From: a virus
Taxonomy: Duplodnaviria; Caudoviricetes
Length of the DNA: 64,000 nucleotides
Strand: one strand, 5' to 3'
Virus record (IMG/VR): IMGVR_UViG_3300012953_000012
Location: 141,565-205,564 of that record
In this document: piece by piece, positions 1-64,000 of the stretch
How positions within the stretch are numbered: the stretch's first letter is position 1
How the letters are laid out: every line of letters begins with the position of its first letter
Position numbers and translations under genes: made by a program
Notes under the pieces: generated by a model
The model's input: only the letters and a program-made list of their open reading frames with translations
Database searches by the model: none
What the model was told of the DNA's origin: nothing

Positions 1-1
1 C

Positions 2-808
2 CAGGACCCGACCTGGGGGGTGGCCGCCTACCCCAACGGGATCGGGCTTCCGAATACCCTGCGGAGGCTCAGGAGGGGGCCGTCAAGCGGAGAGGCAGAC
101 TTGTGGTTGGATCGTTCGACCCTCTTCCCCCCGAAACCACTGCCGAGCGGGGCGGACATCAGCGCACAGTTGGCCCTCAAGGGCTACGGAGGGGCCTGGA
201 CGACCGGCTTCGGCTGGTCAGACTACTGCCCCGTCCTGTTCAGTGCCCCGGACGGCACGGCAGCGAATATGTACACCCTCCGCATCAAGTTTGTCCGGCG
301 TTTGCTCATGGACTACGAGAGCGGGAGCCTGCTCGACGCAGCGAGCATGGTCTTGAAGGTGGCAGCGGCGGCCAACTCTCGCTCCCCTACGGAGTCTGAG
401 TGGATTACCAAACGGTTCCTCGACGAGGCCCTGGCTCCCCTCGACAAGTTGCTGGTGGACATCGAGAAGTTCCTGCTGGCCATCCTGGACGGGCTGCAAG
501 GCATGATCGACAAGATCATCGCCTACATCGAAGCCATCCAGGCCCGCATCTACCAGATCCAGCAACTCATCCAGATGATCCGGGCGCTGTTGAACTCACT
601 GACGATGTTCGACCTGCCGTCCATGTCGGGTCTGCTCCTGGTGGAGAACGGCACGGATGGGATCACGAAAGGCTTGATCACCGCAGGGAACAAGCCTTCA
701 GACTCGGCTCTCTCCTACGGCGGTGGGGTGCTTGTCATGGCAGGCGGGGTCCCGGCGATTCTGCTTGAGATCCTGGAGTTGATCCTGGGCGGCGGGGGGA
801 GCGAGTAG
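2..808 (+). CDS. Hypothetical protein, 5'-truncated at window edge (possibly virion structural)
   Basis: Frame is open from position 2 (QDPTWGVAAYP...). Coiled-coil-like central region; stop TAG directly abuts the next ATG. Confidence 0.6.
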   Translation, partial: QDPTWGVAAYPNGIGLPNTLRRLRRGPSSGEADLWLDRSTLFPPKPLPSGADISAQLALKGYGGAWTTGFGWSDYCPVLFSAPDGTAANMYTLRIKFVRRLLMDYESGSLLDAASMVLKVAAAANSRSPTESEWITKRFLDEALAPLDKLLVDIEKFLLAILDGLQGMIDKIIAYIEAIQARIYQIQQLIQMIRALLNSLTMFDLPSMSGLLLVENGTDGITKGLITAGNKPSDSALSYGGGVLVMAGGVPAILLEILELILGGGGSE

Positions 809-1609
809 ATGCCTTCATTCTCTTACCAAGGTGCGTTCCGTGAGGGTCAGTGGCGAGCCTTCCGAACCTTTGCGTTGCGCGAGCGGCGGGACTTCTCGTC
901 CAGGTCCATGGTCATCTCCACCGAGATGGAGCGCATCGGGAAGATTGATCTCCTCTACGCCCGTGACCTGACCACAGGTGCGGTGACACAGGAGCGCATC
1001 GGGGTCGTGATCGAGAACCCTACCTCCAGCATCGGGAAACTCCTGACGGCTTACTGCACACTGGGAGGCAATCCCCTGGACATCAGCCTGTTTCTCTACC
1101 CCAATGATTCCGATCTTCCGGGGGATGGGTTCGCGTACCCGAAGGGGTTCACCTACTCACTCCAAGGCCAGGAGCAGGACGCAGACAGCAACATCGAAAA
1201 GTACCAGCCCTCCCGTATCGGCGGTACGCGGGACACCCCCAGCGAGGTCACAAGCGTGACCCTGGGCCTTGTGCGTGACCCCATCATCCAGGAGATGTAC
1301 CAGAAGCGTATCCTCCTGGAGGAACGCATCCTCAAACTGGCCGACCTCTACGACCAACTGGAGAAGGAGCAGACCTTGATGCTCCGCGCACAGGGTGTTG
1401 GGACTATCGGACAACAGGCGTGGTCCTCGGAGAAGTACGACAAGAACCACAGCATCCCGTGTGTGGTGTTCCTGCTCGACCGGACGTTCCGCACGGCAGC
1501 ACCTGACGGACGGGTTGAGGCCGTGTCCAATGTCAACCTGACCAACCTGGGACCGCTGCCGCAGTTGCTGGGCGATGTCCTTCCGGGGGATGGGAACAAC
1601 GCTCTGTGA
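809..1609 (+). CDS. Hypothetical protein (266 aa)
   Basis: Long ORF with typical GC3 codon bias, directly abutting the upstream gene. Confidence 0.7.
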   Translation: MPSFSYQGAFREGQWRAFRTFALRERRDFSSRSMVISTEMERIGKIDLLYARDLTTGAVTQERIGVVIENPTSSIGKLLTAYCTLGGNPLDISLFLYPNDSDLPGDGFAYPKGFTYSLQGQEQDADSNIEKYQPSRIGGTRDTPSEVTSVTLGLVRDPIIQEMYQKRILLEERILKLADLYDQLEKEQTLMLRAQGVGTIGQQAWSSEKYDKNHSIPCVVFLLDRTFRTAAPDGRVEAVSNVNLTNLGPLPQLLGDVLPGDGNNAL

Positions 1610-1611
1610 TC

Positions 1612-1628
1612 CGTTAGAGCGCCTATCG
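1612..1628 (+). promoter_or_regulatory. Late-class motif CGTTAG-N5-CTATCG
   Basis: Matches a motif recurring about 14 times upstream of structural or tagged genes. Confidence 0.65.
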
Positions 1629-1651
1629 GGTCCTTCCTGGCAGGAGACCCC

Positions 1652-2632
1652 ATGCGCCCTGACCCTACGAACGTCGCCAACCGCTTCGCCAAGAAGTGGA
1701 AGAAACTGCCCCCTGGATGGACCGACGAGTCCGTCAAGAAGTTTTGGAAGACGCTCGGCAAGGGCACTCCCGAGCACAAGGTGTGGAACTGCATCGAGAA
1801 GATGGACGGACACATCCCCAACACGGGAGCCTTCTGCGGCGGCCTGGCCGACTGGCAGATGCCTGGGTGGCGAGAGAAAAACAAGAAGGAGTCCCCCGAG
1901 GCTCGCTCCGATGCGAAGTCCTACTGGAAGGGCAAGATCAAGAAGAAGATGAAGGGGAAGAAGGCATCGGAGAAGTACGACTGGGAGGTCAGCGGCTACC
2001 CTATCGAGGAAGATCGTGGGGCGGTCGCCAAGTTCCGAGGAACAGAGCAGGAGTTTGTTCGGTGGTACAACTCCGAAAGGTTCGATGACCTGTGGGACGA
2101 CATCCAGATTGAAACCTACGACATCCGCTCCAAGAGGAGGCTTGACGACTGGGCTGTGGAAAGAGGCCGTCTGGAAAAACTGGCTTCGGCTCAACGGGTG
2201 GCGCTCCGGTACGCAGCCCGGCACTCTCCTCCCTCGATCATGGGATCAGCCAACATGCTGAAGCGCCAGGGTCTGACCCCGGTGGACGTGTGGTTCGGCG
2301 AAGTGAAGCCCCATCGACGCCCCATGCTGGAGTTGGGTGACATGGTGCAGACCCGAGGCGGTGATCTCATGTACTTCGCTGGCGTAGCCTCCGATGGTGG
2401 GGCCATCCTCGGCAAGAACGAGCGCGAAGCCGAGCGCCTTCACAAGCAGGTGATCGAGGACCGCAAGCACCACTCGTCACGCGCCGCGTTTGGCAGCCCT
2501 CTCATGCTCCAGCCTGACTACGGCCACGGTGATGCAGCGGTGCCGGACGGTCGCGTGCCTCCATGCCAGCAGGGATACCACCCATGCCAGCACGGACTCC
2601 CCTGCGAATGTGGCGGCGGGTGCGGCAAGTAG
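1652..2632 (+). CDS. Lys-rich putative internal virion protein with KxAS/RVAxRY tag
   Basis: GGAG RBS; contains KKASEK and KLASAQRVALRYAAR; Cys-rich C-terminus CQQGYHPCQHGLPCECGGGCGK. Confidence 0.7.
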   Translation: MRPDPTNVANRFAKKWKKLPPGWTDESVKKFWKTLGKGTPEHKVWNCIEKMDGHIPNTGAFCGGLADWQMPGWREKNKKESPEARSDAKSYWKGKIKKKMKGKKASEKYDWEVSGYPIEEDRGAVAKFRGTEQEFVRWYNSERFDDLWDDIQIETYDIRSKRRLDDWAVERGRLEKLASAQRVALRYAARHSPPSIMGSANMLKRQGLTPVDVWFGEVKPHRRPMLELGDMVQTRGGDLMYFAGVASDGGAILGKNEREAERLHKQVIEDRKHHSSRAAFGSPLMLQPDYGHGDAAVPDGRVPPCQQGYHPCQHGLPCECGGGCGK

Positions 2633-2692
2633 CAAACACACCCTCCCCGTTGGGTATGACGTAGACAGGTCAACACTAACGGGAGCAGACCA

Positions 2693-2857
2693 GTGTACGA
2701 GAGCCGTGACCAGCGCCAAGAAGTCCAGGACTGGGTGGACGCCCAGTCCGAATGTCCCAGCCGAAAGGAAACCCAGCGACGGTTCCCTGAGATCCCCATC
2801 AAGCACGTCCGGGCCGCGATCCAGTCGCGCAAGGACCGTGATGGGAGGGGACAATGA
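2693..2857 (+). CDS. Small hypothetical protein (54 aa, MYESRDQRQEV...)
   Basis: GGAG RBS and GTG start; stop overlaps the SLT start (ATGA). Not in the supplied ORF track. Confidence 0.5.
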   Translation: MYESRDQRQEVQDWVDAQSECPSRKETQRRFPEIPIKHVRAAIQSRKDRDGRGQ

Positions 2858-3435
2858 CCCGCGAAGGCAGGGAGGAGGCGACCCTCCTTCTGTTCGGGGT
2901 GGTGTTCCTGATGCTCTGGCAGTGTGACGAGCCTTCGGCGCGTGCGCTCCCTCCACTGGAGATCCCGGACACGGCGGTGGCAGCACCTGAGCCTGACCCT
3001 CCCGAGGACTTCGCACGGCACTGTGACGTCAAGCCGCCGGTCGGCTTCAACCGCATGGTCGAGAAGGCTGCCCAGGAGTCCGAGATCAACCCCCGACTCC
3101 TGGCGCTGACCGTGTACCGCGAGAGCCGGTGCAAGGTGGACGCAGTCGGGGCGGTCGGGGAGATCGGTCTGGGGCAGGTGTACCCGGCCATCTGGACCAA
3201 GGTACTGACCGACGAGGGGATCATCGGCTCGGTAGATGACCTCTACGATCCTGAGGTCAACCTGCGTGCGGTCGGCTTCATCCTGGGCGAAGCCTTGCGT
3301 TACGCGAAGGGAGACCCCACCGATGCACTCCGAAGATACAACGGCACCGGCCCCGCAGCAGAGCGGTACGCCCACGAGCAAACCCACCTCTACCAAGCCA
3401 TGTGGGGAGAATCCCTCTGGTTCCGAGACAGGTAG
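2854..3435 (+). CDS. Lytic transglycosylase (SLT family) with N-terminal membrane anchor
   Basis: Catalytic motif YRES, GLGQ motif, DPEVNL and RRYNG motifs; hydrophobic LLLFGVVFLMLW. Confidence 0.85.
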   Translation: MTREGREEATLLLFGVVFLMLWQCDEPSARALPPLEIPDTAVAAPEPDPPEDFARHCDVKPPVGFNRMVEKAAQESEINPRLLALTVYRESRCKVDAVGAVGEIGLGQVYPAIWTKVLTDEGIIGSVDDLYDPEVNLRAVGFILGEALRYAKGDPTDALRRYNGTGPAAERYAHEQTHLYQAMWGESLWFRDR

Positions 3436-3692
3436 CCTGACCCTGTGTGGCCCCAGCCTACGACCCCAGCCTATCTGCGACTGGGGAGGCTGCTCCCAGC
3501 GGGCGACACAGGCCCGGCTGTGGCAACGGCTGTGGCTGCCCGTCTGTGATACCTGTGCCGTGAGATAGCCTCACCGACCCGCCTGCCCCCGCCGTCTTTC
3601 ACTCTTCTTGTTCAGCGGCCAGGACAGGCGGGTCGTTTTGGTACTTCGTCTATGGGGCACGGGTATGGTGGGGCTTCCCCGTGGAGCCGACC

Positions 3693-3887
3693 ATGCCTCT
3701 CTTTGAATACCGCTGCCAGAAGTGCGGACACGAGTTTGAACGGCTCGTCAAACACTCCGAACGCGACACACCCCAGAAATGCGTCAACCCGAAATGCGAG
3801 TCCACGGACACGAGGAAACTCGTCTCCCGGACTTCCTTCTCTCTCAAAGGAGGAGGCTGGGCAGCAGACGGCTACGCGAACGACTGA
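3693..3887 (+). CDS. FmdB-family zinc-ribbon protein
   Basis: MPLFEYRCQKCGHEFE...C..C...FSLKGGGWAADGY. Confidence 0.85.
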   Translation: MPLFEYRCQKCGHEFERLVKHSERDTPQKCVNPKCESTDTRKLVSRTSFSLKGGGWAADGYAND

Positions 3888-3894
3888 GTGACCC

Positions 3895-5148
3895 ATGCCA
3901 TACCGCCTACTGACTGCCCTACTGACCGTGACCCTTGCTGGGTGTCCCAGCCCAACGCCCCCGGAGCCAACGACGTGCCAGGCTGATCCCGCGTGGATCA
4001 CCAACCCGTCGATGCCCGGAGAGGTGCCTGAGGCTGAGTCCTTCTGCGACTTCTACCAGTTCAGTTGGCAGTGGATGATCGCCCAGGCCAGCCCTGACCA
4101 GAGCGGAGAGCCGGTGTTCATGCAGAACCGGGTCTACTCCCCGACCGGAGGCAACGACCAGTGTGCCGATGCGCCCATCACAGGCGTCCTGGGGGCCATG
4201 GAGCAGTTGATCCCACGTCAGGGCAAGCCCACCAACTTTGAGGACGCCCAGGCGGACGGCAACGCCCTCTACGACCAGAACGGCAACGTCCTCTACTACA
4301 ACGCCTTCTACTCCCAGGAGTTGTGCAGCGCGACCTCAGCCGGGTTCGTGCCGGGCACGCTGGAAGCAAAGGTGTCGTGGATGATCCTCCAGGAAGGGAC
4401 GCACCACACCTACTACACGGTCAGCGCCTCGCTACCGGGTCACGAGGAGCAACTCACCCTCGGCCTGGTCGGGCTTCACCTGGCCATCTGGACACCCCAC
4501 CACCCGGAAATGATCTGGGCCACCTGGGAGCACAAGACCAACGCACCGCTGTGCAACGGGAGCAGCGCCGCGAGCGGTTGGTCCCTGGCCTCGGACGAGG
4601 CGGCGGCGTGTCTACAGGCCAATGCGACCGTAGGACCTGGACCGTCGCCTCGGTGCGCGTCGTTCAACTTCAACACGGCCCACCCTCACTCCAGTGAGGT
4701 CCCTGTCACGGGTGATCCCATCAACGTCTGTCGGCAGTACGCCTACGGCAACCAGGACGGCACCGCAGTCAACGGGAACGACAACGTGGCGAACCTGGCG
4801 GCGATCACAGAACTCAACACTGCGCTCGTCGGCGACGAAGGGCTCCTGACCCAACTGCCCTCGGACAACCCGATGCAGGTCTGGTCCAACTACGAGATGG
4901 TGGGAGCCATCTGGACGAAGGACGGTGCGGACTCTGGACCGCCTCCCGTGCCGAGCACTCAGACGCAAGGCCCCGGTGATGCCAACAGCCCCCAGCGCGG
5001 CTCGTTGGAACTGACCAACATGACCCTGGAAACCTTCCAGCAGGGCGACACCAGTGCGGTGCCTAACTGCTTCGGGTGCCACAACTACGACTCGTCGAAG
5101 CCTCTGGACGTCTCACACATCCAGTCGAAGTTGCTGCCGTCAGAGTGA
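3895..5148 (+). CDS. Lipoprotein with C-terminal c-type heme motif
   Basis: Signal peptide with lipobox LAGC; CFGCH near the C-terminus; several other Cys. Confidence 0.75.
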   Translation: MPYRLLTALLTVTLAGCPSPTPPEPTTCQADPAWITNPSMPGEVPEAESFCDFYQFSWQWMIAQASPDQSGEPVFMQNRVYSPTGGNDQCADAPITGVLGAMEQLIPRQGKPTNFEDAQADGNALYDQNGNVLYYNAFYSQELCSATSAGFVPGTLEAKVSWMILQEGTHHTYYTVSASLPGHEEQLTLGLVGLHLAIWTPHHPEMIWATWEHKTNAPLCNGSSAASGWSLASDEAAACLQANATVGPGPSPRCASFNFNTAHPHSSEVPVTGDPINVCRQYAYGNQDGTAVNGNDNVANLAAITELNTALVGDEGLLTQLPSDNPMQVWSNYEMVGAIWTKDGADSGPPPVPSTQTQGPGDANSPQRGSLELTNMTLETFQQGDTSAVPNCFGCHNYDSSKPLDVSHIQSKLLPSE

Positions 5149-5151
5149 GAC

Positions 5152-5168
5152 CGGTAGTCCGTCTATCG
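5152..5168 (+). promoter_or_regulatory. Late-class motif CGGTAG-N5-CTATCG
   Basis: Exact consensus 28 nt upstream of ATG 5197. Confidence 0.7.
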
Positions 5169-5196
5169 AAAACCACCAGCAACGAAGGAGGTCAAC

Positions 5197-5697
5197 ATGG
5201 CCCGCAAACTGATGGCTTCTGACCGGAAGTCCCTGATCCGTCTGGCGTCCTCACTCCCCGTAGGTAGTGAGGATCGGAGAACCATCCTCTCCGCGCTCAA
5301 GAAAGCCCGGACCTTCAACCCGTACCGCACGGGTCACAAGTACGGCATCGACTTGAAGACCGTGGACAACAAGACCGTGAAGCGGTACGGCTCTGATGGT
5401 AATGCCACTTCGGGACTCAGCGGGCTGTTTTACGCCACCGGAACCGTCACTGACTCCAGCCGCCCCGGAGAGCACCCCTTCATGGCGGTGTTCCGCATCG
5501 ACCAATCACCACGGTCGGGGACAATGATCTTTGATGTGGAGCGGGTGTATGGCAGAAGTGCCGAGGCCGCGATGAACGCCGAGATCGCCTCGTATGTCTT
5601 TTTTCAGAACTCCAGGGCTGCTTCCAAGTTGGTGGACATGCTGGGCCGCATCCAGTACGTTCCCGCACCCGGAACCGAGCGTGACTTCATGGATTGA
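5197..5697 (+). CDS. Putative internal virion protein with N-terminal LIRLASSLPVGS tag
   Basis: AAGGAGG RBS; N-terminus ASDRKSLIRLASSLPVGSEDRRTILSALKKA. Confidence 0.8.
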   Translation: MARKLMASDRKSLIRLASSLPVGSEDRRTILSALKKARTFNPYRTGHKYGIDLKTVDNKTVKRYGSDGNATSGLSGLFYATGTVTDSSRPGEHPFMAVFRIDQSPRSGTMIFDVERVYGRSAEAAMNAEIASYVFFQNSRAASKLVDMLGRIQYVPAPGTERDFMD

Positions 5698-5797
5698 GGC
5701 CGTACTTGAGCAGGCGGTAGATCTTGAGGACGAGGTAACCGTAGACGGCGGTGCAGATGAACACGCCCGCAGCCATGCCGAGAATGAAGTGGGTCAC
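5687..5797 (-). CDS. Small membrane peptide (36 aa, MTHFILGMAAGVFICTAVYGYLVLKIYRLLKYGLNP)
   Basis: GTG start overlaps the upstream TGA (GTGA); single hydrophobic helix. Confidence 0.5.
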   Translation of the reverse strand: MTHFILGMAAGVFICTAVYGYLVLKIYRLLKYGLNP

Positions 5798-6033
5798 GGA
5801 TCACCCTGCTTCATCGAGGGGGCTTGCCCATCCTCCAAAGCAGGAACAGGCAGACGCCGAGGACGAAGGTGATCTGGTACACCAGCGGGAGCAGCATCGG
5901 ACGCGCTCTCCTTGCGAAGGCGTTCGACCTCAGCGAGCAGCCTCTTGAGATCCTGCTGCGCGGTCAGGATGTGCCACTTGTAGAAACTGTCCGCCATGCG
6001 GCTTCGGATGGCTTCCAGTTCGTCGTCGGTCAT
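5794..6033 (-). CDS. Hypothetical protein (MTDDELEAIRSR...LLAEVERLR)
   Basis: Typical small phage protein motif; GAGAG RBS. Confidence 0.6.
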   Translation of the reverse strand: MTDDELEAIRSRMADSFYKWHILTAQQDLKRLLAEVERLRKESASDAAPAGVPDHLRPRRLPVPALEDGQAPSMKQGDP

Positions 6034-6256
6034 TGGTCTCTCTCGCCAAAAGCGCACGGGCCTTGTGGTACGCCTCCTCGGAGCAGGAGGCGCGGACGTG
6101 AGCATGGTACGCATCCGCATGATCTTCCGTGGCGTACCACGGAGTCAATGGGTCTCCGTTGTCGGGGTTGGCGTCAACGGGGCGAGGGGGGACAAGGCGT
6201 CCCTCCTTGCGTGGCAGCAACTTGCCGCCGGATCGGATGAAGTAGTACCAGCGCAT
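5930..6256 (-). CDS. Hypothetical protein (MRWYYFIR...)
   Basis: Start follows the upstream stop, but the ORF overlaps the next gene by about 100 nt. Confidence 0.45.
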   Translation of the reverse strand: MRWYYFIRSGGKLLPRKEGRLVPPRPVDANPDNGDPLTPWYATEDHADAYHAHVRASCSEEAYHKARALLARETNDRRRTGSHPKPHGGQFLQVAHPDRAAGSQEAAR

Positions 6257-6265
6257 GACCCTATG

Positions 6266-6574
6266 CTACCCGGCGTCGTCCATGATGGAGGCGTACTCCT
6301 CGGGGGTCAGGGTGACCTCCGCACCGGATTCGTCCAGGGCCTCGACGACCCAGTGGTTGGAGACTGTCCAGGCCAGTGACCCCATGTCCACGCCGTCGTG
6401 CGTCAGGGTCTTTTCCTCCGGGGGTGGTCCCAGGATCACCCGTCCGTTGCACTCGGCCCAGGGGAACTTCTCGCCTCCCTCGGCCAGGTACGCTGTGATG
6501 GTCTGATCTTCACGTCGGATGTTGATCTGCAAGTCCGCCGGAAGTCCGGTCGGTGTGGTGATTGCTCCGCTCAT
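6266..6574 (-). CDS. Hypothetical protein (MSGAITTPTG...)
   Basis: AAGGAG RBS; ATGA overlap with the upstream gene. Confidence 0.65.
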   Translation of the reverse strand: MSGAITTPTGLPADLQINIRREDQTITAYLAEGGEKFPWAECNGRVILGPPPEEKTLTHDGVDMGSLAWTVSNHWVVEALDESGAEVTLTPEEYASIMDDAG

Positions 6575-7884
6575 GCTGACTCCTTTGAAGTCTCGGCTGG
6601 GGTTCCCAGCACATAGGTGTGGCTGTCGGGGACCGAGCCTCGGCTTCCCTTCTTGTAGGGCTTCACCCATCGCCGTTTCAGAGCGAGTTGTTCGGTGATC
6701 GTTTGCTTTTCGGTTCGGTGATGGGCCTCAGCCCGGCGCAGAGCCGCGACAATAGGCACTAAGGTAGTGATCTCAGGGTCGTCTTCGGAGAGGCTTGCCA
6801 GACGCTTGCGGGCTTTGTTGGCCTCTTCCTGGGCCTCGTCGTGTGCTTGCGTGGCTTCCCGGATGCGGTGGGCGATGGTGTCTCGTCGAGGCCACCAGTG
6901 GCCTCGGACCCAATGCTCACGTTGGGAGGTCCCCGTACCAGTGCTGGTGGAGGGTTCGTTGCCTCGGATGCGGACGGAACGCCCAACCCACGAAACGATG
7001 TCGGTGGGCAGCGTGGTCAACTGCTTCCGCAACTTACGCCCCCGACTCTTGTTTGGATTCTTCATGCGGCCCAGAGCGGTCGTGATCTCCTTGCGGCGGA
7101 GGTTGGCCTCGACCACAGCCTCGTCCAGAGTGACCTCCGCGTCCTGGCAGTCCATATAGAGCAGAGCGTTGAAGAGCACGCGCATCACATGGAGGACGCC
7201 CGCGATGGCCGTCCCTCCGTCGTTCCTGGGCATCTGGGTGGACAGTCCGAGGCTGCGTCCAAAATCAGTCATCTCAGTCAGCGAGGCATCGCGCTCGGGA
7301 TCATTCAGCATGGCAAGGAGGTAGGTCTCCAGGTCCGTATTCCTCATCTCCGCGAGATCGAAGGTGAACCACATGGACGCATCGTCGCCGGGGCCGTGGG
7401 AGCGTTCATTCTCCATGCCCCAGATATAGACGTTGATCATCCCTTCGGGGCAGGTGACCTCACCTTCCACGTCCTGGATGCACTCGCCTGGGGGGACGTA
7501 GCGCACGAACACGCCTCCGACCTTGTGCCAGAGGGTCTTTTCGCCACCCCAGATCTGGGCCTCGCAGTCCGGCAACGCCATGTAGAGACAGCGGTAGGGC
7601 AACTTGAGTTCGTTGAACCCAATGTCCTTCAACGAGGTGCGGGCCAATGCGTCCTGCATCTCGTTGGGGACCACAAAGGTCTGACGGCCTTGTGTGCGGT
7701 ACTCCGCAAGGAACAGGGTGAGGGTGTAGAGGGCACGGTGGAACCCCACGCCGGGCATATCGAAAAGAGGCATCACCGACTGTTGGTCAGTGCCATCTAC
7801 GAGGGCCTGGACGATCTGCTCGTGGAAGGGGTCACGGGGAACCTCTCGGGGGAGCATCCGAATCTGGTCAAACACGTTGATCAT
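6571..7884 (-). CDS. Hypothetical protein with HWVRGHW...WVKPY motif
   Basis: 437-aa ORF; the motif recurs in uncharacterised phage proteins. Confidence 0.7.
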   Translation of the reverse strand: MINVFDQIRMLPREVPRDPFHEQIVQALVDGTDQQSVMPLFDMPGVGFHRALYTLTLFLAEYRTQGRQTFVVPNEMQDALARTSLKDIGFNELKLPYRCLYMALPDCEAQIWGGEKTLWHKVGGVFVRYVPPGECIQDVEGEVTCPEGMINVYIWGMENERSHGPGDDASMWFTFDLAEMRNTDLETYLLAMLNDPERDASLTEMTDFGRSLGLSTQMPRNDGGTAIAGVLHVMRVLFNALLYMDCQDAEVTLDEAVVEANLRRKEITTALGRMKNPNKSRGRKLRKQLTTLPTDIVSWVGRSVRIRGNEPSTSTGTGTSQREHWVRGHWWPRRDTIAHRIREATQAHDEAQEEANKARKRLASLSEDDPEITTLVPIVAALRRAEAHHRTEKQTITEQLALKRRWVKPYKKGSRGSVPDSHTYVLGTPAETSKESA

Positions 7885-7965
7885 GGTCAGTCCTACTTGA
7901 TGGGGGGCGAGATCACCCCCCTACAGACAAGACGCCAGCCGAGAGCCTTCGCGGACAGACTCGGA

Positions 7966-8136
7966 TTAGGACTTTTCTCGGAGGTCCTGGGCCATCTTCA
8001 ACAGGCGGCCTTCCGGCATCGCGTCACCCTTCTCGTCCATGACGTAGGACAAGGCCACCAGGATCATGGCGAGATGTTCTTCCGGGTCCTTGTGGGTGGT
8101 GCAGATCGTGTCGCAGAGAAACTTCCAGTTATCCAT
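7966..8136 (-). CDS. Small hypothetical protein (MDNWKFLCD...)
   Basis: GGAG RBS; overlaps the upstream stop. Confidence 0.55.
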   Translation of the reverse strand: MDNWKFLCDTICTTHKDPEEHLAMILVALSYVMDEKGDAMPEGRLLKMAQDLREKS

Positions 8137-8572
8137 GGTGGCTCCAGACGTAGGGGACGGGGCAGGCGTTGAGGTCCTGCTGAGGTTTGGGGGATTGCGA
8201 AAGGGTGTCGATGACCTCGGGAGGCCACCCTGCTCGGCCACAAGGCTCGGTCAGCAGGGGATCGAACCAGGCGCACTCCTGACACGCGGTGCTGGGCCAC
8301 ACGTTGTCTTCACGCCCCACTCCCAGGAGGGCGAGACGCTCCTCCTTCTGCTCGGTGGTCTGACGGGCAGTGTACGCCAGGTCTACCTCGCCGCCGTAGC
8401 CTTCCAGCAACACACGAAGGTCGGCGGCGTCCTCGTCGGTCATGACAAGGTGGACAGCGGTGGTGCCTCCGTCATGTTCGACAACGGGGTTGTGCTTCGG
8501 TTGGACCGTGAAGGGGCTACCTCTCTGCACCCACAAACGGAATAACCTTGCCCTCGTACCACCGTCCGACAT
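8129..8572 (-). CDS. Hypothetical protein, Cys-containing (CQEC)
   Basis: ORF within a co-oriented operon. Confidence 0.6.
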   Translation of the reverse strand: MSDGGTRARLFRLWVQRGSPFTVQPKHNPVVEHDGGTTAVHLVMTDEDAADLRVLLEGYGGEVDLAYTARQTTEQKEERLALLGVGREDNVWPSTACQECAWFDPLLTEPCGRAGWPPEVIDTLSQSPKPQQDLNACPVPYVWSHHG

Positions 8573-8861
8573 CCTGGGCCTCCTGCTTAGAGAGCACTCT
8601 ACCCCCGTTGCAAACCCTCACAGCAGGTCGTCCCTGGTAGGGGGGACAAGCATCGTCGTACCGCTTGACGCTGACACGCTTTCCGCTCGGTGCCATCCAT
8701 ACGGCTCCGGTGCTGGTAGACCCATGCGGCATGGCGGTTCCAACGGCGCGACGGACGGCGTCGGAGTCGGCTGCGCTGGTGAGGATGACGAGGTGGTCGT
8801 TGCCCCTGCGAAGGGATTCGTGGGTGAGGCGACAAGCGCACTCGGTTGCGATTCTGTTCAT
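8517..8861 (-). CDS. Hypothetical protein (MNRIATECAC...)
   Basis: GGAG RBS; ATGA overlap with the upstream gene. Confidence 0.55.
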   Translation of the reverse strand: MNRIATECACRLTHESLRRGNDHLVILTSAADSDAVRRAVGTAMPHGSTSTGAVWMAPSGKRVSVKRYDDACPPYQGRPAVRVCNGGRVLSKQEAQDVGRWYEGKVIPFVGAER

Positions 8862-9880
8862 GTTGTCCGCTCCTTCGGTCCCGCTGCGAGGGTCCATCCG
8901 AACCTCCGATCTGCGATTCCGTTGTAGGGGGACACGCTGATGCAAACCTCGGCGTGTCCGGTGATGGACTCCATGGCATCGCTGCACATGGAGTGGATGG
9001 CTGTGGTGATGGGGTTGAACCCATCGGAAAGGTCGTCCGCCCCCCAGAGGGTGACGGTCCACATGGTGATCGTGGCCGCATCGTCGTGTGGCTTGCCTGC
9101 CACAGCGTTGATGTTGTGCGCCCGCAGGTAGTCGATGACGCCCTTCTGGACGACTCCTGTGAGGCTCACGCGGCCTTGTGTGGTCGAGAGAGCCTTGTAG
9201 GAGTACAACCGCCGTTGGTCGTCCGAGAGGTCCGCCAGGGTGGCCGTAGGGATCTGTGTGGCCTTGCGAAGCATGGGGAGAGACCCTGCCTCGTAGCCTT
9301 TCACGCCTGTCGGGATTGCAGGCAGCCCCTTCTTCGCGATCTCGATGGCGTACTCCACGTCCATGCCTTCCTTGGTTGCGTCGGCTTCGACCCGGTCCAT
9401 GATCTGGGCACAAGTGTCGGTGTGAGCGGAGACCTGGAGCCGCATTTCTTCGGCGACCTCCATGGAGGCGATCTCCAACTGCATCCCCAGGACCACAGGG
9501 TCCAGTGTGTCGGTCAGTACAGGGACCGCCGGGTGCCCTTCTTCAGGCAACAGCCCGGAACGCAACTCGGGAACGTCCCCGTCCAGGGACGCCCGTTCCG
9601 CGATGGCTGCCTCCATGAGAGGGTTCAGCATGGTCATGCCGTTGTCATGCGTCAGGGTGAGCGGGGCACCGTGCGCCTCCCGTGCTGCCTTCTCCATGCG
9701 GGTGGATGCGGCGACGAGAGCGTCCCCGTGGCCTGCCTGGAGAGCGAGTTCAGCCAACTTGGTCAGGGCCTCCTCGGGTGCCAGCCGACCTTCCTGGAGA
9801 GCCAGCAAGACCGGTGCGGCCCCTGGTGTATCTTCCAGGAGGCGTTGAACCTGAGCAACGATGTCGAGCACGTCCCTCAC
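8858..9880 (-). CDS. Hypothetical protein (about 340 aa)
   Basis: GTG start overlapping the upstream stop; strong codon bias. Confidence 0.7.
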   Translation of the reverse strand: MRDVLDIVAQVQRLLEDTPGAAPVLLALQEGRLAPEEALTKLAELALQAGHGDALVAASTRMEKAAREAHGAPLTLTHDNGMTMLNPLMEAAIAERASLDGDVPELRSGLLPEEGHPAVPVLTDTLDPVVLGMQLEIASMEVAEEMRLQVSAHTDTCAQIMDRVEADATKEGMDVEYAIEIAKKGLPAIPTGVKGYEAGSLPMLRKATQIPTATLADLSDDQRRLYSYKALSTTQGRVSLTGVVQKGVIDYLRAHNINAVAGKPHDDAATITMWTVTLWGADDLSDGFNPITTAIHSMCSDAMESITGHAEVCISVSPYNGIADRRFGWTLAAGPKERTT

Positions 9881-10059
9881 CCTTTCACCTGCGCCTGTGC
9901 CGCTGGGGGACGTGGGGGTGCGAACACCACGCGGATCGTGCCACACTTGTTGTTGCGTCTGACGCGGGTTTCGTACTGGTCTGGGACCGTTACACCACGC
10001 GCTCTGAGTGCTTGCCTTAGCAGACTGTCGATCTCGTCCTGTTCAAGTACGAGTTCCAT
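9877..10059 (-). CDS. Small hypothetical protein (MELVLEQDEID...)
   Basis: AGGAG RBS; coupled to the downstream gene. Confidence 0.6.
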   Translation of the reverse strand: MELVLEQDEIDSLLRQALRARGVTVPDQYETRVRRNNKCGTIRVVFAPPRPPAAQAQVKG

Positions 10060-10100
10060 GAGGGTTCTCCTGTGTGCCCCGGAAGTGGGGCATTGTGGGA

Positions 10101-11024
10101 CTATTTCTTCTTACTTGACCCGAATGTGATCTTACCCCCCACACCGATGACCCGTTCTTTTGGGGCTTCAGGTGCGGCCCACGGGTCAGGTTCCGGTGGG
10201 GGAGGTGGTCCGCCTCCGACCATGACCCCACCGGAAGGCATGTTCGTGTTGAAGGAGGGTCGTGGAGGCGTGGGAGCCTTGCGCTCGGGCCTGGTCGGGT
10301 GGGCGGCAGGCTTCTCAGGGATCATGTCGGCGGCGCGGGCACGCTTGATGGCGATGTCTCGTGCGTGCTTGCAGGGAACCTCTCGGGACGCACAAGTGCA
10401 TTCCCACTGACCGTCATGGTGAAGGGTGACCTCATAGATGACCCGCTTGCCCTTCGCGTCTTTTGAGTCTCCCTGGACACGCCAACGCCCGATGATCTCG
10501 TCGGGGGTTTCCTCTGGGACATCAGGGATTTCCTGGGACCCATCCACATGAGTAGGCTGCGGAGATGGATCTGGGGTCACTGTTGTGGGGTCTACGGGGT
10601 CATTGTCGGGGATCGGGTCCTCAGGTGGTTCCGGCTCTGGTTCCGGCTCCTTCTGAAAGCCCGAAGGGGCCACCATGCCCATCATCTCGGCTGCTGCTCG
10701 TCCAACGTCGGCGTCCGTGACGGGCTCCCAGTCCCCACGCTGGTCGCTGATCTCAATCGCCAACGCCTGTCGGAGCATGTCTGGGAAGTCGGGGAGGCCG
10801 AGGACCGTCGCCGTGTTCTCCGGGGCGAAGTCCGGGTTGTGAAGAAGGCGGTCCTCCTGGGTCAGGATCCGCTTGTTCCACTTGGTGCCTGCGCCCTTGC
10901 TGTTGCGACAGCCCACGTTCATGCACACGCCGCAAAACATCTGCTTGAACTGCTCAGGTGCGAGCAACTTGCGGTGCTCACCGTCGTAGCAGCCGTCGAA
11001 CAAGTCTGGGAGGGATTTACTCAT
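10101..11024 (-). CDS. SWIM zinc-finger protein with Pro/acidic linkers
   Basis: WECTCASREVPCKHA (SWIM CxCx(n)CxH); N-terminal CxxCxxxxC. Confidence 0.7.
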   Translation of the reverse strand: MSKSLPDLFDGCYDGEHRKLLAPEQFKQMFCGVCMNVGCRNSKGAGTKWNKRILTQEDRLLHNPDFAPENTATVLGLPDFPDMLRQALAIEISDQRGDWEPVTDADVGRAAAEMMGMVAPSGFQKEPEPEPEPPEDPIPDNDPVDPTTVTPDPSPQPTHVDGSQEIPDVPEETPDEIIGRWRVQGDSKDAKGKRVIYEVTLHHDGQWECTCASREVPCKHARDIAIKRARAADMIPEKPAAHPTRPERKAPTPPRPSFNTNMPSGGVMVGGGPPPPPEPDPWAAPEAPKERVIGVGGKITFGSSKKK

Positions 11025-11593
11025 GACTCCTTCTTCTTGCGGAACCAGATCTGGTCGGGGCTGGTGTAGGTGAGAGTCAACTCCGTGCCGGGGGTGACGT
11101 CCTTCGTCGCGAAGAAATCCATGTAGCGTCGGTCGGTGTCCGGTTCGATGTAGGGTTGGCACCTCATGTTGGCCTCTTTCCTGGGGGCGTGGTTGTAGAG
11201 CATCCCGTTGCCCAGCACCAACGCTCGGATCTCGTCCTTGCGCCACGGATGGACCATGTGCTTGAGTAGCACCCCGCCCCGCCCCACATAGGGATGCAGC
11301 ATGGTGCCTTGCAGCGTTCGCTCCAGAGGCATGTCAGGGGTGTCCAGGATGTAGGCGGCACAGCGTTCGACAAGCATCCCTTCCTGGAGAGGTGAGCGGC
11401 TGAAGACCCCCAACCCCTTCCCTGGAATGTGTTGGATGTACAAGCCTCCGCCGTAGTGGACCAGGCGGGCCTCTCGGGCCTCTCGGAGCGGGGATCCACA
11501 AAACTCGCAAAGAGGGTTGTGGTCGGCACCCCTTCTCTCAACGATCTCGTTGACGACCCCGCAGTGGGCGCATGGGATCTGGCTGACGTCCAT
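11021..11593 (-). CDS. SET-domain protein with N-terminal zinc ribbon
   Basis: GKGLGVFS, YNH, FFATKDVTPGTELTLTY SET motifs; CAHC...CEFC. Confidence 0.85.
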   Translation of the reverse strand: MDVSQIPCAHCGVVNEIVERRGADHNPLCEFCGSPLREAREARLVHYGGGLYIQHIPGKGLGVFSRSPLQEGMLVERCAAYILDTPDMPLERTLQGTMLHPYVGRGGVLLKHMVHPWRKDEIRALVLGNGMLYNHAPRKEANMRCQPYIEPDTDRRYMDFFATKDVTPGTELTLTYTSPDQIWFRKKKES

Positions 11594-11601
11594 CTCTACT
11601 C

Positions 11602-12099
11602 CTACGCTACGTTGAAGCCGCCACCCCGCACTACAACGACATGGCGGCCTTCCCGCCATGCAAACACTACCCGCTGGAAGACCTCGACAGCCTCCGTAGG
11701 AACGCCGTCAGACAGGGGCGGCTCGTAGCACTCAGGCGGCCCGTGCTTGAGTCTACGGCCCTTTCCCTTACTCCCCCCAGGTCGGCAGAGCGGTTCGTCC
11801 CAGGTCAGGCACGCCTTCCCGATCTTGCACACGCCTTCATCGGAGGCCACGCGCCTGGCGCTGGCTCGGGGGTCTCGCCCCAACTCCCGCACCAGAGGTA
11901 GAAAACGCCCGTGTAGGGCGTGTGATAGGGACTCGGCGGTGATCTCCTTGACCCCCGCTTCCCAGGTGGTCCCCCGGAGCGATTCAAGTACCCCCCAGTG
12001 GTCCGCGTCCTCGGGGACCTCCTCCACCAGGAGCAGCACCTTTTCGGCCTCCCGTCCGGGAAGGGGGGAGGGGTCGGTGAGGTCAAGGATTCTCACCAC
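11602..12099 (-). CDS. Hypothetical protein
   Basis: GGGAG RBS; part of an operon. Confidence 0.6.
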   Translation of the reverse strand: MVRILDLTDPSPLPGREAEKVLLLVEEVPEDADHWGVLESLRGTTWEAGVKEITAESLSHALHGRFLPLVRELGRDPRASARRVASDEGVCKIGKACLTWDEPLCRPGGSKGKGRRLKHGPPECYEPPLSDGVPTEAVEVFQRVVFAWREGRHVVVVRGGGFNVA

Positions 12100-12688
12100 T
12101 CCCCCCTACTTGTTTGAAGAAGCGACTGGCTCCCCCGGTGTCTCCGAACCGATGGCCGTCTCCGTCCATGGGGAACATGCCGGTCTTCCCGGCTTCGCGC
12201 TTTGCGGATCGGCTCGACCCCGCGCTGTGCATCCCTCCAGCAAGCGAATCAGCATCCAATCGAGCAACGGGGCAATCCGGCTCGCAGATCCAGTTGGCGA
12301 CAGTCTCCTTGCCTTCTGCGTCCCCATGCTCCACTTTGTTTTGAAGTCCTTCTGCTGTTCCGTAGACTCCGTGTTTCCCGAAGGCTCCTGTGCTTCCCGG
12401 CTTCATGCCCCCAGTAATAGCCTTCACCCTCTTGACCCCACCACACCGACAACCTTCAAGGTGCTGGAGGATCACGTTGGCGGGCCATCTTCCTTTCGAG
12501 GTCGTAGCGACATAGGCGGGTCGCTCCTTTCGCCCAAACCCGCTCCAAACCTCCAGTCGGTTGATGGGTATCCGATCCGACCCGACCCGAGAGGCGTCGA
12601 TGTTGATCCCCCCCGTCCCATGACGGAGGGTGTTGGCTGCGACGGTCCCTTCGGACAAGGGCTTCCGTAGGACGTGGATCATCCTCAT
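12083..12688 (-). CDS. Stand-alone middle/insert module of an N6/N4 DNA methyltransferase, copy B
   Basis: RKPLSEGTVAANTLRHGTGGINIDASRV, GRWPANV, DTGGASRFFK; no DPPY or FxGxG. Confidence 0.75.
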   Translation of the reverse strand: MRMIHVLRKPLSEGTVAANTLRHGTGGINIDASRVGSDRIPINRLEVWSGFGRKERPAYVATTSKGRWPANVILQHLEGCRCGGVKRVKAITGGMKPGSTGAFGKHGVYGTAEGLQNKVEHGDAEGKETVANWICEPDCPVARLDADSLAGGMHSAGSSRSAKREAGKTGMFPMDGDGHRFGDTGGASRFFKQVGGSGENP

Positions 12689-13293
12689 TGTCGCCCCTTC
12701 ACCCAGCACGCTCGACAGCGGGCCTCGTACATCCCCGTCGAGCCGACCTGCACCTGCTCCCCGGAGTCTTGATCAGGCAACCGGAACGAACGAGTGGCAG
12801 GCTTGCCACACACCTCGTCCCACTTCCACTGACCCCCCACGGTTCGTGTTCTTGTGGTCCCGTGTACGCATACGGCAGTCAGTTTGGTCACCTTGTCGGC
12901 CACCGCGAGAAGTCGTGCCATCGGCCCGAACGGCTGACCATCAGAGTCGAGATCAAGCCCCGCGACGATGACCCGGCGACCTCTGTTTGCTTCTGACTCC
13001 AGCACGTCCACGATCTCGTCGTCAAGGAACTGCACCTCGTCCACTCCGATGACCTTCCCTGTCATGTAGAAGGGCTGTGTTCGGAGAAGGCGTTTGACGT
13101 GATCCACGTCCTTGACGGCGACCGCTTCCAGTGTGCCCCCAACGTGGGTCGCCAGCGAATCCTTGGAGTAGCGGTCGTCAATCGCGGGCTTCATCACAAG
13201 GGTGAACTGGTCCGCGATCTGGCACCGACGCAGACGCCGGATCAACTCCTCTGACTTGCCGCTGTACATGCAGCCTGTGATGGCCTCAAGCAT
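12685..13293 (-). CDS. tdk: Thymidine kinase
   Basis: GCMYSGKSEEL (Walker A), VIGVDEVQF, GLDLDSDGQPFG, KLTAVC, YEARCRAC. Confidence 0.92.
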   Translation of the reverse strand: MLEAITGCMYSGKSEELIRRLRRCQIADQFTLVMKPAIDDRYSKDSLATHVGGTLEAVAVKDVDHVKRLLRTQPFYMTGKVIGVDEVQFLDDEIVDVLESEANRGRRVIVAGLDLDSDGQPFGPMARLLAVADKVTKLTAVCVHGTTRTRTVGGQWKWDEVCGKPATRSFRLPDQDSGEQVQVGSTGMYEARCRACWVKGRQ

Positions 13294-13963
13294 CCTCCTT
13301 CCCTCCGATCTGTTTGTAGAAGCGTGAGGCTCCTCCTGTGTCTCCAAAACCGGGGTCTCCCCGCACCTCATCTGCGGACAATGCCTGACCCAGTCCGTTG
13401 CCCCCGCCGTAGATCGTAGAGGTGGTGGAGATGTTGGCGGTGCGCCCGCCTGTGCTCTTGGTCACACCGCTCTGCTCATCCAATCGTGCGACAGGACAGC
13501 CGGATTCACAGATCCAGTTGGCTACCGTCTCCTTGCCGTCCTTGTCCGTGTGATTGAAGTAGGGGCGGTTCTGCTTCTCGGCAAAGCCGCCGTGCGCTGT
13601 AATGGGGGCGGCATGTCGGTGGGGTTTCGTCCCTCCAGTGATCCCCTTCACCTTCTTGACCCCAGCACGCCTACACCCGTCGAGGTGCTGGAGGACCACG
13701 TTCGCGGGCCACCTGCCGAGTTTCTGTGCGTCCGAAGGCACATAGGACGATCCCGCTGCGTACATGCCAGGGCCGTCACCGATGCCTGTCCTGTCAGCCA
13801 TCAGGTTGTCCTTCCCTCGACGCACGACGCCTGTGACAACGTGCGAGCCGTCACTGGAGATGCGGGATGCGTCGATATTCAACCCGCCCGTGCCGTGCTT
13901 CAAGGTGTTCGCGGCCACGGTGCCTTCGGAGAGAGGCTTACGGAGGACGTGGATCATCCTCAT
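13286..13963 (-). CDS. Stand-alone middle/insert module of an N6/N4 DNA methyltransferase, copy A
   Basis: RKPLSEGTVAANTLKHGTGGLNIDASRI, GRWPANV, DTGGASRFYK; paralog of 12083-12688. Confidence 0.75.
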   Translation of the reverse strand: MRMIHVLRKPLSEGTVAANTLKHGTGGLNIDASRISSDGSHVVTGVVRRGKDNLMADRTGIGDGPGMYAAGSSYVPSDAQKLGRWPANVVLQHLDGCRRAGVKKVKGITGGTKPHRHAAPITAHGGFAEKQNRPYFNHTDKDGKETVANWICESGCPVARLDEQSGVTKSTGGRTANISTTSTIYGGGNGLGQALSADEVRGDPGFGDTGGASRFYKQIGGKEDA

Positions 13964-14562
13964 TCCGGCTTCCTCCCCACACAAACCGGTTCCCACGAAG
14001 GTTTCAAAGCGGTTCCCCACCCATCCCAGCGTTGAGCCTTTTCAACAAGAGGGACGTGGTGCCTCTCCCCGCTCTCTTTCATGAAAGATCCCGGTCCCGC
14101 ACCAAAACCTTGGCCTCTGTCCAGCGCACCCCTTTTCCCTTCAGTCTTTTGGGTTTTGTAGCGACCGTGATTCGGGCTTGTGGGATCAGGCCCCCCGTGG
14201 GGAACCCCACGCGCCGCCTTGTCCAGAGCCTTGCCGATGTTCATGCTCTTGGGGAAGCCTGAGCCGTAGTTCCACGACTCGATCCGAAGGTCGGTGAACC
14301 CGGCCTCGGCCATAGCCGCAGCCATCCGATGATAGGTGCGAGTACCGGAGAACGCCTTGATGACCCCACCGGGTCGGAGCACTCGGTACACTTCGTCCCA
14401 GAGGTCGGCTGAGAAGGCGATGCCTGCGCCCTCGGCATCCCACGTCTTGCCCATGAACGAGATGTGGTACGGAGGGTCGCAGATGAACGCTCCAACGAAG
14501 CCTTCCTCGTATTCACCGAGGACTTCCACACAGTCACCGTGTCGTAGAGTCAGCCACTGCAT
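13960..14562 (-). CDS. Catalytic (DPPY) N-terminal module of a beta-class DNA methyltransferase
   Basis: GDC..., DPPY, LRPGG, GSGFPKS, GWGTALKPSWEP; ends before any SAM-binding motif. Confidence 0.8.
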   Translation of the reverse strand: MQWLTLRHGDCVEVLGEYEEGFVGAFICDPPYHISFMGKTWDAEGAGIAFSADLWDEVYRVLRPGGVIKAFSGTRTYHRMAAAMAEAGFTDLRIESWNYGSGFPKSMNIGKALDKAARGVPHGGPDPTSPNHGRYKTQKTEGKRGALDRGQGFGAGPGSFMKESGERHHVPLVEKAQRWDGWGTALKPSWEPVCVGRKPE

Positions 14563-14570
14563 CGTGCCCC

Positions 14571-15395
14571 CTACAGTCCGAACAGGTCGTCGAGAGAAAT
14601 GGTCTCGGGCTCGGCTTCGCGTGCCTCGGTGATCTCAGTGAGGTCGGAAGACACTTCGGCAGCGTTCCATCCAGCATCACGGGTGTTCCAGTACCGGACC
14701 CGGCCCTCGGCGATGGTCAGGTACTCCTTCTCCCGTTCGATGCCGATGAAGTCGTGCCCTGTCTGGACACAGGCGATGCCCGTAGTCCCGCTGCCCATGA
14801 ACGGGTCCACCACAGGACCTACGTCCTTCGGCACATCGTGGAGCAGCCGTGCCATGACGGCGTAGGGCTTCACGGTGGGGTGGACGTTGCGGCGCTTCTT
14901 CACCCGGTTCAGGCCGATGTCCTGACCTCCAGGTGCCTCGACATCCTCGCCTTCCTCGGTCGATGCGATGGCCCCCTGTGCGCCCCCGGACATGCCGAAG
15001 ACCTTGAGGGGTAGGTGGTCCAGTCCGGCCTCACGTTCCTTGCGGGCGGCTTTGGCGACGTAGTGCATCTGGTCGGTCGTGCTGTCGGCCACCATGATGC
15101 AGTCGCGGACCTCAAAGCCAGTGTCCTCAGCGAAGCAGGCTCCGGTGTGTCCCGTGGGTTCAGCGGGGTCGTTGGCGAGCATCAGGTGTCCGCCCGGCTT
15201 CAAAGCCCGATGGGCCTCGGTGATCTCGTCGAGGGAGTCCAGAGAAGACTCCAGCACGATGCCGTGAACGCTCTCGTCCTCGTGCTGGGACCAGTCGTAG
15301 CCTTTGGTGGCGTAGACGAACACACCCTCGACCCCCTGGGGGTCACCGGGCGTGATCATGTCACGCAGGTAGTCAATCAGTTCGGGGTTCATCAC
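14571..15395 (-). CDS. SAM-binding module of a beta-class DNA methyltransferase, with degenerate catalytic motif
   Basis: HPTVKP, VDPFMGSGTTG, FIGIERE; the DPPY position reads IVLESSL; C-terminus SLDDLFGL. Confidence 0.8.
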   Translation of the reverse strand: MMNPELIDYLRDMITPGDPQGVEGVFVYATKGYDWSQHEDESVHGIVLESSLDSLDEITEAHRALKPGGHLMLANDPAEPTGHTGACFAEDTGFEVRDCIMVADSTTDQMHYVAKAARKEREAGLDHLPLKVFGMSGGAQGAIASTEEGEDVEAPGGQDIGLNRVKKRRNVHPTVKPYAVMARLLHDVPKDVGPVVDPFMGSGTTGIACVQTGHDFIGIEREKEYLTIAEGRVRYWNTRDAGWNAAEVSSDLTEITEAREAEPETISLDDLFGL

Positions 15396-15541
15396 GGGCA
15401 GGTCCTCGGGTCACGGAGTGGGCAATAAGCACGACGGAGAGTGCCCACACGCAGGCCAATGTACCCACAACCTCCGCGACCCTACGGGTGCGTCGGAAGC
15501 GTCGGGGGCGCTTGGTTTTCATGGTCATAGAAGGGAGTACC

Positions 15542-15558
15542 CGTTGGTCTGTCTATGG
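15542..15558 (+). promoter_or_regulatory. Late-class motif variant CGTTGG-N5-CTATGG
   Basis: Upstream of topoisomerase IB; one deviation from consensus. Confidence 0.5.
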
Positions 15559-15593
15559 TGACCCCCCATCGTAGACGACGAAGGAACACCCCG

Positions 15594-17045
15594 ATGCCCC
15601 GCTACCCAGCACCACAGGTCCAGTACAAGAAGGACGAACGAGCACGAGCGAAGCACATCGCGGCGGCTCGACGCGACTTCCGAGCCCTGTTGAAGGCGGT
15701 GGCACCGGACGCGGCGAAGATCAAGGCGCTCCACAAGCGAGATCAAAACAAGCAGAAGCGTGCGTTGGTCAAGAGCCTCAAGGGGCGGGGCGACGTGCGT
15801 GCATTTCTCGACAAGTACATGGGCACCGAGTCGGCGAGTCCGAAGGCGTACTCGTGGCGAAACACGGGGCAGTATCTGGTCCGGGACGCGGCGCTTGGGA
15901 TCAAGAGCCTCCGGGATGTCCTGCCTGCACTGGACAAGGTGACGAGCAACGGCTTCCAGGCATTGACCGTCGAGGAGTTTCAAGCACCCCTGCGGTCTAC
16001 GATCCCAGCCCTGCTGCGGGAGTACCTGCCCCAGACGGTCGAGGTCAACGTAGACGAGAACGGGACCATCCAGCGGGTCACGGACAGGTTCAACAACGAG
16101 TACAAGACCCTGGCAGTCAAGATCGCCCACCAGAAGGCGCTCCTGAAGAAGTACAACGCCATCGCCAAGCGGGTGAAGCGGGACCTCAAGTCCTCGGACG
16201 AGATCACCCGGCTCTCGGCGCTGATCACATCGATCCTCATGGAGACCGGCATCCGACCCGGCAAGCGAGGCAACGGCGTGGTCAAGACCATCGGCGACAA
16301 GGAAGAGTTCATCGAAACCTTCGGAGCCGTGACCCTGGGGCCTGGGCACGTCAACTTCGTCCGGGACAACTTCGTGGAGTTGAGTTTCCTGGGCAAGATG
16401 ACCGGCCAGAACACGGCCACGCTGTCCGACCGGGTGATCATCAAGGCGCTCCAGGACTATGTGAACAACGCCCTCAAGTCGGGGAGCAAGTACGTCTTCG
16501 TGGCCGACGATGGCTACGAGTACACATACAACGACCTGTACAAGTACTTCCAGAAGCACTTCAAGGGGATTGACCCCACGGACTGGCGCAAACTCAAAGC
16601 CTCCGAGACCGTGTTCGATGCCATCCAGGAAGAACAGGAAGCCCTGTACAGCAGGATTCTGGCCTTCGCAGACAGCGAGGGTGATGATCTCATGGACCGG
16701 GTGACCGAAGAGATCGCAGCGACGTTGGACCGAGCCATCGCCAAAGCCCAGGTCGCCCTGTCTCACGACAAGGCCACGACGACGAAGAAGCAGTACATCA
16801 ACCCAGAGGTACTGCTTCGGTTCCTGAGCACCGCGACGATGGGAGGCGCGACGTTCCGCGATGCCATCCTCGCAGGGAAGCCGACGTTGGCGTTTGACCC
16901 GCAACGGTTCATCGAGGTCGCCAGCGCAGCAGCCGTAGGCAAGAGAGCCAGCCGCCGTCTGCTCCTCGCCGGGGGTGCGGCCATGACCTTGGAAGAGATG
17001 CTGGACGTGCTGGCGGACTCACTGATGATTGAAGGGGAGAGGTAG
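15594..17045 (+). CDS. DNA topoisomerase IB
   Basis: ETGIRPG (R), LSFLGK (K), DWRK (R), LSH (H), KKQYINP (catalytic Y); AAGGAA RBS. Confidence 0.85.
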   Translation: MPRYPAPQVQYKKDERARAKHIAAARRDFRALLKAVAPDAAKIKALHKRDQNKQKRALVKSLKGRGDVRAFLDKYMGTESASPKAYSWRNTGQYLVRDAALGIKSLRDVLPALDKVTSNGFQALTVEEFQAPLRSTIPALLREYLPQTVEVNVDENGTIQRVTDRFNNEYKTLAVKIAHQKALLKKYNAIAKRVKRDLKSSDEITRLSALITSILMETGIRPGKRGNGVVKTIGDKEEFIETFGAVTLGPGHVNFVRDNFVELSFLGKMTGQNTATLSDRVIIKALQDYVNNALKSGSKYVFVADDGYEYTYNDLYKYFQKHFKGIDPTDWRKLKASETVFDAIQEEQEALYSRILAFADSEGDDLMDRVTEEIAATLDRAIAKAQVALSHDKATTTKKQYINPEVLLRFLSTATMGGATFRDAILAGKPTLAFDPQRFIEVASAAAVGKRASRRLLLAGGAAMTLEEMLDVLADSLMIEGER

Positions 17046-17048
17046 ACG

Positions 17049-17318
17049 ATGGAAGTGAACCCGAAAGACCCGAAGACCTACATCCCTGTCCTGGTCGTCC
17101 TGGCGGGAACGCTCGGCGCGGGGTCGATGCTGGGACTGACCATCGAACCGGAAGAGACTACGGCCCTACGGGTCGAGAACGCCATGCTCACAGAGCGCAC
17201 GTCGAACCTGGAGGCGCAGACCGAGACCCTGGAAGCGCGGGTAGCATCCCTTGAACGGATCGTCGAAGGGTGCCGGGCGGTCGTGGATGCGTGCCGCACG
17301 GCGACCACAGGCCCATAG
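17049..17318 (+). CDS. Membrane-anchored coiled-coil protein
   Basis: N-terminal hydrophobic helix followed by a heptad-like segment. Confidence 0.6.
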   Translation: MEVNPKDPKTYIPVLVVLAGTLGAGSMLGLTIEPEETTALRVENAMLTERTSNLEAQTETLEARVASLERIVEGCRAVVDACRTATTGP

Positions 17319-17334
17319 AGGGGAGACAAGACCC

Positions 17335-17664
17335 ATGATGAAGCACCTTTCCGACCTCATGACCGTGGTCCAGATCGCAGTGGTCTGGACCTTCGTCTTC
17401 TGCGCCGCAACCATCGTGGCCACCGGCCACGCACAGACGCCAGGTCCGAAGATGGACCCTCAGTCGGCAGACGAAGCCATCGAGAACCTGGAAGAACTTA
17501 TGGGTCAGTACGAGCAGGGTCAGTACGCGAACCAACCATCGGGACTGGCAGCAGCACAAGCCAGGATCACGGAGTTGGAGATGGCCCTGGGACTGTTGAG
17601 CAAGCAACACGAAAGCCTACAGGCAGAGCACGTTGCACTACAGGAACGGTGCGCCCAGCGGTGA
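17335..17664 (+). CDS. Signal-peptide/membrane coiled-coil protein
   Basis: Hydrophobic N-terminus, AxA-like site (GHA|Q), coiled coil. Confidence 0.6.
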   Translation: MMKHLSDLMTVVQIAVVWTFVFCAATIVATGHAQTPGPKMDPQSADEAIENLEELMGQYEQGQYANQPSGLAAAQARITELEMALGLLSKQHESLQAEHVALQERCAQR

Positions 17665-17707
17665 CCCTACCGCCGCCACCATGACCCGTCCCGAAGGGGG
17701 GAGAGAG

Positions 17708-18031
17708 TCAAGCGTCTCCCTGGGATTGCTCGGCAGTCATAGCCAGAATGACCTCGTCCAACTCTCCTGCGATGTCTTTCAACTGTTGCCGTAGGGCGAG
17801 GGCTTCCAGCAGGGAGTGAGAAGTCACGTCGTGGAAGACCCTACGAGGAAGCACAGCCAGGATGGACCCCGTGCTCTCGGCAAGTGAGACCGCCATCTCA
17901 TGAACCTCTTCCAGGTCCACGTCTGACACACCGCCCTCGGTCCAGAGGATCACGAGGTCGTAGGGACCCGCACGCACCGTGGTCCACGGCATGTTCACAG
18001 GAGTGCTGGGAGGAGGGGTTCGCCGGGTCAT
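17708..18031 (-). CDS. Hypothetical protein
   Basis: C-terminal part of the track ORF has coding-like composition; start uncertain. Confidence 0.5.
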   Translation of the reverse strand: MTRRTPPPSTPVNMPWTTVRAGPYDLVILWTEGGVSDVDLEEVHEMAVSLAESTGSILAVLPRRVFHDVTSHSLLEALALRQQLKDIAGELDEVILAMTAEQSQGDA

Positions 18032-18593
18032 GGGAGGGACTGTACCCCCCGCCTCGCCCCAGCCGTAGTATGGGCTCACAGGCATCCCTGTTGGGCGTGG
18101 GGTTGTGTGCGGGTTCCTTGGGGCATGATCGGGCCGGGTGGGGGGACGATGGACGTAAGATCCAGGTCGTGATCCTGCGTGAGAGCCGGAAAACCAGGGA
18201 TCAAGACAAACAGGCATAGAAATCAGGAACCGAAATGGGTTCGTAGTGATCCTGGCCGGGCCGGGCTGTAGCGATTCCAAACCTGGCCGCAGTGAAATCG
18301 GGAGTGATCTCTGTTCCGTGATCTCTGACCCCTAAGCCCGGACGACTGGCTTCTGCTGCTTTGAGTGAGTGGGTGCTTGAGATGGCGTGACACCTACGAC
18401 AGTGATCCCACGTTGTTGTAGATCGGCAGAGCCCCGGACCCGCACAACCAACGTGTAGTCACATCCGACCCAACAGCATGTAGTCACACGAGATCACGGT
18501 GACCCCACAACAGCCGCTGCGAAGAGACCTGAGGAGGCGGAGAGGAGCAGCCGAGGAGACGCTGAGGAGCCAGAGTGAGAAATCGCTGAACGC

Positions 18594-18652
18594 AAAAAAG
18601 CGCCCCCGCCCTCGCGCCTTCCTGGAACAAGGGAAGGGCGAGGGCGGGGGCG
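18594..18652 (-). terminator. Intrinsic terminator ending the leftward early arm
   Basis: 15-bp GC stem followed by a T-run on the minus strand, just after 18670. Confidence 0.7.
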
Positions 18653-18669
18653 GTCAGATTGTCGAGGGC

Positions 18670-19167
18670 TTACTTGCCTTCGGAAGCGCGGACCTTGGCA
18701 ACGCTGTTGCGCTTGTCGCCGTTGGCGAAGTCAGCCAACTGGGCGGCGTGGTGGTGAGCCAGGCGGTGGCAGACAGCCACCATCGACTGGCCTGCGAAGG
18801 TCTTGCTGAACTCCTTGGCGGGGGTTTTGCTCCAGGACTTGCGCCCGGTGTAGGGGCACTTGCGAAGGAGGATCCAGGGGCTCTTACGGAAGCAGCCCTG
18901 GACGCGCTGGCGCATCACGCCGTCTTGCTGGCCACCGTCGAGGATGGCACCGAGGCGGGAGCCGACCTTGGAGTAGTTGTGGCCGAAGCCGATCCGGTTG
19001 TCGGCGTGGGTGGACTCGCTGGCCTTCTCAGAGGCCAACTGGCTGGCGTAGATGCGAGCCACGCCGCGCATGGCGGCGAAGTCGCCGCGAGTCATCCAGC
19101 CGAAGGGGGTCTTGACCCGGCGGGTGTCAGCAAGGAGGGCGCGGATGGAGGAAGCAGTGTGGGTCAT
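18670..19167 (-). CDS. Early hypothetical protein
   Basis: Own early motif, leader hairpin and ACGGAG RBS. Confidence 0.75.
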   Translation of the reverse strand: MTHTASSIRALLADTRRVKTPFGWMTRGDFAAMRGVARIYASQLASEKASESTHADNRIGFGHNYSKVGSRLGAILDGGQQDGVMRQRVQGCFRKSPWILLRKCPYTGRKSWSKTPAKEFSKTFAGQSMVAVCHRLAHHHAAQLADFANGDKRNSVAKVRASEGK

Positions 19168-19244
19168 GTAATCTCCGTTGGCTGCATGGCAGCACTGGGG
19201 GAAGGGGAGCAGTCGGAGGGGCCGGGGTGGCTCCCTCTCTCACA

Positions 19245-19274
19245 TACTTACGGAAGCAGCAGACGGTTTTAACG
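19245..19274 (-). promoter_or_regulatory. Early-class promoter CGTTAAAA-N7-CTGCTTCCGTAAGTA
   Basis: One of nine fixed-length 30-bp copies. Confidence 0.8.
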
Positions 19275-19324
19275 GGACGGGATCAAAAAAGATCACGGGC
19301 CGATTTCTCGCTGGGGCAAGACGC

Positions 19325-19388
19325 AAAAAACCCGCCCCCGTGGCAGTCCTGACATCTCTTCCAGAGCAGGACCGCACACGGGGGCGGG
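19325..19388 (-). terminator. Intrinsic terminator
   Basis: 12-bp GC stem followed by T6 on the minus strand. Confidence 0.65.
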
Positions 19389-19405
19389 AGTAAGTCGGGG
19401 CCAGG

Positions 19406-19717
19406 CTACGACCTGGCCTTCTTGATGGCAGCACGGCCAGCCTTCTCGGCCTCGGCCATGCCGTTGGCGAAGCCGCTGGCGAGGAGCACCTGCGGCGGCC
19501 AGCCGCGCCACGCACGACGCTTGTCGTGAGGGCCACGGCGCATGACGCGCCAGGCCACAACGCCTTGCTGCCAGTCTTGCACCGACTCCCCGGAGAGGGG
19601 GCGGGTGTGGATCTCGCTCTCGCTCTTGTCCGCGTGGCGGATCGAGTTGGAGCAGTAGGACTGCCAGTCGGCCAACGCCAGGGCGTTGGCGACGGCGTGG
19701 ATGTCGAGAGTAGGCAT
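19406..19717 (-). CDS. Early hypothetical protein (MPTLDIHA...)
   Basis: TGGAG RBS; strong codon bias. Confidence 0.7.
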   Translation of the reverse strand: MPTLDIHAVANALALADWQSYCSNSIRHADKSESEIHTRPLSGESVQDWQQGVVAWRVMRRGPHDKRRAWRGWPPQVLLASGFANGMAEAEKAGRAAIKKARS

Positions 19718-19809
19718 GGGGTCTCCAGTGGCTCCAGGGGAGCGCGGGGAAGGAGTGGGGAGGTTGGGGGAGGGGGCCTTTGTTTGTCGGTAGGCCCAAA
19801 CCGCCGGGA

Positions 19810-20352
19810 TCACCCGGCGTGGAAGGAAGCGCAGAGCACCTTGCCGTGCTCCATGCCCTCGACCGCAGCGCCAATCTCGATCACCTCAAGGGTGTCGATG
19901 GCGTCGGTCCAGGAGCCGTACTCCCCCTCGGAAGGGGAGCCGTCGTACTTGGACACGAAGCAACGCTGGTCGCTGTCCCAGCGGTCGTAGTCGCTGGGGT
20001 GGACCCGGCGAGCCAGGTCAGCGGTCGGAGCAGCCACGACGAAGCGGCTGTAGGTGTCGTAGCCACCCCGGCAGGTGCGGGTGACTTGCCAGAGGCGCAT
20101 CGGACCTTCGGTCTCGATGTTGGCCTCGCGCTCGGCGGCGGCAGCCTCAGCGGCCTCGGCCTGGGCCAGGGCGCGAGCCTCGTCAGCGGCGTGGTTGGCT
20201 GCCGCAAGGGCAGCGAGGGCGATGCGACGGCCCTCGTGGCGGCGAGAGGCGTTCGCCTGGGTCTGGATGAACAGGGCGTAGCCAGCGTCGGAGTACGGGT
20301 ACTCCATCGCCTTGCGGCGGGTCTCGCCGCGTCGGTGGTTGATGTGGGGCAT
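19810..20352 (-). CDS. Early hypothetical protein (MPHINHRR...)
   Basis: Own early motif, leader hairpin and AAGGAA RBS. Confidence 0.75.
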   Translation of the reverse strand: MPHINHRRGETRRKAMEYPYSDAGYALFIQTQANASRRHEGRRIALAALAAANHAADEARALAQAEAAEAAAAEREANIETEGPMRLWQVTRTCRGGYDTYSRFVVAAPTADLARRVHPSDYDRWDSDQRCFVSKYDGSPSEGEYGSWTDAIDTLEVIEIGAAVEGMEHGKVLCASFHAG

Positions 20353-20539
20353 GGTGTTCCTTTGGCAGCGTGGCTGCACTGGGGGTTGGAAGGGGACGGG
20401 CCTTTCACCCGGACGCCACTGTGTCGCGTGGTCCGCCTCGGCTCTTATATCCCTCGTGGCCTGCTACTAAGTCGAGGTGAACTCGCGGGCCGGGAGTGAC
20501 CGTTTCCCCCCGTGGGGTCAAGGCGTCTTCCCTTGTGCT

Positions 20540-20569
20540 TACTTACGGAAGCAGCGGCCCGGTTTAACG
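20540..20569 (-). promoter_or_regulatory. Early-class promoter
   Basis: CGTTAAACCGGGCCGCTGCTTCCGTAAGTA. Confidence 0.8.
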
Positions 20570-20580
20570 GCCAGGCCACA

Positions 20581-20627
20581 AAAAAAGTGAAAGACCCCCT
20601 GCGCCGCGCTTTGCGGAACAGGGGGTC
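20581..20627 (-). terminator. Intrinsic terminator
   Basis: GACCCCCTG/CAGGGGGTC stem followed by a T-rich tail on the minus strand. Confidence 0.55.
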
Positions 20628-20785
20628 AGCATCACACACGCTTCTCCGGGGTCGGTAGTCCGTGCCTCGGCGCGGGGAGCGATGCAGTCAGTGTTGTCGT
20701 GTCTTCCAATCAGCCGGAACCTCCTACCGTGGCGCTACTACGGAGAAGGGTCGTACAACCACCTCGCTCGACGGCGAGGGGTTCA

Positions 20786-20998
20786 TCACTCTTCGGCGGC
20801 GATAGCCATCAGGCTATCGTTCACAGCCTCGACCTCGGCCACCAACTCCCAGAGTTCGCTGACATTGAGCAGCGAAACTCCGAGGAGCCAGTTCCGGGGT
20901 CGCAGGCTACCGAAGACGTCCTTGTGCAGTTCCAGGTAGTGAAACACCGCCCAGTGAAGGCGGTATCTCGCGTCCCAGGTGCGAACATCGAAGGTGAT
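20786..20998 (-). CDS. Early hypothetical protein, candidate ATC start
   Basis: TGGAG-N6-ATC; no in-frame ATG near the start; coding-like composition. Confidence 0.55.
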   Translation of the reverse strand: MTFDVRTWDARYRLHWAVFHYLELHKDVFGSLRPRNWLLGVSLLNVSELWELVAEVEAVNDSLMAIAAEE

Positions 20999-21316
20999 GC
21001 GAAACTCCAGGTTGGGGTTGATGGGGAAGGGTGGACAAAGTGGTGAGGGACGTGAGAGGTCAAGCGCCACCCGGCCCCTCGTGGGGACCGGATGACGCGA
21101 CCCTTCTTCACTCCCATGTGAAGTGTGGCCCGTCAGGGTGGGCCAGTCCCTTCTGCGCCTTGTCGCATTTCGCAGTCGCGTCCCCGTGTGGTGGGATGAA
21201 ACCCCGCAGTTTCGCTCGCAGGTCGCGCTGTCGGTCACGTCGTGAGCACGTCCAGTTTAGCGCCATTGGGAAGGGCGTCCCTCCCCCCCCCGAAGGGGGA
21301 AGGGAAGGGGTTGAGC

Positions 21317-22111
21317 CTACGCAGCCACGGTGTCGAGGATGTTGGCGACCACCGTGGGGTCCACAGTGATGCCAGCGGCATCGGAAGCCGACACAGCCTC
21401 AGCGCCGAGGTTCAGGACAAAGTCCGTACCGGGCTCCAGGCAGTAGGAAACGTAGCGGCGGCTGGGGAGGAGGCGGGTGATGATCCGCTTCGCGACCGTC
21501 TTGCCGCCGCTCTTGCTCTGGGGGCGGGCGTACTGGGCAGCCTCGATGACCTTGCGGCCCACGCGGAGGCCCTGGACGTAGATGGTGCCAGGGGTGCTCG
21601 CGGGAGCCTCGTTGGGGTCAGCGGGGCCGACGTAGACGCGGTAGCCCTTGAGGGCCTTGCCGTCCACGACCAGGGGCTCGTAGACATGGTCGGTCGTGCT
21701 GGTGTTGGTGCCAGCGATGGACTTCGCGGTGCTGGCGATCATGTCGGCCAGGGCAGCGTCAAAGTCCGCACGGGTCACAGCCACCTGCGTGGCGTTCTTG
21801 CCGCGACCGCTCCAGGCCATGTGGCCGTCAGCGACCATGGCGTCGAGGTCAGCGCCGGTCAGCGCGTCGAGGATGACAGCATCCTTGCGCTTGAGGGCGG
21901 TGTAGGACCGTCCAGCGACGAACGTGTCGCGGACCGTGTCGTTGCCCATCTGCACCTTCTTGCCACCGCGCTTTTCGCCGGGGGCGAGGCGGGTGACACC
22001 CTTGAGGGTGGTGACGACGGACATGAAGGAAGCGCCCTGGGCGCTACGGCTGCCAGCGACGGCAGCGGCGAGGGTGGAGGAGTTGGCGTTGGTCTTGGTT
22101 GCGGTGGTCAT
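21317..22111 (-). CDS. Early hypothetical protein (MTTATKTNAN...)
   Basis: Own early motif, leader hairpin and AAGGAA RBS; very strong codon bias. Confidence 0.8.
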   Translation of the reverse strand: MTTATKTNANSSTLAAAVAGSRSAQGASFMSVVTTLKGVTRLAPGEKRGGKKVQMGNDTVRDTFVAGRSYTALKRKDAVILDALTGADLDAMVADGHMAWSGRGKNATQVAVTRADFDAALADMIASTAKSIAGTNTSTTDHVYEPLVVDGKALKGYRVYVGPADPNEAPASTPGTIYVQGLRVGRKVIEAAQYARPQSKSGGKTVAKRIITRLLPSRRYVSYCLEPGTDFVLNLGAEAVSASDAAGITVDPTVVANILDTVAA

Positions 22112-22183
22112 GATGATGTTCCTTTGGCCCCTGTGGGGCACTGGGTCTGGGAGCGGAGAGCAGCAGTGTGCCGCCCTCTCACA

Positions 22184-22213
22184 TACTTACGGAAGCAGGA
22201 GGGAGTTTTAACG
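22184..22213 (-). promoter_or_regulatory. Early-class promoter
   Basis: CGTTAAAACTCCCTCCTGCTTCCGTAAGTA. Confidence 0.8.
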
Positions 22214-22237
22214 AGACAGGGTGAAAGTTTTTTCGGA

Positions 22238-22278
22238 GATCGCTGAAAACCCCCACAGTGAAGGGGTTTTCAGCGATC
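22238..22278. terminator. Long inverted repeat / terminator
   Basis: 16-bp stem GATCGCTGAAAACCCC/GGGGTTTTCAGCGATC right after the stop at 22282. Confidence 0.65.
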
Positions 22279-22281
22279 CGA

Positions 22282-22587
22282 CTACTTGAGCATCCGGGAG
22301 GGGCAGATCACGACATCGCCTACGATGTCTCCCTCAGGGCCGAAGGCTGCTGAGGCGACCACGTTCTTCGGGAGGCCGTGGAGTCGGCCTTCCTCGTTCA
22401 TGATCATGATCCGCTTGATCTCGCGGCTCTTGGTCTTGGGCATCGGGTAGGTCTGGATGTAGCCTCCCACGGCCTTCTGCAACTCTTTGAGTCCGAAGTG
22501 CTTGCCGCTCTCGGGGTGGATGGGGGTCACCTTGCCATCGGAGGTGATCAGGACAGGTTGGTGCGGGTCGAAGGTGGAAGTAGAGAT
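22282..22587 (-). CDS. DUF3846-like protein, candidate ATC start
   Basis: LKELQKAVGGYIQ, MNEEGRLHGLPKN, IVGDVVIC; AAGGAGG-N5-ATC (alternative GTG at 22656). Confidence 0.75.
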   Translation of the reverse strand: MSTSTFDPHQPVLITSDGKVTPIHPESGKHFGLKELQKAVGGYIQTYPMPKTKSREIKRIMIMNEEGRLHGLPKNVVASAAFGPEGDIVGDVVICPSRMLK

Positions 22588-22652
22588 AGGAGCCTCCTTG
22601 GAAAGGCAGACCCCACCTCTCCAGGAGAGGCGGGGTCGTAGGGTTGGGGGGA

Positions 22653-23123
22653 TCACTGAGCAGGCTTGAAGCCTACGCGCGGGGTCGGTTCATCAAGCAC
22701 GACGTACTGGAGGATCTCTTCGGCGTTGCCGTCCTGGAGCCTCTCCATTTCGGCGGTCAAGAGATCGTTGATGTCGGGGCGCGTCCGAACGGTGGTGACA
22801 GTGCGGAAGTACTTGTCGAAGTCAGGGCCGAGATCCTTGCGGGCCTTCGACCAGTCAGCGCCCTTCAGAGCCTCGTAGCGGGTCTCAGGGAACGTGACGG
22901 ACACGCGCCCGTTGGACACCTGGTAGGCAACGTGGCCCGCTCCAGGCTCCCGCTCGGTACGGGCGAGGTCTCGGAGCAACCCTTTGAGGGGTTCCAGAGC
23001 GTCCTGGGCCTGTCGAACGTGGCGAGCCAGTTCGACAGCGACTTCAGACAGGGAATCAGCACTGCCGCCTCGCTTGGCAAGGTCAGCGGCGTCGTCGAGT
23101 AGTTGGTTGAATGGGGTAGTCAT
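22653..23123 (-). CDS. Early hypothetical protein (MTTPFNQLL...)
   Basis: Leader hairpin and GGAG RBS. Confidence 0.7.
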   Translation of the reverse strand: MTTPFNQLLDDAADLAKRGGSADSLSEVAVELARHVRQAQDALEPLKGLLRDLARTEREPGAGHVAYQVSNGRVSVTFPETRYEALKGADWSKARKDLGPDFDKYFRTVTTVRTRPDINDLLTAEMERLQDGNAEEILQYVVLDEPTPRVGFKPAQ

Positions 23124-23201
23124 GGGGTCTCCGGCGGCTGGGCCGCAACAGGTGACCACAGAGGGTGCGGCAACCCGCACCCCCGTGGCGGGGGGTGGGG
23201 G

Positions 23202-24020
23202 TTACTGGGCGAAGCACTCAGGGTGGAACACACCACCACCGTCCTCAGCGGGGCGGTAGTGGGCAGTCGATCCAGCCGGGATCGTCTTGCCGCAAGAGTG
23301 ACAAGGGCAGGCGAAGGGGACCGTGACTCCTGTCGGGGTCACAGGGACCTCCACCGTGTCTTCGGCAGCAGAGAGGCCCGCAGCCAGGACGAGTTCAGTC
23401 TTCGCGTCGAGCGCCGCAGCGACCTCAGCGAAGTCCGCCATGCCAGCCTGCTGACACAAGCCAGCGAGCGGGCAGGTGCGGCACTGATCGGAGCGGGAAG
23501 ACCACGCACCGAAGCACCGGGTCTGCTCGGCAGCCATGCGCCGCAAGCCCATGTCGGCAGCCTCGTAGCCGACGCTGTTCACAGCATCGGCCTGAGGGGT
23601 GAAGGACACGCCGTCCTTCGTGACCACGTTGACGGCCACAGGAGCGGCCACAGGAGCCTTCGCAGGCTCCTTCGGGGTCTGGACAGGCATCTCGGCCACA
23701 GGGGCCTCAGGAGCGGCCACAGGGGCCTCCACAGGCCCGGAGAGGGCGTAGTAGCCCCGGCGGGGGCAGGTGATCGCGCCTTCGGCCTTCAACTTGCCAG
23801 CGGCGAGGGTGACGGCACGCATCCCGCGAGGGTAGGGCTTCCCCCTCTTGGTCATGTTGCCCCAGGTGTCCCAGCCGGGGAAGGACGGCTGGATCTCACA
23901 CCAGTTCAGGACGGAGGCGAATCGAATCTCGCCACCACACGGGGCGAGTGCTGTAAGGGCGGCGATGACGACGCCCTTCCAGGCGTCGGCGTTGTGGGTC
24001 GTGGGGAAAGTGAAGGACAT
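23202..24020 (-). CDS. Early protein with putative N-terminal winged helix and two Cys/His metal clusters
   Basis: RRGYYAL, CRTCPLAGLC, CHSCG...HPEC. Confidence 0.7.
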   Translation of the reverse strand: MSFTFPTTHNADAWKGVVIAALTALAPCGGEIRFASVLNWCEIQPSFPGWDTWGNMTKRGKPYPRGMRAVTLAAGKLKAEGAITCPRRGYYALSGPVEAPVAAPEAPVAEMPVQTPKEPAKAPVAAPVAVNVVTKDGVSFTPQADAVNSVGYEAADMGLRRMAAEQTRCFGAWSSRSDQCRTCPLAGLCQQAGMADFAEVAAALDAKTELVLAAGLSAAEDTVEVPVTPTGVTVPFACPCHSCGKTIPAGSTAHYRPAEDGGGVFHPECFAQ

Positions 24021-24085
24021 GAGGTATCTCCGTTGGCCCGAGGCGGGCACTGGGTTGGGAGTGGTTGGGAGTGGTTGGGTTCAGG

Positions 24086-24115
24086 TACTTACGGGAGCAG
24101 GAGGCAAGATTAACG
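24086..24115 (-). promoter_or_regulatory. Early-class promoter
   Basis: CGTTAATCTTGCCTCCTGCTCCCGTAAGTA. Confidence 0.8.
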
Positions 24116-24150
24116 CCCACGGGGTCACTTTTTTCAGTGACCCCGTGGGC
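24115..24150. terminator. 15-bp inverted repeat downstream of the AAA+ gene
   Basis: GCCCACGGGGTCACT-N6-AGTGACCCCGTGGGC. Confidence 0.6.
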
Positions 24151-24157
24151 GTCGGGT

Positions 24158-25363
24158 CTACAGGTCCTCGTCAGCGAACACGCCACCAGTGACGTGAGCG
24201 TCGATCAGGGACTTGGCGATCAGCCGGTTGTCGGGGTCGAGCCGGTCAAGCCAGGCCCGGAAGCCCTTCTTGAGCAGACCCTTCGGCGGGGTGCCCTTCC
24301 CGAACCACAGGAGATCATCACACTCGGCAAGGATCTCGCAGAGTCCCCGGTGAGTGAGGTCAGCCTCCAGGTCCACCGTGGACTCGCCACGGATCGCGTT
24401 GCGGATCGCCACGGTAGCAGCCCCCAACTCATCGAAGACCAGGGGAGCCTTCGCAGCGAGGTCAGCAAACTTGCCTCGCAGGATGGCACCCTCGTCCTTC
24501 CAGTCGAGGTATTCGGCCTCCACGAAGCGGCCCATGCGGTCAAGCAGGGACGCATCCATGACCCGAGAGGACATGCGACCGTCCACGTCACCGGTCCCGC
24601 AGGAGTTCGCCGTGAAGGCGAAGCGGGTGCCGGGGAACAGGGTGTGAACCTGACCCGTGGGGCCGACGAGCCGCTTGCTGGTGGTGTCCAGCATCAGCCG
24701 GAACTCTTCCAACTGCTCAGGCGTGCCACGGTCCACGTCGCTGAAACAGATCAACGCGGGGTGGCGGCTGCCGTCTGCGGCCTGGATGCCGTGGATCAGC
24801 GCGTCCCAGAGGATGCCGTAGGACCAGGAGGTCCCGTTGGCACCGATCTCGCGGCTGTAAAACCACCGCTTCACGTCGGTGCCCGACGTGAACGTGTAGA
24901 TCAGGCTCGGAGTGCGCGTGTCGGCGCAGAAGGCCGAGATCGCGGCGTCCTTACCGGTGCCCGAGGGACCCCAGTAAAAGACAGGGTGGCCACGACGCAG
25001 CGCCAGGACGACCCGGCGGGTGCGCTCCAGCGCCTTCCCGCAGGAGGGCCACTGGTAGCCTTCGGGCTTCGGAAGGCACTGGCCCTCCGCGATGGCCACG
25101 TTGACAGGGGCCTTGACGCCCATCATGTCGTGACTGAGGGTGGCGAGAGCCGGGGCCGGGGATCGGCGCTGACCCTTGCGCTTGTCCTTCACACCCTGGA
25201 TCAGGGCGTGGCTGACAGTGGCAGCACCGGGGTGAGCGGAGAGGTAGTCGGCCACCGAGAGGCCGTGGGCCTCACGAAGGTGGTCGAGGAGGGAGTGTGA
25301 CTTGTGGCCACAGCCAGGGACCTGGCAGACGACGCGGTCGTCAACGAGTTTCAAAGCAGTCAT
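24158..25363 (-). CDS. MoxR/CbbQ/CobS-type AAA+ ATPase with N-terminal C2H2-like zinc finger
   Basis: GPSGTGKD (Walker A), atypical Walker B FSDVDRG, FTANS, MDASLLDRM; CQVPGCGHKSHSLLDHLREAH. Confidence 0.85.
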   Translation of the reverse strand: MTALKLVDDRVVCQVPGCGHKSHSLLDHLREAHGLSVADYLSAHPGAATVSHALIQGVKDKRKGQRRSPAPALATLSHDMMGVKAPVNVAIAEGQCLPKPEGYQWPSCGKALERTRRVVLALRRGHPVFYWGPSGTGKDAAISAFCADTRTPSLIYTFTSGTDVKRWFYSREIGANGTSWSYGILWDALIHGIQAADGSRHPALICFSDVDRGTPEQLEEFRLMLDTTSKRLVGPTGQVHTLFPGTRFAFTANSCGTGDVDGRMSSRVMDASLLDRMGRFVEAEYLDWKDEGAILRGKFADLAAKAPLVFDELGAATVAIRNAIRGESTVDLEADLTHRGLCEILAECDDLLWFGKGTPPKGLLKKGFRAWLDRLDPDNRLIAKSLIDAHVTGGVFADEDL

Positions 25364-25422
25364 GGTAGTGTTCCTTTGGCCGCTCAGTGCGGCTCTGGGG
25401 GATGGAGGGAAATGCTCTCAGG

Positions 25423-25452
25423 TACTTACGGAAGCAGGGGACGGTTTTAACG
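25423..25452 (-). promoter_or_regulatory. Early-class promoter
   Basis: CGTTAAAACCGTCCCCTGCTTCCGTAAGTA. Confidence 0.8.
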
Positions 25453-25472
25453 CCGCCCCCCTGAAAAAAGTC

Positions 25473-25856
25473 TCAAAGGCCGAACATCTCGGCCATGTCG
25501 CGGAGCAGGAGGTACTCGTTGCGACGTGCGGTGATGTACCGCTGCCCCACAGCAACGATGTGCTTGCAGGGACGACCGTTGCGGCCAAAGTCCTTGCAGG
25601 TGCAGGACATGGACCGGGTACGGCCTCGGACAGGACCGGCGATGACGACGGTGTAGACCTTGTCGGACGTGGCCGACTCGACGGTGGCCCGGATGGCTCC
25701 TGTCTTCTTGCTCTCGGTCGCCTTGACGATGGCGACAGTAGCGGCTCGCTCGGTGCGGCGACCGCAGGCACCGTCCAGCATGATGCGGACGGCCTTGCCA
25801 CGCTCAACGAGCGTGGCCTTGCGCTGCTCAATGTCAGCGGTGGTGATGGTGTTCAT
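25473..25856 (-). CDS. SWIM zinc-finger protein
   Basis: SCTCKDFGRNGRPCKHIVAV. Confidence 0.8.
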   Translation of the reverse strand: MNTITTADIEQRKATLVERGKAVRIMLDGACGRRTERAATVAIVKATESKKTGAIRATVESATSDKVYTVVIAGPVRGRTRSMSCTCKDFGRNGRPCKHIVAVGQRYITARRNEYLLLRDMAEMFGL

Positions 25857-25880
25857 GGGGTGCTCCAGAAGGGGTTCATG

Positions 25881-25910
25881 GTCTTACGGGAGCAGGGGGA
25901 GGTTTTAACG
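25881..25910 (-). promoter_or_regulatory. Early-class promoter
   Basis: CGTTAAAACCTCCCCCTGCTCCCGTAAGAC. Confidence 0.78.
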
Positions 25911-25946
25911 GCCTGTGGGTCAACTTTTTCGTGATCCCACGAACGG

Positions 25947-25980
25947 CACCAACCTCCTCTCGTAAGAGAGGAGGTTGGTG
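25947..25980. repeat. Perfect 15-bp inverted repeat with GTAA loop at the early divergence point
   Basis: CACCAACCTCCTCTC-GTAA-GAGAGGAGGTTGGTG. Confidence 0.85.
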
Positions 25981-26080
25981 AATCCGACGAGATTCACTGT
26001 TGTTCGGTGAGATCACGGCACGGGGTCACTGTTGCACAACGGCGTGGTGTGGGTGGTTTTCATCTTTTTCAGGGGGGTCC

Positions 26081-26110
26081 CGTTAAAACATGCGGCTGCT
26101 TCCGTAAGTA
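26081..26110 (+). promoter_or_regulatory. Early-class promoter
   Basis: CGTTAAAACATGCGGCTGCTTCCGTAAGTA. Confidence 0.8.
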
Positions 26111-26170
26111 CCTGACACCAATCACCCACCACTTCACCCTGCGCCGCGACGAGCGGCCATCGGAGAGACC

Positions 26171-27289
26171 ATGCCTACGAAGCAAGCCGCCCCACGGGGC
26201 ACGACGACCCTCAGTGGTCGCAAGTGGATCGGAGCCGCCCAGGCTTCGGTCGATTCAATCCTGGGGGATGCGTCCCCCAAAGTCTCCAGCCGTGGAGGCT
26301 CGTTCTTCAACGTCAACCGCTGGACCGCCCGGATCCTGTTCGGTCGGCTGACCGAGAGCATCAAGTACGGCAACGAGATGGACGAGACCACCGTCCGCAA
26401 CGGTCTCGACCTGGCCAACGGCACCAAGGTGCCCAAGCGCGAGATCGTGATCGCTGCGGTTCCTGACCGCATCCCGCCCTGGCTGGCACGGTCCTCCGTT
26501 GGAGGCCGCTACCACGAGGCGTGGCATGATCTCTACTCGTGTACGCGGGACCTGACCTTCGACGAGGTCAACGGGCCGCTGATGGCTCGCTGGGATCTGC
26601 TCGACGACTGGGGTCCTTTCGTTGGCGCTGTCCTCACCTGGGGCAACGTGATCGAGGACATCCGCATCGAGCGTCACGGCTGCCGGGAGTTTCCCGGCTC
26701 CCAGGACAAGATGGAAGACCTCCAGGACTTGATCCTGGTCATGGAGTCCGAGGGCCGGACGGCTGCGGAGCACCGTGGTCTGCCTACCAACGACGACATG
26801 GCTGTGGTCATGGGCGCGTTCCGTGATCTCGGTCTGGGCTACCAGACTGAGAAGCAGGAGGCCGCGCTCGCTGGCTACCAGAAGCGGTCGCCCGCTGGCT
26901 GGCGGCTCGTCACTGAGGGACCGTTGAAGCCTCTCCTGGACCGTGCCATCACCATGGGCCGGGACGATGACCTGGGTCACTGGTGGCTCGCCATGGAGGT
27001 CGTGGCTGTGCTGGCATCCCTCGGGAAGCAGACTCAGCAGCAGCCTCCACCCCCTGGCGGCGAAGGCGACGAAAGCCAGCCCCCGCCTCCCGGACCTCCG
27101 AGTGATTGTGACGACTCGGATGGTGAGAGCGGCAAGGGCAAGCCTCCCCGGTTCCCCCTGTTCAAGGTGGGTGATCGTGCGAAGGCGAAGCGTGGAGCCT
27201 ACGCGGGCAAGATCGTCGAGGTGACCTTCGCTGGTCCTCCCGACGAGGAAGGCCGCCAGAGCCTCAAGTTTGCCGTCGTCGAAGATTGA
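26171..27289 (+). CDS. CobT-N-like protein with HExxH motif
   Basis: YHEAWH...NVIEDIRIER, as in N-terminal domains of phage vWA/CobT-like proteins; Pro-rich tail. Confidence 0.7.
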   Translation: MPTKQAAPRGTTTLSGRKWIGAAQASVDSILGDASPKVSSRGGSFFNVNRWTARILFGRLTESIKYGNEMDETTVRNGLDLANGTKVPKREIVIAAVPDRIPPWLARSSVGGRYHEAWHDLYSCTRDLTFDEVNGPLMARWDLLDDWGPFVGAVLTWGNVIEDIRIERHGCREFPGSQDKMEDLQDLILVMESEGRTAAEHRGLPTNDDMAVVMGAFRDLGLGYQTEKQEAALAGYQKRSPAGWRLVTEGPLKPLLDRAITMGRDDDLGHWWLAMEVVAVLASLGKQTQQQPPPPGGEGDESQPPPPGPPSDCDDSDGESGKGKPPRFPLFKVGDRAKAKRGAYAGKIVEVTFAGPPDEEGRQSLKFAVVED

Positions 27290-27308
27290 GACTTTTCGGG
27301 CCGGTGGC

Positions 27309-27338
27309 CGTTAAAACGGTCGCCGGTTTCCGTAAGTA
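27309..27338 (+). promoter_or_regulatory. Early-class promoter
   Basis: CGTTAAAACGGTCGCCGGTTTCCGTAAGTA. Confidence 0.75.
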
Positions 27339-27393
27339 TGTGAACCCCTTCCCCCTACCCCCAGACGCCCATCGAGGGCGCACAGGAGATCCC

Positions 27394-29040
27394 ATGACTA
27401 CTTCCATTTTGACCAGCCTGATGCGGCTGGGTGCCGAGATCTTCGGCAGCAACGAAGACCTCACCATGCTTCCCAAGGACGACCAGTCCGGCGGCGGCGA
27501 TGGTGAGTCTGATGACGACGACTCGGACCAGGACGGCGACGATGCCGATGAGTCCGGTGGCGACCAGGACGACAGCGATGCTGGCGACCAGGACGGTGAC
27601 CAGGACGGTGACCAGGACGACCAGTCCGGCGACGATGCCGATGGCGAGTCCGGCGAGTCTGGCGATGACCAGGACGACACCGATGGTGACGGCTCTGGTG
27701 AGTCCGGCGATGACACCGATGGTGACGAAGGCCAGGACGACGACGGCGACGACGGCGACGAGTCCAACGGTTCCGATGACGGTTCCGAGGGCGACGAGTC
27801 CGGCGACCAGCCCGGTGACGAGTCCGGTGACTCTGGCGAGGGCGACGGCTCCGACAAGACCGACGACAGCGACAGCGGCGAGCAGACCGACGACGTTGAT
27901 CCCCAGTCTGACAAGACCGCTGGCGGCTTTGATCCTGGCGAGGACTTCGCTGACGCCATGGTCGATGGCCTCAAGGCCCCCCAGGATCACATCAAGGACG
28001 CGGCTGACGCGCTGGCCGAAGCCACGGACAAGTGCCGCGACGAAGACGATGTTCACCCTGGTGAGCAGGTCTGGCGTCCCTACAACCCTGAGGCGGACGT
28101 CATCGTCAAGCCGAAGGGCGACCGAGAGTCGGCTGAGACCCTGCGGAAGGAGGCCAAGTTGCTGACCGCTGCCCTCCGCACACAGTTTCGGCGTCGGTTC
28201 CTGGCTGCGAAGAACCCCCGTGAACAGCACGGTGTTCGGCGCGGCAAGGACCTCTCCGAGCGTCGGCTCGTGGAGTCGTTCGTCGAGATCAAGTCCGGCG
28301 TGCGCCCCAGCCGCCCCGACTTCAAGGTCGAGTCCCAGAGGGACGTATCCCTGGCCCTCGGCGTCGTGATCGACCAGTCCGGCTCCATGCACGGTCGCGA
28401 GCAGCACGCTGCTGCGGTGGCTGCCCTGGCACTGGCTGAGTCCTTCGACTCCCTGAACTCCCCTGTGATGGTCTGCGGACCTCGCAACAGTGGGCGGGAC
28501 GTTCGACGGGCGGACACCGGCTACTACACGGACATCGACAACGACGACAGCCACACCGGCAGCGTCGATGTGATGCGAGGTCCGAGGTGTCACCGCTACG
28601 TCGCCACGGCCATCGACCTGTTCATGGACTGGGACGAGTCCTTCAAGCAGGTCAAGCACCGCTTCAGCAACGTCCGGGCTACGGGCTCCACGCCCCTGTC
28701 TGACGGCATCCAGTTCGCCATGCAGGAGTTGTCCAACCGCCCTGAGCGTCACCGGATCATCGTGGTCCTGACGGACGGGGAGCCGGACAACTCCGCTGTG
28801 GTGACCCGCCAGATCCGCCTGGCTCGTGAGGCCGGGATCACCGTGATCGGTGTCGGCATCAGCGGGGCCGAGTACGCGGTCCCCCGCCTGTTCGTTGACC
28901 ACCACATCGTCGTCAACGACCTCACGGAGTTGCCGAAGGCGATGATGGCTGTCGTCGGTGCCATCGTGTTCCCCCGGAGTGCCAAGAAGGCGGTCCTGGA
29001 CGGGCGCATCGGCACCCGGCGGCAACGTCGGCGGGCGTAG
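27394..29040 (+). CDS. vWA-domain (CobT-like) protein with long acidic linker
   Basis: MIDAS motifs VIDQSGSM, GSTPL, VLTDGEPD. Confidence 0.85.
   Translation: MTTSILTSLMRLGAEIFGSNEDLTMLPKDDQSGGGDGESDDDDSDQDGDDADESGGDQDDSDAGDQDGDQDGDQDDQSGDDADGESGESGDDQDDTDGDGSGESGDDTDGDEGQDDDGDDGDESNGSDDGSEGDESGDQPGDESGDSGEGDGSDKTDDSDSGEQTDDVDPQSDKTAGGFDPGEDFADAMVDGLKAPQDHIKDAADALAEATDKCRDEDDVHPGEQVWRPYNPEADVIVKPKGDRESAETLRKEAKLLTAALRTQFRRRFLAAKNPREQHGVRRGKDLSERRLVESFVEIKSGVRPSRPDFKVESQRDVSLALGVVIDQSGSMHGREQHAAAVAALALAESFDSLNSPVMVCGPRNSGRDVRRADTGYYTDIDNDDSHTGSVDVMRGPRCHRYVATAIDLFMDWDESFKQVKHRFSNVRATGSTPLSDGIQFAMQELSNRPERHRIIVVLTDGEPDNSAVVTRQIRLAREAGITVIGVGISGAEYAVPRLFVDHHIVVNDLTELPKAMMAVVGAIVFPRSAKKAVLDGRIGTRRQRRRA
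27480..27905 (+). repeat. Low-complexity D/G/E/S/Q-coding repeats
   Basis: Imperfect GACCAGGACGGT and GAGTCCGGC units encoding about 140 acidic residues. Confidence 0.8.
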
Positions 29041-29052
29041 CCCTCCCCTCTC

Positions 29053-29090
29053 CCCCAGGAAGCCCCCACGGGCTTCCTGGGGCTTCCCTT
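29053..29090 (+). terminator. Terminator-like hairpin
   Basis: CCCCAGGAAGCCC/GGGCTTCCTGGGG right after the vWA stop. Confidence 0.6.
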
Positions 29091-29114
29091 TCAACCTTCA
29101 ACCCAGGAGTCCAC

Positions 29115-29315
29115 ATGGACATCACTGACATGGGTGACGGGCGCATGGCCGTCACCGGAACCAAGGACGAGTTGGACGCGGCTACCCTCTGGGCACGCGC
29201 CATGCTCCACGCGGTCTTCGGTCCCGAGGGTGGTGAGCAACGCTTCAAGGCTATCCCGGCCCTGGCTGTGCTCATGGCCTACCGTGAGCGAGTCGCACAC
29301 GCCCCCGACTGCTGA
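29115..29315 (+). CDS. Small early hypothetical protein
   Basis: AGGAG RBS. Confidence 0.65.
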   Translation: MDITDMGDGRMAVTGTKDELDAATLWARAMLHAVFGPEGGEQRFKAIPALAVLMAYRERVAHAPDC

Positions 29316-29335
29316 TCTCAACAAACCCTTCAACC

Positions 29336-29381
29336 CGAAAACGGCCCCCACCTTGCCTTATGGCGGTGGGGGCCGTTTTCG
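29336..29381. terminator. Terminator hairpin
   Basis: 17-bp stem CGAAAACGGCCCCCACC/GGTGGGGGCCGTTTTCG. Confidence 0.7.
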
Positions 29382-29394
29382 TCGTTGCGGTGCC

Positions 29395-29424
29395 CGTTAA
29401 AAGTGCCTCCTGCTTCCGTAAAGA
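29395..29424 (+). promoter_or_regulatory. Early-class promoter
   Basis: CGTTAAAAGTGCCTCCTGCTTCCGTAAAGA. Confidence 0.75.
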
Positions 29425-29495
29425 GACACAGGGCAGCACCGCCCACCACCCTCTGCCCCGTTGGGGGCCTGGCCCACTGAGGCCCAAAGGAACCT

Positions 29496-29648
29496 ATCGC
29501 TACCAACGACCCCATCGTCCTCCCCACCGTCCCTGCCACCCCTTCCCTCATTGACCTGGCCAACCAGGCCGAAGACGCCCAGGTCGAAGCCCTGACCCCG
29601 GAGCAGGTCGAAGCCCTGCTCCGTCGCTTCACGCAGATGCTCGACTGA
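29496..29648 (+). CDS. Small acidic early protein (50 aa), candidate ATC start
   Basis: Early promoter, leader hairpin, AAAGGAA-CCT-ATC, strongly biased codons, downstream terminator; in-frame TGA at 29478. Confidence 0.6.
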   Translation: MATNDPIVLPTVPATPSLIDLANQAEDAQVEALTPEQVEALLRRFTQMLD

Positions 29649-29655
29649 TCCTGCT

Positions 29656-29690
29656 GCCCCCGCTCGCCCCGTGCGAGCGGGGGCCGTTTC
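29656..29690 (+). terminator. Terminator ending the rightward early arm
   Basis: 12-bp GC stem followed by CGTTTC. Confidence 0.6.
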
Positions 29691-29900
29691 GTTCGTCTCG
29701 GCTACCCCTCCGCGCTACCCCTCCACGGTGGCCCTCCAGGACGCGCCTCTCCCCCCACCGAGAAATAGGTGGAACCGCCGACATAAATCAAGGGGGGTCC
29801 CCGGCCTGTCATGACGGGCGCATTGAAACCGCGTCCAAAATCAGATTGCTGATCCCAACCCCCCTTGCCATCCCCTTTCCCTGCGGGAATCGAACCGGCG

Positions 29901-29996
29901 AGTAGACCCACAAGCAGACCTCCGAGCAGACCCACAAGTAGACGCTCTCACAGAGGGGGGCCTCTCTCACACGGGATCACGGGATCACGGGATCAC
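29901..29996. repeat. Short tandem repeats (12-bp AG(T/C)AGACC... x3.5; GGGATCAC x3)
   Basis: Read directly in the intergenic DNA. Confidence 0.7.
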
Positions 29997-30126
29997 TGAC
30001 TCCCCGGCTGCGAAATAGTTTCGCGGCTGGTCCCAGAACAAAAATCCCAACCCCCTCTCGGTGAGGGGACAGGACCAGGGGTGCGGACCCGTACAACAGG
30101 TCTCAACCCCAACGTGAGACTGAACC

Positions 30127-30765
30127 ATGCCCAGTGACGCCATTGACCTTCTGTTCGACTGGCAGGACGAAAGGCGGGAAGCGGATCGGGAGGAAGCCCC
30201 CCACGCCTCGCGCACGGAATCTCGGACGACGATTACGCCCAGAAAGGGTGGTTACAAGGTGAAGCCGTGGCCTCCCCGTGAGGTCACGGCGGAAGAACTC
30301 GCCAGCGGTCCTTCAAGAACTTGTATCCGGTGTGGGGTGGCCTACCCGGAGACAAAGGAGTTTTTCAAGTACCATCCACCTACCCGAACATGGAGGCAGG
30401 GTGGGTTTCTACCCCGATGTCGAGGCTGTCACCGCAAGGTAGTCCGTGACAATAAGCGTCGAGCACGCCACACCTTTGCTCAACGGTGCAGGACTATGCG
30501 ATTCGGGGCGCGTAAGCGGGAGATCGAGTGGGGTTTCGATGATCAAGAAGACCTCCGTGATCTCTACGACACCCCCTGCCACTACTGCGACGGCGAGGTA
30601 AAGAGCCGGATCGCTCTGGACCGAGTAGACAGCACCAAGGGGTATGTCCCCGGCAACGTGGTGCAGTGCTGTTCGACATGCAACGTGATGAAAATGCGCC
30701 TCTCCGTAGACGAGTGGGTGGACCACATGGAACGGGTGCTCAGTCACCTGCGCGGGACTTCTTGA
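30127..30765 (+). CDS. His-Me finger (HNH-like) endonuclease with zinc ribbons
   Basis: CHYCD...LDRVDSTKGYVPGNVVQCCSTCNVMK. Confidence 0.8.
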   Translation: MPSDAIDLLFDWQDERREADREEAPHASRTESRTTITPRKGGYKVKPWPPREVTAEELASGPSRTCIRCGVAYPETKEFFKYHPPTRTWRQGGFLPRCRGCHRKVVRDNKRRARHTFAQRCRTMRFGARKREIEWGFDDQEDLRDLYDTPCHYCDGEVKSRIALDRVDSTKGYVPGNVVQCCSTCNVMKMRLSVDEWVDHMERVLSHLRGTS

Positions 30766-30979
30766 AGCCCAGCCAGAAGCCCAGGGCGACCATCAGGTGC
30801 AGGCTGATGCTTGCGAACGTCTCAAAGTCGGCGTGGTAGTCGGTCAGATGCAGGTGTACCTGGCCTACGACCCAGAACGGGATCGCAAACTGCTCGCTGT
30901 ACCAGATCAGGCTGTACTCGATGAAGTCCTTGAACGCCTGCCTGGGTTGAGGCTCTGCGGCTTTGGGGTCATCCGTCAT
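30740..30979 (-). CDS. Small membrane protein
   Basis: Two hydrophobic segments; late-motif variant upstream. Confidence 0.55.
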   Translation of the reverse strand: MTDDPKAAEPQPRQAFKDFIEYSLIWYSEQFAIPFWVVGQVHLHLTDYHADFETFASISLHLMVALGFWLGFKKSRAGD

Positions 30980-30992
30980 GCCCCTGGCGTCT

Positions 30993-31009
30993 CTATAGAA
31001 ATCTCACCG
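30993..31009 (-). promoter_or_regulatory. Late-class motif variant CGGTGA-N5-CTATAG
   Basis: 13 nt upstream of ATG 30979. Confidence 0.45.
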
Positions 31010-31014
31010 CCGAG

Positions 31015-31043
31015 GGGGCGTTGATCCTCCGTTGATCTCGGTA
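31015..31043 (+). promoter_or_regulatory. Middle-class motif GGGGCG-TTGATCC...-CGGTA
   Basis: Same 18-nt spacing as the copies at 56201 and 57571. Confidence 0.5.
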
Positions 31044-31052
31044 GTAGGACCC

Positions 31053-31496
31053 ATGACGAAAGACCCACCACGCTTGACTGTTGAACTTGTCCCAAAGGGC
31101 CAGTGGGGTGCGAACCTCCGCTCGGAGTTGTCCCGCAAGGAGTGGGACCGCCTGCGAAGGGCTTCCTACAAGGCTGCCGACTACCGCTGCGAGATCTGCG
31201 GTGGCGTCGGGCGTCGGCATCCTGTCGAGTGCCATGAACGCTGGGACTACAACGAGGCTACGAAGACCCAGACCCTCGTGGGCTTGATCTCCCTGTGTCC
31301 TGCTTGTCATCAGGTCAAGCACATCGGGCGTTCGTTCGCCATCGGGAAGGGACCCCAGGCGATGGCTCACCTGATGAAGGTCAACGGCTGGAGCGAGGAC
31401 GAGGCCACCCTCTACGTCGAGGGTGCGTTTGAGGTCTGGCATCGCAGGAGCAACGAGGATTGGACCCTGGACATCTCCTGGGCCACCGATGCCTAA
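31053..31496 (+). CDS. HNH endonuclease family protein
   Basis: CEICGG...VECHERW...LISLCPACHQVKH. Confidence 0.85.
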   Translation: MTKDPPRLTVELVPKGQWGANLRSELSRKEWDRLRRASYKAADYRCEICGGVGRRHPVECHERWDYNEATKTQTLVGLISLCPACHQVKHIGRSFAIGKGPQAMAHLMKVNGWSEDEATLYVEGAFEVWHRRSNEDWTLDISWATDA

Positions 31497-31698
31497 ACGG
31501 ATCACGGAGGTCCAGATGCGCGTGCTGCGTGCGATGGACCCGAACGGCCCCGACTTCGACCCCGACCACCGACCCCGTGGTTCGCTGGAGCGTCTGGCGA
31601 AGAAGGGACTGGTCACCGGGGGCCGAAAAGAGGGTTGGAAGTTGACGTTTGCCGGGCGAGAGACCGTCCGCCGCCGCAGCGGGGAAGCGCCAGAATGA
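31489..31698 (+). CDS. Small winged-helix-like protein
   Basis: SLERLAKKGLV...WKLTFAGRE. Confidence 0.6.
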   Translation: MPKRITEVQMRVLRAMDPNGPDFDPDHRPRGSLERLAKKGLVTGGRKEGWKLTFAGRETVRRRSGEAPE

Positions 31699-31781
31699 CC
31701 TCATCAACGCAGTTTTCGCAAGGCTACCCGGTAGGATCACGCCTCGTATCAGTAAAGACCCTCACCAGAGAGGGTTTTACG

Positions 31782-33128
31782 ATGGCATCCAGCAACACCA
31801 CGACGTACAAAGGCGACTCACCCGGAAAAGCATTGGTCCGCATCCGCACCTGGGGGGCTATCCGAGCAACGATGTCTCGGTTGGGCATTCCTTTCCAGGG
31901 GGCGATGGTCCTCGCAGGGGAAGGAGGTGACCTCGGTGTCCTCGACGGAATGGGCTTCGACATGTCGAAGGTCGTCGCAGTAGACCGTGATCCCTTCATG
32001 GTCGAGTGGTGTCAGCACCACTACCCGGAAGTGGTCCCCGGCAAAGGCGAGTTGATGGACATCGCCGCAAGCGGCATCCTCCCCTACAACACCGCCCACA
32101 TCGACCTTTGTGGTGGTATCCGCAAGGCAGACAACATCCTCACTGTGGCTCGTGTGGCTCAAGGCATCCACTCACACCCTGCTGTGGTCGCCGTGACCAT
32201 GATCAAGGGCCGGGAAGGCAAAGCCGAGCAGGGCTTGATGGAGGGTGTCAAACGCGGTGTTCGACGACGCCTTCAGTTGCTCGCCCGGAAGAAGGGCGAC
32301 TCTCTGGCTGAACACGTTTACTCAGGCAAGCCCTTTCAGTCCCGGCAGATGTTGGATGTTGTCCACGCACAGATGCAGGAGATCATCCGCCGTGACCCGG
32401 AAACCCACGCGGGCATCTTGAAGAAGAACGGCAAGCCGACGACCTGGGGCATGGCGATGCAGCGGGCCATCATCCTTCAACACACCGTCGAGTACCTCTG
32501 GGAAGCCTGGAACGAGAGCGGGTGCGGGGTCAAGATGAACCTGCCGCCGGGGGAGCGCCTACACATGCAGCAGGTGGGCCTCATGGCCTACCACTCAGGG
32601 ACGAAGAAGGGTGGCGGTACGCCGTTCGTGACCGTGCTCTACCTCATCTACCGGACCTCCCAGAACCGAGCGGTGGTCGATTGGTTGGTCGATGGAGAAC
32701 GCCGCATGAACGCGACCGGCCTCTCTGGGGGGAGCCTTCCCTACGGGGAGATCACGCTCAAGGAGGCCCTGGAGTCCTTCAACCCCACCGTGGCCGCGAT
32801 GGCACGGGTCCAGGACCACAGCAAAGTGGCCCGGATGTTCGGGATCGATCCGAAGTCGATCCCCGCCATTCTCGCCCACGACACCCGAGGCACCTACAAA
32901 GGCAAGGCCCTCTGGCAAGCCCGCAAGGTGTTGGTCCCACAAGGGGCTGAGGGATCCTTCGCTACCAATGGTTGGGGCGGCCACGTCGCAACCTCCGACG
33001 AACACAGCGCCGCCACGAACGCCATGCGGGAACAGGTGGAAGCCTGGCTCGCCGCAGGGGGGACGGTCGAGACGTTCCCTGGCTTCCGCGAGATTGAACT
33101 CGCCAACTCACATTCGGAGTCGAAATGA
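31782..33128 (+). CDS. Hypothetical protein, possible SAM-dependent methyltransferase-like fold
   Basis: MVLAGEGGD...VVAVDRD resembles Rossmann motif I plus the acidic end of strand 2. Confidence 0.55.
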   Translation: MASSNTTTYKGDSPGKALVRIRTWGAIRATMSRLGIPFQGAMVLAGEGGDLGVLDGMGFDMSKVVAVDRDPFMVEWCQHHYPEVVPGKGELMDIAASGILPYNTAHIDLCGGIRKADNILTVARVAQGIHSHPAVVAVTMIKGREGKAEQGLMEGVKRGVRRRLQLLARKKGDSLAEHVYSGKPFQSRQMLDVVHAQMQEIIRRDPETHAGILKKNGKPTTWGMAMQRAIILQHTVEYLWEAWNESGCGVKMNLPPGERLHMQQVGLMAYHSGTKKGGGTPFVTVLYLIYRTSQNRAVVDWLVDGERRMNATGLSGGSLPYGEITLKEALESFNPTVAAMARVQDHSKVARMFGIDPKSIPAILAHDTRGTYKGKALWQARKVLVPQGAEGSFATNGWGGHVATSDEHSAATNAMREQVEAWLAAGGTVETFPGFREIELANSHSESK

Positions 33129-33649
33129 CCACCTCCACCGACACGACAGTGCAAGCCGTCTTCATCTCTGAGGAGTACACCTTCCTCTGCCACATCGTCC
33201 TCCTGGCCGAAGGCACCACCACGGCTCAGATCGAACAGTGGTGGCAGGAGTCGAAGGGGCGCTACAGCGACCCGCTTCCTGGGGAGGTCCGGCGCGACAC
33301 CATCATCTGGAAGCACAACCTGGAACCCGAGGACGGTTGGACCCCCGTGGACGAAACCTGGCCCCATCCAGGACAGGTGTTCCACCTCCTCAACCGGGAG
33401 GTCCACACCTACGACCCCACTGAGTACAAGATGCCTGAGGATTCAGCCTTCGTTCACACCCACATGGACGAGGACTCGTTCCTACGGCTCCCGGACGGCA
33501 CCTGTCACCCGCACCCGGACTACGACCCGTCCGACGACGACTCGGAGGACGACCAACCCCTGCTGTCCACCATGCTGCTGTGGGGCATGACCTCAGCGAG
33601 CAGCCTGCTGCCAACGTACAACAACCGCCGTAAGAAGGAGGCACGATGA
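33125..33649 (+). CDS. Hypothetical protein with HMDEDS motif (paralog 1)
   Basis: ATGA coupling; shares motifs with 33900-34205. Confidence 0.7.
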   Translation: MTTSTDTTVQAVFISEEYTFLCHIVLLAEGTTTAQIEQWWQESKGRYSDPLPGEVRRDTIIWKHNLEPEDGWTPVDETWPHPGQVFHLLNREVHTYDPTEYKMPEDSAFVHTHMDEDSFLRLPDGTCHPHPDYDPSDDDSEDDQPLLSTMLLWGMTSASSLLPTYNNRRKKEAR

Positions 33650-33897
33650 CCAACCGAAGCAAAGGCGAAGAGAACTTCATCGACCAGTACACCCGCAAGT
33701 TGATGGTGGACTGGGCGATCACCCAGGTCTCACGTCCAATGGACGAGGATCCTCTCAAGGCGATCACCCAGGGTCGTCCCGGCTCCCTCACGATCTTCGT
33801 TGAACACGCCTTGAAGAAGGGCTGGCTCACGAAGCGGGAGCCCCGCAGGCTCACGGCGAAAGGCTTCCAGGTCGCTGCATCCTTCCTCAAGAGGTAG
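33646..33897 (+). CDS. Small hypothetical protein (possible wHTH)
   Basis: AAGGAGG RBS; ALKKGWL...RRLTAKG. Confidence 0.65.
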   Translation: MTNRSKGEENFIDQYTRKLMVDWAITQVSRPMDEDPLKAITQGRPGSLTIFVEHALKKGWLTKREPRRLTAKGFQVAASFLKR

Positions 33898-33899
33898 TC

Positions 33900-34205
33900 A
33901 TGGCTGTCACGGTTTTTCTGGTCGAGGAGTACGGCTACCGCACCTGGATCTGGCGCACGGGCATGACCCCGACGCGGCTGATCGCCTGGTGGAAGGCCCT
34001 GCCGACTGTCTCACCCTTCTTCTTCAACCCCAGCGAGAGCGGACTGCCTGGCGACCTGACGCAGGCGGGAGAGACCGACCATGAGCCAGGCTGGTGGAGC
34101 GCACACCTCCACATGGACGAGGACTCCTGGCTCCGCACCCCCGACGACATTGAGATCCACCACGAAGGCTACACCGGAGAAAGGCATGAAACCCCACCCT
34201 CGTGA
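33900..34205 (+). CDS. Hypothetical protein with HMDEDS motif (paralog 2)
   Basis: VFLVEEY...WWK...HLHMDEDSWLR. Confidence 0.7.
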   Translation: MAVTVFLVEEYGYRTWIWRTGMTPTRLIAWWKALPTVSPFFFNPSESGLPGDLTQAGETDHEPGWWSAHLHMDEDSWLRTPDDIEIHHEGYTGERHETPPS

Positions 34206-34419
34206 GCGGGTCGCCCGCAACTTCATCAAGCGGTACGGCAGAGAGCAGTTTCGCTGGACCATCGAAGCCTTCGGGGAGCCCCGGTCAGGCCAGGAGGTCG
34301 CAAAGCGCCTGGGCGTGTCCCGAGAGCGCGTCCGACAGTGGCGCAACGCCTTTGGTCAGACCATCACCTTCTATCGCCTGCACCCGGAAACGAAGCGCAT
34401 CCTGGACGAGCCGGAATGA
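34186..34419 (+). CDS. HTH protein, sigma region-4-like
   Basis: SGQEVAKRLGVSRERVRQW. Confidence 0.75.
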   Translation: MKPHPRERVARNFIKRYGREQFRWTIEAFGEPRSGQEVAKRLGVSRERVRQWRNAFGQTITFYRLHPETKRILDEPE

Positions 34420-34423
34420 GGGG

Positions 34424-34440
34424 CGGTAGTGCGACTATAG
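34424..34440 (+). promoter_or_regulatory. Late-class motif CGGTAG-N5-CTATAG
   Basis: 33 nt upstream of the tagged gene at 34474. Confidence 0.7.
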
Positions 34441-34473
34441 GATCAGAAGGTCAAGACTTCTGGAGCGACCCCG

Positions 34474-35070
34474 ATGCCTCGTACCCTGACTGCCGCCGAC
34501 CGTAGTGCCCTGATTCGCCTTGCTTCGACCCTGGAGAAGGGTTCGCCCGAACGCAAGGCCATCCTCGCCGGACTGGGGAAGATGGCGTATGGCTGGAGCA
34601 GGTCTGAGAAGGAACTCGGTCGTAAGGCGATGGCGGAACTCGGACTCACCCAGGGCCAGATGTATGCCCTCCTGGACAGCATGGGTGCTATGTCCGCCCA
34701 CAATAAGAGCCTTCGTGACGGTGATGGCGAGAAGCCCATGAAGGGAAAGCGTGATTGGATCGCCATGTCCATGACAGACGGGTTGGTCCGCCCTCTCGGC
34801 AGGAAGACTCTGGGCCGCTTCTACGACATCGTGTACGGCGACCGGCGGCGTGCCGGACTGGAGAAGATGGCAAGGATGCCTTCTATGGTGCTCAACGATC
34901 CCAAAGCCTACTTGCGGTGGGCGCGGAAGACCTGGGAATACAACGTCAACAACCCCCGCCTGAAGTTCGATGCTGCCGTCGAAAAGACGCGCAAGAAGAA
35001 CCGGCTTCCCGATACTCCCGAAGGGCGTGCCGAGGCGGCATACCACGAGATCACGCTGCTCCAGGACTGA
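34474..35070 (+). CDS. Putative internal virion protein with LIRLAS tag
   Basis: MPRTLTAADRSALIRLASTLEKGSPERKAILAGLGKMA. Confidence 0.8.
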   Translation: MPRTLTAADRSALIRLASTLEKGSPERKAILAGLGKMAYGWSRSEKELGRKAMAELGLTQGQMYALLDSMGAMSAHNKSLRDGDGEKPMKGKRDWIAMSMTDGLVRPLGRKTLGRFYDIVYGDRRRAGLEKMARMPSMVLNDPKAYLRWARKTWEYNVNNPRLKFDAAVEKTRKKNRLPDTPEGRAEAAYHEITLLQD

Positions 35071-35082
35071 CTTACCTCGGGC

Positions 35083-35979
35083 CTACACGAACGAGCGGGG
35101 GCTCAGGACTCCACGCCCGACGTAGGGTCCGAAGGCTGACCTGACCCCACGACCGAACCGGGGCTGCGCCAGACCACGCATGTAGTGGACCGTCCGGGAC
35201 TTCGCCTCGGTGAGTTTGTCCCACTGGTCCTCAGCGTTTTGCTTCATGCCTTCGTACTTGCCGGACTTCTCGATGGAGAGGCTGATCCCGCCGATGCTGT
35301 AGTCGAACTCGTTGGCGATCCAGTTGTAGACGAGCGCCTGAGCCGCGTTCACGAGTGCCCCCCACAGCAACGCTGCCTTCCAGGAAGGTTTCTGCTGGCA
35401 CAGCATCTCGATGTTCTTGATCTCCTCGGTCGAGGGTGGGTGCATGTTCCACTTCCAGAGGGCGATCTCCAGGTACTCGGCAAACTCTTCGTCGGTCCAG
35501 ATGTAGCCGAACACCTGGTTGTAGCAGCCCACCGTGCCTTCGCCTTCGGGAGGCATGAAGCGGTAGTTGCGGTCGGGATTGTTGTCCCTCGTCAGGAAGC
35601 GCATCTTGCGGATCAGGTCCGTCAGGCAGTCCGAGTAGGGGTTGGCCTCGGTTTCGACGGCACTGGACACGACGCCGAACTCCTGGACGGCCCCTTCCTC
35701 GGCGCTCGTTGCTGTCTCCCGGAAGCGCCAACGGATGCGGTAGTCCCCCGGAGCCGCACTGGAGGGCACCTGGAGGCTCGCGTAGTACTCACCCACCGTG
35801 GGGTTCACCGGAGTCCTGGTCGCGGACCCAATCAGGACCTCGGCGGTCGTGGTGGGGTCCACATAGTAGACGGCGTAGGAGATGCTGAAGGCGTTGGTGG
35901 GGTTGCCGTCCGCGTTGGACAGGTAGATGTCCAGGTCGCCGCGAGCGAGGGTCTGACCCTGAGTGAATACGACAGCCAT
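35083..35979 (-). CDS. Putative virion structural protein (head-tail adaptor-like)
   Basis: Late motif and AAGGAGG RBS; beta-rich N-terminal domain plus IRKMRFL..D...WTDEE motif reminiscent of connector/adaptor proteins. Confidence 0.55.
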   Translation of the reverse strand: MAVVFTQGQTLARGDLDIYLSNADGNPTNAFSISYAVYYVDPTTTAEVLIGSATRTPVNPTVGEYYASLQVPSSAAPGDYRIRWRFRETATSAEEGAVQEFGVVSSAVETEANPYSDCLTDLIRKMRFLTRDNNPDRNYRFMPPEGEGTVGCYNQVFGYIWTDEEFAEYLEIALWKWNMHPPSTEEIKNIEMLCQQKPSWKAALLWGALVNAAQALVYNWIANEFDYSIGGISLSIEKSGKYEGMKQNAEDQWDKLTEAKSRTVHYMRGLAQPRFGRGVRSAFGPYVGRGVLSPRSFV

Positions 35980-36008
35980 GTGCTACCTCCTTGCCTACGG
36001 GTGCGATC

Positions 36009-36025
36009 CCATAGCCGCACTACCG
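36009..36025 (-). promoter_or_regulatory. Late-class motif CGGTAG-N5-CTATGG
   Basis: Upstream of 35979. Confidence 0.7.
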
Positions 36026-36121
36026 GGTGAGGCTCCATCTCCAGAGATCGAACGCCAGCAGCGTGCCGATGACGAGAGCCAGCAGCGACCAGATGACCCA
36101 CGTTGGAACCTTGTCGTTCAC
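36020..36121 (-). CDS. Small membrane peptide (33 aa, MNDKVPTWVIWSLLALVIGTLLAFDLWRWSLTR)
   Basis: Single TM helix; late-motif variant upstream; not in the ORF track. Confidence 0.55.
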   Translation of the reverse strand: MNDKVPTWVIWSLLALVIGTLLAFDLWRWSLTR

Positions 36122-36133
36122 ACCCTACCGCGA

Positions 36134-36150
36134 CCATAGGGTCGCCACCG
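36134..36150 (-). promoter_or_regulatory. Late-class motif variant CGGTGG-N5-CTATGG
   Basis: 12 nt upstream of GTG 36121. Confidence 0.5.
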
Positions 36151-36159
36151 GCATCCCGC

Positions 36160-36199
36160 TGACCCCACAACAACAGTGACCCCACAACAACAGTGACCC
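36160..36199. repeat. 17-bp tandem repeat TGACCCCACAACAACAG x2.3
   Basis: Read directly in the sequence. Confidence 0.8.
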
Positions 36200-36587
36200 A
36201 GGGAAGGCTGAAACCTCCTCCTTGGGGACATCGGACCTTTGGCCTTTTCTGCCCCTCGTAAGGGGGCGTAGTTACTGGGTTTTTTTGAAGCGAATAAAAA
36301 CAGAGTGACTTCGAGCCTCCTCAAAAGCCTCCGGCTCCGTGATCCCACGGCCCATCTCCGCCCATCTCGGACGCACCTCGGAGCCCTTGCGGACAGGCAC
36401 CTACGGACAGAATGATCCCAGTTCAGCCTCTCGTCAGGCAAAGGCTCTCGTCGAAAACCCCGGAAGGACCTATGCTTTGAACTTTTTTGAAGTTTTTTGG
36501 TTTAGTCTGTCCGCCGAGCGGGGTTCGCCCCGTCTCGCGCACGCGAGGCTCTGGAGGGCCACTGTTGTGTGACCCCATGACCCCAGG

Positions 36588-36604
36588 CGGTATCTCGGCT
36601 ATCC
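36588..36604 (+). promoter_or_regulatory. Late-class motif variant CGGTAT-N5-CTATCC
   Basis: Upstream of the baseplate-like gene. Confidence 0.5.
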
Positions 36605-36627
36605 ATCCCCAGGGGTAGAGGTTTCCC

Positions 36628-37950
36628 ATGGCTCACGACGACGACGCACCGAAGACCGGCGAAGACCAGGCCCCGTTTGCCCTGGCTCAGAACCCTGCGC
36701 CCAACCCTCCCTCGGGCCAGGCGTACCTGACGGACAAGGAATCGCTGACCCAGCAGATCATGGCGACCTTCCGTGCGGTGCTGCCGAGCAACTACGTCGC
36801 CCAGGTCAACGGCCCCTGGTACTCACTCCAGTTTCAGGCCATGGCCGAGCAGTTGGCTGAGATCCAGATCAGCACGACTGAGATCTACAAGGACTCCGGG
36901 TTCGATTTCACCCGAACAGACTTCTTGTGGCAGGTGCTGGGGTCGCTGGTGTTCCCAGGAGCCACGGACCAGTCAGGTATCCCTCAGATTGACGGTGACC
37001 TGGCCTACCGCGAGTTCCTGCACAAGATGGTCATGCTCCTGCTTCAAGGAGCAACGAAGGCCAGCATGGAAGGCGGCCTTGAAGCCCTGGACCCGAACGT
37101 GGTGGCGACCATCACCGAACGCTACCTGGAGACACCCCCGCGTGATCCTGTGGGTGCATGGACCATCGAGGACCAGTTCCTGATCGACATCTTCATCGAA
37201 GGTTCCACGGGGAACACCTTCCCGGCTGACCCTTTCGTGCTCCAGCGAAATGCAGAACTCGTCCTGGCCGCCTTGAAGCCTGCCCACGTCTTCTACGGCT
37301 ACTCGTACCTGTTCCGGGACGCCTTCGACAAGGTAGCGGACGACACAGGGGGCATGAGCCTCGACCTGGACTCCTACTACTACGCCGACCTGCGGAAGTG
37401 GTGCCTGGGGGCGCAGCGCATCAGCGGCACCGGAGACACCCTCTCCACCAGGACCCTGTTCACCGACCCCGACGTGTCGTTCCAGAGCATCCGGGCGGGA
37501 GCCGTCCTGGAGATTGCTGACGGCACGAACGCAGGCCGCCACCGCGTCGTGAGCACCCGCGCCCTTCTCTATGGGGCAGAAGCCGTCGCCAGGTCGTACA
37601 CGACCTCCACGGGCCTCACAGGCACCCTCACGGCGGTCTCCGATGACACGGTAGTGGACCCTGGGCGAGACTGGGGTGCTTTGCCGGTGGACACGACCAT
37701 CACCATCGCAGATGGCCCCAATGCGGGGACGTACCGGCTCGACACCGTGCTGGGAGAAACCGGCGGCCCTATCGGCACGGTTGGCATCAGCGGCACTGAG
37801 GTCAGGCTCTCTCCGAGCACCCTCCAGGTGGCGCGGCGCATGGACGTGGTTGCGACAGGGCAGACCTACACGGTGAGCGTGGACCGCCTGGGTGTGCAGA
37901 CCCCACGGCCTGTGTCGGGCGAGGACGTCACGCTCCAGTTTCTCCTGTGA
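36628..37950 (+). CDS. Putative baseplate/tail protein (P2 gpI-like)
   Basis: LKPAHV motif typical of baseplate gpI-like proteins; beta-rich C-terminus. Confidence 0.6.
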   Translation: MAHDDDAPKTGEDQAPFALAQNPAPNPPSGQAYLTDKESLTQQIMATFRAVLPSNYVAQVNGPWYSLQFQAMAEQLAEIQISTTEIYKDSGFDFTRTDFLWQVLGSLVFPGATDQSGIPQIDGDLAYREFLHKMVMLLLQGATKASMEGGLEALDPNVVATITERYLETPPRDPVGAWTIEDQFLIDIFIEGSTGNTFPADPFVLQRNAELVLAALKPAHVFYGYSYLFRDAFDKVADDTGGMSLDLDSYYYADLRKWCLGAQRISGTGDTLSTRTLFTDPDVSFQSIRAGAVLEIADGTNAGRHRVVSTRALLYGAEAVARSYTTSTGLTGTLTAVSDDTVVDPGRDWGALPVDTTITIADGPNAGTYRLDTVLGETGGPIGTVGISGTEVRLSPSTLQVARRMDVVATGQTYTVSVDRLGVQTPRPVSGEDVTLQFLL

Positions 37951-37967
37951 CGGTAGACGCTCTATGT
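37951..37967 (+). promoter_or_regulatory. Late-class motif CGGTAG-N5-CTATGT
   Basis: Upstream of 37995. Confidence 0.65.
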
Positions 37968-37994
37968 TTTCGGGGGGTGTAGGAGAGTAGGATC

Positions 37995-38480
37995 ATGCCC
38001 CCCTACGATGTGGCTGTGAAGCGTGACGACTACAGCGTAGAGCCAATGGGGTCAGTGCGGTCCTACCTGGGGACGTACAAGGACATCATCGTCTACCACG
38101 ACTACCAGCCGCTCTTGCTGTTTTGGAACATCTCGGACATCGCGAACAACCGGGTGATCTGGGAGACCTACTGGGACTACAAGGAGATGGGGGCCGAGTC
38201 GGCCTACATTCAGTACGCCCTGTACTTCTGCGTGTCGCTGGGAATGCTCTTCAGCCTCCCGAACCTGCGCTCCTGTGCTCGCTTCGTGGCGGCCTACCTG
38301 CTGCTCTACGTCTTCTCCACCGCGAAGTTCGTCGTGACCTTCCTGACGGACGAGGAGTTTGCCCAGAACCCGGACATCAAGCGGAGCCTGGTCGTGACCG
38401 GGGTCTACTTCACCCTCTGGTGCTGGATCTACTTGAAGATGCGGGTCGAGTTGGCCCATCGGAACGCCAATGGCGAATGA
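37995..38480 (+). CDS. Multi-pass membrane protein
   Basis: Three hydrophobic helices in the C-terminal half. Confidence 0.7.
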   Translation: MPPYDVAVKRDDYSVEPMGSVRSYLGTYKDIIVYHDYQPLLLFWNISDIANNRVIWETYWDYKEMGAESAYIQYALYFCVSLGMLFSLPNLRSCARFVAAYLLLYVFSTAKFVVTFLTDEEFAQNPDIKRSLVVTGVYFTLWCWIYLKMRVELAHRNANGE

Positions 38481-38811
38481 CGCTACCACTACGGCTGCCA
38501 TCGTCGCCGCTGTGACAGGGGTGATGTCCGCAGGTGCGTTCAAGTTTTACGAGTTCATCCTAAAGCAGCGCCGTGAGGTCCAGAAGGAGGAGAAGGCCGA
38601 GCAGATGCTCTACCGCGATGACCTCATTCGCCGAGTCGAGAAACTGGAGAGCGAGCGGGACGACCGGATAGAGGAAGCCATCGGATTCCGCGCTGAGATC
38701 AGCGCCATGAAGGTCCAGATCGACTTCATGAAGCAGGAGAATGACCTGCTGAAAGGGCAGGTCGAACTGGTCAAGCACGAGAACCAGATCCTCAAAGACA
38801 CCCTACGGTAG
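38470..38811 (+). CDS. N-anchored coiled-coil protein (holin-like topology)
   Basis: N-terminal TM segment followed by a long coiled coil. Confidence 0.65.
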   Translation: MANDATTTAAIVAAVTGVMSAGAFKFYEFILKQRREVQKEEKAEQMLYRDDLIRRVEKLESERDDRIEEAIGFRAEISAMKVQIDFMKQENDLLKGQVELVKHENQILKDTLR

Positions 38812-38822
38812 TGATTCGATAG
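38806..38822 (+). promoter_or_regulatory. Late-class motif variant CGGTAG-N5-CGATAG
   Basis: Upstream of 38846; contains the upstream TAG stop. Confidence 0.5.
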
Positions 38823-38845
38823 GCTGCTCCCGGTAGGAGATCACC

Positions 38846-39616
38846 ATGAACCGAACCGTGCTACGACGTATCCTTGCCTCCGAAGGCTTGCTCCCTCGGA
38901 ATAAGCAGGCGTCAAAGGGACTTGCTCGCGCCTTCGCCGACTTCTACAGGGGGGTCCAGAGAGATTTGGGGCCTGACCCGGCAGAGCGTTTGGATGTTCG
39001 CAAGGCTGTCTCTGCCGACTTGAAGAAGATCGTGGCCGGGATGGGGAACGCCTCGGCCAACCTCGGTACTGTGTATGCTGACGACGACAACTTCCTGTAC
39101 GAGACAGAGGTGACGATTGCCGACGACGATTGGTCGAGCCTTGAAGAAAACATCGTACTCCCCACAAGGTACTACGTCACAGGCACGATCTCGGTGAGTC
39201 CCCTTCCATTCAAGGACTCCTACCTCTACGACTTCCTTGAATCCTTGATCTCCCAGCGCGAAAAGAGAGCGATGGTGAAGAAGTGGGACGCCTTCATCCT
39301 CAAGGTCATGGAGTCGGAGGACTTTCAGCAAGCCCTCTTGCGGAAGTTCTCTCGATGGCAAGAGGATGCTCACAGTGCGCTGCAAATCGAAGCCTATGAT
39401 TGGGTAGACTCGGTAGCAAGTGGGATCGAACCCTTCTCCAATGAGGGGTCCACGGTCACCTACTTCCCATCACCGGAAGACGATTCCTACTGGAACATCC
39501 GCGCTGACTTGCTCGGAGTTAACCGTCGTGGGGAGTACACCATCAAGTTCACCGGGGTGATGGATGCGGAGAAGATCGTGGACGGGATGGAGTTTGATTG
39601 GGTAAACCCCCGCTAA
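38846..39616 (+). CDS. Putative internal virion protein with MNxxxLR...EG...KxAS leader
   Basis: MNRTVLRRILASEGLLPRNKQAS. Confidence 0.7.
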   Translation: MNRTVLRRILASEGLLPRNKQASKGLARAFADFYRGVQRDLGPDPAERLDVRKAVSADLKKIVAGMGNASANLGTVYADDDNFLYETEVTIADDDWSSLEENIVLPTRYYVTGTISVSPLPFKDSYLYDFLESLISQREKRAMVKKWDAFILKVMESEDFQQALLRKFSRWQEDAHSALQIEAYDWVDSVASGIEPFSNEGSTVTYFPSPEDDSYWNIRADLLGVNRRGEYTIKFTGVMDAEKIVDGMEFDWVNPR

Positions 39617-39960
39617 TCGGTCGGCTTGATCCGGGCCATCGCTTCTTCGACAGCACCGCCGACAAACTGCTCGGCCATCTTCGCCACATGCACCCGGACA
39701 CGCTCTTCCAGGTCACCAGGCGTGATCTCCTCGGGCTTCTTGCCTTGTGAGATCATCGTGATCGCCATGACGTAGGCTTCACGTCGCAGGTACTCGATGA
39801 TGAACGCATGGGCGACCTGGACCAGTCCACCGGACGGCCACTCAGCAGCACGCTGGGCATCCCCAGGCGTGGCAGGACGATGCGCCGTGAACAGGGCGTC
39901 GTCTGTGACTCGGCGTCGGACCTCCAGAAGGAAGCGGACGGTGTCGAACTGATCGGTCAT
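39613..39960 (-). CDS. Hypothetical protein
   Basis: Co-oriented downstream of 40428. Confidence 0.65.
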   Translation of the reverse strand: MTDQFDTVRFLLEVRRRVTDDALFTAHRPATPGDAQRAAEWPSGGLVQVAHAFIIEYLRREAYVMAITMISQGKKPEEITPGDLEERVRVHVAKMAEQFVGGAVEEAMARIKPTD

Positions 39961-39969
39961 GAGGCTACT

Positions 39970-40428
39970 CTACCCAGCCCATGCCTCCGACTCGGGGGCG
40001 ATGCTGGGGAATCGACCGCCGCCACCCATGCCGTACAAGAGAACCGCGAGCCCTTCGTCGTCACGGGCCATCTCCTTGAGCCTTTCGGTGAGGGACTTCT
40101 CCAGGTTGTACTCGGCCTTCGCCTCGTCCATACCGTCGCGGTACTTGACGAAGAAGGTGACCCTGTTGCCCTTGTCAGTGACCTGTGTCACGTCACCCAG
40201 GCCGAGGCGTCTGCCGACGTCCTTCAGATCATCAACCGCACTGTCGTAGTCACGGCCATAAGGGTCGTCGAAACGGCCCCATTCAGATGCCCTCGTGTCC
40301 AGAGGGACCTCCACGCTCAGGAGGTTGTCGTCCATCCCGATGCGGCGGAAGTAGGCACGCCGCACCATCCGGTCCTGCCGGTAGGCGTACTCCAGTGCGA
40401 CACGGTGGGTAGATGCGGTACGAATCAT
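39970..40428 (-). CDS. Putative internal virion protein with RTAS-RVA tag
   Basis: MIRTASTHRVALEYAYR; AGGAG RBS; late motif upstream. Confidence 0.7.
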   Translation of the reverse strand: MIRTASTHRVALEYAYRQDRMVRRAYFRRIGMDDNLLSVEVPLDTRASEWGRFDDPYGRDYDSAVDDLKDVGRRLGLGDVTQVTDKGNRVTFFVKYRDGMDEAKAEYNLEKSLTERLKEMARDDEGLAVLLYGMGGGGRFPSIAPESEAWAG

Positions 40429-40454
40429 GGCGGTATCTCCTGCCTCTGCCGAGG

Positions 40455-40471
40455 CGATAGAGACCCTACCG
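40455..40471 (-). promoter_or_regulatory. Late-class motif CGGTAG-N5-CTATCG
   Basis: Overlaps the nrdJ stop codon. Confidence 0.7.
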
Positions 40472-42532
40472 CGCAGACTGCTGAACCGTGTCCTCTGCTG
40501 GGGTCAGGGTTTCCCAGTCGATCTCACAGGAACCACCGACACAGGCCAGGGTCTGTGCGCCGTTGCCCATGTCCTCGGTTTCGTACCGAGAGAGCAGCGC
40601 GTAGTCGAGAACAGGGAAGTCCAGGAGCCGGGTGCGGTACTCGGACTCGGTGATCTCTTCGTAGGGGGCCAACTCGTACTTGCCGCCGTCGTAGGGCAGG
40701 AAGGAAAGCCCCGTGACCTCGTCGAAGTGCTCGTAGAGCCAGTCACCAACCTGACCCCACTCGTCTTCGCGGACGTAGACCGTGGCGCTCTGGTTGTGGC
40801 CGCGCTCCGAGCACCAGGTCCGCATGATGTGGAGGTAGCGGCCCAACTGCTCCAGGGCGGTCTCGTCGTTCCGGGTCATGCAGCCTTCGGGGGCCTTGAC
40901 TGGAAACTCGACAACCCAGGTCGGGCAGTCAGCATCGGGGCCATTCTTGTACTTCACGTCCTTGAAGACAGGAGCACCGGAGTCCCGGACCAGGTGGAAC
41001 AAGGGGTCGTTGGCACTCACCCGGACGCGCCGGATGTAGAACTCTGCGTACCGGGTGTGGAAGCCGCTCGCGCAGTCCACCGCCTGGGAGGAGTTGCCGC
41101 TGGGCTTGCCACAGGTCACGGACGCAGGCATCTCGATGCCCAGGTGTGCAGCCGCTTCGGCGGCAGTCTCCAGGGCGACCTGGTTGAAGTAGGACATCGC
41201 CTCGGCATCGTTGGAGAGCGCCGGGTTGTCACAGTGGCCGGTGATGTCCACCCCGAGCAGGCGGTCTTCGTTGCAGTGCTGAGTCCAGGCAGGACGCAGG
41301 TAGGGGAAGTCGGTGAACGACGCCTGGAGGGCACCGATCCAGGTGGCGGTGCGAACCTTCGCAGCGAAGGACTCGCGGGTGTCTGTCTCCCGCATGACGG
41401 CAGCCGAGAGGTTGCAGAACTGCCCGCCGCCGCCCTTGCCTGTCCAGGGGCACTCGGCTCTGGAGAAGCGAAGCAGGATCTCACCGCAGGGGTTGGACCG
41501 CATCTCGCCGTTGCGCTCTTCACGACGGCTGGAGGGGATCATGTAGAAGCCGCGTTCGCCGGAACCGCTGTTCCGAAGGGCGTCCCACTCGCGGTCGAAG
41601 ATGTCACGGTCTGGCTTGGCGTCCCAGAACGCCGAGATATTCGCCATGTAGCGACACTCGGGGAACGACCCCTTGCGCCAATCCTTTGCGTGTCGCATGA
41701 GTTCGTCGTCAGGGTCAGAGAAGCAGATCAACGCTGCGCGGCGCACACCACCAGCCTTGACGATCTCACCGATCATGCAGGCGATGTCACTGACCTCGAT
41801 GGTCCGCAACTGGCGGCCTGAGGCACCGTCGATGATCTCTTGGCAGAACTCCAGGAGGAGACGGAGAGGCTTCGGCCCGGAAGCACGGCCACCCTTCGTC
41901 TGGCAGCGGGCACCTTCGGGGCGGATCTGCGAGTAGTCAAACTCGACGGTGTGTCCCTTCCACATGTGGGTCAACCCGTTGAACACCGCATCGGCCCAGC
42001 CGACTGTGCTGTCCGGGATGGTGTACTGGATCGCGTCACCAGAACGAGGGGCGACCTCTGGGAGGTTGCCGACGAACTTGCGCTCGACCGAGTAGCCGAC
42101 ACCCGTGCCCATCATCAGGATGTACAGCATCTCCCCAAACGCCTTGAGGTTGTCGAGGGGCACGAAGGAGCAGTTGTAGATCATCGTGTTGTCACGCGCT
42201 GCCGCAGGGCCAGCGGACCACAGAGCACGCATCGACGGAAGGACTCCCATCGAGAGCATCCCCTCCCGGATGTCCCCCAAAACCGCAGAAGGAACGGAAC
42301 GCTCACCACCAACGAAGTCGCAGTAGCGGTCCACCGCCTCCTCGTAGGTCTCGCGGCGGCCCTCTTCTTCGCGCCAGCGTAGGTACGAGCGGGTCACAAC
42401 AAACTGAGACAGGGCGTTGGGGTAGCCGAAAACCGGCTTGCGGGTGGGAACGAGGTCAGGGCTGCTACTACACGACTCATGCCTGGTCGGGGTGCTGGAT
42501 TGTGCGTCTGACAGGGGCATGAGTTCGATCAT
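40466..42532 (-). CDS. nrdJ: Class II (AdoCbl-dependent) ribonucleotide reductase
   Basis: LPSMRALW, YNCSF, GGVRRAALI, NPCGEI, CNLS, KPSGN, C-terminal CVGGSC; no radical-generating subunit nearby. Confidence 0.9.
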   Translation of the reverse strand: MIELMPLSDAQSSTPTRHESCSSSPDLVPTRKPVFGYPNALSQFVVTRSYLRWREEEGRRETYEEAVDRYCDFVGGERSVPSAVLGDIREGMLSMGVLPSMRALWSAGPAAARDNTMIYNCSFVPLDNLKAFGEMLYILMMGTGVGYSVERKFVGNLPEVAPRSGDAIQYTIPDSTVGWADAVFNGLTHMWKGHTVEFDYSQIRPEGARCQTKGGRASGPKPLRLLLEFCQEIIDGASGRQLRTIEVSDIACMIGEIVKAGGVRRAALICFSDPDDELMRHAKDWRKGSFPECRYMANISAFWDAKPDRDIFDREWDALRNSGSGERGFYMIPSSRREERNGEMRSNPCGEILLRFSRAECPWTGKGGGGQFCNLSAAVMRETDTRESFAAKVRTATWIGALQASFTDFPYLRPAWTQHCNEDRLLGVDITGHCDNPALSNDAEAMSYFNQVALETAAEAAAHLGIEMPASVTCGKPSGNSSQAVDCASGFHTRYAEFYIRRVRVSANDPLFHLVRDSGAPVFKDVKYKNGPDADCPTWVVEFPVKAPEGCMTRNDETALEQLGRYLHIMRTWCSERGHNQSATVYVREDEWGQVGDWLYEHFDEVTGLSFLPYDGGKYELAPYEEITESEYRTRLLDFPVLDYALLSRYETEDMGNGAQTLACVGGSCEIDWETLTPAEDTVQQSAR

Positions 42533-42635
42533 CGTGGTGTCCTCGGAGGCGTAGGGTTCGGGTTTCATAAAGCGTCGGGCAGCCATTAGAGCCTCGACTG
42601 TGAAGCCCTCTCTGAACCCGCCCCTATACGGCGGG

Positions 42636-43637
42636 CTATTGACCCCCTACCGAGGAACAGCCCCTTAAGAGAGCCGCCTCACATGCTACCCACGGAGCGG
42701 GAACACCCCTCAACACGCCCCTGTCTACATGAGCAAGATCACGGACGAGGTTCACAAGATTTCTTGTGCCCCACTTTTTCGCGGCGGGGATTGTCGTGCG
42801 CTCCGTTACCCAGGAGGGTGACCCCAGCATGGCACCGATCTGATGAGGGGTGGTGCCACGCTCCAGGAGCAGGGATGCCTGGAGCCATCGGTAGGCGAGG
42901 TCTGCCGGGCCACCGCGTGCTCGGAGGAGGAGCATCGTCGGGTCAGTCACCGACTTACGGCGTAGGGTCACAAGGGCTTTGGCCATCTTCGCCGTGTGCC
43001 TCGACGCGAGAGCATCCCGAACGGGCTGCATGTCTACGCCGATGTGGCCCTTCACAACAGCCTTGACCTCAGCCGAGGTGATCTGCTTGCCGCCTTGCGA
43101 CCGGACCAAAGCCGTGATCTTGCTCATCTCGTAGGAGAGGACACCGAGGTCCACGCCCATGACGCCGACCATGGCTTTCGCCAGGTCAGTGCTGAGAGCC
43201 TGCTGGTTGAGGGTGAGTCGATGTGCCTCCATGACGAGGAACTTGACGGCCCGCCCCTCCCTGTCCTGTTTCCGGGCAGGGATGCAGTAGGTGACTGTGT
43301 GTTTCTTCTTCACCAGGGCGACCGCTGGATGCTTCTTCGGGTCTGCGTTGCCCTCCACCTCCATGAGGATGCACACCCGCCCAGGCTTGTCGGCCTCGTG
43401 GGCACTCACAGTCTCGGGATCAACCTTTCCGCCTGGCACCAGGATCAACGTCGGCTGCCCGAAGGTAGTGCCCATGGAGAGCGCGTCGATGACCTCACCG
43501 TCTGACCCGGCATGGACAACCTCGTAGCCTGCCTGGTACGCGCCCATCATGGCGTGACGTAGCCATCGACGGCACAGGAACCGCTCGTCCCCGGTCACGG
43601 CCAGCACGGGAGGGGGTTTGTCCCACGAGAGTTTCAC
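42636..43637 (-). CDS. holA: Clamp-loader delta-like subunit
   Basis: LAVTGDERFL N-terminus, LGVLSYEMSK helix; size and neighbour consistent. Confidence 0.7.
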   Translation of the reverse strand: MKLSWDKPPPVLAVTGDERFLCRRWLRHAMMGAYQAGYEVVHAGSDGEVIDALSMGTTFGQPTLILVPGGKVDPETVSAHEADKPGRVCILMEVEGNADPKKHPAVALVKKKHTVTYCIPARKQDREGRAVKFLVMEAHRLTLNQQALSTDLAKAMVGVMGVDLGVLSYEMSKITALVRSQGGKQITSAEVKAVVKGHIGVDMQPVRDALASRHTAKMAKALVTLRRKSVTDPTMLLLRARGGPADLAYRWLQASLLLERGTTPHQIGAMLGSPSWVTERTTIPAAKKWGTRNLVNLVRDLAHVDRGVLRGVPAPWVACEAALLRGCSSVGGQ

Positions 43638-44221
43638 GGCTTCCTTCCCACGATGACAGGCTCCCACGAAGGCTTCAAGGCGGTGCCCCACCCATCCCAC
43701 CTCTGTGCCTCGGGGGTGGCTGGAGCGGTAAGAAGACCTGGTTCGGAGGTGTACTGGTACTTCGACGCATCTCGATCCCCCGCGAAACCGTGCGTCCCTG
43801 TGCGTTTACCTTCTCCATGGTAGTTGGGGTCTCTCCCGATCACCTCACGCTTGGCCCCCGCAGCCTTGTCGAACGCCTTGCCGATGTTCATCGACTTGGG
43901 GAACCCGCTTCCGTAGTTCCATGAGTCCACCTGAAGGTCGATGAACCCTGCCTGCTCCATCGCGTAAGCCATGTGATGGAAGGTCCGCGTCCCGGAGAAT
44001 GCCTTGATGACCCCGCCGGGCCGGAGGACCCGAAAGGCTTCCGTGACCCATGCTTCATGCCACTTTCGCTGGGCCGCGCCTTCCCCCAACTTGTCAAAGT
44101 CCTTCCCCATGAAGGACAGGCCATAGGGAGGGTCGGAGACCACAGCCCCGATGGAACCGTCTTCGTAGCCTTTGAGCACATCCACGCAGTCCCCGTGTCG
44201 CAGGATCAATCTCTGGGTCAT
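43634..44221 (-). CDS. Second catalytic (DPPY) N-terminal DNA methyltransferase module
   Basis: GDC, SDPPY, LRPGG, GSGFPKS, GWGTALKPSWEP; ends RKP*; coupled to both neighbours. Confidence 0.8.
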   Translation of the reverse strand: MTQRLILRHGDCVDVLKGYEDGSIGAVVSDPPYGLSFMGKDFDKLGEGAAQRKWHEAWVTEAFRVLRPGGVIKAFSGTRTFHHMAYAMEQAGFIDLQVDSWNYGSGFPKSMNIGKAFDKAAGAKREVIGRDPNYHGEGKRTGTHGFAGDRDASKYQYTSEPGLLTAPATPEAQRWDGWGTALKPSWEPVIVGRKP

Positions 44222-44835
44222 TCCATCGCCTCCAGGAGTGCCGTAGCGGCACACAGGTGTGACCCCCTGCCGTCCAGCAGAGGGCGCACATGGTTCCAGA
44301 CAGCAGCGGTTTCCCGGCTGCCCAGGTCAGGGTGTTCCTCCACGATAAACTCGCAGAAGCCGTGAAGTAGGGCGGGCCAGTCGCGCTGGCTGGCGTGGAT
44401 CACCGATAGGCATGTCGCCACGTCTTTCTTGGACCAGGCCCTGTAGAGAGCACGGGCGTTGTCATCCATGAACGGAGAGGTCCAGCGTTCGTCGGGCGGA
44501 CACCAGCGGTCCAGGGTCCTGGAGCGGATGGTGCCGATGACCCCACCGTAGAAGTCGGCCCACAGGAGGATCCTGACAGGGCCGTCTGCGAGGTCTTCAA
44601 GGGTCTTCAACAGGCCGTCCACCGCTTCTGGGGTCGCCCGGTCCAGGGGGCCTACGACCAGGACGGGGGGTCTGTCTCCCACGCCAGCGTTCCCAGCAAG
44701 GCGGACAATCTCACGCGAGTCATCCACCTTCAGTCCGGTGTCCCCGATAGGCTCCCCGAGCAGACGCCCCAGACTACGGGCGTGGGCAACCGCTTCGCCT
44801 CGCGCAAGGGGGCCGTGAAACAACAAAGGGGTCAT
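44218..44835 (-). CDS. holB: Clamp-loader delta-prime-like subunit
   Basis: LLFHGP (degenerate Walker A), AVDGLLKTLED, GTIRSR. Confidence 0.75.
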   Translation of the reverse strand: MTPLLFHGPLARGEAVAHARSLGRLLGEPIGDTGLKVDDSREIVRLAGNAGVGDRPPVLVVGPLDRATPEAVDGLLKTLEDLADGPVRILLWADFYGGVIGTIRSRTLDRWCPPDERWTSPFMDDNARALYRAWSKKDVATCLSVIHASQRDWPALLHGFCEFIVEEHPDLGSRETAAVWNHVRPLLDGRGSHLCAATALLEAME

Positions 44836-44847
44836 GCTCGCAACCCC

Positions 44848-45048
44848 TTAGAATCGTGTGCTGAAACGCTTCTTGCACTTCTGGCAGCGGTAGTGGATGG
44901 CGGTCCCACCTCCCTGGTCAGGAGAGAGGTCCTGGACCATAAGGATCACAGCCTGGTTGCCATCACAGAGTTCACTGACCCGGCAAGAGACCCACTTGGT
45001 CTCACCGACCGTTTTCTTCACCCGGTTGCTGAACTTACTCATGGTCAC
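44848..45048 (-). CDS. Small zinc-ribbon protein
   Basis: CRVSELCD...YRCQKCKK. Confidence 0.65.
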   Translation of the reverse strand: MTMSKFSNRVKKTVGETKWVSCRVSELCDGNQAVILMVQDLSPDQGGGTAIHYRCQKCKKRFSTRF

Positions 45049-45067
45049 CTTCCTCCATGTGGAGACA

Positions 45068-45096
45068 TACCCACATGACCCGAGAGGTGACCCCCC
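45068..45096 (-). promoter_or_regulatory. Middle-class motif GGGGGG-N18-GGGTA
   Basis: Heads the holB/MTase/holA operon. Confidence 0.5.
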
Positions 45097-45600
45097 TCAA
45101 TAGCCTTGGGAGACAGCCCGAGCCTTGATGATCCCGGACAACTGCTGCAAGTAGTCACCAACCTCGTACTGGTACAACCCCCCGACAGCCGCAGTGCTGT
45201 GGGAAGAAGTCCCAACCACAGCGCCAGCAGGGTACTGCACCTGTCCTCCGCTCTGGGGGATCAGGACATTCGTAGGCAGAGTCAGGGTGTCTCCCGTAGA
45301 GGGATCAACACCGGCCCACCAGTTTGTTCGCAGGTCGTCCACCACAGGAACCACGACGTTTTGCCACTGAGTCCAGTGGACCCACACAGGAAGACTGCCC
45401 CTCAAGGTAGGGATGGTGTCAGGAAGCGGTTCGATCCCGATGATCCCCACCTTCACAGATGGGTTGGAACGATCTGTACCAGGGAACACAGGCTTGGCGT
45501 GTCCCTTGACCAGCAGAAAGATCGGGATGGGGAGCAGATCAGCCAACTCCGTGGCTGTCCTCACAGGGGCTATGCCCGTTCGATAGTCAGCCCGTGCCAT
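45097..45600 (-). CDS. Hypothetical late protein
   Basis: AGGAGG RBS; late motif upstream. Confidence 0.7.
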   Translation of the reverse strand: MARADYRTGIAPVRTATELADLLPIPIFLLVKGHAKPVFPGTDRSNPSVKVGIIGIEPLPDTIPTLRGSLPVWVHWTQWQNVVVPVVDDLRTNWWAGVDPSTGDTLTLPTNVLIPQSGGQVQYPAGAVVGTSSHSTAAVGGLYQYEVGDYLQQLSGIIKARAVSQGY

Positions 45601-45623
45601 GGTTCCTCCTACAGCGAGGGGTC

Positions 45624-45640
45624 CGATAGACGGACTACGG
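45624..45640 (-). promoter_or_regulatory. Late-class motif CCGTAG-N5-CTATCG
   Basis: 15 of 17 nt identical to the 5152 copy, including the spacer TCCGT. Confidence 0.7.
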
Positions 45641-46199
45641 AGAGGATCACAGGATCACTCGTCGCGGGTGTCGTTGTACTACTACTTGTATGCGTATGGG
45701 GTGTCTGGTGGTTGGTGGTTGTCGTGTCATTCATCGTGAGTGTCTTATTCAATCGGTCAACCTACGGTTTCCCTACTCCTAAGAGAAGGTAGTACTCCTT
45801 CTCTCGGTCCCTCTCCTTGTGTGTCAGTGGAGAGGGCTGAGGATGCCTGGCTGAAGAACCTGACCCTTGAACACGGCTCGCTTGTGGATCCCCCTGACTC
45901 CCTTCCCAGTTGGGTGGTCAGGTTGTGGGAAGCACAAGGCCGAGTAGGCTGGCTCCGAAGACCCGCTCCTGTGGGGGAGGTAGGGTCAACCCTTCATCGG
46001 TTCCGTCGTGAGAAAGATCGTGTGACTGAGGCTGTTCCTTGACCTTCGGGTTTCCCCGATCCCGCACCGAGGGACCTCAAGCGAGCACACGATCTGACGA
46101 ACCGGCCCATCCTGTTTCCCCCAGCCTGAGACTGGTGTCACGGGTAGTATCTACTCGACAGCAGGGCTCCGAGCAACCCCCCTGTGTGAGGATGGCCTT

Positions 46200-46511
46200 G
46201 TGTACCACGTTTGGATTGTGACGAGCCGCGATCTGGAACCGATCCAGTTGGGTGCTTCCTTCACTGACGAGCAGGATGCACTGGGGGCCGCATCAGGCAC
46301 TCTCACCGCGATGGGTGCTGCTGTCCTGGCTGCCCGGAACGCCTACAGGAACGGGTCGTTGACCTTGCTGGTGTACGACCCCACTGGCCTGTTGCCCGTG
46401 AGCGCCTTCGTGGAGGGCGCAGTCCTGTCGGAGAACGGTCGCAGCCTTCCCCCCAACGAGACTACCGAAACCATCGTCACGCGCCTCGTGGAGGGCGCGG
46501 AGGTCCACTGA
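46200..46511 (+). CDS. Hypothetical protein
   Basis: Coding-like ORF converging on the sigma gene. Confidence 0.55.
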   Translation: MYHVWIVTSRDLEPIQLGASFTDEQDALGAASGTLTAMGAAVLAARNAYRNGSLTLLVYDPTGLLPVSAFVEGAVLSENGRSLPPNETTETIVTRLVEGAEVH

Positions 46512-47801
46512 CTACCGGGCTACGAAGGTGTCACCCCAGCCTTTGCGGACGAGGCCCTGAATGTCGAGGTAGGCCAGGCACCGGTCGAGTCGTGGCTGGT
46601 CCATCCGCAGCGCCTCCTTGATTTCCTTCTTGGTGGACCACGGCTCCATGCGGAGCAGGGCCAGAGTGTTTTGGGCATCTTCACGAGTCTGGATGCCTTC
46701 GCGCAACGCCGCCCGGACCTTGCTCCGGTTGGTGAGGGCACGGGTCACCGAGCACTCGTCCATGTCGGCAATCTCCTCGGCACTCGCTCCTGCGATCATG
46801 GCGTCGTACACAGCAGTGTACCGCTCGACTGCGCCCCGGAACGCGGAGGCAACGATCTCCCGACCGACTCGGACCATCTCCTCTCGGTCCCGGTGAGTTG
46901 CGACCTCGTCCTCAGGGGTCATGCTGGGGTCCACCAGGACATGCTCCACAACCAGGTCCCCTTCGTCGGGCTTCATTCGGATGACCTCGATGTCCCCTGC
47001 CACCAGGCTCTCAGGGGCGACATAGTCCTCCTGACCGAGTTCAATGCGTTGGTTGATCTCATGCTGGGTGCGAGCGCCGCGCTGACGGGCAAGAGCGTCC
47101 TGAGCGGACTTGTAGATGGAAGAGGTGCGCTTGCGCTCCAATGCCCGGCACAACCACGAGAACGGGACCGCGCCCTTCTCCTTGATGACGGCATCGAACG
47201 TGCCCTTCTGTCCCCAGGTTGCCAACCACAGGCCAGCGTCTGAACGGAGGTCATCGAAGTCAGCATGGACATCGCGCTTCGCCAACATCGCGGCAAGTCG
47301 TTTGATGAGGCCGTGCTCCGCGATCTGAACCGCCAGCCACTCTTGGGTCAGGGTGGTGGAGGCAGCGGGAGCCTTCACAGGAGCCGCAGGAGCCTCGACA
47401 GGGGCTTCCTCGACCACAGGCTCCGGTGCAGCCTCGACAACGGGCTCGACAGGCTGTGGGGTCTCGACGGGGGTTGAGTCGGTGTTGCTCTCCGGGAGCA
47501 CGTCGAGGACGATCTCGCGGTCTCCGTCACGGAGGGTGGCGAGCAGGGTCTCGGGCTGACCTCGGAGGGCAGCGAGTAGAGCGGATGCAAAGCGGGTCTG
47601 AGCCCCAGCGCCCTTGAAGCCATTTTGGAGCACGAGGTCACGGCGCACGATGCTGCGCTTGCGGCCCTGCTCTTCGGCGGTGGCGGTGATCCAGACGCTG
47701 ATCTCTCGCTCGACCGAGGCGTCGTCCTCGGGAGTGGCGGTGAAGCCGCTGATCAGGTTGGTGAGGAGGGCGAGACGGCGTGGGGTGGTCTTGATAGACA
47801 T
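46512..47801 (-). CDS. ECF-like sigma factor with N-terminal extension and extra C-terminal wHTH
   Basis: Region 2: LIKRLAAML...DFDDLRSD...FD...FSWLCR. Region 4: ERYTAV...GASAEEIA...SVTRALTNRSKVRAALR. Confidence 0.7.
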   Translation of the reverse strand: MSIKTTPRRLALLTNLISGFTATPEDDASVEREISVWITATAEEQGRKRSIVRRDLVLQNGFKGAGAQTRFASALLAALRGQPETLLATLRDGDREIVLDVLPESNTDSTPVETPQPVEPVVEAAPEPVVEEAPVEAPAAPVKAPAASTTLTQEWLAVQIAEHGLIKRLAAMLAKRDVHADFDDLRSDAGLWLATWGQKGTFDAVIKEKGAVPFSWLCRALERKRTSSIYKSAQDALARQRGARTQHEINQRIELGQEDYVAPESLVAGDIEVIRMKPDEGDLVVEHVLVDPSMTPEDEVATHRDREEMVRVGREIVASAFRGAVERYTAVYDAMIAGASAEEIADMDECSVTRALTNRSKVRAALREGIQTREDAQNTLALLRMEPWSTKKEIKEALRMDQPRLDRCLAYLDIQGLVRKGWGDTFVAR

Positions 47802-47907
47802 GGCGTTCCTGGGTTTGCCAGCAGGGCTGGTCATGCGATGGTTTTTTCGATCAGGTCAGGACAGGCGACAGTGCTACAAGGAGCGGGTCTTTGGTCGTGA
47901 CCCTTCG

Positions 47908-47936
47908 GTTGTAGCATGGGAGGAGCGGCGGGTCAA
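47908..47936 (-). promoter_or_regulatory. Host sigma70-type promoter TTGACC-N17-TACAAC with extended -10 TG
   Basis: Canonical spacing, upstream of the sigma gene at 47801. Confidence 0.6.
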
Positions 47937-47991
47937 CCCGGTTTGGCCACTTTTGTCCCACTTTGCTCCACGTCCCCCGATTAGCGTTGCT

Positions 47992-48042
47992 CGGTAGAGT
48001 GGCTATGATCACGGACCAGTGATCTCGGTAGTCCCTCTATGG
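47992..48042 (+). promoter_or_regulatory. Two tandem late-class motifs (47992-48008, 48026-48042)
   Basis: CGGTAG-AGTGG-CTATGA and CGGTAG-TCCCT-CTATGG. Confidence 0.72.
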
Positions 48043-48076
48043 GACGCCGGGGTGTACGACCTACGGAGACTCCCCC

Positions 48077-50347
48077 ATGTTTCAGCCAACTGACCGCGCC
48101 CCCCTGTTGCGCCTTGCGTCGAGCCTCCCTGTAGGCTCTTCGGAGCGTAGAACCATCCTTGCCACCTTGAAGAAGGAGGCCGGGATCATGGACGACACGC
48201 TGGCGCGGGCGGACCTGCTTTCAGGTGCTCTCAAGAAGAGCAAGACCGCTGACCGTGGGCCTGTCCTGGAGGTCATGCAGGGCGGCATCGGAGGATTCTT
48301 CGACAAGTGGAACACATGGGTGAAGGAAAAGGCTCCCGAGTACGGAGCCAAAGACCTCGCAGAACTCCGTGAGTCTCCTGATCTCAACGACGAGGACCGT
48401 GATGCTCTGGAGGGCTTCGACAAGCGGCTCAAGACCTACGGTCCCGTCGCATCCCAACTCCTTGATCTGCTGGGTCAGATCGGAGAGGCCGAGAAAGACG
48501 CCTACGATGTCCTGTCCAACCGCAAGGACTACAAGTTGCGCGAAGCCGTCATGGCAGGCGCGGCCAAAGGCATCCACGGCATGGTTTCTACGATGGACTC
48601 GGGTCGTCGCCAGGTCACGGACATCGGACGGGGTGGGATCACCACTCCTGGGTCACACGGCGTAGACGCGGAAGACCTCGCCCAGGTCATGCTGGGCGGC
48701 GGCATGTTCATGCCAGGCATGATCTTCGACATGAACATCAAGGACAAGACCGACATTGGTCAGGGCTACAAGGTCAAAGGCGCGTTCAAGGAGCGCAAGA
48801 AGGTCTGGTCACCTGCGGGAACGAGCGTCTACACCATCTCTGGTGCCGCACGCGGACCCTACATCAAGCCTGCCGCCAACTACGCCCGCACTGTGGCTAT
48901 GAACGCCGCTGTGGACTGGAAGCGCAGCGTCCACGTCGAGTTGGAGTACATCCTCACCCCTGCCGACGAGCAGGACGGTGCGGACACGGGTGCCATCAAC
49001 ATGGGCGGCAAGGTCAGCCTGGAGACTCTCATGGGAGCCGAAGAGATCGCGGGCGTCCCTGTCAGCAGGCAGATGATCCTGGCTCAGTACTACATCAGGA
49101 AGATCGAGTCGAAGTTGGACAAGATGCTCAAGGAGGGAGTCGCCAAGGCTACCTGGCAGGCAGTCATGGCCCTGATCAAGGACCGGAAGAACCCCTGGAA
49201 GAAGGGTGGGGCTGGAGACTTCTCCATCGCTGTCCCCGTCGTCGCAAAGTTCCTGGAGAGCACCCGCGAAGGCCAGGAGATCATGGAAGCGAACGGCATG
49301 GAGAAGGCGGATCCGCGCACCATGCAGGCTCGCTGGAAGGACGCTGTGAAGAGCCTGAGGAAGGCGCTGTCTCAGTTGTCCGACGACGATCTGCTCTCCT
49401 CCCTCCACCTCACCCTGGAAGGGTTGGTGGATGATGTCCCCGCGTACATCCGCCAAATCAAGGACGACAAGGACCTCTACCAGACATACCTCTCGGACCT
49501 GCGAAAGACCGCCTCGGAGCAGAAGACCCTCACTGCATCTGACCGTTCGGCACTGATTCGCCTGGCCGCATCCCTGCCTGTGGGATCACCGGAACGCCGT
49601 GCGATCCTTGCTGGCTGCGAGAAGTTGCCCGCTGGCCCGATGCGGGACAACTGCGAGAAGTCCAAGAAGGACGGTGTGCAGCCTGGCAAGGGCAAGTCGA
49701 AGGCGAAGTCCGACGACAAGAAGAAGGACGACGGCAAGATGCCCGCCGAGTTGCTGGAGAAGTTCAAGGCGAAGAAGGCTGGCAAGGATATGTCTCCCGC
49801 CGAGATCAAGAAGAAGATCGAGGAGATGGAACACTTCCTCGACATGATGCAGAACTACGACCCCTTCCTCCGAGGCCCCATCCACCATCAGTTCCAAGCC
49901 ACCTCCAAGCAAGTGGCGGACTTGAAGAAGGCTCTCGACAAGGCCCTCCGTGGAAAGAAGGCTGCTGGTAGCCCTGACCCCAAGGGTCGCAACAGGAAGG
50001 AAGCCGCTGGCAACACGACGACCCTGACCTTCGATGTGAAGTACCTCATGCCCCTCATGTCCGTGCTCCAGAAGAACGGCTACAAGATCCGGCAGTCGGG
50101 TCGCGGGATGGAAGTGGTTGGCCATGACCGGTTCGACAAGGCTGCGGGCAAGGTGCCCGACGCTCTCAAGAAGCACCAGTTCAAGCCCGGTGAGGGCGCG
50201 GGCGAGGATGCTGACGGTGACGGCAAGACCAACGAGCCGAAGCCCGACTTCCTCAAGAAGAAGGCCGCGCTGATTCGCCTGGCTGCCACACTCCCTGTGG
50301 GATCACACGAGCGCAAGACCATCCTTCGCATGGCCGCTGGAGCATGA
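48077..50347 (+). CDS. Tagged putative virion protein containing an ECF sigma-like domain
   Basis: Three LIRLA tags; DAEDLAQVML and YARTVAMNAAVDWKRS (region 2); PRTMQARWKDAVKSLRKAL (region 4.2-like). Confidence 0.65.
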   Translation: MFQPTDRAPLLRLASSLPVGSSERRTILATLKKEAGIMDDTLARADLLSGALKKSKTADRGPVLEVMQGGIGGFFDKWNTWVKEKAPEYGAKDLAELRESPDLNDEDRDALEGFDKRLKTYGPVASQLLDLLGQIGEAEKDAYDVLSNRKDYKLREAVMAGAAKGIHGMVSTMDSGRRQVTDIGRGGITTPGSHGVDAEDLAQVMLGGGMFMPGMIFDMNIKDKTDIGQGYKVKGAFKERKKVWSPAGTSVYTISGAARGPYIKPAANYARTVAMNAAVDWKRSVHVELEYILTPADEQDGADTGAINMGGKVSLETLMGAEEIAGVPVSRQMILAQYYIRKIESKLDKMLKEGVAKATWQAVMALIKDRKNPWKKGGAGDFSIAVPVVAKFLESTREGQEIMEANGMEKADPRTMQARWKDAVKSLRKALSQLSDDDLLSSLHLTLEGLVDDVPAYIRQIKDDKDLYQTYLSDLRKTASEQKTLTASDRSALIRLAASLPVGSPERRAILAGCEKLPAGPMRDNCEKSKKDGVQPGKGKSKAKSDDKKKDDGKMPAELLEKFKAKKAGKDMSPAEIKKKIEEMEHFLDMMQNYDPFLRGPIHHQFQATSKQVADLKKALDKALRGKKAAGSPDPKGRNRKEAAGNTTTLTFDVKYLMPLMSVLQKNGYKIRQSGRGMEVVGHDRFDKAAGKVPDALKKHQFKPGEGAGEDADGDGKTNEPKPDFLKKKAALIRLAATLPVGSHERKTILRMAAGA

Positions 50348-50348
50348 C

Positions 50349-50984
50349 ATGAACAAGCAAGCACTCCGAGAAGCGATGATCGCTGAGGGCATGATCCGAA
50401 AGGCAAGCCCCTCTCTCCCCAGGCCACGGCGCAACACCCGTGCGGGGGAGAAGTTCGTCAGCAAGGTTCGTCAGTGGATGTGGGCGGACATTCAGGCCCA
50501 GATGGAACAGGCGGGCGTACCCCAGAAGCGGATCGAGGAACTGATCTCCTACCACACCGGGATCCCCACGGTCTTTGACTACCGCTTGAAGGACCTCTCC
50601 CAGGTAGACCTGATCGGCTGGATCGAGGGCAAGTGGACTCCTCCTGGCCCGATTGGGTACGGCTCTGCGAAGACCTACCCCCAGATCCTCAAGCAACAGG
50701 CCCAGCAGTACGGTGGTGCTTCTACCGCTGCCCGAGACCAGACCCTCTCCATCGCAAACAAGTTGAGCAACGACCAGAAGGCCCTTGCTTTCGCAGCGAT
50801 GCGCCTGAGCCTCCACTACAGCAGCATTGACGAGCCTATCGGGTCGTCAGTGCAGAGGGGAAGGGCCGCGAAGGCGTTGATGGAGTACATCCACGAGACC
50901 AGGACGGACAACCTGGCCAAGATGCTTCCGATTCTCCAGTGGGCTGCAAAGTGCCCGTCCAAGATCCCGGTCATGGACTACTGA
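50349..50984 (+). CDS. Putative internal virion protein with MNxxxLR...EG...RKAS leader
   Basis: MNKQALREAMIAEGMIRKAS. Confidence 0.7.
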   Translation: MNKQALREAMIAEGMIRKASPSLPRPRRNTRAGEKFVSKVRQWMWADIQAQMEQAGVPQKRIEELISYHTGIPTVFDYRLKDLSQVDLIGWIEGKWTPPGPIGYGSAKTYPQILKQQAQQYGGASTAARDQTLSIANKLSNDQKALAFAAMRLSLHYSSIDEPIGSSVQRGRAAKALMEYIHETRTDNLAKMLPILQWAAKCPSKIPVMDY

Positions 50985-51022
50985 GGACGCGGGTACAGTC
51001 CCAGACGAACCTCGGGACTGCT

Positions 51023-51403
51023 ATGCCGACCTACGAATACAAGTGCGAGAGATGCGACCATCGCTTTGAGCGGCTGCTTCGCATCTCCCAGTACAAGGAA
51101 CCCCAGGCTTGCCCTGAGTGCGGGCACAGCCCTGCCAAGAAGCAAGTCTCGATGGGGTCAGGCTTCATCCTGCGTGGTGACGGCTGGGCCGGGAAGAACA
51201 ACCGGGTCAAGGGCCAGATGCGCCGCAAGAACGCTCGCCTCAAGGGCAAGGAGAACGAGTGGAAGCGCGACTCCGGGCCGACCCTGGCCCCCAACGTCGG
51301 TGGTGAGCGCACGGAGTCCTGGTCGGACGCCAGCAAACTTGCTGCCTCCCAGGGCAAGGACACGAGCGGCTACGACAAGTTGGCCCGCAAGGAGAAGAAG
51401 TGA
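51023..51403 (+). CDS. FmdB-family zinc-ribbon protein (second copy)
   Basis: MPTYEYKCERCDHRFE...CPECG...FILRGDGW. Confidence 0.85.
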   Translation: MPTYEYKCERCDHRFERLLRISQYKEPQACPECGHSPAKKQVSMGSGFILRGDGWAGKNNRVKGQMRRKNARLKGKENEWKRDSGPTLAPNVGGERTESWSDASKLAASQGKDTSGYDKLARKEKK

Positions 51404-51642
51404 CGTGGGGTGATGACCCTCCACATCAACCTCCCGCTCCGAGCGGGTTCAAGGACTCGTTCAACAAGTCCTTCCAGTTGACCTTCTTCGCCACCACCTT
51501 CGTCATCATCGCCTTCGCAGCCCTCGGAGTCAGGATCGCCCGACGCTTGAAGCGGGACCGTGAGCGGAACAAGAACATCATCGACGCTGACTGGTCCCCG
51601 GTCGAGGCCGAGGGCGACGAGACTGATCTCACTGTTCGTTAG
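51400..51642 (+). CDS. Small single-pass membrane protein
   Basis: LTFFATTFVIIAFAALGV followed by a basic segment. Confidence 0.6.
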   Translation: MTWGDDPPHQPPAPSGFKDSFNKSFQLTFFATTFVIIAFAALGVRIARRLKRDRERNKNIIDADWSPVEAEGDETDLTVR

Positions 51643-51653
51643 GCTGCCTATCG
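51637..51653 (+). promoter_or_regulatory. Late-class motif CGTTAG-N5-CTATCG
   Basis: Upstream of 51678. Confidence 0.68.
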
Positions 51654-51677
51654 GCCTTGTCTGGACAGGAGATCACC

Positions 51678-52382
51678 ATGGCGACCCCTTTCCTCGTTGA
51701 CCGTTACCCCGGCGTCATTTCGATGGCTGTGGCGAACCGACCCAGCGTGGCTTCGTACCGCTTCGGTGCGGCCAACACGCTCGACACTGCGTTTGCGGGG
51801 GTCACCGCCCTGGCTGATGTCCGAAAGGACACCTCGTTCCGCTCCCCTACCCTGGTGACCTCTGCGCTCAACCGCAGCGCCGACTCCCGGAAGGGGCAGA
51901 CTCGTTTCTCGGTGGACATGAACGACTACGCTTCGCTGGCCAATGTGTCGGGTGATGCCGCGACAGCCTACTTCCGGGTCCAGGAGATCGACCACTCCGG
52001 GACCGTTCGCCCTGCGGGACCCATCATGGTTGTCCCACCTGCCTACTTCAACACGTCGCCCTACCGCACCCTGTCCCTGACCGGCACCGCCCCGGACACG
52101 ACCGGAACGGCGACTGGGCTACCTCCAGCAGGGGTGATGGTGATCTCGCTGCCCGTGCATGTGGATGATCTCACCATCTACAACGACGACTCAAGCAACA
52201 CCGCCAGCCTGTTCGTCGGCCTGGGGCCAGGACAGCAAGAAATCGAAGTCCCCTACAACACCAGCAACCTCACTGGGCCAGACATGACCCTGCCTTTCGG
52301 CGGTTCCGTCATCTACATCCGTGGTGATGGCGAAGACGTACCCTTTCGACTGACCATGACTCTCGTGGCGGGTCTTCGATAG
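51678..52382 (+). CDS. Putative virion structural protein
   Basis: Late motif, AGGAG RBS, beta-rich composition. Confidence 0.6.
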   Translation: MATPFLVDRYPGVISMAVANRPSVASYRFGAANTLDTAFAGVTALADVRKDTSFRSPTLVTSALNRSADSRKGQTRFSVDMNDYASLANVSGDAATAYFRVQEIDHSGTVRPAGPIMVVPPAYFNTSPYRTLSLTGTAPDTTGTATGLPPAGVMVISLPVHVDDLTIYNDDSSNTASLFVGLGPGQQEIEVPYNTSNLTGPDMTLPFGGSVIYIRGDGEDVPFRLTMTLVAGLR

Positions 52383-52439
52383 TCATTCAATACTCGCCCC
52401 AGAGGGTGAGGACCACAACCTTCCTACTGGAGAATCCCC

Positions 52440-53117
52440 ATGGCCAACGAACGCTACATCTACCGCCTCCGCACTGACATCGACGGTGTGGCTCAGATCA
52501 CTGATCTGGTTCCCAACACCTCTCGCCGCCCCGCTGTGCTCAAGGGTCAGTCCGGCTACCTGCCCGGCGCTACCGACAACAACGCTGTGACGGGCGCTGC
52601 GAACCCCACCGCTTCGGCCATCACCGGACTGGCTGCCTACATTCTCGACGTGACCAACGACGAGGTTTCTGGCTTCCAGATCTCGGTCGCTAACGCTGAC
52701 CAGGCGGCTTCCGACCTGATCGCCCTCGGTGACGCCGGTTCGGCCATCGACGAGACTGCGATTGACAGTATCTTCGGTGCTCTCGCTGCACCTGCGATGG
52801 GCGCGAACACGCTTCCCTACCCCAACTCTGCTGGTACTGCCGGAACCGCGTCGGTCGGAACCTTCGCTGGTCTGATGCAGGCCATCTGCGGAGCGGTCTA
52901 CACTCTCCCTGCTGGTTCCACTGTGGACCCTGCTGCTGCGACCACGCAGGAAGGCTCCTTCAACGGCACCTTCCGCCAGTTGTACCAGACCGGCGCTTTC
53001 AACATCTCGCTGGGTGAGGGTGATCTCGCTACCTACAGCGCCGCCACCTTCACCTACGACGGTACTACCGCCGCAGCCTGTGTGGTGTACGGCGACGACG
53101 GCTCCGTCCTCTCCTAA
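52440..53117 (+). CDS. Putative abundant virion protein (Ala/Thr/Gly-rich)
   Basis: Highly expressed-type codon bias; followed by a terminator. Confidence 0.6.
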   Translation: MANERYIYRLRTDIDGVAQITDLVPNTSRRPAVLKGQSGYLPGATDNNAVTGAANPTASAITGLAAYILDVTNDEVSGFQISVANADQAASDLIALGDAGSAIDETAIDSIFGALAAPAMGANTLPYPNSAGTAGTASVGTFAGLMQAICGAVYTLPAGSTVDPAAATTQEGSFNGTFRQLYQTGAFNISLGEGDLATYSAATFTYDGTTAAACVVYGDDGSVLS

Positions 53118-53159
53118 TCTCTGGAGGGGGTGGTCCTCACCTCTCCTTTCCTGTTTGTG

Positions 53160-53200
53160 AGGCTCCAGGGGTATCGTGCCCCTGGAGCCTTGCTCGTTTT
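53160..53200 (+). terminator. Intrinsic terminator
   Basis: 12-bp stem AGGCTCCAGGGG/CCCCTGGAGCCT followed by a T-rich tail. Confidence 0.65.
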
Positions 53201-53203
53201 GGG

Positions 53204-53455
53204 ATGGAGATGACCACGACCCCCTACCGCACCAAAGACCTCTACTTCTCCGCGTACCTGCGCGTAGCAGGGGTGCCGTTCCTGGGCGCGGAGCGCCGGG
53301 ACGACGGCAAGGTGGTCTTCCTGTTTGAGGATCAGGGGCCAGGTGCGATGCGTGATCTCAAAAGGGGCTACTTCTCGGACCAGGCCAAAGTCTCAGCGAT
53401 GTCGTTCGTCCAGATGATCCGAGCCATGAAGTCGCTCACATTCTCGGCCCGGTAG
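53204..53455 (+). CDS. DUF5659-like small protein
   Basis: YRTKDLYFSAYL...GKVVFLF. Confidence 0.65.
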   Translation: MEMTTTPYRTKDLYFSAYLRVAGVPFLGAERRDDGKVVFLFEDQGPGAMRDLKRGYFSDQAKVSAMSFVQMIRAMKSLTFSAR

Positions 53456-53457
53456 TA

Positions 53458-53485
53458 GGGGGTCCTCAACGTGGCTGGACGGGTA
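53458..53485 (+). promoter_or_regulatory. Middle-class motif GGGGG-N18-GGGTA
   Basis: Heads the RecD2 operon. Confidence 0.5.
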
Positions 53486-53494
53486 TGACAGGTC

Positions 53495-53983
53495 ATGTCG
53501 CTACCCCTACAAGTCATCGAAGGCATCTTCCTACGAGATGCGGACGGCTACGCCGTCCAGTCCGCCGATGGACGGGTTGGCCTTGACCGTGCGCTCTCGG
53601 AGTTGGAGGGCCACATCATTGAGGCTCACCTCCACCATCTTCCGCCCACCCCTCCGAACCTCTCTCGTCCGGGAGGTGGTTCGTGTTTATGGGGTGAGCA
53701 TTGTCCGCACGGCCACAAGGAACGACCAGCCTGGTTGTTCCGTCAGGAGGTCTCTGGCCCCCTGACCCTCGACGACGACACCTGGTTGGTGGGTGGGGAA
53801 CCCCTACGCCTCGACCTAATGCCGGGCCATCAAGGTCGGCTGGTTGTCCTTGACGAGGAAGCCCTGAAAGACCCCGAGCCGGACGACCTTCAATCCCCAG
53901 ACGACCTCCTTCGTGAAGCCGAAGCGATGGTCCACCTCCTGCAAGGTCTCCAAAAGGCAGTGAAGAATGATCCAGACGTATAG
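53495..53983 (+). CDS. Hypothetical protein
   Basis: Overlaps the RecD2 start. Confidence 0.65.
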   Translation: MSLPLQVIEGIFLRDADGYAVQSADGRVGLDRALSELEGHIIEAHLHHLPPTPPNLSRPGGGSCLWGEHCPHGHKERPAWLFRQEVSGPLTLDDDTWLVGGEPLRLDLMPGHQGRLVVLDEEALKDPEPDDLQSPDDLLREAEAMVHLLQGLQKAVKNDPDV

Positions 53984-56210
53984 CGGGCGCGTGACCTCTG
54001 TTGTCTACCAGTCCGAAGACTTCCGAATCCTCAAGGCCCTCCTTGACGGGGACAACCCTCGCTCCGTGACCGTGCGGGGTCACTTCCCGGCTCAGAACGT
54101 GGAGTTGGGGTCATGGGTGTCCTTTGAGGCGAAGTGGGTGAAGCACTCGCAGTACGGCAAGCAGTTGACTGTGACCCGTAGCCCCGTGAGCGTGAAGACC
54201 TGGACGGACGACCGAGTGCTCTCGGCTCTGTCTGCCAATCAGGTCGGCCCCCAGTTGCGCCTCCAGTTGCAGTTGTACGCGAAGGGTGCCGGACTGACCC
54301 TGGCCGACGCCCTGGATGCAGGGCTTGACGGGATGGACCTGGAGGACTTGACCAAGATCTACGTCGTGGGTCGTTGGAAGGCTCTGCGGACCCACCTGGA
54401 CGCTGCCCAGTTCCTTTCGGACGCTGGCGTACCCCCGAAGGTCATTGGCAAGGTCTGGTCTGTCCTGGGCGAGGACCTGGAGGAGAAGATCACGGAGGAC
54501 CCGTGGATCCTTGTCCGCCTCGGTGGAGTCTCCTTCAAGGAGGCCGACGAGGTAGCCATGCGCCTGGGTGTGGACATCCACAACAAAGGGCGCATGAACG
54601 GAGCGGTCCTCACCGCTGTCCAGGACGTGGCCTCCGAAGGCCACGTCTACGCGGGGACCGGTCAGATCGTGAAGATGGTGGGCAAGATGCTCGCCAACAC
54701 CCCCTCTCCCAAGGCTGTGGCCGAGGCCATCAAGGACCTCGTGGCCAGCAAGCAGTTGAACGTGAACCGCGACTTCGGGGGTGTGTCCGTCTACGAGCCG
54801 TGGGTGGAAGAGATGGAGAGGGCCTGTGCTGACATGCTGCTCCAACGCCACGACAACGCGGCCTCACCACTGACCCAGGAGCACGTCAACGGCGAGTTGG
54901 ACAAGTGGGCGCAGGGCCGTAGGGTCACCCTGACTGACACCCAACGGCTCGCGGCGCTCCGTGCCTTGACGGACCCTATCAGTGTGCTCACCGGGCTTCC
55001 TGGCACGGGCAAGACGACCACGCTCCACGCCATCGTGTCCGTGTTGAACGATGCCAACGTGCCCTTCCTGCTCGTGGCTCCCACAGGCATCGCAGCGAAG
55101 CGGTTGGCGACCGTCACCTACTCGGCTGCCTCGACCGTCCACCGGGCTTTCAGCGCAAAGGGTTGGAGTGACGAGGAGCGGGAGGCCACCTACGTCGGGA
55201 TCACGGGCGCTGCGGAAGCGAAGCGCGGCGTGGACACGAAGGGAGAACAGTGGGGCTACGGCCCTGGCAACCCTCACCCTGCACAGGTCGTGATCGTGGA
55301 CGAGTCCTCGATGCTCGATCTCCACATGCTGTACCGATTGCTCCAGGGCACGTCCGACGAGTGCCGGTTGGTGTTCGTGGGTGACCCCTACCAGTTGCCC
55401 AGCGTTGGAGCGGGCGACGTGCTCCGTGATCTCAGGGACAGTGAGCGTTTTCCGCACACTCACCTTCACGAGATCTTCCGGCAGGACGGCACCTCAAGCA
55501 TTGTCACCGCAGCGCACGCCATCCATGCAGGCAAGGCCCCGGACATGTCTGACCGGGACTTCATGCTGATCGCCACGGACGAGGACGACGATGGGCTGGA
55601 GGCCCGCAGGGTGATCCGCAAGATCTCGACCCGGCTGTTCGACAAGCGCGAGAACTTCCAGGTGCTCTCGCCGCGCCACAAGGGGGAGGCTGGGGTCACG
55701 AACCTCAACGAGATCCTGCGTATGTCCATCAACCCGCCTGGCCCTGGACGTGCCGAGCGGAACCTGGCTGGCGGGGTCGTCCGTGAAGGCGACCGGATCA
55801 TGGTGATCAAGAACGACTACGACCAGGGCGTCTACAACGGCGACGTGGGGAAGGTCCACATGATCGACCACCGCAAGAAGCGGCTGTCGATCCGGGTGTT
55901 CGGGCCGCCTGGGCAGCCGGAACAGGAGGTCACCTACGACCTCACGAAGGGCACACCCCCGATCCGCCTGGCCTACGCACAGACCATCCACAAGAGCCAG
56001 GGTCAGGAGTACGACATCATCGTGGTGCCCATGCTCAAGACCTTCGGCTGGCAGTTGCAGCGCAACCTGCTCTACACCGCCATCACCCGAGCGAAGAAGC
56101 GCGTGTTCATCGTCGGTCACGCTGATGCCGTGATGAGGGCTGTCCGAAATGACCGGGCAGATCAGCGGAACACCCACCTTTCAGACCGGTTGAAGGTCGA
56201 GGGGGGTTGA
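53967..56210 (+). CDS. recD2: RecD2-like SF1B helicase
   Basis: GLPGTGKTT, VIVDESSM, VGDPYQLPSVGAG, IFRQ, AYAQTIHKSQG, LYTAITRAK; N-terminal OB/HhH-like region. Confidence 0.92.
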   Translation: MIQTYSGRVTSVVYQSEDFRILKALLDGDNPRSVTVRGHFPAQNVELGSWVSFEAKWVKHSQYGKQLTVTRSPVSVKTWTDDRVLSALSANQVGPQLRLQLQLYAKGAGLTLADALDAGLDGMDLEDLTKIYVVGRWKALRTHLDAAQFLSDAGVPPKVIGKVWSVLGEDLEEKITEDPWILVRLGGVSFKEADEVAMRLGVDIHNKGRMNGAVLTAVQDVASEGHVYAGTGQIVKMVGKMLANTPSPKAVAEAIKDLVASKQLNVNRDFGGVSVYEPWVEEMERACADMLLQRHDNAASPLTQEHVNGELDKWAQGRRVTLTDTQRLAALRALTDPISVLTGLPGTGKTTTLHAIVSVLNDANVPFLLVAPTGIAAKRLATVTYSAASTVHRAFSAKGWSDEEREATYVGITGAAEAKRGVDTKGEQWGYGPGNPHPAQVVIVDESSMLDLHMLYRLLQGTSDECRLVFVGDPYQLPSVGAGDVLRDLRDSERFPHTHLHEIFRQDGTSSIVTAAHAIHAGKAPDMSDRDFMLIATDEDDDGLEARRVIRKISTRLFDKRENFQVLSPRHKGEAGVTNLNEILRMSINPPGPGRAERNLAGGVVREGDRIMVIKNDYDQGVYNGDVGKVHMIDHRKKRLSIRVFGPPGQPEQEVTYDLTKGTPPIRLAYAQTIHKSQGQEYDIIVVPMLKTFGWQLQRNLLYTAITRAKKRVFIVGHADAVMRAVRNDRADQRNTHLSDRLKVEGG

Positions 56211-56229
56211 TCCCTTTCCTGGTTGGGTA
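56201..56229 (+). promoter_or_regulatory. Middle-class motif GGGGGGTTGATCC-N11-GGGTA
   Basis: Near-identical to the 57571 copy. Confidence 0.6.
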
Positions 56230-56280
56230 AGAGCAGCAACCGCCCCCAGAGGGCCGGACAACATGGACCCGGAGTGAATC

Positions 56281-56718
56281 ATGGCTGACCAAGCCCACCT
56301 CAAGCACATCAAGGACACCGTGGAGCGCGTCAAAGGCAAGATGCGGATCACGAAGGTCGTCGCCACCCGAGCCGTCAAGACGAAGCAGGGTGACTTTTTC
56401 GCTGGCATGTCTGCCGCATGGGACACTGTGCAAGACGACGCTGGCGGGATGGGGGCCGACACCGACATTTCCACGGACACCGCCGACAGCGCAGCCTCTG
56501 GCATGACCCTCGTGGAAGCGCAGGTCGCCCACATCCTTCTCTCCATGGAGGCGAGCATCGGGGCTCACCGTGCCGCACTGTCGGACGGGGCCATCAGCGA
56601 GTCTCGCTTTGACGACAAGGTCAAGCACCTCAAGCGCAACGCGCTCGCCCACCTGTCCCGCATCCTTCCGAAGCCGGAAGCGCAGGCCATGGTGGATTCC
56701 GCAGCACAGGTCGCGTAG
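56281..56718 (+). CDS. Hypothetical protein
   Basis: GGAG RBS. Confidence 0.7.
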   Translation: MADQAHLKHIKDTVERVKGKMRITKVVATRAVKTKQGDFFAGMSAAWDTVQDDAGGMGADTDISTDTADSAASGMTLVEAQVAHILLSMEASIGAHRAALSDGAISESRFDDKVKHLKRNALAHLSRILPKPEAQAMVDSAAQVA

Positions 56719-56726
56719 GAGGAGCC

Positions 56727-57560
56727 ATGACGCAACCTACCCACACCCTCCCCGAGATCACCGCGAACGTGGTCGAGTCGGTGTTCCGCCGACTCTCCAC
56801 TATGGAGGTCGAACTCGACGCGGACCCCTTGAAGTATGGGCCGAAGCGGCTCAACGGCAAGGTGGCCGAAGCGCGGGGGATGCTTACCGAGTGTGAAAGC
56901 ATCTTCCTCGACGTCTCGCTCTGGCTCCAGAAGTACCGTGCGGCCCACCGCACGCTGGAAACAGAGATGGACCTGGCGAAGAAGCACCTCTACGCCAACG
57001 ATCCTGAGGTTCGGGCAGGCCGGAACGTGGCCGACCGTGATGCTCTCGCGACCATGAAGTTGCGGGATCAGGCACGCGCTCTCTCGGCTGTGGCCCAGTC
57101 CCAGTCGGACCTGGAGGCCATGCTCACCGTCGTGAAGGCGAAGCGGGCAGACCTCAAGGACGTGCAAGGCCGCCTGCGGGACCAGATGAAGTTGTGCCAC
57201 GAGGAGATCAGCCTCGGCGGTCGTTGGGGCAGCAAGCCTGCTCCTGGCACGAAGGCACCTGACCTCGACGAAGCACCCAACGTGGACAAGAAGACCCTCA
57301 AGGATCTGCATGAAATGTTCACGGGCGACCGGGCGTCGGAGACTGACCTTGCGGCCCACGCACCTCCCGTGGAGGGGCCGGAAACCACCCCGGACTCGGA
57401 GCCCGTAGAGGCCGTCGAGGATCACAGTGATCCACCCTCCCAGGAGACCAACGGCATGGTGGATGACGAGGCTGACGAGTTCCTCTCAGCCATCGAAACA
57501 CCCGCTACTGGGAAGGATCTCAAGAATCTGGACGACCTTCTGGACGATCTGGACCTCTAA
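56727..57560 (+). CDS. Coiled-coil protein with acidic tail (possible recombination mediator)
   Basis: AGGAGGAG RBS; located in the recombination cluster; function inferred only. Confidence 0.55.
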   Translation: MTQPTHTLPEITANVVESVFRRLSTMEVELDADPLKYGPKRLNGKVAEARGMLTECESIFLDVSLWLQKYRAAHRTLETEMDLAKKHLYANDPEVRAGRNVADRDALATMKLRDQARALSAVAQSQSDLEAMLTVVKAKRADLKDVQGRLRDQMKLCHEEISLGGRWGSKPAPGTKAPDLDEAPNVDKKTLKDLHEMFTGDRASETDLAAHAPPVEGPETTPDSEPVEAVEDHSDPPSQETNGMVDDEADEFLSAIETPATGKDLKNLDDLLDDLDL

Positions 57561-57570
57561 TCCAGCAGCA

Positions 57571-57599
57571 GGGGGGTTGATCCTCCTGCGTGTTGGGTA
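57571..57599 (+). promoter_or_regulatory. Middle-class motif GGGGGGTTGATCC-N11-GGGTA
   Basis: Upstream of 57675. Confidence 0.6.
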
Positions 57600-57674
57600 C
57601 AACCCATTGGGCGCACCAAACATCAACGCTTCATAAGCACATGAACTTTCAACCCGCGCCCTGGAGACAACATC

Positions 57675-58403
57675 ATGACTGATGGATTCATCGACTTTTC
57701 ATTCGGTTCCGGCGACGACGCTCTCAAGAAGAAGTCCAGCCGCTACAAGCCTGAGACTGGGGTCACCGACCGCGTCTCCTTCGTCTGGTTCCAGGACTAC
57801 GACGGAGAGGGGATGCCCACTGAGGGTTCCCAGCCGAAGTTCGCTGGCTGCGAGCGCACCAAGTACGACAGCCGCGTTGGCGTCGTCCTGCTCACCCCGG
57901 ACAACCGGGACGAGATCCTGCGGATCCTCCGCACCGACCCCCAGCACCGCGTTGCGTCGGTGATCTGCGTCTGGCCGACCGACAAGGACGGCGAGTTGGA
58001 CAAGTCCTCCTTCAAGGCGGGCAAGGGTTGGAAGGTCCAGCCCTGGGTTTTCGACCCCGGCAAGTACAACCAGATCAAGAACGTGAACAAGCGGTTCCCG
58101 CTCACTGGTCACGACCTGTCCATGACCTGCACGGACGGCACCTTCCACAAGATGACCTTCACCCCCGAGGGTGAGTCTCTTCTGGACAAGTACCTCAATG
58201 CCAAGAACGAAGACCTCCGCGCTGTCGGCGCGAAGATCATCGCTGAGGCCCGCCGGGTTTCCGATGGCATCTACCGTGACCTGGCTCGCTCCATGACCCC
58301 CGACGAGGTCCGCGAGGCCATCGGTGAGGAAGTCGCCCCCTCCGGTGGCGGTGGTTCCCACACTGACGCGAACGTGGACAACCTGCTCGACGACGTGTTG
58401 TAG
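57675..58403 (+). CDS. Putative single-stranded DNA-binding protein
   Basis: High-expression codon bias, aromatic-rich beta core, acidic C-tail, adjacent to ruvC and recA; inference. Confidence 0.5.
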   Translation: MTDGFIDFSFGSGDDALKKKSSRYKPETGVTDRVSFVWFQDYDGEGMPTEGSQPKFAGCERTKYDSRVGVVLLTPDNRDEILRILRTDPQHRVASVICVWPTDKDGELDKSSFKAGKGWKVQPWVFDPGKYNQIKNVNKRFPLTGHDLSMTCTDGTFHKMTFTPEGESLLDKYLNAKNEDLRAVGAKIIAEARRVSDGIYRDLARSMTPDEVREAIGEEVAPSGGGGSHTDANVDNLLDDVL

Positions 58404-58404
58404 G

Positions 58405-59097
58405 GTGAAGGTACTCGGTCTCGACCCGTCACTGACGAACTACGGTTGGGCCGTACACGAAACAAGCGCCCCTGTCGGCACGCCAGAACGGCTTGTCGCA
58501 CGGGGGCGTTTTCGTACTTCGTCCAAGATGGAGTTCATCGAGCGGTACAAGTCACAGCGGGAGTCCCTGCGTGCCGTGATCCGCGAGTACCGCCCCGACC
58601 GGGTGGGTGTTGAGTTCCCCGTCTTCGGTTCGATGTACAGCGAGGGCATGTACGGCCTGTTCCTGTACTCCTGCGAAGCCCTCCGTGCCGAGTGCATGGA
58701 TGTGGTCTTCTGGTCCCCCCTGCAAGCCAAAGCCCATGCTCGCGACACCCTCGACCGCCCGAAAGGTTGGAAGATGGACAAGGTGGACATGTGCGAGGCC
58801 GCGAAGCAGGACGTGGGTGGCGGGCGCAACTGGAATCACAACGAGGCAGATGCCTACCTGGTCGCGGTCCTGGCGGGCCGTTTCTGGGACTTCTACGACG
58901 AGACGCTGGAGGAAGGGGGGTTGACCCCGACCGAAAGTCGGTACTTCACAAAGGTCCACACCTACGTCCGAGGGGCGAAGGCTGGCAAGACAATCAAGAA
59001 GGGAGTGATCTACCGAGAGTCGGATCGCTTCTTCATGTGGTCCCGACTGCGGGGCGAGGAGATCAACGATGGCACGAAAGACAAAGAAGAAAAGTGA
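58405..59097 (+). CDS. ruvC: RuvC-like Holliday junction resolvase
   Basis: VLGLDPSLTNYG, VGVE, NEADAY. Confidence 0.85.
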   Translation: MKVLGLDPSLTNYGWAVHETSAPVGTPERLVARGRFRTSSKMEFIERYKSQRESLRAVIREYRPDRVGVEFPVFGSMYSEGMYGLFLYSCEALRAECMDVVFWSPLQAKAHARDTLDRPKGWKMDKVDMCEAAKQDVGGGRNWNHNEADAYLVAVLAGRFWDFYDETLEEGGLTPTESRYFTKVHTYVRGAKAGKTIKKGVIYRESDRFFMWSRLRGEEINDGTKDKEEK

Positions 59098-60292
59098 TGC
59101 GGGAGGCAGCGCGTCCCTTGCGGGAGCGGCCAGTCCGTTGTCTGCGGTCACGGCTTACCTGACCGAGAAGAAGGGTAAGGAGTTCACCGGCATCGTGGTG
59201 GCGATGGACGACAGCACGGTCCAGGAGTCCCTGCCTCACATCAGCAGTGGCAGCATCGTCATCGACTACCTGATCGGCGGCGAGCAGAACCAGTTCGGGG
59301 TCTCCCCCTGTCCGGGCTTCCCCCGAGGCCGGGTCACCCAGGTCTGGGGTCACGAGTCCGCTGGCAAGACCACCCTGTGCCTGGAGGCTGTGGCTCAGTG
59401 CTGCGCTGACGGTGGCACTGCGGTCTTCATTGACTGGGAGAACGACATCGTTCCCGACTACGCGGCAGCGTTGGGCGTCCCCATCACTGACCCCAACAAG
59501 TTCATGCTCCTTCAGCCAGACACGTTGGAGGACGGGATCAAGTACGCGATGGCTTACGCCACGGCTGGCGTGGACCTGATCATCTTCGACTCCGTGGGTG
59601 CTGCTGTGACCCGGCGCATCGCCGAGCGTGATGCTCTCGACGTGGCCGAGCAGTCGAAGGTCGCAGAACTCCAGTCTGTGTGGTCCCAAGAGTTGCCCAA
59701 CATCAAGGGCACCATCGCTCGCAGCGGCACCGCTGTGGTCGGGATCAGCCAGATCCGAGCCAACATGAACACCGGCCCCGGTGCGAAGACGAAGCCTCAG
59801 GGAGGCAACGCCTGGAAGTTTTACGCCGCCGTCCGCCTGGAGTTGCGCCGCGTCCAGAACGAAAAGGCCCGTGAGTACAACGACTTGACCCACAAGACCG
59901 ACGAGCGCGTGATCGGTGGGATCATCAAGGCGAAGACGGTCAAGTGCAAGGTCTCCCGGTCCCAGGGCCGTGAGGAGATCTTCTACATCCGCTGGGGTGA
60001 GGGCATCGACAACGTGCGGACGGTCATTGAGATCGCGAAGTCCCACGGCATCATCAAGGGATCCTCCTGGTTGACCTGGGCTGACGCACCCGGAGGCCCG
60101 CTCAAGTTGCAGGGTTCCGAGAAGTTGCGGAAGCACATGCTCGCCAACCCCGATCACTTTGAGGCATTGAAGGCGAAGGTCATGCCGTTCCTCGGATCTG
60201 GTGGCGCTGATACCTTCACCGACGAGGAGGTCATCGATCCAGAGATGTCCGCATTGGACGCTCAGATGGCAGCAGCAGGGATCGACCTGTAG
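59069..60292 (+). CDS. recA: RecA recombinase
   Basis: SSGSIVID, GHESAGKTT, IIFDSV, ISQIR, GGNAWKFYAAVRL. Confidence 0.93.
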   Translation: MARKTKKKSDAGGSASLAGAASPLSAVTAYLTEKKGKEFTGIVVAMDDSTVQESLPHISSGSIVIDYLIGGEQNQFGVSPCPGFPRGRVTQVWGHESAGKTTLCLEAVAQCCADGGTAVFIDWENDIVPDYAAALGVPITDPNKFMLLQPDTLEDGIKYAMAYATAGVDLIIFDSVGAAVTRRIAERDALDVAEQSKVAELQSVWSQELPNIKGTIARSGTAVVGISQIRANMNTGPGAKTKPQGGNAWKFYAAVRLELRRVQNEKAREYNDLTHKTDERVIGGIIKAKTVKCKVSRSQGREEIFYIRWGEGIDNVRTVIEIAKSHGIIKGSSWLTWADAPGGPLKLQGSEKLRKHMLANPDHFEALKAKVMPFLGSGGADTFTDEEVIDPEMSALDAQMAAAGIDL

Positions 60293-60322
60293 GGGTTTGG
60301 GTAAGACCCCACAGGAGGCCAC

Positions 60323-61414
60323 ATGGCTGTTCAAGTCCGAGTCCGAAACTTCCAGAGCATCGAGGATGCGTCCGTCACCATCGACGGACTCACCGTGGTG
60401 ACTGGAGCCAATCACAGTGGCAAGACTGCGTTCATGCGGGCCATCCGAGGGGTGTTCACCAACGCCCCTCCAGGCCCGCTCGTGCGCCACGGCTGCGCCC
60501 ACCTGTCGGTGGCCCTCACCTTCGACGACGGCACCTCCGTGCTGTGGGAGAAGGGCTGGGAGAAGCCGGGCCGCAAAGGGAAGACGGTCAACCGCTACAC
60601 GGTCAACGGGAAGCAGATCGCTACCGTTGGTCGCGGTGTTCCTCCCGAGGTTGAGGAGTTGGGCGTGCGCGAGATCAGTGCTGCATCCGACCGGGTGTGG
60701 CCCCAGATCGCCCAGCAGTTTGACGGCACCTTGTTCCTGGTCAACAGGCCGGGTTCCGCTATCGCAGAGGCACTGTCCGATGTGAAGCGGGTCGGTGCTC
60801 TCTCGGCGGCCTTGAAGGCTTCCGAAAAGGATCGCAGGGCGACCAATGCTGAGTTGAAGATCCGCCGCAAGGACATCGAGGTCAACAAAGTCTCCGTTGA
60901 AAGGTTCGACGGCCTTGATTCGGTATCCGGCCAGGTTCAACTCCTCGGAGAGGGGCTGACCGCTGTAGAGGCGTTGGCTTCGGAGATGGTTGGGGCCACG
61001 AACCTCCGAGACCGCCACGCCGCCGCAACCCAAGACGCAGAAGCCCTCGGCGGCTTTGACCCTGCGACGATCCCGGACACAAAGGCGGTCAAGATTCAGC
61101 AGGGCATCGTGAAGGTCCGAGGGTACGCCGACCGTCTCCGCAAGGCCCGTGCTGTCCGGGATCGGCTCCAGGGTTTTGGGGAGATCACCCTCCCCGACCC
61201 CATCAAGGTCAGAGGGCTCCAGTTGAGGCGGGATGCTTTGGAGGCGATGAAGAAGCGTCTGGCCGCCGGGCGGCGGGAGATTGCTTTCCAGCAGGATGCC
61301 CTCAACGAATCGACCGCTGCCCTGGCAGAAGCCGAGGCCGAGGTTCAACGGCTTCTGGGCGAACGCGGCATCTGCCCCACCTGCAACACCATCCACGAGG
61401 GAGCACACCCATGA
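60323..61414 (+). CDS. sbcC: SbcC/Rad50-like protein, N-terminal half ending at the zinc hook
   Basis: RNFQSI, GANHSGKT, Q-loop AQQFD, coiled coil, terminal CPTC; no signature or Walker B motif. Confidence 0.8.
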   Translation: MAVQVRVRNFQSIEDASVTIDGLTVVTGANHSGKTAFMRAIRGVFTNAPPGPLVRHGCAHLSVALTFDDGTSVLWEKGWEKPGRKGKTVNRYTVNGKQIATVGRGVPPEVEELGVREISAASDRVWPQIAQQFDGTLFLVNRPGSAIAEALSDVKRVGALSAALKASEKDRRATNAELKIRRKDIEVNKVSVERFDGLDSVSGQVQLLGEGLTAVEALASEMVGATNLRDRHAAATQDAEALGGFDPATIPDTKAVKIQQGIVKVRGYADRLRKARAVRDRLQGFGEITLPDPIKVRGLQLRRDALEAMKKRLAAGRREIAFQQDALNESTAALAEAEAEVQRLLGERGICPTCNTIHEGAHP

Positions 61415-61848
61415 GTCAGAACAGTCTGTTTGCCTACCATGAGTCCGAGCGGACCACGGGGGAGAAGCGTCGAATCGCTGTGTACCACTACATGCTCACC
61501 CAGGGGGACGAGGGGGCCACCGACGACGAGATGATCAACACGCTGGGGATCAAGCACGCAAGCATGGCAGGCACCCGCCTCCAGTTGATGCGCCTGGGCG
61601 CGGTGGTCAAGACCACGAAGCGCCGGAAGACGGCAGCAGGCAATCCTGCCGACGTCTACGCCGCCGTCCCTGGCTTCAACGTCCGCAAGGCTCCCCCGAA
61701 GACCGAGCGGGATCACATGCTCACCGCAGCCCGGAAGAAGATCAAGGAAATGTCTGACGACGAGTTGCGTGCGTTCCTGGCCGAGGGGTCCGACGAACAT
61801 GAGGAGGTCGGAGACCTGCTTGATTTCTACTCGGAGTTCCGGGAGTAG
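61411..61848 (+). CDS. Winged-helix protein (paralog 1)
   Basis: GATDDEM...RLQLMRLGAV...RRKTAAG. Confidence 0.7.
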   Translation: MSQNSLFAYHESERTTGEKRRIAVYHYMLTQGDEGATDDEMINTLGIKHASMAGTRLQLMRLGAVVKTTKRRKTAAGNPADVYAAVPGFNVRKAPPKTERDHMLTAARKKIKEMSDDELRAFLAEGSDEHEEVGDLLDFYSEFRE

Positions 61849-61875
61849 GGGGTCGTGATCCCACCCCAGCCGGTA
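61848..61875 (+). promoter_or_regulatory. Middle-class motif GGGGG-N18-CGGTA
   Basis: Upstream of 61905. Confidence 0.45.
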
Positions 61876-61904
61876 ACTCAAGGGGTACTTCAGCAGGAGA
61901 TGAC

Positions 61905-62306
61905 ATGCCTTCCAATCGAGTCCGCCTCTACCACTACTTCCTCACCCAGGGGAAGACCGGCTCTACCGACGAGGAGGCCGAGGACGCTCTCGACCTCCCT
62001 CACCAGACGGTGAGTGCTGTGCGGGGTGAACTGGTCAAGGCGGGAGCCGTGGTGGGCACGGACCTGTGCCGTTGGACGCGCAGCGGCAAGAAGGCCACCG
62101 TGCGGGTCGGGGTTCCCGACGTGGACGTGTCCCGTCGTCTGCCTACAACCGTGGTCGAGGAGAAGCAGCGGTGGATCCGTGCCCAGATCCGCAACGTGAA
62201 CGAGTCCGTCCTGGACGACATCATCGACACGATCCAGGAGGCACAGAAGCCGCCTGGTCACACCGAGCAGTTGACCATCATGGACCTGTTTGGCGAACAG
62301 GCGTGA
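61905..62306 (+). CDS. Winged-helix protein (paralog 2)
   Basis: GSTDEEA...RGELVKAGAV...RWTRSG. Confidence 0.7.
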   Translation: MPSNRVRLYHYFLTQGKTGSTDEEAEDALDLPHQTVSAVRGELVKAGAVVGTDLCRWTRSGKKATVRVGVPDVDVSRRLPTTVVEEKQRWIRAQIRNVNESVLDDIIDTIQEAQKPPGHTEQLTIMDLFGEQA

Positions 62307-62313
62307 GCGAAGC

Positions 62314-63267
62314 ATGGACTGGTTCGATGCCCTGACCGACGACACCCCTACCTACGCTCCCTTCACTGTGGCCCCCTTCTCTCTGGTGGATGCCAGGAAA
62401 GGGCCGTGGAAGGCGCGGAAGAAGTGGTGGTTGGCCAAAGGAATCCGAGGGGAGTTGGGTCGTGACACGGCTCTCCTTCCCGGCACATCCACGATTGGGC
62501 CTGCCACTGTCTACGGAGTGTCGGCTGGGAGTGGGGAGCGTGGTGAGTACACCACGTCCGTGTTTGACCCGGTGCTGTGCGAGGTCCTGTACAACTGGTT
62601 TTGCCCTCCAGGAGGCCATGTCCTCGACCCCTTCGCGGGGGGTGCTGTGCGAGGTGTGGTGGCTTCTGTCACCGGGCGTACCTACACAGGCGTGGACCTC
62701 AGTCAGAGGCAGGTCGTGTCCAACCGGAACCTGGCGGCCAGCCTCGATACGCCGGGGGTTCGCTGGGAGGTTGGAGACTCGTCGGAGGTCCAGTCCCTGG
62801 TGGACGGCCCCTTCGACTTCCTCTTTTCCTGTCCGCCCTACTGGAACCTGGAGAAATACTCGGATGACCCCAGGGACCTTTCGACGCTGACCTACGAGGG
62901 GTTCCTCGACAAGTACCGGAAGATCATCAGCGCGTCTGCTGCCCTTCTCGACGATGACGCTTTCGCTTGCTTCGTTGTGGGGGATGTTCGGGAGCGGGGC
63001 TCCAACGGGGCCTACGTCGGCTTCGTTGCCGACACCATCAAAGCCTTTCAAGAGGCGGGCCTTCCCCTCTACAACGACATCCTCTACGTCTACCCGGACG
63101 GGAGCCTGCCTATGAGGGCGGGTCGGAGTCTGCGTGCTACGCGCAAGATCTCCAAGACGCACCAGAACGTGCTGGTGTTTTTGAAGGGTGACGCCAGGAG
63201 AGCGACAGCCCGGATGGGGGTCACCGTTCCCATCCGTCCCGGTATTACAGGGGAGGAGGCACCATGA
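62314..63267 (+). CDS. Amino (N6/N4) DNA methyltransferase, motif I before motif IV
   Basis: VLDPFAGGAVRG, YTGVDL, FSCPPY, KISKTHQNVLVF. Confidence 0.85.
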   Translation: MDWFDALTDDTPTYAPFTVAPFSLVDARKGPWKARKKWWLAKGIRGELGRDTALLPGTSTIGPATVYGVSAGSGERGEYTTSVFDPVLCEVLYNWFCPPGGHVLDPFAGGAVRGVVASVTGRTYTGVDLSQRQVVSNRNLAASLDTPGVRWEVGDSSEVQSLVDGPFDFLFSCPPYWNLEKYSDDPRDLSTLTYEGFLDKYRKIISASAALLDDDAFACFVVGDVRERGSNGAYVGFVADTIKAFQEAGLPLYNDILYVYPDGSLPMRAGRSLRATRKISKTHQNVLVFLKGDARRATARMGVTVPIRPGITGEEAP

Positions 63268-64000
63268 GCATCAACCTTGTCTGGCGCACAGACGTACACC
63301 TGTCCGACCGCGCACCCTCGTCCCGCACGGACGACTGGGCCGACGCCGTGTTCGACAAACTCGGGCAGGTCCGTGACCTCGCCCGTGAGGTCAACGCCAC
63401 CGCCATCATCGACGGTGGTGACTACTTCCACATCAAGTCGCCCGGTCGGAACAGCCACGCACTCGTCAACCGGACGGCAGAGCATCACAGCACCTACCCA
63501 TGCCCGGTCTACTGCACCCCCGGCAACCACGACGCGGTGTACGGCGACTACTCCTTCCTGCCTCAGCAGCCGTTGGGCGTCCTGTTCAGCACGGGCGTGT
63601 TCAAGCGGCTCTACGACGAGCACGAAGCCGTGTTCACCCAGGACGGGATCACCGTCCGTGTGGTCGGCATCCCGTACCACGGCACGTCCTACGACATGGA
63701 GCGGTTCACAAGCATTGAGAAGGGCGACGAGGACGTCCTGATCTGCGTGGCCCATGTGCTCGCCAGCCACAAGGGCGGCACCATGTTTGAGGGCGAAGAC
63801 ATCGTCAAGTACGCCGACCTGGTGGACACCGCGCCCGATGTGTACCTGTTCGGCCACTGGCACAAGGACCAGGGCGTCGAGGAGATCGGCGGCAAGCAGT
63901 TCGTGAACATCGGCAGCCTGACCCGTGGATCACTTTCACAGGACAACCTGGACCGGATCCCCTCTGCGGCGGTGCTCCGCTGCACCGAGCAAGGGGTCGA
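63264..64000 (+). CDS. sbcD: SbcD/Mre11 metallophosphoesterase nuclease, 3'-truncated
   Basis: My translation: TDVH, GGDYFH, PGNHD, AH, FGHWH, NIGSL. No stop in the window, so it is absent from the ORF track. Confidence 0.88.
   Translation, partial: MSINLVWRTDVHLSDRAPSSRTDDWADAVFDKLGQVRDLAREVNATAIIDGGDYFHIKSPGRNSHALVNRTAEHHSTYPCPVYCTPGNHDAVYGDYSFLPQQPLGVLFSTGVFKRLYDEHEAVFTQDGITVRVVGIPYHGTSYDMERFTSIEKGDEDVLICVAHVLASHKGGTMFEGEDIVKYADLVDTAPDVYLFGHWHKDQGVEEIGGKQFVNIGSLTRGSLSQDNLDRIPSAAVLRCTEQGV

Follow-up and report, generated by a model that had tools for sequence, protein, structure and literature searches.

The 64,000-nucleotide stretch analysed here (the window) contains a cluster of short genes that share out among themselves the motifs of one DNA methyltransferase, and it raises the question of whether these are the debris of a broken gene or the subunits of an enzyme that works in pieces. 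Textbooks describe DNA methyltransferases as single chains or simple homodimers. The single-chain phage beta-class amino-methyltransferases (PF01555, phrog_67 type), such as the 533-aa protein of LR745208.1, a huge phage, and gp94 of Mycobacterium phage Tomaszewski, hold about 350-540 aa and one middle domain in one polypeptide, with the motif order DPPY...RKPL...GRWPAN...GGASRFF...HPTxKP...DPFxGSG. They share with the split pieces DPPY, GWGTALKP, RKPL, GTGxLNID, GRWPxN, the Cys/His set, GGASRFF, YVAKAS..ER, HPTVKP and DPFxGSG, at 38-49% identity. We consider it likely (probability about 0.7) that the cluster encodes a beta-class DNA N6-adenine methyltransferase split into several subunits, which a clade of uncultured marine giant phages has conserved, although its activity is inferred.

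The anatomy of the locus is established. All its genes lie on the minus strand. ORF1, the hub subunit (15395..14571, 274 aa), carries HPTVKP and DPFMGSGTTG and matches PF01555. It is followed by ORF2, the first catalytic half (14562..13960, 200 aa), which carries DPPY and GWGTALKP, and by ORF3, the first middle module (13963..13286, 225 aa), which starts MRMIHVLRKPL and ends GGASRFYKQIGGKEDA. A thymidine kinase (13293..12685, 202 aa; PF00265, E 4e-42; phrog_592) separates ORF3 from a second middle module, ORF5 (12688..12083, 201 aa). The start of ORF2 is 8 nt past the ORF1 stop, the ORF2 stop and ORF3 start form an ATGA overlap, the kinase overlaps the end of ORF3 by 8 nt, and the kinase stop and ORF5 start form another ATGA overlap. 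No terminator-like sites were found on the coding strand within the cluster, and we infer from sequence alone that the genes are translationally coupled. A second catalytic half, ORF2' (44221..43634, minus strand, 195 aa), also with DPPY, has a DNA_pol3_delta2-like gene on one side and another gene on the other, its overlaps with them being ATGA and GTGA, and a third middle module lies in the same genome outside the 64-kb window (G000:C1:64395-65030). Both are located in replication operons, away from the hub. The record is 46% complete and holds one hub, two catalytic halves and at least three middle modules.

A sequence-only reading of this region had proposed a methyltransferase in three separately encoded modules spanning 12083-15395. 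Its sequence statements and coordinates for ORF1, ORF2 and ORF3 all held, as did its claims that the pieces are intact and joined by an ATGA overlap or an 8-nt gap (at both junctions), that RKP occurs on both sides of the split, that the order is permuted relative to the single chain (hub, then half, then middle), and that one polypeptide is the norm, which is found at nearly all of 80 IMG/VR loci as well as in the LR745208.1 protein. It left the thymidine kinase and ORF5 within its span unmentioned and did not include ORF2' or the third middle module; its count of three modules was too low, since the kit exceeds three genes.

The C-terminal part of ORF1 (residues 108-274) is that of a beta-class methyltransferase, with HYVAKAARKER, HPTVKP (residues 172-177, nt 14865-14882), motif I DPFMGSGTTG (residues 197-206, nt 14778-14807) and FIGIE. 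The Pfam match of ORF1 to PF01555 scores 72.1 bits against a cut-off of 26.7 but is confined to the C-terminal third of the profile (positions 148-220). Residues 1-107 resemble a diverged catalytic half (hhalign 92.9%, E 3.8e-7) in which the motif IV position reads IVLESSL, ESSL (15240-15251) replacing DPPY; the single-chain enzymes have no such second, eroded half between GGASRFF and YVAKA. Full-length homologues of ORF1 number more than 100, with identities of 43-90%. DPPY is absent from every ORF1-like protein examined (30 in alignment A1; the consensus of the 59-row A4), HPTVKP and FxGSG are retained in all of these, and the invariant columns of the family are N170, H172, P173, T174, K176, F199, G201, S202 and G203. 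In the N-terminal 107 residues, a copy of the catalytic half has eroded catalytically but is itself conserved; this is no fresh decay but an old, family-wide state. The earlier label of 'SAM module' for ORF1 was only partly right, as the eroded half is also conserved across the family. Modelled alone, ORF1 reached pLDDT 86 and pTM 0.60, and matched beta-class enzymes along its length with a TM of only 0.21-0.26; hence its two halves do not appear to close into one domain unaided.

ORF2 carries DPPY at residues 29-32 (nt 14467-14478), motifs IV-VIII and GWGTALKP, and ends VGRKPE. It matches the N-terminal part of PF01555 (positions 4-89) at 26.5 bits, just below the 26.7 cut-off. ORF2' terminates at the same boundary (VGRKP) and shares 61% amino acid identity with ORF2 at a dN/dS of 0.24. 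DPPY is retained in 119 of 120 cluster representatives of stand-alone DPPY halves from metagenomes, and in about 113 the C-terminus lies 0-3 residues past GRKP; the invariant columns are D29, P30, P31, Y32 and T184-P188. No SAM-binding motif is recognisable in the DPPY halves or the middle modules. The gathering score of PF01555 is reached by the gene set through ORF1 and not by each piece, and no polypeptide joins motif IV to motif I (order IV...TRD...I): DPPY is found only in ORF2 and ORF2', and FxGSG only in ORF1. Taken together, the gene set contains every catalytic and SAM-binding motif in conserved form. DPPY in this class implies N6-adenine as the target; PMC7544214 may be read alongside. 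The assignment of adenine N6 here is inferred from that motif, and methylation is itself inferred.

The middle modules consist of conserved blocks, in ORF3 residues 1-35 (MRMIHVLRKPL..GTGGLNIDASR), 81-105 (GRWPAN..H..C), 141-170 (ETVANWICESGCPVARLDEQSG) and 205-220 (GDTGGASRFY), separated by three variable segments. ORF5 and ORF3 agree in their first 21 residues and share 58% amino acid identity overall, at a dN/dS of 0.25. Paralogues of one genome keep the putative docking blocks and differ by indels and sequence in the same three segments. Invariant columns are R8, K9, R84, P86 and N88, together with a His-Cys-Cys-Cys set that is probably a zinc site, judging by conservation alone. That the modules read DNA is possible and rests likewise on conservation; no measurement links the variable segments to DNA. 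Neither ORF3 nor ORF5 belongs to a Pfam family, HsdS (Methylase_S) included. Structurally they match nothing but the middle parts of other PF01555 proteins, no solved relative of the fold was found, and the model is poor (pLDDT 63.6). The family is nevertheless large, with 6988 matches at E<=1e-3. Of the 150 representatives (50% clusters) that match best, about 100 are stand-alone proteins of 195-235 aa aligned from residue 1 to the end. Close relatives carry from one to four or more such modules. As the ORF3/ORF5 and ORF2/ORF2' pairs share their termini, the split must be older than the divergence of the paralogues.

That all three stand-alone families are conserved, down to their exact boundaries, is an established finding, as is purifying selection. 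Random breakpoints in relatives, or a dN/dS near 1, had been named as outcomes that would refute a heteromer; instead, the same cuts recur, and dN/dS is about 0.25 between diverged paralogues. Selection has preserved the same cuts in many related phages, so the locus probably encodes a multi-subunit enzyme rather than a broken gene.

Fusion and adjacency in relatives also tie the pieces together. We defined the kit by three components in one genome: an ORF1-like hub that lacks DPPY, stand-alone DPPY halves whose end is at GRKP, and stand-alone middle modules that begin with M-x-x-I/V-H-V/L-L-R-K-P. The present genome has all three, and the three-part kit is also found in L096 and L101. In L095 and L102 a fused, two-piece form exists, in which a middle module and an ORF1-like body make up one protein (449 and 422 aa, respectively); a DPPY half lies directly upstream with a 4-nt overlap. 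An ORF1-like gene or fusion adjoins a DPPY half in all five related contigs inspected, which were chosen via ORF1 or via the DPPY half. L103 has no middle module beside its hub and half, and in L095 two of three halves are interrupted after DPPYG. In a tree, split and single-chain halves are divided by one 100/100 branch, and the split had a single origin among the sampled forms.

Comparison with a near-identical Tara Oceans phage (L101) shows that the parts differ in their conservation. ORF1 and the flanks are 92-97% identical (ORF1 96%, at 89.5% nucleotide identity), whereas identity drops to 55-69% in the halves, middle modules and kinase (middle modules 55-59%, kinase 69%). This divergent island (12142..14468, minus strand) runs from just past the DPPY codons of ORF2 to the GGASRFF codons of ORF5; within it nucleotide identity reaches 77-82% in patches only, against 89.5% and 94.1% in the flanks. 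The thymidine kinase is no part of a methyltransferase, yet lies within the same island. Because the island includes it, a recombination patch, rather than selection on specificity, remains a possible origin.

Structure prediction gives support to subunit binding. The multimer model of ORF1, ORF2 and ORF3, a check that the sequence-only reading had suggested, scored 0.86, compared to 0.28 for the best control, and placed the DPPY half against both the SAM subunit and the middle module. In calibration 58 of 80 solved complexes attained that mark, as did 2 of 110 mismatched pairs; these counts are only rough because custom alignments were fed to the complex model. Three runs had at least 74% of contacts in common, with partner pLDDT of at least 68. 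In the model ORF1 194-197 (beta-1) contacts ORF2 23-26 (beta-4), ORF1 215-219 contacts ORF2 3-7, and ORF3 86-88 and 29-30 contact ORF2 186 and 182. ORF3 contributes 27 interface residues, every one of them within its conserved blocks, but this agreement is not independent because model confidence tracks conservation. The prediction supports binding, but it may reflect memory of solved single-chain enzymes. It is also possible in principle that ORF1's own homologue of the catalytic half occupies the beta-4 slot and excludes ORF2. The proposal of a heteromer rather than decay is supported by each of the computational tests named, without experimental proof of binding or methylation.

In the model we propose, separate polypeptides come together in trans to restore the catalytic Rossmann domain. 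A DPPY half (ORF2 or ORF2') would contribute strands beta-4 to beta-7 and motif IV, and the C-terminal part of ORF1 would contribute HPTVKP, motif I and strands beta-1 to beta-3, forming the SAM pocket. Outside the beta-4 slot, packed beside the catalytic half, would lie the eroded N-terminal half of ORF1, which perhaps takes the place of a second protomer; beta-class enzymes normally require one, being thought active only as dimers (PMC7544214). A middle module (ORF3, ORF5 or the third copy) would dock through its conserved blocks on the GWGTALKP hairpin of the catalytic half, leaving its three variable segments free, most likely for DNA reading. The single hub gene would serve several catalytic halves and middle modules, a set of partners that could allow the phage to place marks on its DNA at several motifs and so evade restriction by the host. 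That the modules are exchangeable specificity subunits, as had been suggested, is still an inference from paralogue number, variable loops and the divergent island.

Several known systems resemble parts of this arrangement. M.AquI and M.EcoHK31I are natural two-subunit C5-cytosine methyltransferases in which both pieces are required (PMC3404938). They too spread one methyltransferase fold over two polypeptides, but they belong to the C5 class, have two pieces and not three, are single cases and not a large family, and lack both a hub shared by alternative partners and an eroded duplicate half. The MettL3-MettL14 and ciliate MTA1-MTA9 heterodimers pair an active DPPY/DPPW unit with a homologue whose motif IV is eroded, and MTA1-MTA9 takes its DNA binding from the separate proteins p1 and p2 (PMC7544214). 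There each partner is a whole fold, whereas in the phage kit the active fold itself is cut in two and the eroded half is fused to a SAM-binding part with intact motif I. In Type I systems HsdS is a separate, exchangeable and often duplicated specificity subunit on a common HsdM methylase; PMC3874165 may be consulted on these. The likeness is in idea only, with no sequence relationship: HsdM is a complete gamma-class enzyme, and the phage kit has no restriction subunit. Two families are already in cultured-phage catalogues as two-piece forms with the same RKPL cut. ORF2 matches phrog_6025 (N-terminal half, 192 positions), while phrog_3008 (RKPL to DPFxGSG, 244 positions) is matched at its start by ORF3 and ORF5 and at its end by ORF1; it unites the middle and SAM parts and lacks the eroded half. 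Both are annotated only as 'DNA methyltransferase'. In the literature searched we found no study of either, and no published description of a three-part split phage methyltransferase.

Of the alternative explanations, the one that survives best is that the split methyltransferase works but its extra copies are redundant, differently timed or partly inactive, so that one target motif or none is recognised. This is possible: no measurement implicates the variable segments in DNA recognition, prediction of the middle-module fold is poor and it has no solved relative, ORF2' and the third module sit in replication operons apart from the hub, and the divergent island takes in an unrelated kinase. 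Against it, same-genome paralogues keep their docking blocks and vary in the same three segments, module number ranges from one to four or more among close relatives, and the contrast between a 96% conserved hub and 55-59% identical modules is the pattern expected for specificity parts. It is unlikely that the pieces are conserved without jointly methylating DNA, ORF1 being a dead SAM-binder (a regulator or SAM sink) and the others DNA-binding or anti-restriction proteins. Motif IV is indeed missing throughout the ORF1 family, the half and the module have no recognisable SAM-binding motif, and some of them lie far from the hub. However, without catalysis it is difficult to account for the (near-)invariance of DPPY, GWGTALKP, HPTVKP and FxGSG, the three families are linked by fusions and by their fixed adjacency, and the model rebuilds the normal beta-1/beta-4 junction. 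Functionless remnants of decayed or rearranged methyltransferase genes are very improbable. No single ORF has the complete motif set, the gene order is permuted and two halves of L095 have frame breaks, but every ORF here is intact, the same boundaries occur in hundreds of diverged clusters, dN/dS is about 0.25 with dS saturated, ORF1 is 96% identical to its Tara counterpart despite 89.5% nucleotide identity, and the split forms all lie on one side of the 100/100 branch and have since diversified. Joining of the pieces by recoding (a frameshift at the ATGA overlaps) or protein trans-splicing can be almost entirely ruled out: although such overlaps exist at ORF2/ORF3 and kinase/ORF5 and inteins are known from related huge phages, the ORF3 frame upstream of its ATG would displace the invariant GTALKPSWEP of ORF2, the RKP strand present on both cut sides would be duplicated in any fusion, hub-first order rules out simple read-through, and no piece has a Pfam intein.

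A bolder form of the split-enzyme reading, which we hold to be less likely than not, is that the hub pairs with any half and any zinc-bearing, DNA-reading module to give a combinatorial, multi-specific adenine methyltransferase, that the variable cassette is swapped between near-identical strains in an arms race with host restriction, and that the eroded half and gene order represent a living intermediate of circular permutation. The combinations it allows would number 2 x 3 or more in this half-complete genome, and its last part refers to the proposed duplication-and-loss route between methyltransferase classes.

To our knowledge, natural split methyltransferases are not known beyond a few isolated two-piece C5 enzymes. 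Here a giant-phage clade keeps an amino-methyltransferase cut at two fixed points, with one hub and several alternative partners, and metagenomes contain hundreds of proteins of about 200 aa, labelled 'hypothetical', that can be annotated as pieces of a split methyltransferase. If assembled as modelled, the kit would be a case of natural fragment complementation with exchangeable recognition parts, relevant to targeted-methylation tools, and a test case for methyltransferase circular permutation and for the beta-class need for a second protomer. For the phage itself, it would provide compact protection of DNA at many motifs.

The window makes up the final 64 kb of an IMG/VR virus record of 205.5 kb, 46% complete by CheckV, and a near-twin of the phage was found on a 258-kb Tara Oceans scaffold (L101). 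The proposed split methyltransferase lies on the minus strand within five tightly packed genes that run in the same direction. ORF1 (15395..14571, 274 aa), the hub subunit, is followed after an 8-nt gap by the catalytic DPPY half ORF2 (14562..13960, 200 aa), which shares an ATGA overlap with the middle module ORF3 (13963..13286, 225 aa). A thymidine kinase gene (13293..12685; PF00265, E 4e-42) overlaps ORF3 by 8 nt and is joined by a further ATGA overlap to another middle module, ORF5 (12688..12083, 201 aa). Against Pfam, ORF1 matched only the C-terminal third of PF01555 (72.1 bits) and ORF2 only its N-terminal part (26.5 bits, with a cut-off of 26.7); no Pfam family was matched by ORF3 or ORF5. 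The PHROGs picture agrees, with ORF2 matching phrog_6025, an N-terminal-half family, ORF3 and ORF5 matching positions 1-83 of phrog_3008, and ORF1 matching positions 143-213 of the same family. The motifs from which the sequence-only reading had described an enzyme split into three modules were all located as it stated, and this observation held in full. A sigma-70 promoter scan of 9800-16000, which does not cover other phage promoter types, found none. The cluster is flanked by a eukaryotic-type topoisomerase IB (15555-17045, plus strand; PF01028, E 3.5e-13) and a SET-domain protein (11021-11659, minus strand; PF00856, E 7.9e-8), both kept at the same positions in L101 and two other related contigs, L096 and L103.

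The record holds only one copy of ORF1 and, as the sequence-only reading had missed, further partner parts. A second DPPY half, ORF2' (44221..43634, minus strand, 195 aa), ends at VGRKP and a stop codon, the same boundary as in ORF2, and is wedged by ATGA and GTGA overlaps between two genes, the first of them DNA_pol3_delta2-like. A third middle module (G000:C1:64395-65030 in whole-record coordinates, plus strand) lies between a DnaB-like helicase gene, which it meets in a TAATG overlap, and a primase-like gene. Both lone parts (the former spanning 43634-44254 (-), flanked by clamp-loader-like genes) sit inside replication operons with stop/start overlaps on either side, and by analogy their siting resembles that of small mobile genes between essential phage genes. 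A separate single-chain amino-methyltransferase of 325 aa is encoded at 62290-63267 (plus strand; PF01555, 39.7 bits); its motif I (DPFAGG) precedes SCPPY, a motif order that differs from that of the split enzyme, and the SPPY suggests that it could be of the N4-cytosine type.

The split pieces are very unlikely to be decay products, and on this point the sequence-only reading held. Stand-alone catalytic halves number 2461 proteins (110-350 aa, E<=1e-5); among the 120 best cluster representatives, DPPY is kept in 119 and about 113 end no more than 3 residues from GRKP. Stand-alone middle modules are as common, with 6988 phmmer matches among 1.84 billion representatives, and the best 150 include about 100 that measure 195-235 aa and are aligned from first to last residue. 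ORF1 has more than 100 full-length homologues. An earlier pattern-based search for ORF3 relatives in IMG/VR had confirmed none, and megablast matched the region to none of 50,697 phage records. The paralogues ORF3 and ORF5 share 58% protein identity (dN/dS 0.25), and ORF2 and ORF2' share 61% (dN/dS 0.24), with the synonymous distance saturated and the termini exactly alike in both pairs. The cut therefore predates the duplications, and purifying selection has acted on the pieces from then on.

A tree was built from 36 stand-alone halves together with the N-terminal regions of 30 single-chain relatives, leaving out every second row of the alignment used (A3) and 50 of the 80 loci, and a single 100/100 branch separated the two groups. 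The tree, whose root is unknown, is consistent with one old split and a later radiation. Outside the split clade the single-chain form is the rule, as had been claimed: nearly all of the 80 IMG/VR loci, and a 533-aa protein of the huge phage LR745208.1, carry DPPY...RKPL...HPTxKP...DPFxGSG in one frame. In the latter 485-kb phage, a DNA polymerase-like gene (L085:21-3233) that lies upstream of this methyltransferase seems to be interrupted by intein-like insertions; its sequence contains LAGLIDADG-like segments and, at the C-terminus, HN with S/T after it.

The same cut, with its halves, modules and adjacency, is kept in relatives. An ORF1-like gene adjoins a DPPY half in all five related contigs inspected, with the same outcome for those entered via ORF1 homologues (L095, L096) and via DPPY halves (L101, L102, L103). 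In one layout (the window, L096, L101 and L103) the hub is followed by the half and then by any middle modules; L096 has four of these within 5 kb, each beginning MRV[IV]H[VL]LRKPLSEGTVA, L101 has two and L103 none nearby. In the other layout (L095 and L102) the half is followed, with a 4-nt overlap, by a fusion protein of 449 or 422 aa in which a middle module is joined to the N-terminus of an ORF1-like body. With this fusion the classical arrangement returns, the half coming first, the middle second and the SAM part last, except that the eroded half of ORF1 is inserted between GGASRFF and HYVAKA. As Rosetta-stone evidence, the fusion makes it likely, by inference from sequence alone, that hub and middle module work jointly. 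A thymidine kinase is always found near the methyltransferase parts in these five contigs. In L095 (positions 4530-6004, ENA contig k141_77980), an in-frame TGA breaks two of the three catalytic-half paralogues right after DPPYG. One copy resumes its body in the +1 frame (tac ggt tga g ttg agt), the other in the -1 frame (tac ggc tga cta). These may be pseudogenes or recoding sites, or the breaks may be scars left by recombination at the conserved DPPY codons.

The N-terminal part of ORF1 (residues 1-107) is not a recently decayed DPPY region. In a profile-profile comparison, residues 22-123 of the ORF1 family align with residues 9-123 of the catalytic halves (probability 92.9%, E 3.8e-7), placing ESSL opposite DPPY. 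The motif is absent from all 30 aligned ORF1 homologues (46-90% identity) and from the majority consensus of the 59-row ORF1-family alignment (A4), and the block RVLKPGGHLML...EPTGHTGAC.AED.GFEVRD is among the best-kept parts of the protein. What had been read as a missing motif in ORF1 is thus a family-wide erosion.

Modelled alone, ORF1 gave a pLDDT of 86.1 and a pTM of 0.60, and in Foldseek searches of the PDB it matched CcrM, M1.HpyAVI, M.BceJIV and M.RsrI over most of its length with TM scores of only 0.21-0.26. We did not adopt a new fold; these scores were read as two unclosed domains, and the model predicts that ORF1 alone probably comprises two well-formed parts not closed into one Rossmann domain. 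ORF1, ORF3 and ORF2 were then folded as three chains with custom-built alignments, ORF2 being the scored partner. Each of the three runs gave the complex a score of 0.86 (the highest of three controls was 0.28), with at least 74% of contacts in common and a partner pLDDT of at least 68. In a calibration that used other alignments, 58 of 80 solved complexes attained the 0.86 mark, as did 2 of 110 mismatched pairs. In the model, ORF1 194-197 (beta-1, the strand before DPFMGSG) pairs with ORF2 23-26 (beta-4, the strand before DPPY), ORF1 215-219 (FIGIE) pairs with ORF2 3-7, and ORF1 81-87, a helix of the eroded half, packs against ORF2 77-82; ORF3 86-88 (PAN of GRWPAN) and 29-30 contact ORF2 186 and 182 in GWGTALKP. 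Two chains in the model thus recreate the usual junction at which the SAM pocket meets motif IV, and the eroded half is predicted to lie beside the beta-4 slot, not in it. However, the pass may reflect memory of solved single-chain structures, as halves of split genes tend to pass in this way, and we have no binding data.

The middle module has four conserved blocks (1-35, 81-105, 141-170 and 205-220) separated by three gap-rich segments of low identity (36-80, 106-140 and 171-204). R8, K9, G26, R34, R84, P86, N88, H93, C97, G101, C152, C156 and R214 are invariant across 68 stand-alone modules, and the His-Cys-Cys-Cys set may form a zinc site, though this is judged on sequence only. All 27 ORF3 residues at the modelled interface fall in conserved blocks, but since the model's confidence tracks conservation, this agreement does not count as independent evidence. 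The AF2 model of ORF3 has a pLDDT of 63.6 overall and 82-92 around the Cys/His core; against AFDB it matched only the middle parts of other methylases, with no independent DNA-binding fold found, and hence we claim no named fold. When ORF3 was searched against PDB sequences, the only matches were chance ones (E >0.5), and no solved structure shares its sequence. In beta-class enzymes the variable-segment region lies between motif VIII and motif X. The variable segments of the module may likewise read DNA, an inference from position only, given the weak model, the methylase-only matches and the lack of a solved relative; there are no DNA-binding data.

Comparison with L101 shows a divergent island. 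Protein identity between the window and this scaffold is 96.7% for topoisomerase IB, 96.0% for ORF1, 97.6% for a 165-aa downstream gene, 94.7% for the SET-domain gene and 91.9% for the 381-aa gene after it; it is 58.9% for the catalytic half, 58.2% and 55.1% for middle modules 1 and 2, and 69.0% for thymidine kinase. The DNA flanks are 89.5% (window 21144-14468) and 94.1% (12142-6000) identical, and between them only patches of 77-82% align, the island beginning at the DPPY codons (14467-14478) and ending at the GGASRFF codons of ORF5. Thus the hub is conserved and the plug-in parts are replaced, a pattern that would be expected of specificity parts in an arms race. A plain recombination patch may account for the island equally well, since thymidine kinase lies inside it. 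Recent gene conversion as the source of the alike ORF3 and ORF5 N-termini was rejected, as their first 102 nt are only 78% identical while encoding almost the same peptide. Recoding or fusion of ORF2 and ORF3 was likewise rejected, since use of the ORF3 frame upstream of its start would abolish the invariant GTALKPSWEP.

The closest relatives of the split enzyme are phage enzymes that consist of a single chain and contain the same middle segment. Its closest analogues are M.AquI and M.EcoHK31I, which are two-piece C5 enzymes (PMC3404938), heterodimers with a dead partner (PMC7544214) and, in logic only, Type I HsdM/HsdS. In none of them does a fold that is cut in two occur together with a separate third (middle) part, a hub that carries an eroded duplicate half, and more than one alternative partner. 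The literature searched contained no account of a beta-class amino-methyltransferase that is split and has its middle modules encoded apart; coverage was incomplete, so that absence is not proven. Activity of beta-class enzymes is thought to require a dimer, and in some of them one partner has an eroded motif IV (MettL14, MTA9; PMC7544214). It is conceivable, as speculation, that the eroded half of the hub is a remnant of such a partner, and that the order of hub C-terminal part, half and middle is one passed through in a Jeltsch-type permutation by duplication and loss.

We consider it likely (probability about 0.7) that the pieces assemble in trans and methylate DNA; in the absence of binding or methylation data, the heteromeric assembly proposed in the sequence-only reading is supported by sequence comparison and structure prediction only, and its exchangeable specificity subunits remain an inference. 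In this model of a heteromeric N6-adenine methyltransferase, the hub would bind SAM, a DPPY half would complete the catalytic domain, and a middle module would dock on the half and present its variable loops to DNA. One hub would be shared by several halves and modules, and it might, in a bolder reading that we hold to be less likely than not, give rise to combinatorial specificities.

Follow-up and report, generated by a model that had tools for sequence, protein, structure and literature searches.

A multicopy 36-nt putative promoter class of an uncultured marine giant phage is recoded between sibling lineages and has a phage sigma-like protein as candidate reader

Introduction

In Bacillus phage SPO1, gp28 and gp33/34 form a cascade of phage sigma factors on the host core polymerase. 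The T7-group phages T7, T3, SP6, and K11 harbor co-diverged pairs of a single-subunit RNA polymerase, which acts as the reader, and a promoter that spans about 20 bp without interruption. Among promoters of ECF (group 4) sigma factors, an example is TGAAAC-N16-CGTA of Bacillus sigma-W. Furthermore, phage phiEco32 encodes gp36, a sigma factor acting on the host core polymerase, and its middle and late promoters contain a short AATGTA element at -11.5 (PMC12276001). In T4-like phages, promoter-early stem-loops (PeSLs) are composites of a terminator and an early promoter of the host sigma70 type (PMC2839356, PMC4122927).

Here, we analyzed a 64,000-nt stretch (the window) of a 205-kb contig (G000) from an uncultured marine giant phage, in which nine putative promoters of one type, here named class I, resemble each of these systems in part. 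As in phiEco32 and SPO1, where the host sigma acts first and a phage sigma then redirects the core to non-host-like promoters, a sigma-like gene (sigma2) lies behind the only host-type promoter and is accompanied by a separate, many-copy promoter class. Unlike in phiEco32, the element is bipartite, 36 nt long, and has an ECF-style CCGTA core; unlike in both phages, the favored sigma carries extra N-terminal and winged-helix domains, and the promoter consensus, known here from sequence alone, differs between siblings (type A in G000). The terminator-promoter composites flank small, variable, mostly orphan genes at indel borders between close relatives, as PeSLs do, but class I fails the sigma70 test, is recoded between lineages, and its cassettes carry a conserved hairpin beside the ribosome site. 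ECF promoters share the CGT(A) in the -10 core and the rigid bipartite layout (CGTTAA-16-CGTAA), and ECF-like sigma genes are present in the same genome; in contrast to ECF promoters, class I is conserved over 36 nt and, as no copy precedes the gene of either sigma-like protein, shows no autoregulation. The AAC that characterizes ECF promoters is also missing from the -35 blocks of types A and B, a point against the explanation favored below. As in the T7 group, promoter sets are uniform within a phage but differ between close relatives, which suggests that reader and promoters changed together; the likely reader here, however, is a sigma factor acting on a bipartite promoter.

Results

Scanning the window with the strict pattern yielded 8 exact matches and, with up to 3 mismatches tolerated, 9 matches, compared to 0.00–0.01 expected from shuffled sequences. 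All nine elements proposed by an earlier sequence-only reading are present (Table 1), with a chance expectation of about zero, and all nine are directed outward from ~26.0 kb, as had been described; no tenth copy was found in the window, whether at ≤3 mismatches or with a weight matrix at scores of ≥12 bits. The proposed 30-bp element is real, but the conserved block is longer: its 36-nt consensus, CGTTAAAA-N7-CTGCTTCCGTAAGTA-nn-TGA, preceded by an A/T tract, extends to ..GTA-nn-TGA, and the earlier minus-strand starts lie 3 nt lower because the GTA was counted in. Positions 1–8 and 16–30 of the class I copies are invariant or nearly so, whereas positions 9–15 and both flanks are variable, which argues against a simple recent duplication. 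The "conserved spacer" CTGCTTC is indeed conserved, yet it is better described as the upstream half of a near-invariant 15-nt block, of which only YCCGTA is kept across lineages; part of this block would therefore be a lineage-specific recognition sequence rather than an inert spacer. In relatives at ~90% identity, substitutions fall mostly within N7 or at the Y position, and copy 3 is conserved in the metagenome relative L029 with changes only there. Exceptions are copy 94220+, itself deviant beforehand, with one substitution in its CTGCT block, and copy 9, which is altered just 3' of the element.

The claim that no element exists outside 19.2–29.5 kb holds within the window, but the contig carries 8 further copies, which brings the total to 17 at five loci; every copy is intergenic and aimed at the next gene. 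Weight-matrix scores across the contig are bimodal, with 17 sites at 44–59 bits and none between 12 and 44 bits. The contig-wide motif scan thus argues against defining class I by a divergent early island, to which it is not confined.

The class I cassettes follow the order terminator, A/T tract, promoter, leader (about 30–190 nt), covarying 5-bp hairpin beside the ribosome site, and one to three genes. Upstream A/T tracts had been noted before; relative to the element, they span -18 to -11 in most copies. At about -50, they occupy the UP-element position, which suits a host core polymerase carrying alpha subunits. Elements generally precede a start codon, as had been stated, and in 14 of the 17 copies the end of the 27-mer is 27–80 nt from it; however, copy 2 reaches its ATG at 20352 only after a 190-nt leader, and copy 9 precedes a frame with an ATC start. 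Behind the elements lie genes of an early or accessory type (AAA+/VWA pair, SWIM, DUF3846, DUF3228, ProQ-like, WGR, NAD-ligase, and many orphans). A sibling phage (G002) lacks 3 of the 9 cassettes, the copy-9 cassette wholly among them, and holds one empty cassette.

Table 1. Class I copies, their cassette features, and the sigma-like genes (positions marked G000 refer to the contig).
Feature	Coordinates	Strand	Description
Copy 1	19239..19274	-	match at 19248; CGTTAAAA-N7-CTGCTTCCGTAAGTAtgTGAg; 58.2 bits
Copy 2	20534..20569	-	match at 20543; 43.9 bits
Copy 3	22178..22213	-	match at 22187; 57.9 bits
Copy 4	24080..24115	-	match at 24089; CGTTAATC variant; 46.7 bits
Copy 5	25417..25452	-	match at 25426; before AAA_5 (CobS/MoxR-like) gene; 56.0 bits
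Copy 6	25875..25910	-	match at 25884; GAC replaces GTA; before SWIM zinc-finger gene; 27-nt leader; 46.5 bits
Copy 7	26081..26116	+	divergent pair with copy 6; 50.4 bits
Copy 8	27309..27344	+	CCGGTTTCCGTAA variant, 2 mismatches in "spacer" block; before VWA/CobT-like gene; 51.1 bits
Copy 9	29395..29430	+	AGA replaces GTA; 44.8 bits
8 copies outside the island	G000 39454-/39503+, 76700-, 78487-/78602+, 94159-/94220+, 95133+		motif scan of contig
Gene of copy 1	18670..19167	-	165 aa, no family
Gene of copy 2	19810..20352	-	180 aa, no family; then 19406-19717, 103 aa
Gene of copy 3	21317..22111	-	264 aa, no family
Three genes of copy 4	22282..24020	-	272 aa and 156 aa, no family; 124-aa DUF3846 protein
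Gene of copy 5	24158..25363	-	401 aa, AAA_5 ATPase, E 5.5e-7
Gene of copy 6	25473..25856	-	127 aa, SWIM zinc finger, E 4.9e-8
Gene of copy 7	26171..27289	+	372 aa, no family
Gene of copy 8	27394..29040	+	548 aa, VWA / CobT-like, E 1.4e-9
Frame of copy 9	29496..29648	+	50 codons; ribosome site aaaggaac, then ATC start, not ATG/GTG/TTG
Leader hairpin	19181..19193	-	GCTGC-cat-GCAGC, then CAACGGAG and ATG
Leader hairpin	20365..20377	-	GCAGC-cac-GCTGC, then CAAAGGAA and ATG
Leader hairpin	22127..22139	-	GCCCC-aca-GGGGC
Leader hairpin	24036..24048	-	GCCCG-cct-CGGGC
Leader hairpin	25379..25393	-	GCCGC-actga-GCGGC
Leader hairpin	26143..26157	+	GCCGC-gacga-GCGGC
Leader hairpin	27366..27380	+	CGCCC-atcga-GGGCG
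Leader hairpin	29471..29484	+	GGCC-cactga-GGCC, then CAAAGGAAC; read from sequence
Terminator-like hairpin	29053..29082	+	end of VWA cassette
Terminator-like hairpin	29656..29684	+	end of copy-9 cassette
sigma2	46512..47801	-	429-aa sigma-like; region 2-like and region 4-like segments, C-terminal winged helix
sigma70-like promoter	47908..47936	-	TTGACC-17-TGcTACAAC; drives sigma2; only such promoter in the contig's intergenic DNA
sigma1	G000 87182-88090		302-aa ECF-like sigma, outside window

Comparison with sibling phages revealed that the class I consensus is rewritten between lineages. The AAA_5 protein of G002 adjacent to the elements is 90% identical to that of G000 (median ortholog identity 78%), and the type A motif was not found in G002 at ≤3 mismatches. 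This phage (type B) carries 7 copies of GGTTGGAGC-N9-CTYCCGTACCTA at orthologous places, and 2 more are present on a contig from the same sample (L051). The type C consensus is GGGGGTTCAACTC...TCTCCGTATAGG, with 22 copies of GGGGGTTCAACTC..TATCTCCGTATAGG in the 297-kb G004 and further occurrences in G003 and L031, while a relative at 51% G+C has GGGTTCCCGAC..CTTCCCGTAAGTA. Common to all lineage consensus types are only GTT and (Y)CCGTA. The recoding is limited to class I, as siblings share two further phage promoter classes and the sigma70-like promoter in unchanged form: GGTAG-N5-CTAT occurs 19, 16, and 29 times in G000, G002, and G004, respectively (shuffles ≤ about 2); GGGGG-N16-19-NGGTA[CT] is retained before sigma1 in types A, B, and C; and in three lineages the -35 and -10 of the sigma2 promoter are maintained while the spacer drifts. 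That the same cassettes carry a rewritten promoter in siblings suggests the phage's own fast-evolving sigma, not the host's, as reader, and we infer that promoter and reader diverged together into the consensus types A, B, C, and D.

A sigma70 consensus scan of 17.5–31.5 kb gave 0 sites. Class I was also considered as a sigma70 type and rejected, since the -10 reading TAAGTA matches 2 of 6 positions, without T at -7.

Two sigma-like proteins are encoded on the contig. The profile of sigma1 matches PDB sigma-H (E 3.5e-4), its Atlas score is 0.96, and sigma factors, including many ECF ones, make up ~45 of its top 50 Foldseek rows; the matches include 9m7y_F, a chain of the phiEco32 gp79-dependent open complex. 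Its identity of 82% (A vs B) and 67% (A vs C) is above the ortholog median in both cases. The recognition helix of sigma1 is very different between two type C phages and one residue apart between A and B (R to W), the latter being a point against assigning class I to sigma2. The sigma identity of sigma2 is weaker than that of sigma1: it has an Atlas score of 0.93 to a Sigma70_r2 cluster and conserved region 2-like and region 4-like blocks in the alignment, and its top 20 Foldseek rows contain sigma factors more often than any other kind of protein, at E-values of only 0.1–1, while Pfam and PDB sequence searches gave no match. It is among the fastest-evolving shared genes, with 59% identity for A vs B (10th lowest of 66 orthologs) and 37% for A vs C (8th lowest of 120). 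Sigma2 thus follows the recoding, and its region 4-like helix is different in each type, reading SVTRALTNRSKVR in type A, SEGRATTLKSKIR with a 6-residue insertion before the helix in type B, and STLRAAHLAGRVR in type C.

Discussion

The need for a dedicated factor, which the sequence-only reading had proposed for a phage-specific class, is most likely, as class I fails the sigma70 test, its consensus is rewritten in siblings while other classes stay the same, and two sigma-like proteins are encoded. The proposed immediate-early timing is not supported, since the only sigma70-like intergenic promoter of the contig drives the sigma-like gene sigma2 and is conserved in three lineages; with a host-type promoter only there, class I most likely awaits newly made phage sigma and would be delayed-early. 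We therefore favor, with moderate confidence, the reading that the nine elements represent one phage-specific promoter class read by sigma2 on the host core. First, host RNA polymerase carrying the primary sigma of the host would transcribe sigma2, which would then join the host core polymerase and take it to class I promoters, recognizing the ECF-style -10 core CCGTA and the lineage-specific -35 block. In such a promoter, CGTTAAAA would be the -35-like block, followed by the 7-nt variable gap, the 15-nt block with the -10-like core CTGCTT-CCGTA-AGTA, and the start region ..TGA; the transcript would start 5–10 nt 3' of CCGTAAGTA. The choice of sigma2 draws on 3–4 lineages, an evolutionary-rate correlation, and one conserved host-type promoter. 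It is worth noting that two phage sigma-like proteins face three phage-specific promoter classes, so that at least one reader is not accounted for, and that ~50 kb of the genome lie outside this contig and could encode another factor.

Alternatively, the same promoter class may be read by sigma1, which we regard as unlikely. This protein is more clearly an ECF-type sigma than sigma2, and the -10 core CCGTA is of ECF style; like CCGTA, region 2 of sigma1 is invariant in the clade, its recognition helix does change between types A and B, and its gene lies 6–10 kb from two class I clusters. However, sigma1 is conserved above the genome median, whereas class I is the only recoded class, and two type C phages have the -35 block TTCAA in common although their sigma1 helices differ at about half of the positions. 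Moreover, the sigma1 gene stands behind the GGGGG..CGGTA class, which also heads polA, so that synthesis of sigma1 probably comes after expression of the early-type class I genes.

It appears quite doubtful that the unmodified host holoenzyme, with a primary or alternative host sigma, uses the elements as strong early promoters, and that their extra conservation stems from concerted evolution of mobile, PeSL-like promoter-terminator cassettes. The cassettes do recall PeSLs in architecture and in the cassette-sized indels that separate siblings (PMC4122927, PMC2839356), and the early type of the downstream genes and the A/T tract at the UP-element position would suit such promoters. Nevertheless, class I is unlike the sigma70-type promoter kept before sigma2 in the same phages, its N7 and flanks are variable, not as homogenization would leave them, its consensus is rewritten in siblings whose host-type and late-type promoters stay the same, and a search of 185,579 bacterial and archaeal species genomes did not find the exact element.

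We consider it very unlikely that the reader arrives with the DNA or has gone unrecognized, be it a factor packaged in the virion or a non-canonical phage RNA polymerase among the large orphans, in which case the class would be truly immediate-early. Several very large proteins (1196–3824 aa) lack a Pfam or PHROG match, and the crisp, all-or-none 36-nt motif is akin to phage-polymerase promoters, but the bipartite layout, variable gap, and UP-like tract fit a sigma on host core, and neither sigma-like protein contains the RVA-x-R[YFW] motif, a proposed capsid-targeting tag. No polymerase family was detected, although the Pfam RNA_pol search had no match anywhere, its controls included, and thus carries no weight here. 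Finally, a primary role as recombination or integration site, operator for a DNA-binding protein, or mobile repeat, to which the position of elements at sibling indel borders and the back-to-back pairs might point, is highly improbable given the strict orientation and start-codon distance, the -35/-10-like layout, the position after terminators, the class-specific leader 3' of the element, the negative hairpin test around the -35 block, and the lack of any visible inverted-repeat or target-duplication structure.

Individual copies show some additional features. The upstream sequence TTTTTCAGGGGGG is common to 25426(-) and 26081(+), in agreement with the earlier description of a shared upstream sequence. 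Copy 4 adjoins a 13-bp hairpin, with the A-tract sitting in the hairpin loop, and some class I elements are arranged as back-to-back pairs.

Putative class I promoters in G000

All nine copies of the bipartite class I promoter element (36 nt with an N7 gap) that a sequence-only reading had placed in the window were confirmed, with a chance expectation of approximately zero. However, the element is not confined to this island at 19.2-29.5 kb, as had been claimed: eight more copies lie outside the window at four further loci of the viral contig G000, three of which are back-to-back pairs, and the framing of class I as a single island is therefore not supported. A weight matrix applied to the 205 kb yielded 17 sites at 44-59 bits and none between 12 and 44 bits. 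When all G000 copies were aligned, positions 1-8 (CGTTAAAA), 13 (C), 16-30 (CTGCTTCCGTAAGTA), and 33-35 (TGA) proved invariant or nearly so, and positions 9-15 were variable except for position 13. An A/T tract is located at -18 to -11 relative to the element.

Each of the 17 copies is intergenic and directed toward a gene, with a start codon 27-80 nt from the 27-mer in 14 of them. The proposal that every copy precedes a start codon holds for the window copies once two apparent exceptions are accounted for. Copy 20543 (copies are named by window start) has a 190-nt leader with the usual leader module at its end, followed by an ATG at 20352, and copy 29395, the ninth, is followed by a frame of 50 codons, which has a good ribosome site (aaaggaac) and starts with ATC, possibly a non-canonical start codon. 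The N-terminus of this frame, I(A/S)T..IVLPTVP, is common to the close relative G001, and beyond it both sequences diverge. An Rfam search over 17-32 kb returned nothing beyond one chance microRNA match at E 0.21.

Coordinates of promoter sites, genes, cassettes, and other features
Feature	Window position	Position on contig	Strand	Remark
GGTAG-N5-CTAT site	5152-5165			
GGTAG-N5-CTAT site	34432-34445			
GGTAG-N5-CTAT site	37956-37969			
GGTAG-N5-CTAT site	48027-48040			
GGGGG-N16-19-NGGTA[CT] site		G000 60194		
GGGGG-N16-19-NGGTA[CT] site		G000 65638		
GGGGG-N16-19-NGGTA[CT] site		G000 69072		
GGGGG-N16-19-NGGTA[CT] site		G000 88154	-	
GGGGG-N16-19-NGGTA[CT] site	45067	G000 186631	-	
GGGGG-N16-19-NGGTA[CT] site	57600	G000 199164		
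GGGGG-N16-19-NGGTA[CT] site	63245	G000 204809		
sigma70-like promoter	47936-47908		-	TTGACC-17-TGcTACAAC
sigma2 gene	46512-47801		-	429 aa
sigma1 gene		G000 87182-88090		302 aa
50-codon frame behind copy 9	29496-29648		+	ATC start
Two class I cassettes		G000 160167-162586		absent from G002
Copy-9 cassette		G000 170882-171220		absent from G002
Two type B class I promoters		G002 (L040) 7826-7935	-	109 nt apart
Post-island non-coding stretch	29657-30056			
Tandem GGGATCAC repeats	29975-29997			three copies

Comparison with known promoter types

ECF (group 4) promoters have a CGT core in the -10 and an AAC in the -35, approximately 16-17 nt upstream of the CGT, and ECF sigma genes are usually autoregulated, lying behind their own promoter type. 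Class I shares the CGT core, as CCGTA is invariant in 17/17 copies and kept in consensus types A (G000 and close relatives), B (G002 and L051), C (G004, G003, and L031), and D. The -35 does not follow the ECF pattern: type A (CGTTAAAA) and type B (GGTTGGAGC) lack an AAC at the right distance, and only type C (GTTCAAC) has one, 15 nt before the CGT. Furthermore, no class I copy was found upstream of either candidate sigma gene, i.e., the ECF-like sigma1 or the sigma-like sigma2.

A housekeeping sigma70 promoter has a TTGACA-like -35 and, after a spacer of 16-18 nt, a TATAAT-like -10 whose second base is A and whose sixth base is T. The best such reading of class I, TTAAAA-16-TAAGTA, matches at 4/6 and 2/6 positions and lacks a T at -7, and a consensus scan of 17.5-31.5 kb returned 0 sites; on these poor matches and the empty scan, this identity was rejected. 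Palindromic sequences in types B and C had prompted the idea of a hairpin promoter of the N4 type, in which promoter bases, here the -35 block, are shown in a DNA hairpin with covarying stems. In G000, however, the complementarity of the 14 nt upstream to the N7 is not raised within sites (mean stem 2.8 nt, vs 2.9 nt between sites; permutation p 0.73), and this reading was rejected. By inspection, a sigma54 reading fails as GG and GC are not in the required 12-nt register, and a T4 MotA-box reading of TGCTT fails as it lies 3 nt, not approximately 12 nt, from the -10-like block. As for a phage polymerase, the Pfam RNA_pol (T7-like) family had no match in G000, of whose genome approximately 50 kb are missing, but it had none in any control genome either; PHROGs and Pfam searches with the large orphan proteins gave nothing polymerase-like.

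Class I cassettes and their indels

Most class I copies are preceded by a G+C-rich hairpin, followed or interrupted by a T or A run, which is the terminator of the preceding unit. Several leaders open with a stem-loop that takes in the conserved GTGAG. A perfect stem of at least 5 bp, ending 12-20 nt before the start codon (12-17 nt in 11 cases) and followed by CA(A/C)nGGAG, was found for 12 of the 15 first genes, i.e., those placed directly behind a class I site in the gene list, compared to only 20 of 207 other genes (Fisher p 3.5e-9). With at least 7 different stem sequences among the leaders (e.g., GCCGC/GCGGC, GCCCC/GGGGC, GCTGC/GCAGC, GCAGC/GCTGC, and GCCCG/CGGGC), pairing is kept but sequence is not. 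The sigma2 leader carries the same kind of hairpin. Class I genes with family assignments encode AAA_5 ATPase, VWA/CobT-like, SWIM, DUF3846, DUF3228, ProQ-C-like, and WGR proteins as well as an NAD-dependent ligase; many others are orphans, and no recognisable virion gene is among them.

In T4-like phages, PeSL cassettes combine a terminator with an early promoter at the borders of indels between relatives, and their promoters are host sigma70 promoters (PMC2839356, PMC4122927). Class I cassettes likewise place a terminator stem-loop, i.e., the hairpins with T/A runs upstream of most copies, and a promoter between small variable genes, and they border indels or replacements that distinguish close relatives; unlike PeSL promoters, class I failed the sigma70 test. 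The G000 island aligns gene by gene with its counterpart in the sibling contig G002 at approximately 76-80% identity with three exceptions: two class I cassettes and the copy-9 cassette are absent from G002, a DUF3846 segment is replaced, and the promoter regions do not align. Moreover, G002 contains two type B class I promoters that are separated by nothing more than a hairpin and a T run and appear to be an empty cassette left by deletion. Such differences correspond to the behaviour described for PeSL cassettes and extend the concept of mobile promoter-terminator cassettes past T4-like phages and host-sigma promoters.

Lineage-specific recoding of class I

The exact type A pattern had 0 matches in genome contigs; in metagenome contigs, it matched 2 contigs of close relatives plus 1 by chance, and in viral contigs one relative (G001) plus 2 by chance. 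The type A element is kept in G001 and two MDTG contigs (89-95% DNA identity to G000), and most of their substitutions hit the N7 or the Y position; two do not, one altering the CTGCT block of a copy that was deviant to begin with, at G000 94220 (+), and the other lying immediately downstream of copy 9. In G002, no type A element was found at up to 3 mismatches, although its AAA_5 protein is 90% identical. Instead, the orthologous places are occupied by 7 copies of TTTTTTCG-N8-tGGTTGGAGC-N9-CTYCCGTACCTAcTAcGAG, in the same divergent layout and with the same leader hairpins, and two more type B copies are present on L051, a second contig of the same sample. G004 (297 kb) has 22 copies of GGGGGTTCAACTC..TATCTCCGTATAGG, a type also carried by G003 and L031, and a relative with 51% G+C has GGGTTCCCGAC..CTTCCCGTAAGTA. 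With CCGTA as the anchor of the alignment, the features common to all types are limited to YCCGTA, a GTT at approximately -20 or -21 from CCGTA, the upstream A/T tract, and a start region rich in purines.

Two further motifs behave differently. GGTAG-N5-CTAT, which looks like a late promoter class, is unchanged in three lineages (19 copies in G000, 16 in G002, and 29 in G004, with at most approximately 2 in shuffles); it lies approximately 35-50 nt before many start codons, and one copy heads an operon with a Baseplate_J gene. GGGGG-N16-19-NGGTA[CT], a possible middle promoter class with 13 copies (vs approximately 5 in shuffles), precedes genes including polA and sigma1 by approximately 20-75 nt, and types A, B, and C all keep it in front of sigma1. 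Since both are kept while class I differs, class I is the one promoter class rewritten between lineages, and this wholesale, between phages still sharing approximately 78% protein identity. To our knowledge, such rewriting has rarely been documented for sigma-dependent promoters. What is new here is that a promoter class is recoded by lineage and packaged in mobile cassettes that share a conserved leader hairpin. For annotation, the class I motif and its lineage variants could mark early cassettes and the borders of transcription units.

Candidate sigma factors and a proposed transcription programme

In sigma1, a conserved N-terminal domain of approximately 110 aa precedes region 2 and region 4 motifs that are both clear. 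Among the 915 homologues of sigma1, many are encoded on contigs of 100-370 kb; the sigma1 profile matched sigma-H in the PDB at E 3.5e-4, and sigma factors, many of them ECF, made up approximately 45 of the top 50 Foldseek rows. In sigma2, region 2-like and region 4-like blocks are accompanied by a C-terminal winged helix and an acidic linker of Pro/Ala/Glu. By Atlas features, it matches a Sigma70_r2 cluster at 0.93, and sigma factors outnumber every other kind of protein in its 20 best Foldseek rows, at weak E-values; Pfam and PDB sequence searches with the sequence alone, and for PDB also with a profile, gave no sigma match. The VIA-align list for the sigma2 model was filled by the winged helix (residues 367-429), which is well predicted and matches the winged helices of MarR, Z-alpha, and Rpa2 at Z 10-12. 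Sigma factors do not usually carry such a domain.

The single sigma70-like promoter in all intergenic DNA of G000, which looks quite unlike class I, precedes the sigma2 gene. Aligned with G001, G002, and G004, its -35 and -10 are kept and its spacer drifts, with TTGACC-17-TA...[TC] as the common form (TTGACC-17-TAGGAT in G004). Regarding conservation, sigma2 ranks 10th lowest of 66 orthologues between types A and B and 8th lowest of 120 between A and C, and sigma1 exceeds the median both times. The region 4-like helix of sigma2 differs in each lineage, with a 6-residue insertion just before it in type B. For sigma1, one helix residue differs between A and B, and approximately half of the positions differ between two phages with a common type C -35 block. 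Taken together, the host-type promoter and these rate and helix comparisons favour sigma2 as the class I reader, on evidence that is correlative and from few lineages. A distance of over 10 kb separates sigma2 from the closest class I site, too far for short metagenome contigs to connect a sigma2 variant with a promoter type, and this linkage rests on three lineages.

In phage sigma cascades of the phiEco32 gp36 or SPO1 gp28 type, a phage-encoded sigma70-family protein has its gene behind a host-type promoter, and the promoter class that it reads depends on it for transcription. G000 encodes such proteins, sigma1 being clearer and sigma2 less well supported, and a putative host-type promoter precedes sigma2 in G000, G001, G002, and G004. 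The class I mechanism would, by analogy, resemble the cascades of phiEco32 (PMC12276001) and SPO1. In the proposed programme, one host-type promoter would drive a phage sigma, which would serve the many-copy early class, alongside two further classes. The comparative evidence speaks for the dedicated factor that had been postulated for class I; the label "immediate-early" is not supported, as the proposed order puts the host-type promoter and the phage sigma first.

A possible, though doubtful, extension is that class I and the fast-evolving sigma2 form naturally orthogonal sigma/promoter pairs whose code changed from one giant-phage sibling to the next (types A, B, C, and D). If so, the early cassettes of each lineage would be expressible by its own sigma only, a transcriptional barrier that could isolate co-infecting relatives or guard the early programme from hijacking, and uniform cassette ends would still permit module swaps within a lineage. 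Such pairs could also provide natural orthogonal sigma/promoter sets.

The phage and its genome

The window represents the final 64 kb of the 205,564-bp IMG/VR contig G000 (G+C approximately 62%), which encodes a family A DNA polymerase, a Baseplate_J protein, topoisomerase IB, a DNA methylase, a RecD-like helicase, and ribonucleotide reductase. Based on this gene content, G000 is a tailed giant phage. The G002 contig bridges both G000 ends (with its 51.9-100.7 kb region), and near-identical sigma1 is present on contigs of up to 258,585 bp; therefore, the genome size is probably approximately 255-260 kb, and the 46% completeness estimate for G000 looks too low. When the island was compared by megablast with 50,697 phage records, no match was found, i.e., no deposited phage is similar at the DNA level. 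The DNA sequencing runs containing G000 sequence are marine metagenomes, the one run that contains it in full being probably the source sample, and the sequencing-run search listed no RNA runs for an 8.5-kb stretch or a single gene. For this clade of uncultured marine giant phages (approximately 260 kb), the proposed transcription programme would be a concrete and testable one.

Lastly, non-coding DNA that follows the island shares 84-93% identity with G002, compared to approximately 76% in the flanking genes, and includes a tandem array of three GGGATCAC copies. Possible identities for this stretch are an origin, an iteron array, and a non-coding RNA.

What the first reader, a model, noticed from the sequence alone, without database searches (positions are those of the whole stretch)
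46512..50347. Candidate virion-packaged ECF-like sigma factor, back to back with a second sigma
Seen: the 756-aa ORF at 48077-50347 is preceded by two late-class motifs. It carries three copies of the LIRLAxxLPVGSxERRxIL tag and many K/R-x-A sites. Between the N-terminal and internal tags it has DAEDLAQVML...YARTVAMNAAVDWKRS...VSLETL...PRTMQARWKDAVKSLRKAL. Established: these segments match ECF sigma region 2 (AEDLxQ; WLxxIAxNxAIDxxR) and region 4.2 (TVKSRLxRAxxxLR). Virion-delivered transcription machinery is known from N4 and phiKZ virion RNAPs and poxvirus cores, but as whole polymerases. The divergent ORF 46512-47801 is a second ECF-like sigma under a host sigma70-type promoter. Inference: the phage makes a sigma late, packages and trims it in the head, and injects it to reprogram host RNAP onto the non-canonical early promoters (which can be read as ECF-like CGTTAA-N16-CGTA). 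The second sigma would drive middle or late genes. I am not aware of a described injected sigma factor.
Basis: partly seen in the sequence, partly recalled or inferred. Interest (0 to 1): 0.92.

Follow-up and report, generated by a model that had tools for sequence, protein, structure and literature searches.

The report
Tag-flanked late phage protein, not a sigma
The 756-residue protein of this uncultured marine giant phage shows no convincing sigma-factor features; it looks like a late-made precursor framed by three copies of a portable 28-residue tag, probably for loading into the capsid, and it is the divergent neighbour gene that looks like a remote sigma factor.

Summary
They are the 756-aa ORF, two GGTAG-N5-CTAT motifs upstream, three peptide tags, an excess of K/R-x-A sites, and the quoted peptide segments.

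The sigma reading of the 756-aa protein (P0001) fails every homology test I could run: Pfam, NCBIfam, hhalign, language-model neighbours and Foldseek. The only trace is a low-scoring resemblance (Z no higher than 5.9) between a helical subdomain at aa 325-441 and sigma region 4.

The better-supported picture is a portable tag system. The tag heads at least 17 unrelated cargo families in about 22 viral contigs. It usually sits behind the same promoter-like motif and is usually followed by K/R-x-A. P0001 has the layout tag, conserved core, tag, variable modules, tag. I read it as a late precursor that is targeted to the prohead and trimmed there. That step is inferred, with no virion data behind it.

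The divergent ORF (P0002, 46512-47801) is a plausible remote sigma-70 relative with an added winged helix. Four weak lines of evidence agree on this: language-model neighbours, Foldseek hits, a sigma-4 profile match (P 0.0014), and a weak co-fold with the beta' clamp helices (0.48 against 0.04 for controls).

First-stage notes on this genome had already flagged the tags.

The parts
47993..48006 (+). First copy of GGTAG-N5-CTAT, a promoter-like motif of the candidate late class.
   Evidence: There are 7 copies in the window against 0.03 expected. The motif is conserved upstream of P0001 homologues in L006 and L007.
48027..48040 (+). Second copy of GGTAG-N5-CTAT, 36 nt before the ATG.
48077..50347 (+). 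P0001, a 756-aa tag-flanked modular precursor. A GGAG Shine-Dalgarno sequence lies 9 nt upstream of the ATG.
48092..48175 (+). N-terminal tag (aa 6-33), followed by K-K-E-A-G.
   Evidence: HMM domain E 5e-17. The tag is invariant across 14 homologues.
48185..49516 (+). Conserved core domain (aa 37-480). It ends in the conserved R-K-T-A-S. Its function is unknown.
   Evidence: Alignments A1 and A2, distant relatives, and no Pfam, PHROG or NCBIfam match.
49049..49399 (+). Helical subdomain (aa 325-441) with a weak likeness to sigma region 4 and LuxR-type helix-turn-helix domains.
49541..49624 (+). Internal tag (aa 489-516), followed by the conserved GCEK...NCE cysteine pair.
49625..49786 (+). 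Lysine-rich linker (aa 517-570, pI 9.8).
49787..50146 (+). Variable modules (aa 571-690). This region is replaced by unrelated sequence in homologues.
   Evidence: Alignment A1, columns 600-830.
50147..50257 (+). Conserved VPDALKKHQF...DxDGDGKTNE segment, which resembles a DxDxDG calcium-binding loop.
   Evidence: The calcium-loop reading comes from my own knowledge of the Excalibur motif.
50258..50341 (+). C-terminal tag (aa 728-755). The protein ends in R-M-A-A-G-A.
46512..47801 (-). P0002, a divergent sigma-70-like factor of 429 aa counted from M12. Residue numbers given for its parts use the 440-aa frame.
47010..47363 (-). Sigma-2-like helical region of P0002 (aa 158-275).
   Evidence: The AF2 model shows helices and the language-model neighbours carry Sigma70_r2. 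The co-fold with E. coli beta' 245-325 scored 0.48 against 0.04 for the best control, rated weak support.
46686..46925 (-). Sigma-4-like helix-turn-helix of P0002 (aa 304-383).
   Evidence: hhalign gives a colinear match to sigma regions 3.2-4 of six E. coli sigma factors (P 0.0014, probability 17%).
46515..46700 (-). C-terminal winged-helix domain of P0002 (aa 379-440).
47908..47936 (-). TTGACC-N17-(TGc)TACAAC, a candidate sigma70-like promoter for P0002.
   Evidence: Read from the sequence. TTGAC is conserved in L006 and L007. The site does not pass the consensus scan.
5153..5697 (+). GGTAG-N5-CTAT followed by a 166-aa ORF with an N-terminal tag.
34425..35070 (+). GGTAG-N5-CTAT followed by a 198-aa ORF with an N-terminal tag.

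Best explanation
P0001 is not a sigma factor. It is a late-expressed modular precursor with this layout: a basic tag of about 28 residues, a conserved core of about 440 residues and unknown function, a second tag, a lysine-rich linker with exchangeable small modules, and a third tag.

The tag is a portable leader that this clade of uncultured marine giant phages attaches to many unrelated proteins. I read it from the sequence as two amphipathic segments joined by a P-x-G-S turn.

The most likely mechanism is inferred, not shown. The tags dock the precursor to the acidic scaffold or to the inner capsid surface during prohead assembly. The head maturation protease then cuts at the K/R-x-A sites next to the tags and at the end of the core. 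That would leave the core and the basic modules inside the head as internal proteins, perhaps ejected with the DNA.

The divergent neighbour P0002 is a remote sigma-70-family factor. It has an N-terminal domain, a Pro/Ala-rich linker, a sigma-2-like region, a sigma-4-like region and an added winged helix. It probably redirects the host RNA polymerase. The conserved back-to-back pairing of the two genes is shown; any functional link between them is not.
For: Shown for the tags:
- The three tags are highly significant and conserved at the peptide level rather than the DNA level.
- The tag also heads three other ORFs in this genome. Each of them sits 30-45 nt behind GGTAG-N5-CTAT.
- A scan of viral contigs found 31 loci in about 22 contigs. 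In most, the tag is at the N-terminus of a small protein. The cargoes fall into at least 17 unrelated clusters.
- 15 of 26 distinct tags have K/R-x-A within 16 residues after the tag, against 20% of background windows (p 3e-5).

Shown for the family:
- The tag-core-tag layout and the R-[KR]-x-A-S end of the core persist in distant relatives.
- A two-tag protein behind the same motif exists in the distant phage of L007.
- Variable modules in relatives include the Fusello_VP2_Capsid family, scoring above its Pfam cut-off.

Shown for the genome context:
- The genome has a head maturation protease (phrog_18299, E 6e-13). Next to it lies an acidic ORF with the highest K/R-x-A density in the genome, and nearby an HK97-like capsid protein.
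- The promoter-like motif also precedes an ORF in the head module and units that hold baseplate-wedge and beta-helix proteins.
- The tags are basic, with pI 9.3-11.7.

Evidence against a sigma reading of P0001.

Evidence for a sigma reading of P0002.
Against: - There are no virion, proteomic or expression data. No RNA run holds the locus.
- P0001 lies among replication genes (ribonucleotide reductase, clamp-loader-like, RecD2-like helicase, RecA), not among head genes.
- The cleavage specificity of the protease is unknown, and K/R-x-A is a short motif in an alanine-rich proteome.
- No tagged cargo matches a known head protein.
- The AF2 model of the core is poor (pLDDT 55.8), so its fold, and therefore a very remote sigma relationship, is not excluded.
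- The top structural rows for aa 325-441 are sigma region-4 domains.
- For P0002, every sigma HMM fails, and each positive line of evidence is weak taken alone.
Confidence: 0.5

Rival explanations
1. After trimming, the core of P0001 is an ECF-like sigma factor that is packaged in the head and injected, and it directs host RNA polymerase to the early promoters.
For: - The quoted motifs exist.
- The gene is paired with a sigma-like gene in all relatives examined.
- No multisubunit RNA polymerase beta-like gene was found in the 205 kb held, so dependence on the host polymerase is plausible.
Against: - There is no hit to Sigma70_r2, Sigma70_r4_2 or TIGR02937, even at E up to 10.
- hhalign of the 24-sequence family against E. 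coli sigma factors gives P 0.15-0.4, and the aligned columns are not at the claimed sites.
- There is no language-model neighbour and no Foldseek match.
- The 62 residues between the two 'region 2' motifs are Gly/Pro-rich and are predicted with beta strands at pLDDT under 50.
- By the same tests P0002 does give sigma signals, so the methods were able to detect a remote sigma.
Confidence: 0.06
2. The tags are docking peptides for a late complex other than the capsid, such as a tail or baseplate assembly, a replication or transcription factory, or a chaperone. P0001 would then be a non-virion adaptor that works with its conserved neighbour P0002, for example as a co-activator or regulator of late transcription.
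For: - The divergent P0002/P0001 pair with a shared intergenic control region is conserved in distant relatives.
- The pair lies in a replication and transcription neighbourhood.
- P0001 has an HTH-like subdomain.
- The cargoes include bactofilin-like and DNA-binding-like modules, not known head proteins.
Against: - The promoter-like motif is shared with head-module, baseplate and fibre units.
- K/R-x-A sites follow the tags, and the same motif is densest in the scaffold-like ORF beside the protease.
- A leader followed by a protease site is the known design of capsid-targeted proteins in T4 and in SPN3US (PMC10052503).
Confidence: 0.27
3. The tags are self-association or folding elements with no targeting role, and the K/R-x-A enrichment is a by-product of composition.
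For: The motif is short and the proteome is alanine-rich. The background rate of windows with K/R-x-A is already 20%.
Against: - The tag is strictly conserved on at least 17 unrelated cargoes, almost always at the very N-terminus and behind one promoter-like motif.
- The K/R-x-A enrichment holds against shuffles of the same protein and against windows from the same proteins.
Confidence: 0.1

Closest known systems
Capsid targeting sequence of the phage T4 internal proteins (IPI-III, Alt), removed by the gp21 prohead protease. Reference: Mullaney and Black 1996, cited as reference 30 in PMC10052503.
   Same: A short N-terminal leader shared by unrelated proteins and followed directly by a putative protease site. 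The carrier genes are expressed late, and the cargo is basic.
   Different: The sequence is unrelated and about three times longer. It is also used internally and at the C-terminus. The putative site is K/R-x-A-small, not L/I-x-E. Neither packaging nor cleavage has been shown here.
Propeptide-bearing ejection and head proteins of the giant phages SPN3US, phiKZ and 201phi2-1, cut by gp245 or gp175 after glutamate (PMC10052503).
   Same: A giant phage whose head proteins carry N-terminal propeptides of 20 to 254 residues. Sites for one protease recur in many proteins, and long precursors are cut several times.
   Different: There is no sequence similarity. The phiKZ-group propeptides differ from protein to protein, whereas here one nearly identical tag is reused. 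The protease motif is different.
Sigma-70 family and ECF sigma factors (Pfam Sigma70_r2, Sigma70_r4_2; TIGR02937).
   Same: P0002 has helical sigma-2-like and sigma-4-like regions in the right order, language-model and Foldseek neighbours that are sigma factors, and a weakly supported co-fold with the beta' clamp helices.
   Different: P0002 fails all sigma HMMs. It also carries an extra N-terminal domain, a Pro/Ala-rich linker and a C-terminal winged helix. P0001 meets none of the sequence criteria.
Virion-delivered transcription machinery: the N4 virion RNA polymerase and the phiKZ virion RNA polymerase.
   Same: The general idea of a transcription component carried in the capsid.
   Different: Those are whole polymerases that have been shown in virions. 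Here there is no evidence that a transcription protein is packaged.
The coat-binding helix-turn-helix at the C-terminus of the P22 scaffolding protein, and the cargo-loading peptides of encapsulins. This comparison rests on my own knowledge and was not tested.
   Same: A short basic peptide that docks a protein to the inside of an HK97-fold shell, wherever it sits in the carrier.
   Different: This is an analogy of mechanism only. No sequence relationship was found and no binding test was run.

Membership tests
Sigma-70 / ECF sigma factor (P0001) | A region 2 domain that family models can detect (PF04542, TIGR02937). | tested here: not met
   Pfam gave no hit at E up to 1. The genome-wide PF04542 search at E up to 10 hit only another ORF. 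NCBIfam gave nothing for the whole protein or for aa 150-445.
Sigma-70 / ECF sigma factor (P0001) | A region 4 helix-turn-helix (PF08281, PF04545). | tested here: inconclusive
Sigma-70 / ECF sigma factor (P0001) | An all-helical sigma-2 bundle spanning regions 2.1 to 2.4. | tested here: inconclusive
   The AF2 model has pLDDT under 50 for aa 167-264 and predicts beta strands between the two motifs. Foldseek against the PDB gives no match.
Sigma-70 / ECF sigma factor (P0001) | Binding to core RNA polymerase (beta' clamp helices, beta flap). | not tested
Sigma-70 family (P0002) | Regions 2 and 4 that family models can detect. | tested here: not met
   Pfam, NCBIfam and the genome-wide PF04542 and PF08281 searches gave no hit.
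Sigma-70 family (P0002) | Remote sequence or fold similarity to sigma-2 and sigma-4 in colinear order. | tested here: met
   - The nearest Atlas clusters carry Sigma70_r2, Sigma70_r4 or ECF domains, scoring 0.94-0.90.
- The top Foldseek hit in AFDB is a sigma-70-family factor (E 1.3e-2), and at least 12 of the top 30 are sigma factors. PDB rows include sigma32, SigH and RpoE.
- hhalign gives a sigma 3.2-4 match at P 0.0014.
Each line is weak individually.
Sigma-70 family (P0002) | Sigma-2 binds the beta' clamp helices. | tested here: inconclusive
   The co-fold of aa 158-275 with E. coli beta' 245-325 scored 0.48, against 0.04 for the best of 3 controls, and was rated 'weak support'. In the tool's calibration the mark was reached by 58 of 80 solved complexes and 2 of 110 mismatched pairs, but at a score of 0.60 or under by only 7 of the 80 solved complexes and by both mismatches. 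The three runs share at least 67% of contacts and the partner's pLDDT is at least 72.
Capsid-targeted, protease-processed head internal proteins (T4 IP / SPN3US type) | A shared short leader on otherwise unrelated proteins. | tested here: met
   Four ORFs in this genome carry it. In viral contigs there are 31 loci whose cargoes form at least 17 clusters.
Capsid-targeted, protease-processed head internal proteins (T4 IP / SPN3US type) | A prohead protease site directly after the leader, of the same kind as in the scaffold and the protease itself. | tested here: inconclusive
   K/R-x-A follows 15 of 26 distinct tags (p 3e-5). The motif is densest in the scaffold-like ORF. The real specificity of the protease is unknown.
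Capsid-targeted, protease-processed head internal proteins (T4 IP / SPN3US type) | Co-expression with head genes. | tested here: inconclusive
   The carriers share GGTAG-N5-CTAT with head-module, baseplate and fibre units. No RNA data exist.
Capsid-targeted, protease-processed head internal proteins (T4 IP / SPN3US type) | Presence of the trimmed protein in virions. | not testable with these tools
   The phage is uncultured and known only from a marine metagenome.

The most novel reading that the evidence does not exclude
The trimmed core of P0001 is a virion-delivered DNA-binding or RNA-polymerase-binding factor. Its sigma-4/LuxR-like helical subdomain (aa 325-441) would act at the start of infection, alone or together with the neighbouring sigma-like P0002. 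That would make it the first known injected promoter-specificity or transcription factor that is not a polymerase.
Probability: 0.06. Interest if true: 0.85.

Novelty: new variant of a known kind. Interest (0 to 1): 0.4.

Why it matters
If the tag is a capsid-loading signal, it gives a simple sequence rule for listing the packaged, possibly ejected, proteins of a whole clade of uncultured giant phages. It would also be a portable handle for loading foreign cargo into their heads. The reuse of the tag at N-terminal, internal and C-terminal positions, and a conserved core gene that collects exchangeable modules between tags, go beyond the T4 and phiKZ precedents. Separately, P0002 adds a very divergent sigma-like factor with a fused winged helix to the set of phage tools for redirecting host RNA polymerase. 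The specific claim of an injected sigma factor should not be carried forward on the present evidence.

Tried and rejected
Searches that found nothing:
- blastn and tblastn of the locus, P0001 and P0002 against 50,697 phage records gave no match.
- PHROGs gave nothing useful for P0001, P0002, the tagged ORFs or their relatives.
- PDB profile searches gave only noise: HSP82 at E 0.006 for the P0001 core family and MxiC at E 0.48 for the P0002 family.
- Shape searches of both AF2 models in the ESM Atlas were uninformative, with TM no higher than 0.3.
- No RNA sequencing run holds the locus. Only marine metagenome DNA runs do, one of which may be the source sample.
- A multisubunit RNA polymerase beta-like domain (PF00562) is absent from the 205 kb held. 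The record is only about 46% complete, so this does not show that the phage lacks one.

Steps that did not give what I needed:
- I tried to build a diverse sigma profile. The alignment of four E. coli sigma factors was too divergent for the search for related loci. The last homology search, with RpoE as query, returned only relatives at 86% identity or more. The hhalign tests therefore used six E. coli sigma factors only, which limits their power.
- The VIA second look at the P0002 model was filled by the C-terminal winged helix, so it did not test the sigma part.

Ideas considered and dropped:
- An ADP-ribosyltransferase reading of the core (R ... GTSxYT ... ExE). The ExE is not conserved in homologues.
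- The published 'moraphage' lineage (PMC12619734). Its predicted hosts are mostly Bacteroidota, and nothing links it to this 62% GC phage.

Full report
**Context.** The window is the last 64 kb of a 205,564-bp IMG/VR virus record with 62% GC. CheckV rates it about 46% complete. Its DNA polymerase is closest to that of an uncultured 485-kb phage, at 44% identity. The locus is found only in marine metagenome runs. The record holds a head module. It consists of a portal-like ORF, a head maturation protease (record 3124-4563, phrog_18299, E 6e-13), a strongly acidic scaffold-like ORF (4560-6074) and an HK97-like capsid protein (6841-7833, Pfam Phage_capsid, E 1.3e-4). The finding itself lies among replication and nucleotide-metabolism genes: ribonucleotide reductase, a clamp-loader-like gene, an FmdB-type zinc ribbon and a RecD2-like helicase.

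**Checking the observation.** The 756-aa ORF (P0001) is as described. GGTAG-N5-CTAT occurs twice just upstream of it, 7 times in the window against 0.03 expected, and 19 times in the record. A profile built from the tag finds three copies in P0001, each with domain E about 1e-17. It also finds N-terminal copies in the ORFs at window 5197 and 34474, and a weaker one at record 99428. All four carriers sit 30-45 nt behind the promoter-like motif. The tag copies differ at many synonymous sites, so selection acts on the peptide. [KR]xA[SAGD] occurs 14 times in P0001 against 4.7 expected by shuffling. The scaffold-like ORF has the highest density of this motif in the genome. The quoted 'sigma' segments are present.

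**Is P0001 a sigma factor?** No test supports it.
- Pfam, PHROGs and NCBIfam give nothing.
- Genome-wide searches with Sigma70_r2 and Sigma70_r4_2 at E up to 10 do not touch this locus.
- hhalign of a 24-member family alignment against six E. coli sigma factors gives P 0.15-0.4 over 24-29 columns, and those columns are not at the claimed places.
- Language-model searches of aa 36-486 and aa 150-445 return no usable neighbour.
- The AF2 model of aa 36-486 is poor (pLDDT 55.8). The 62 residues between 'DAEDLAQV' and 'YARTVAMNAAVDWKRS' are Gly/Pro-rich, modelled below pLDDT 50, and partly predicted as beta strand. Foldseek finds nothing.

**What P0001 is.** About 18 close homologues exist, all metagenomic and unnamed. 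An exhaustive profile search adds relatives as distant as E 6e-5. Across all of them the layout is tag, conserved core, tag. The core ends in R-[KR]-x-A-S. In some distant members the following tag is replaced by an R-x-A-S-x-x-R-V-A peptide, which other first-stage notes flagged elsewhere in this genome. After the second tag come a lysine-rich linker, segments that are swapped wholesale between homologues, a conserved DxDGDG segment and a last tag. In two distant relatives, the segment that follows the core matches the Fusello_VP2_Capsid family above its Pfam cut-off.

**The tag as a portable element.** A scan of IMG/VR with the tag found 31 loci in about 22 contigs of up to 297 kb. In most, the tag is at the very N-terminus of a 96-255-aa protein. 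Together with the tagged ORFs of this genome, the cargoes fall into 18 clusters. Among them are a bactofilin/beta-solenoid-like protein, another VP2-like module and DUF6876. 15 of 26 distinct tags are followed within 16 residues by K/R-x-A, against 20% of background windows (p 3e-5, not corrected for relatedness). In a distant phage (L007) a two-tag protein again sits behind GGTAG-N5-CTAT. The motif also precedes an ORF inside the head module, and units containing a baseplate-wedge protein and a beta-helix protein. That supports, but does not prove, a late class.

**Mechanism proposed.** The design matches the T4 capsid targeting sequence and the propeptides of SPN3US and phiKZ head proteins. 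Those are short leaders that bring proteins into the prohead and are then removed by the prohead protease (PMC10052503 and its reference 30). Here the tags are basic (pI 9.3-11.7) and the scaffold-like protein is very acidic. I therefore infer that the tags dock to the scaffold or to the inner shell, and that the protease then cuts at K/R-x-A. This would release the core and the small basic modules as internal head proteins. Three things are shown: the tags, their portability, and their association with the motif and with K/R-x-A. Three things are inferred: targeting, cleavage and ejection. The position of the gene among replication genes, and its conserved pairing with P0002, keep a non-capsid role open.

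**The divergent ORF.** Sigma HMMs fail, but four independent weak lines agree.
- The nearest language-model clusters for aa 158-440 are Sigma70_r2, Sigma70_r4 or ECF families, scoring 0.94-0.90.
- Foldseek returns sigma32, SigH and RpoE from the PDB. From AFDB it returns a sigma-70-family factor as top hit (E 1.3e-2), and at least 12 of the top 30 are sigma factors.
- hhalign aligns aa 255-383 colinearly with sigma regions 3.2-4 (P 0.0014, probability 17%).
- A co-fold of aa 158-275 with E. coli beta' 245-325 scored 0.48 against 0.04 for the best of three controls, rated 'weak support'. The runs share at least 67% of contacts and the partner's pLDDT is at least 72. In the calibration the mark was reached by 58 of 80 solved complexes and 2 of 110 mismatched pairs, but at a score of 0.60 or under by only 7 of the 80 solved complexes and by both mismatches.

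**Verdict.** What remains is a widespread, reusable leader tag with an adjacent putative processing site in a clade of uncultured giant phages. One conserved core gene uses it three times. Next to that gene lies a plausible, very divergent sigma-like factor. I rate the finding as a new variant of a known kind, of moderate interest. The injected-transcription-factor reading keeps about 6% probability.

Noticed in passing
L012:7182-8090 (-), record 87182-88090, outside the window: A 302-aa ORF with the only sigma HMM signals in the record: TIGR02937 sigma70-ECF at E 0.001 over model positions 18-158 of 165, and Sigma70_r2 at 14.4 bits. It may be another phage sigma-like factor.
   Followed up: partly
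L014:8029-19503 (+), record 128029-139503, outside the window: A 3824-aa ORF with no Pfam domain. Several other ORFs of 1100-1970 aa have no PHROG match. One of them (1971 aa) carries a right-handed beta-helix domain.
   Followed up: partly
window 49610-49670 (P0001 aa 512-530): The cysteine pair in G-C-E-K-x7-8-M-x2-N-C-E, right after the internal tag, is invariant or nearly so in all close homologues. It also follows tags in other viral contigs (L023-L026, L034). Its role is unknown.
   Followed up: no
window 50147-50257 (P0001 aa 691-727): A conserved HQF...NPxPKGxDxDGDGKTNE segment, resembling a DxDxDG calcium-binding loop of the Excalibur type, lies between the variable modules and the last tag.
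   Followed up: no
P0043 aa 460-526, P0044 aa 375-441, L046:1471-3081 aa 310-373: A module matching Pfam Fusello_VP2_Capsid above its cut-off recurs as cargo behind tags in relatives and in an unrelated tagged protein.
   Followed up: partly
window 48077 versus 48188: A public gene call for this protein (P0003, 719 aa) starts at M38 and so cuts off the N-terminal tag. Conservation of the tag in all homologues, together with a GGAG 9 nt before 48077, favours the longer form.
   Followed up: yes
L006:1774-4773 (-): In a related phage the ribonucleotide reductase large subunit carries an intein with a LAGLIDADG domain (999 aa). The window's copy at 40466-42586 has 706 aa and lacks it.
   Followed up: no
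window 50939-51403 (+): An FmdB-type zinc-ribbon ORF (phrog_1076, Pfam Zn_ribbon_8 in relatives) is conserved downstream of P0001 in all syntenic loci. It is separated from P0001 by one small ORF in L006 and in the window, and directly adjacent in L007.
   Followed up: no
L007:1185-2172 (+): In a distant relative, a 311-aa protein behind GGTAG-N5-CTAT carries two tags, one N-terminal and one at aa 214-240. Each is followed by K-K-A.
   Followed up: partly
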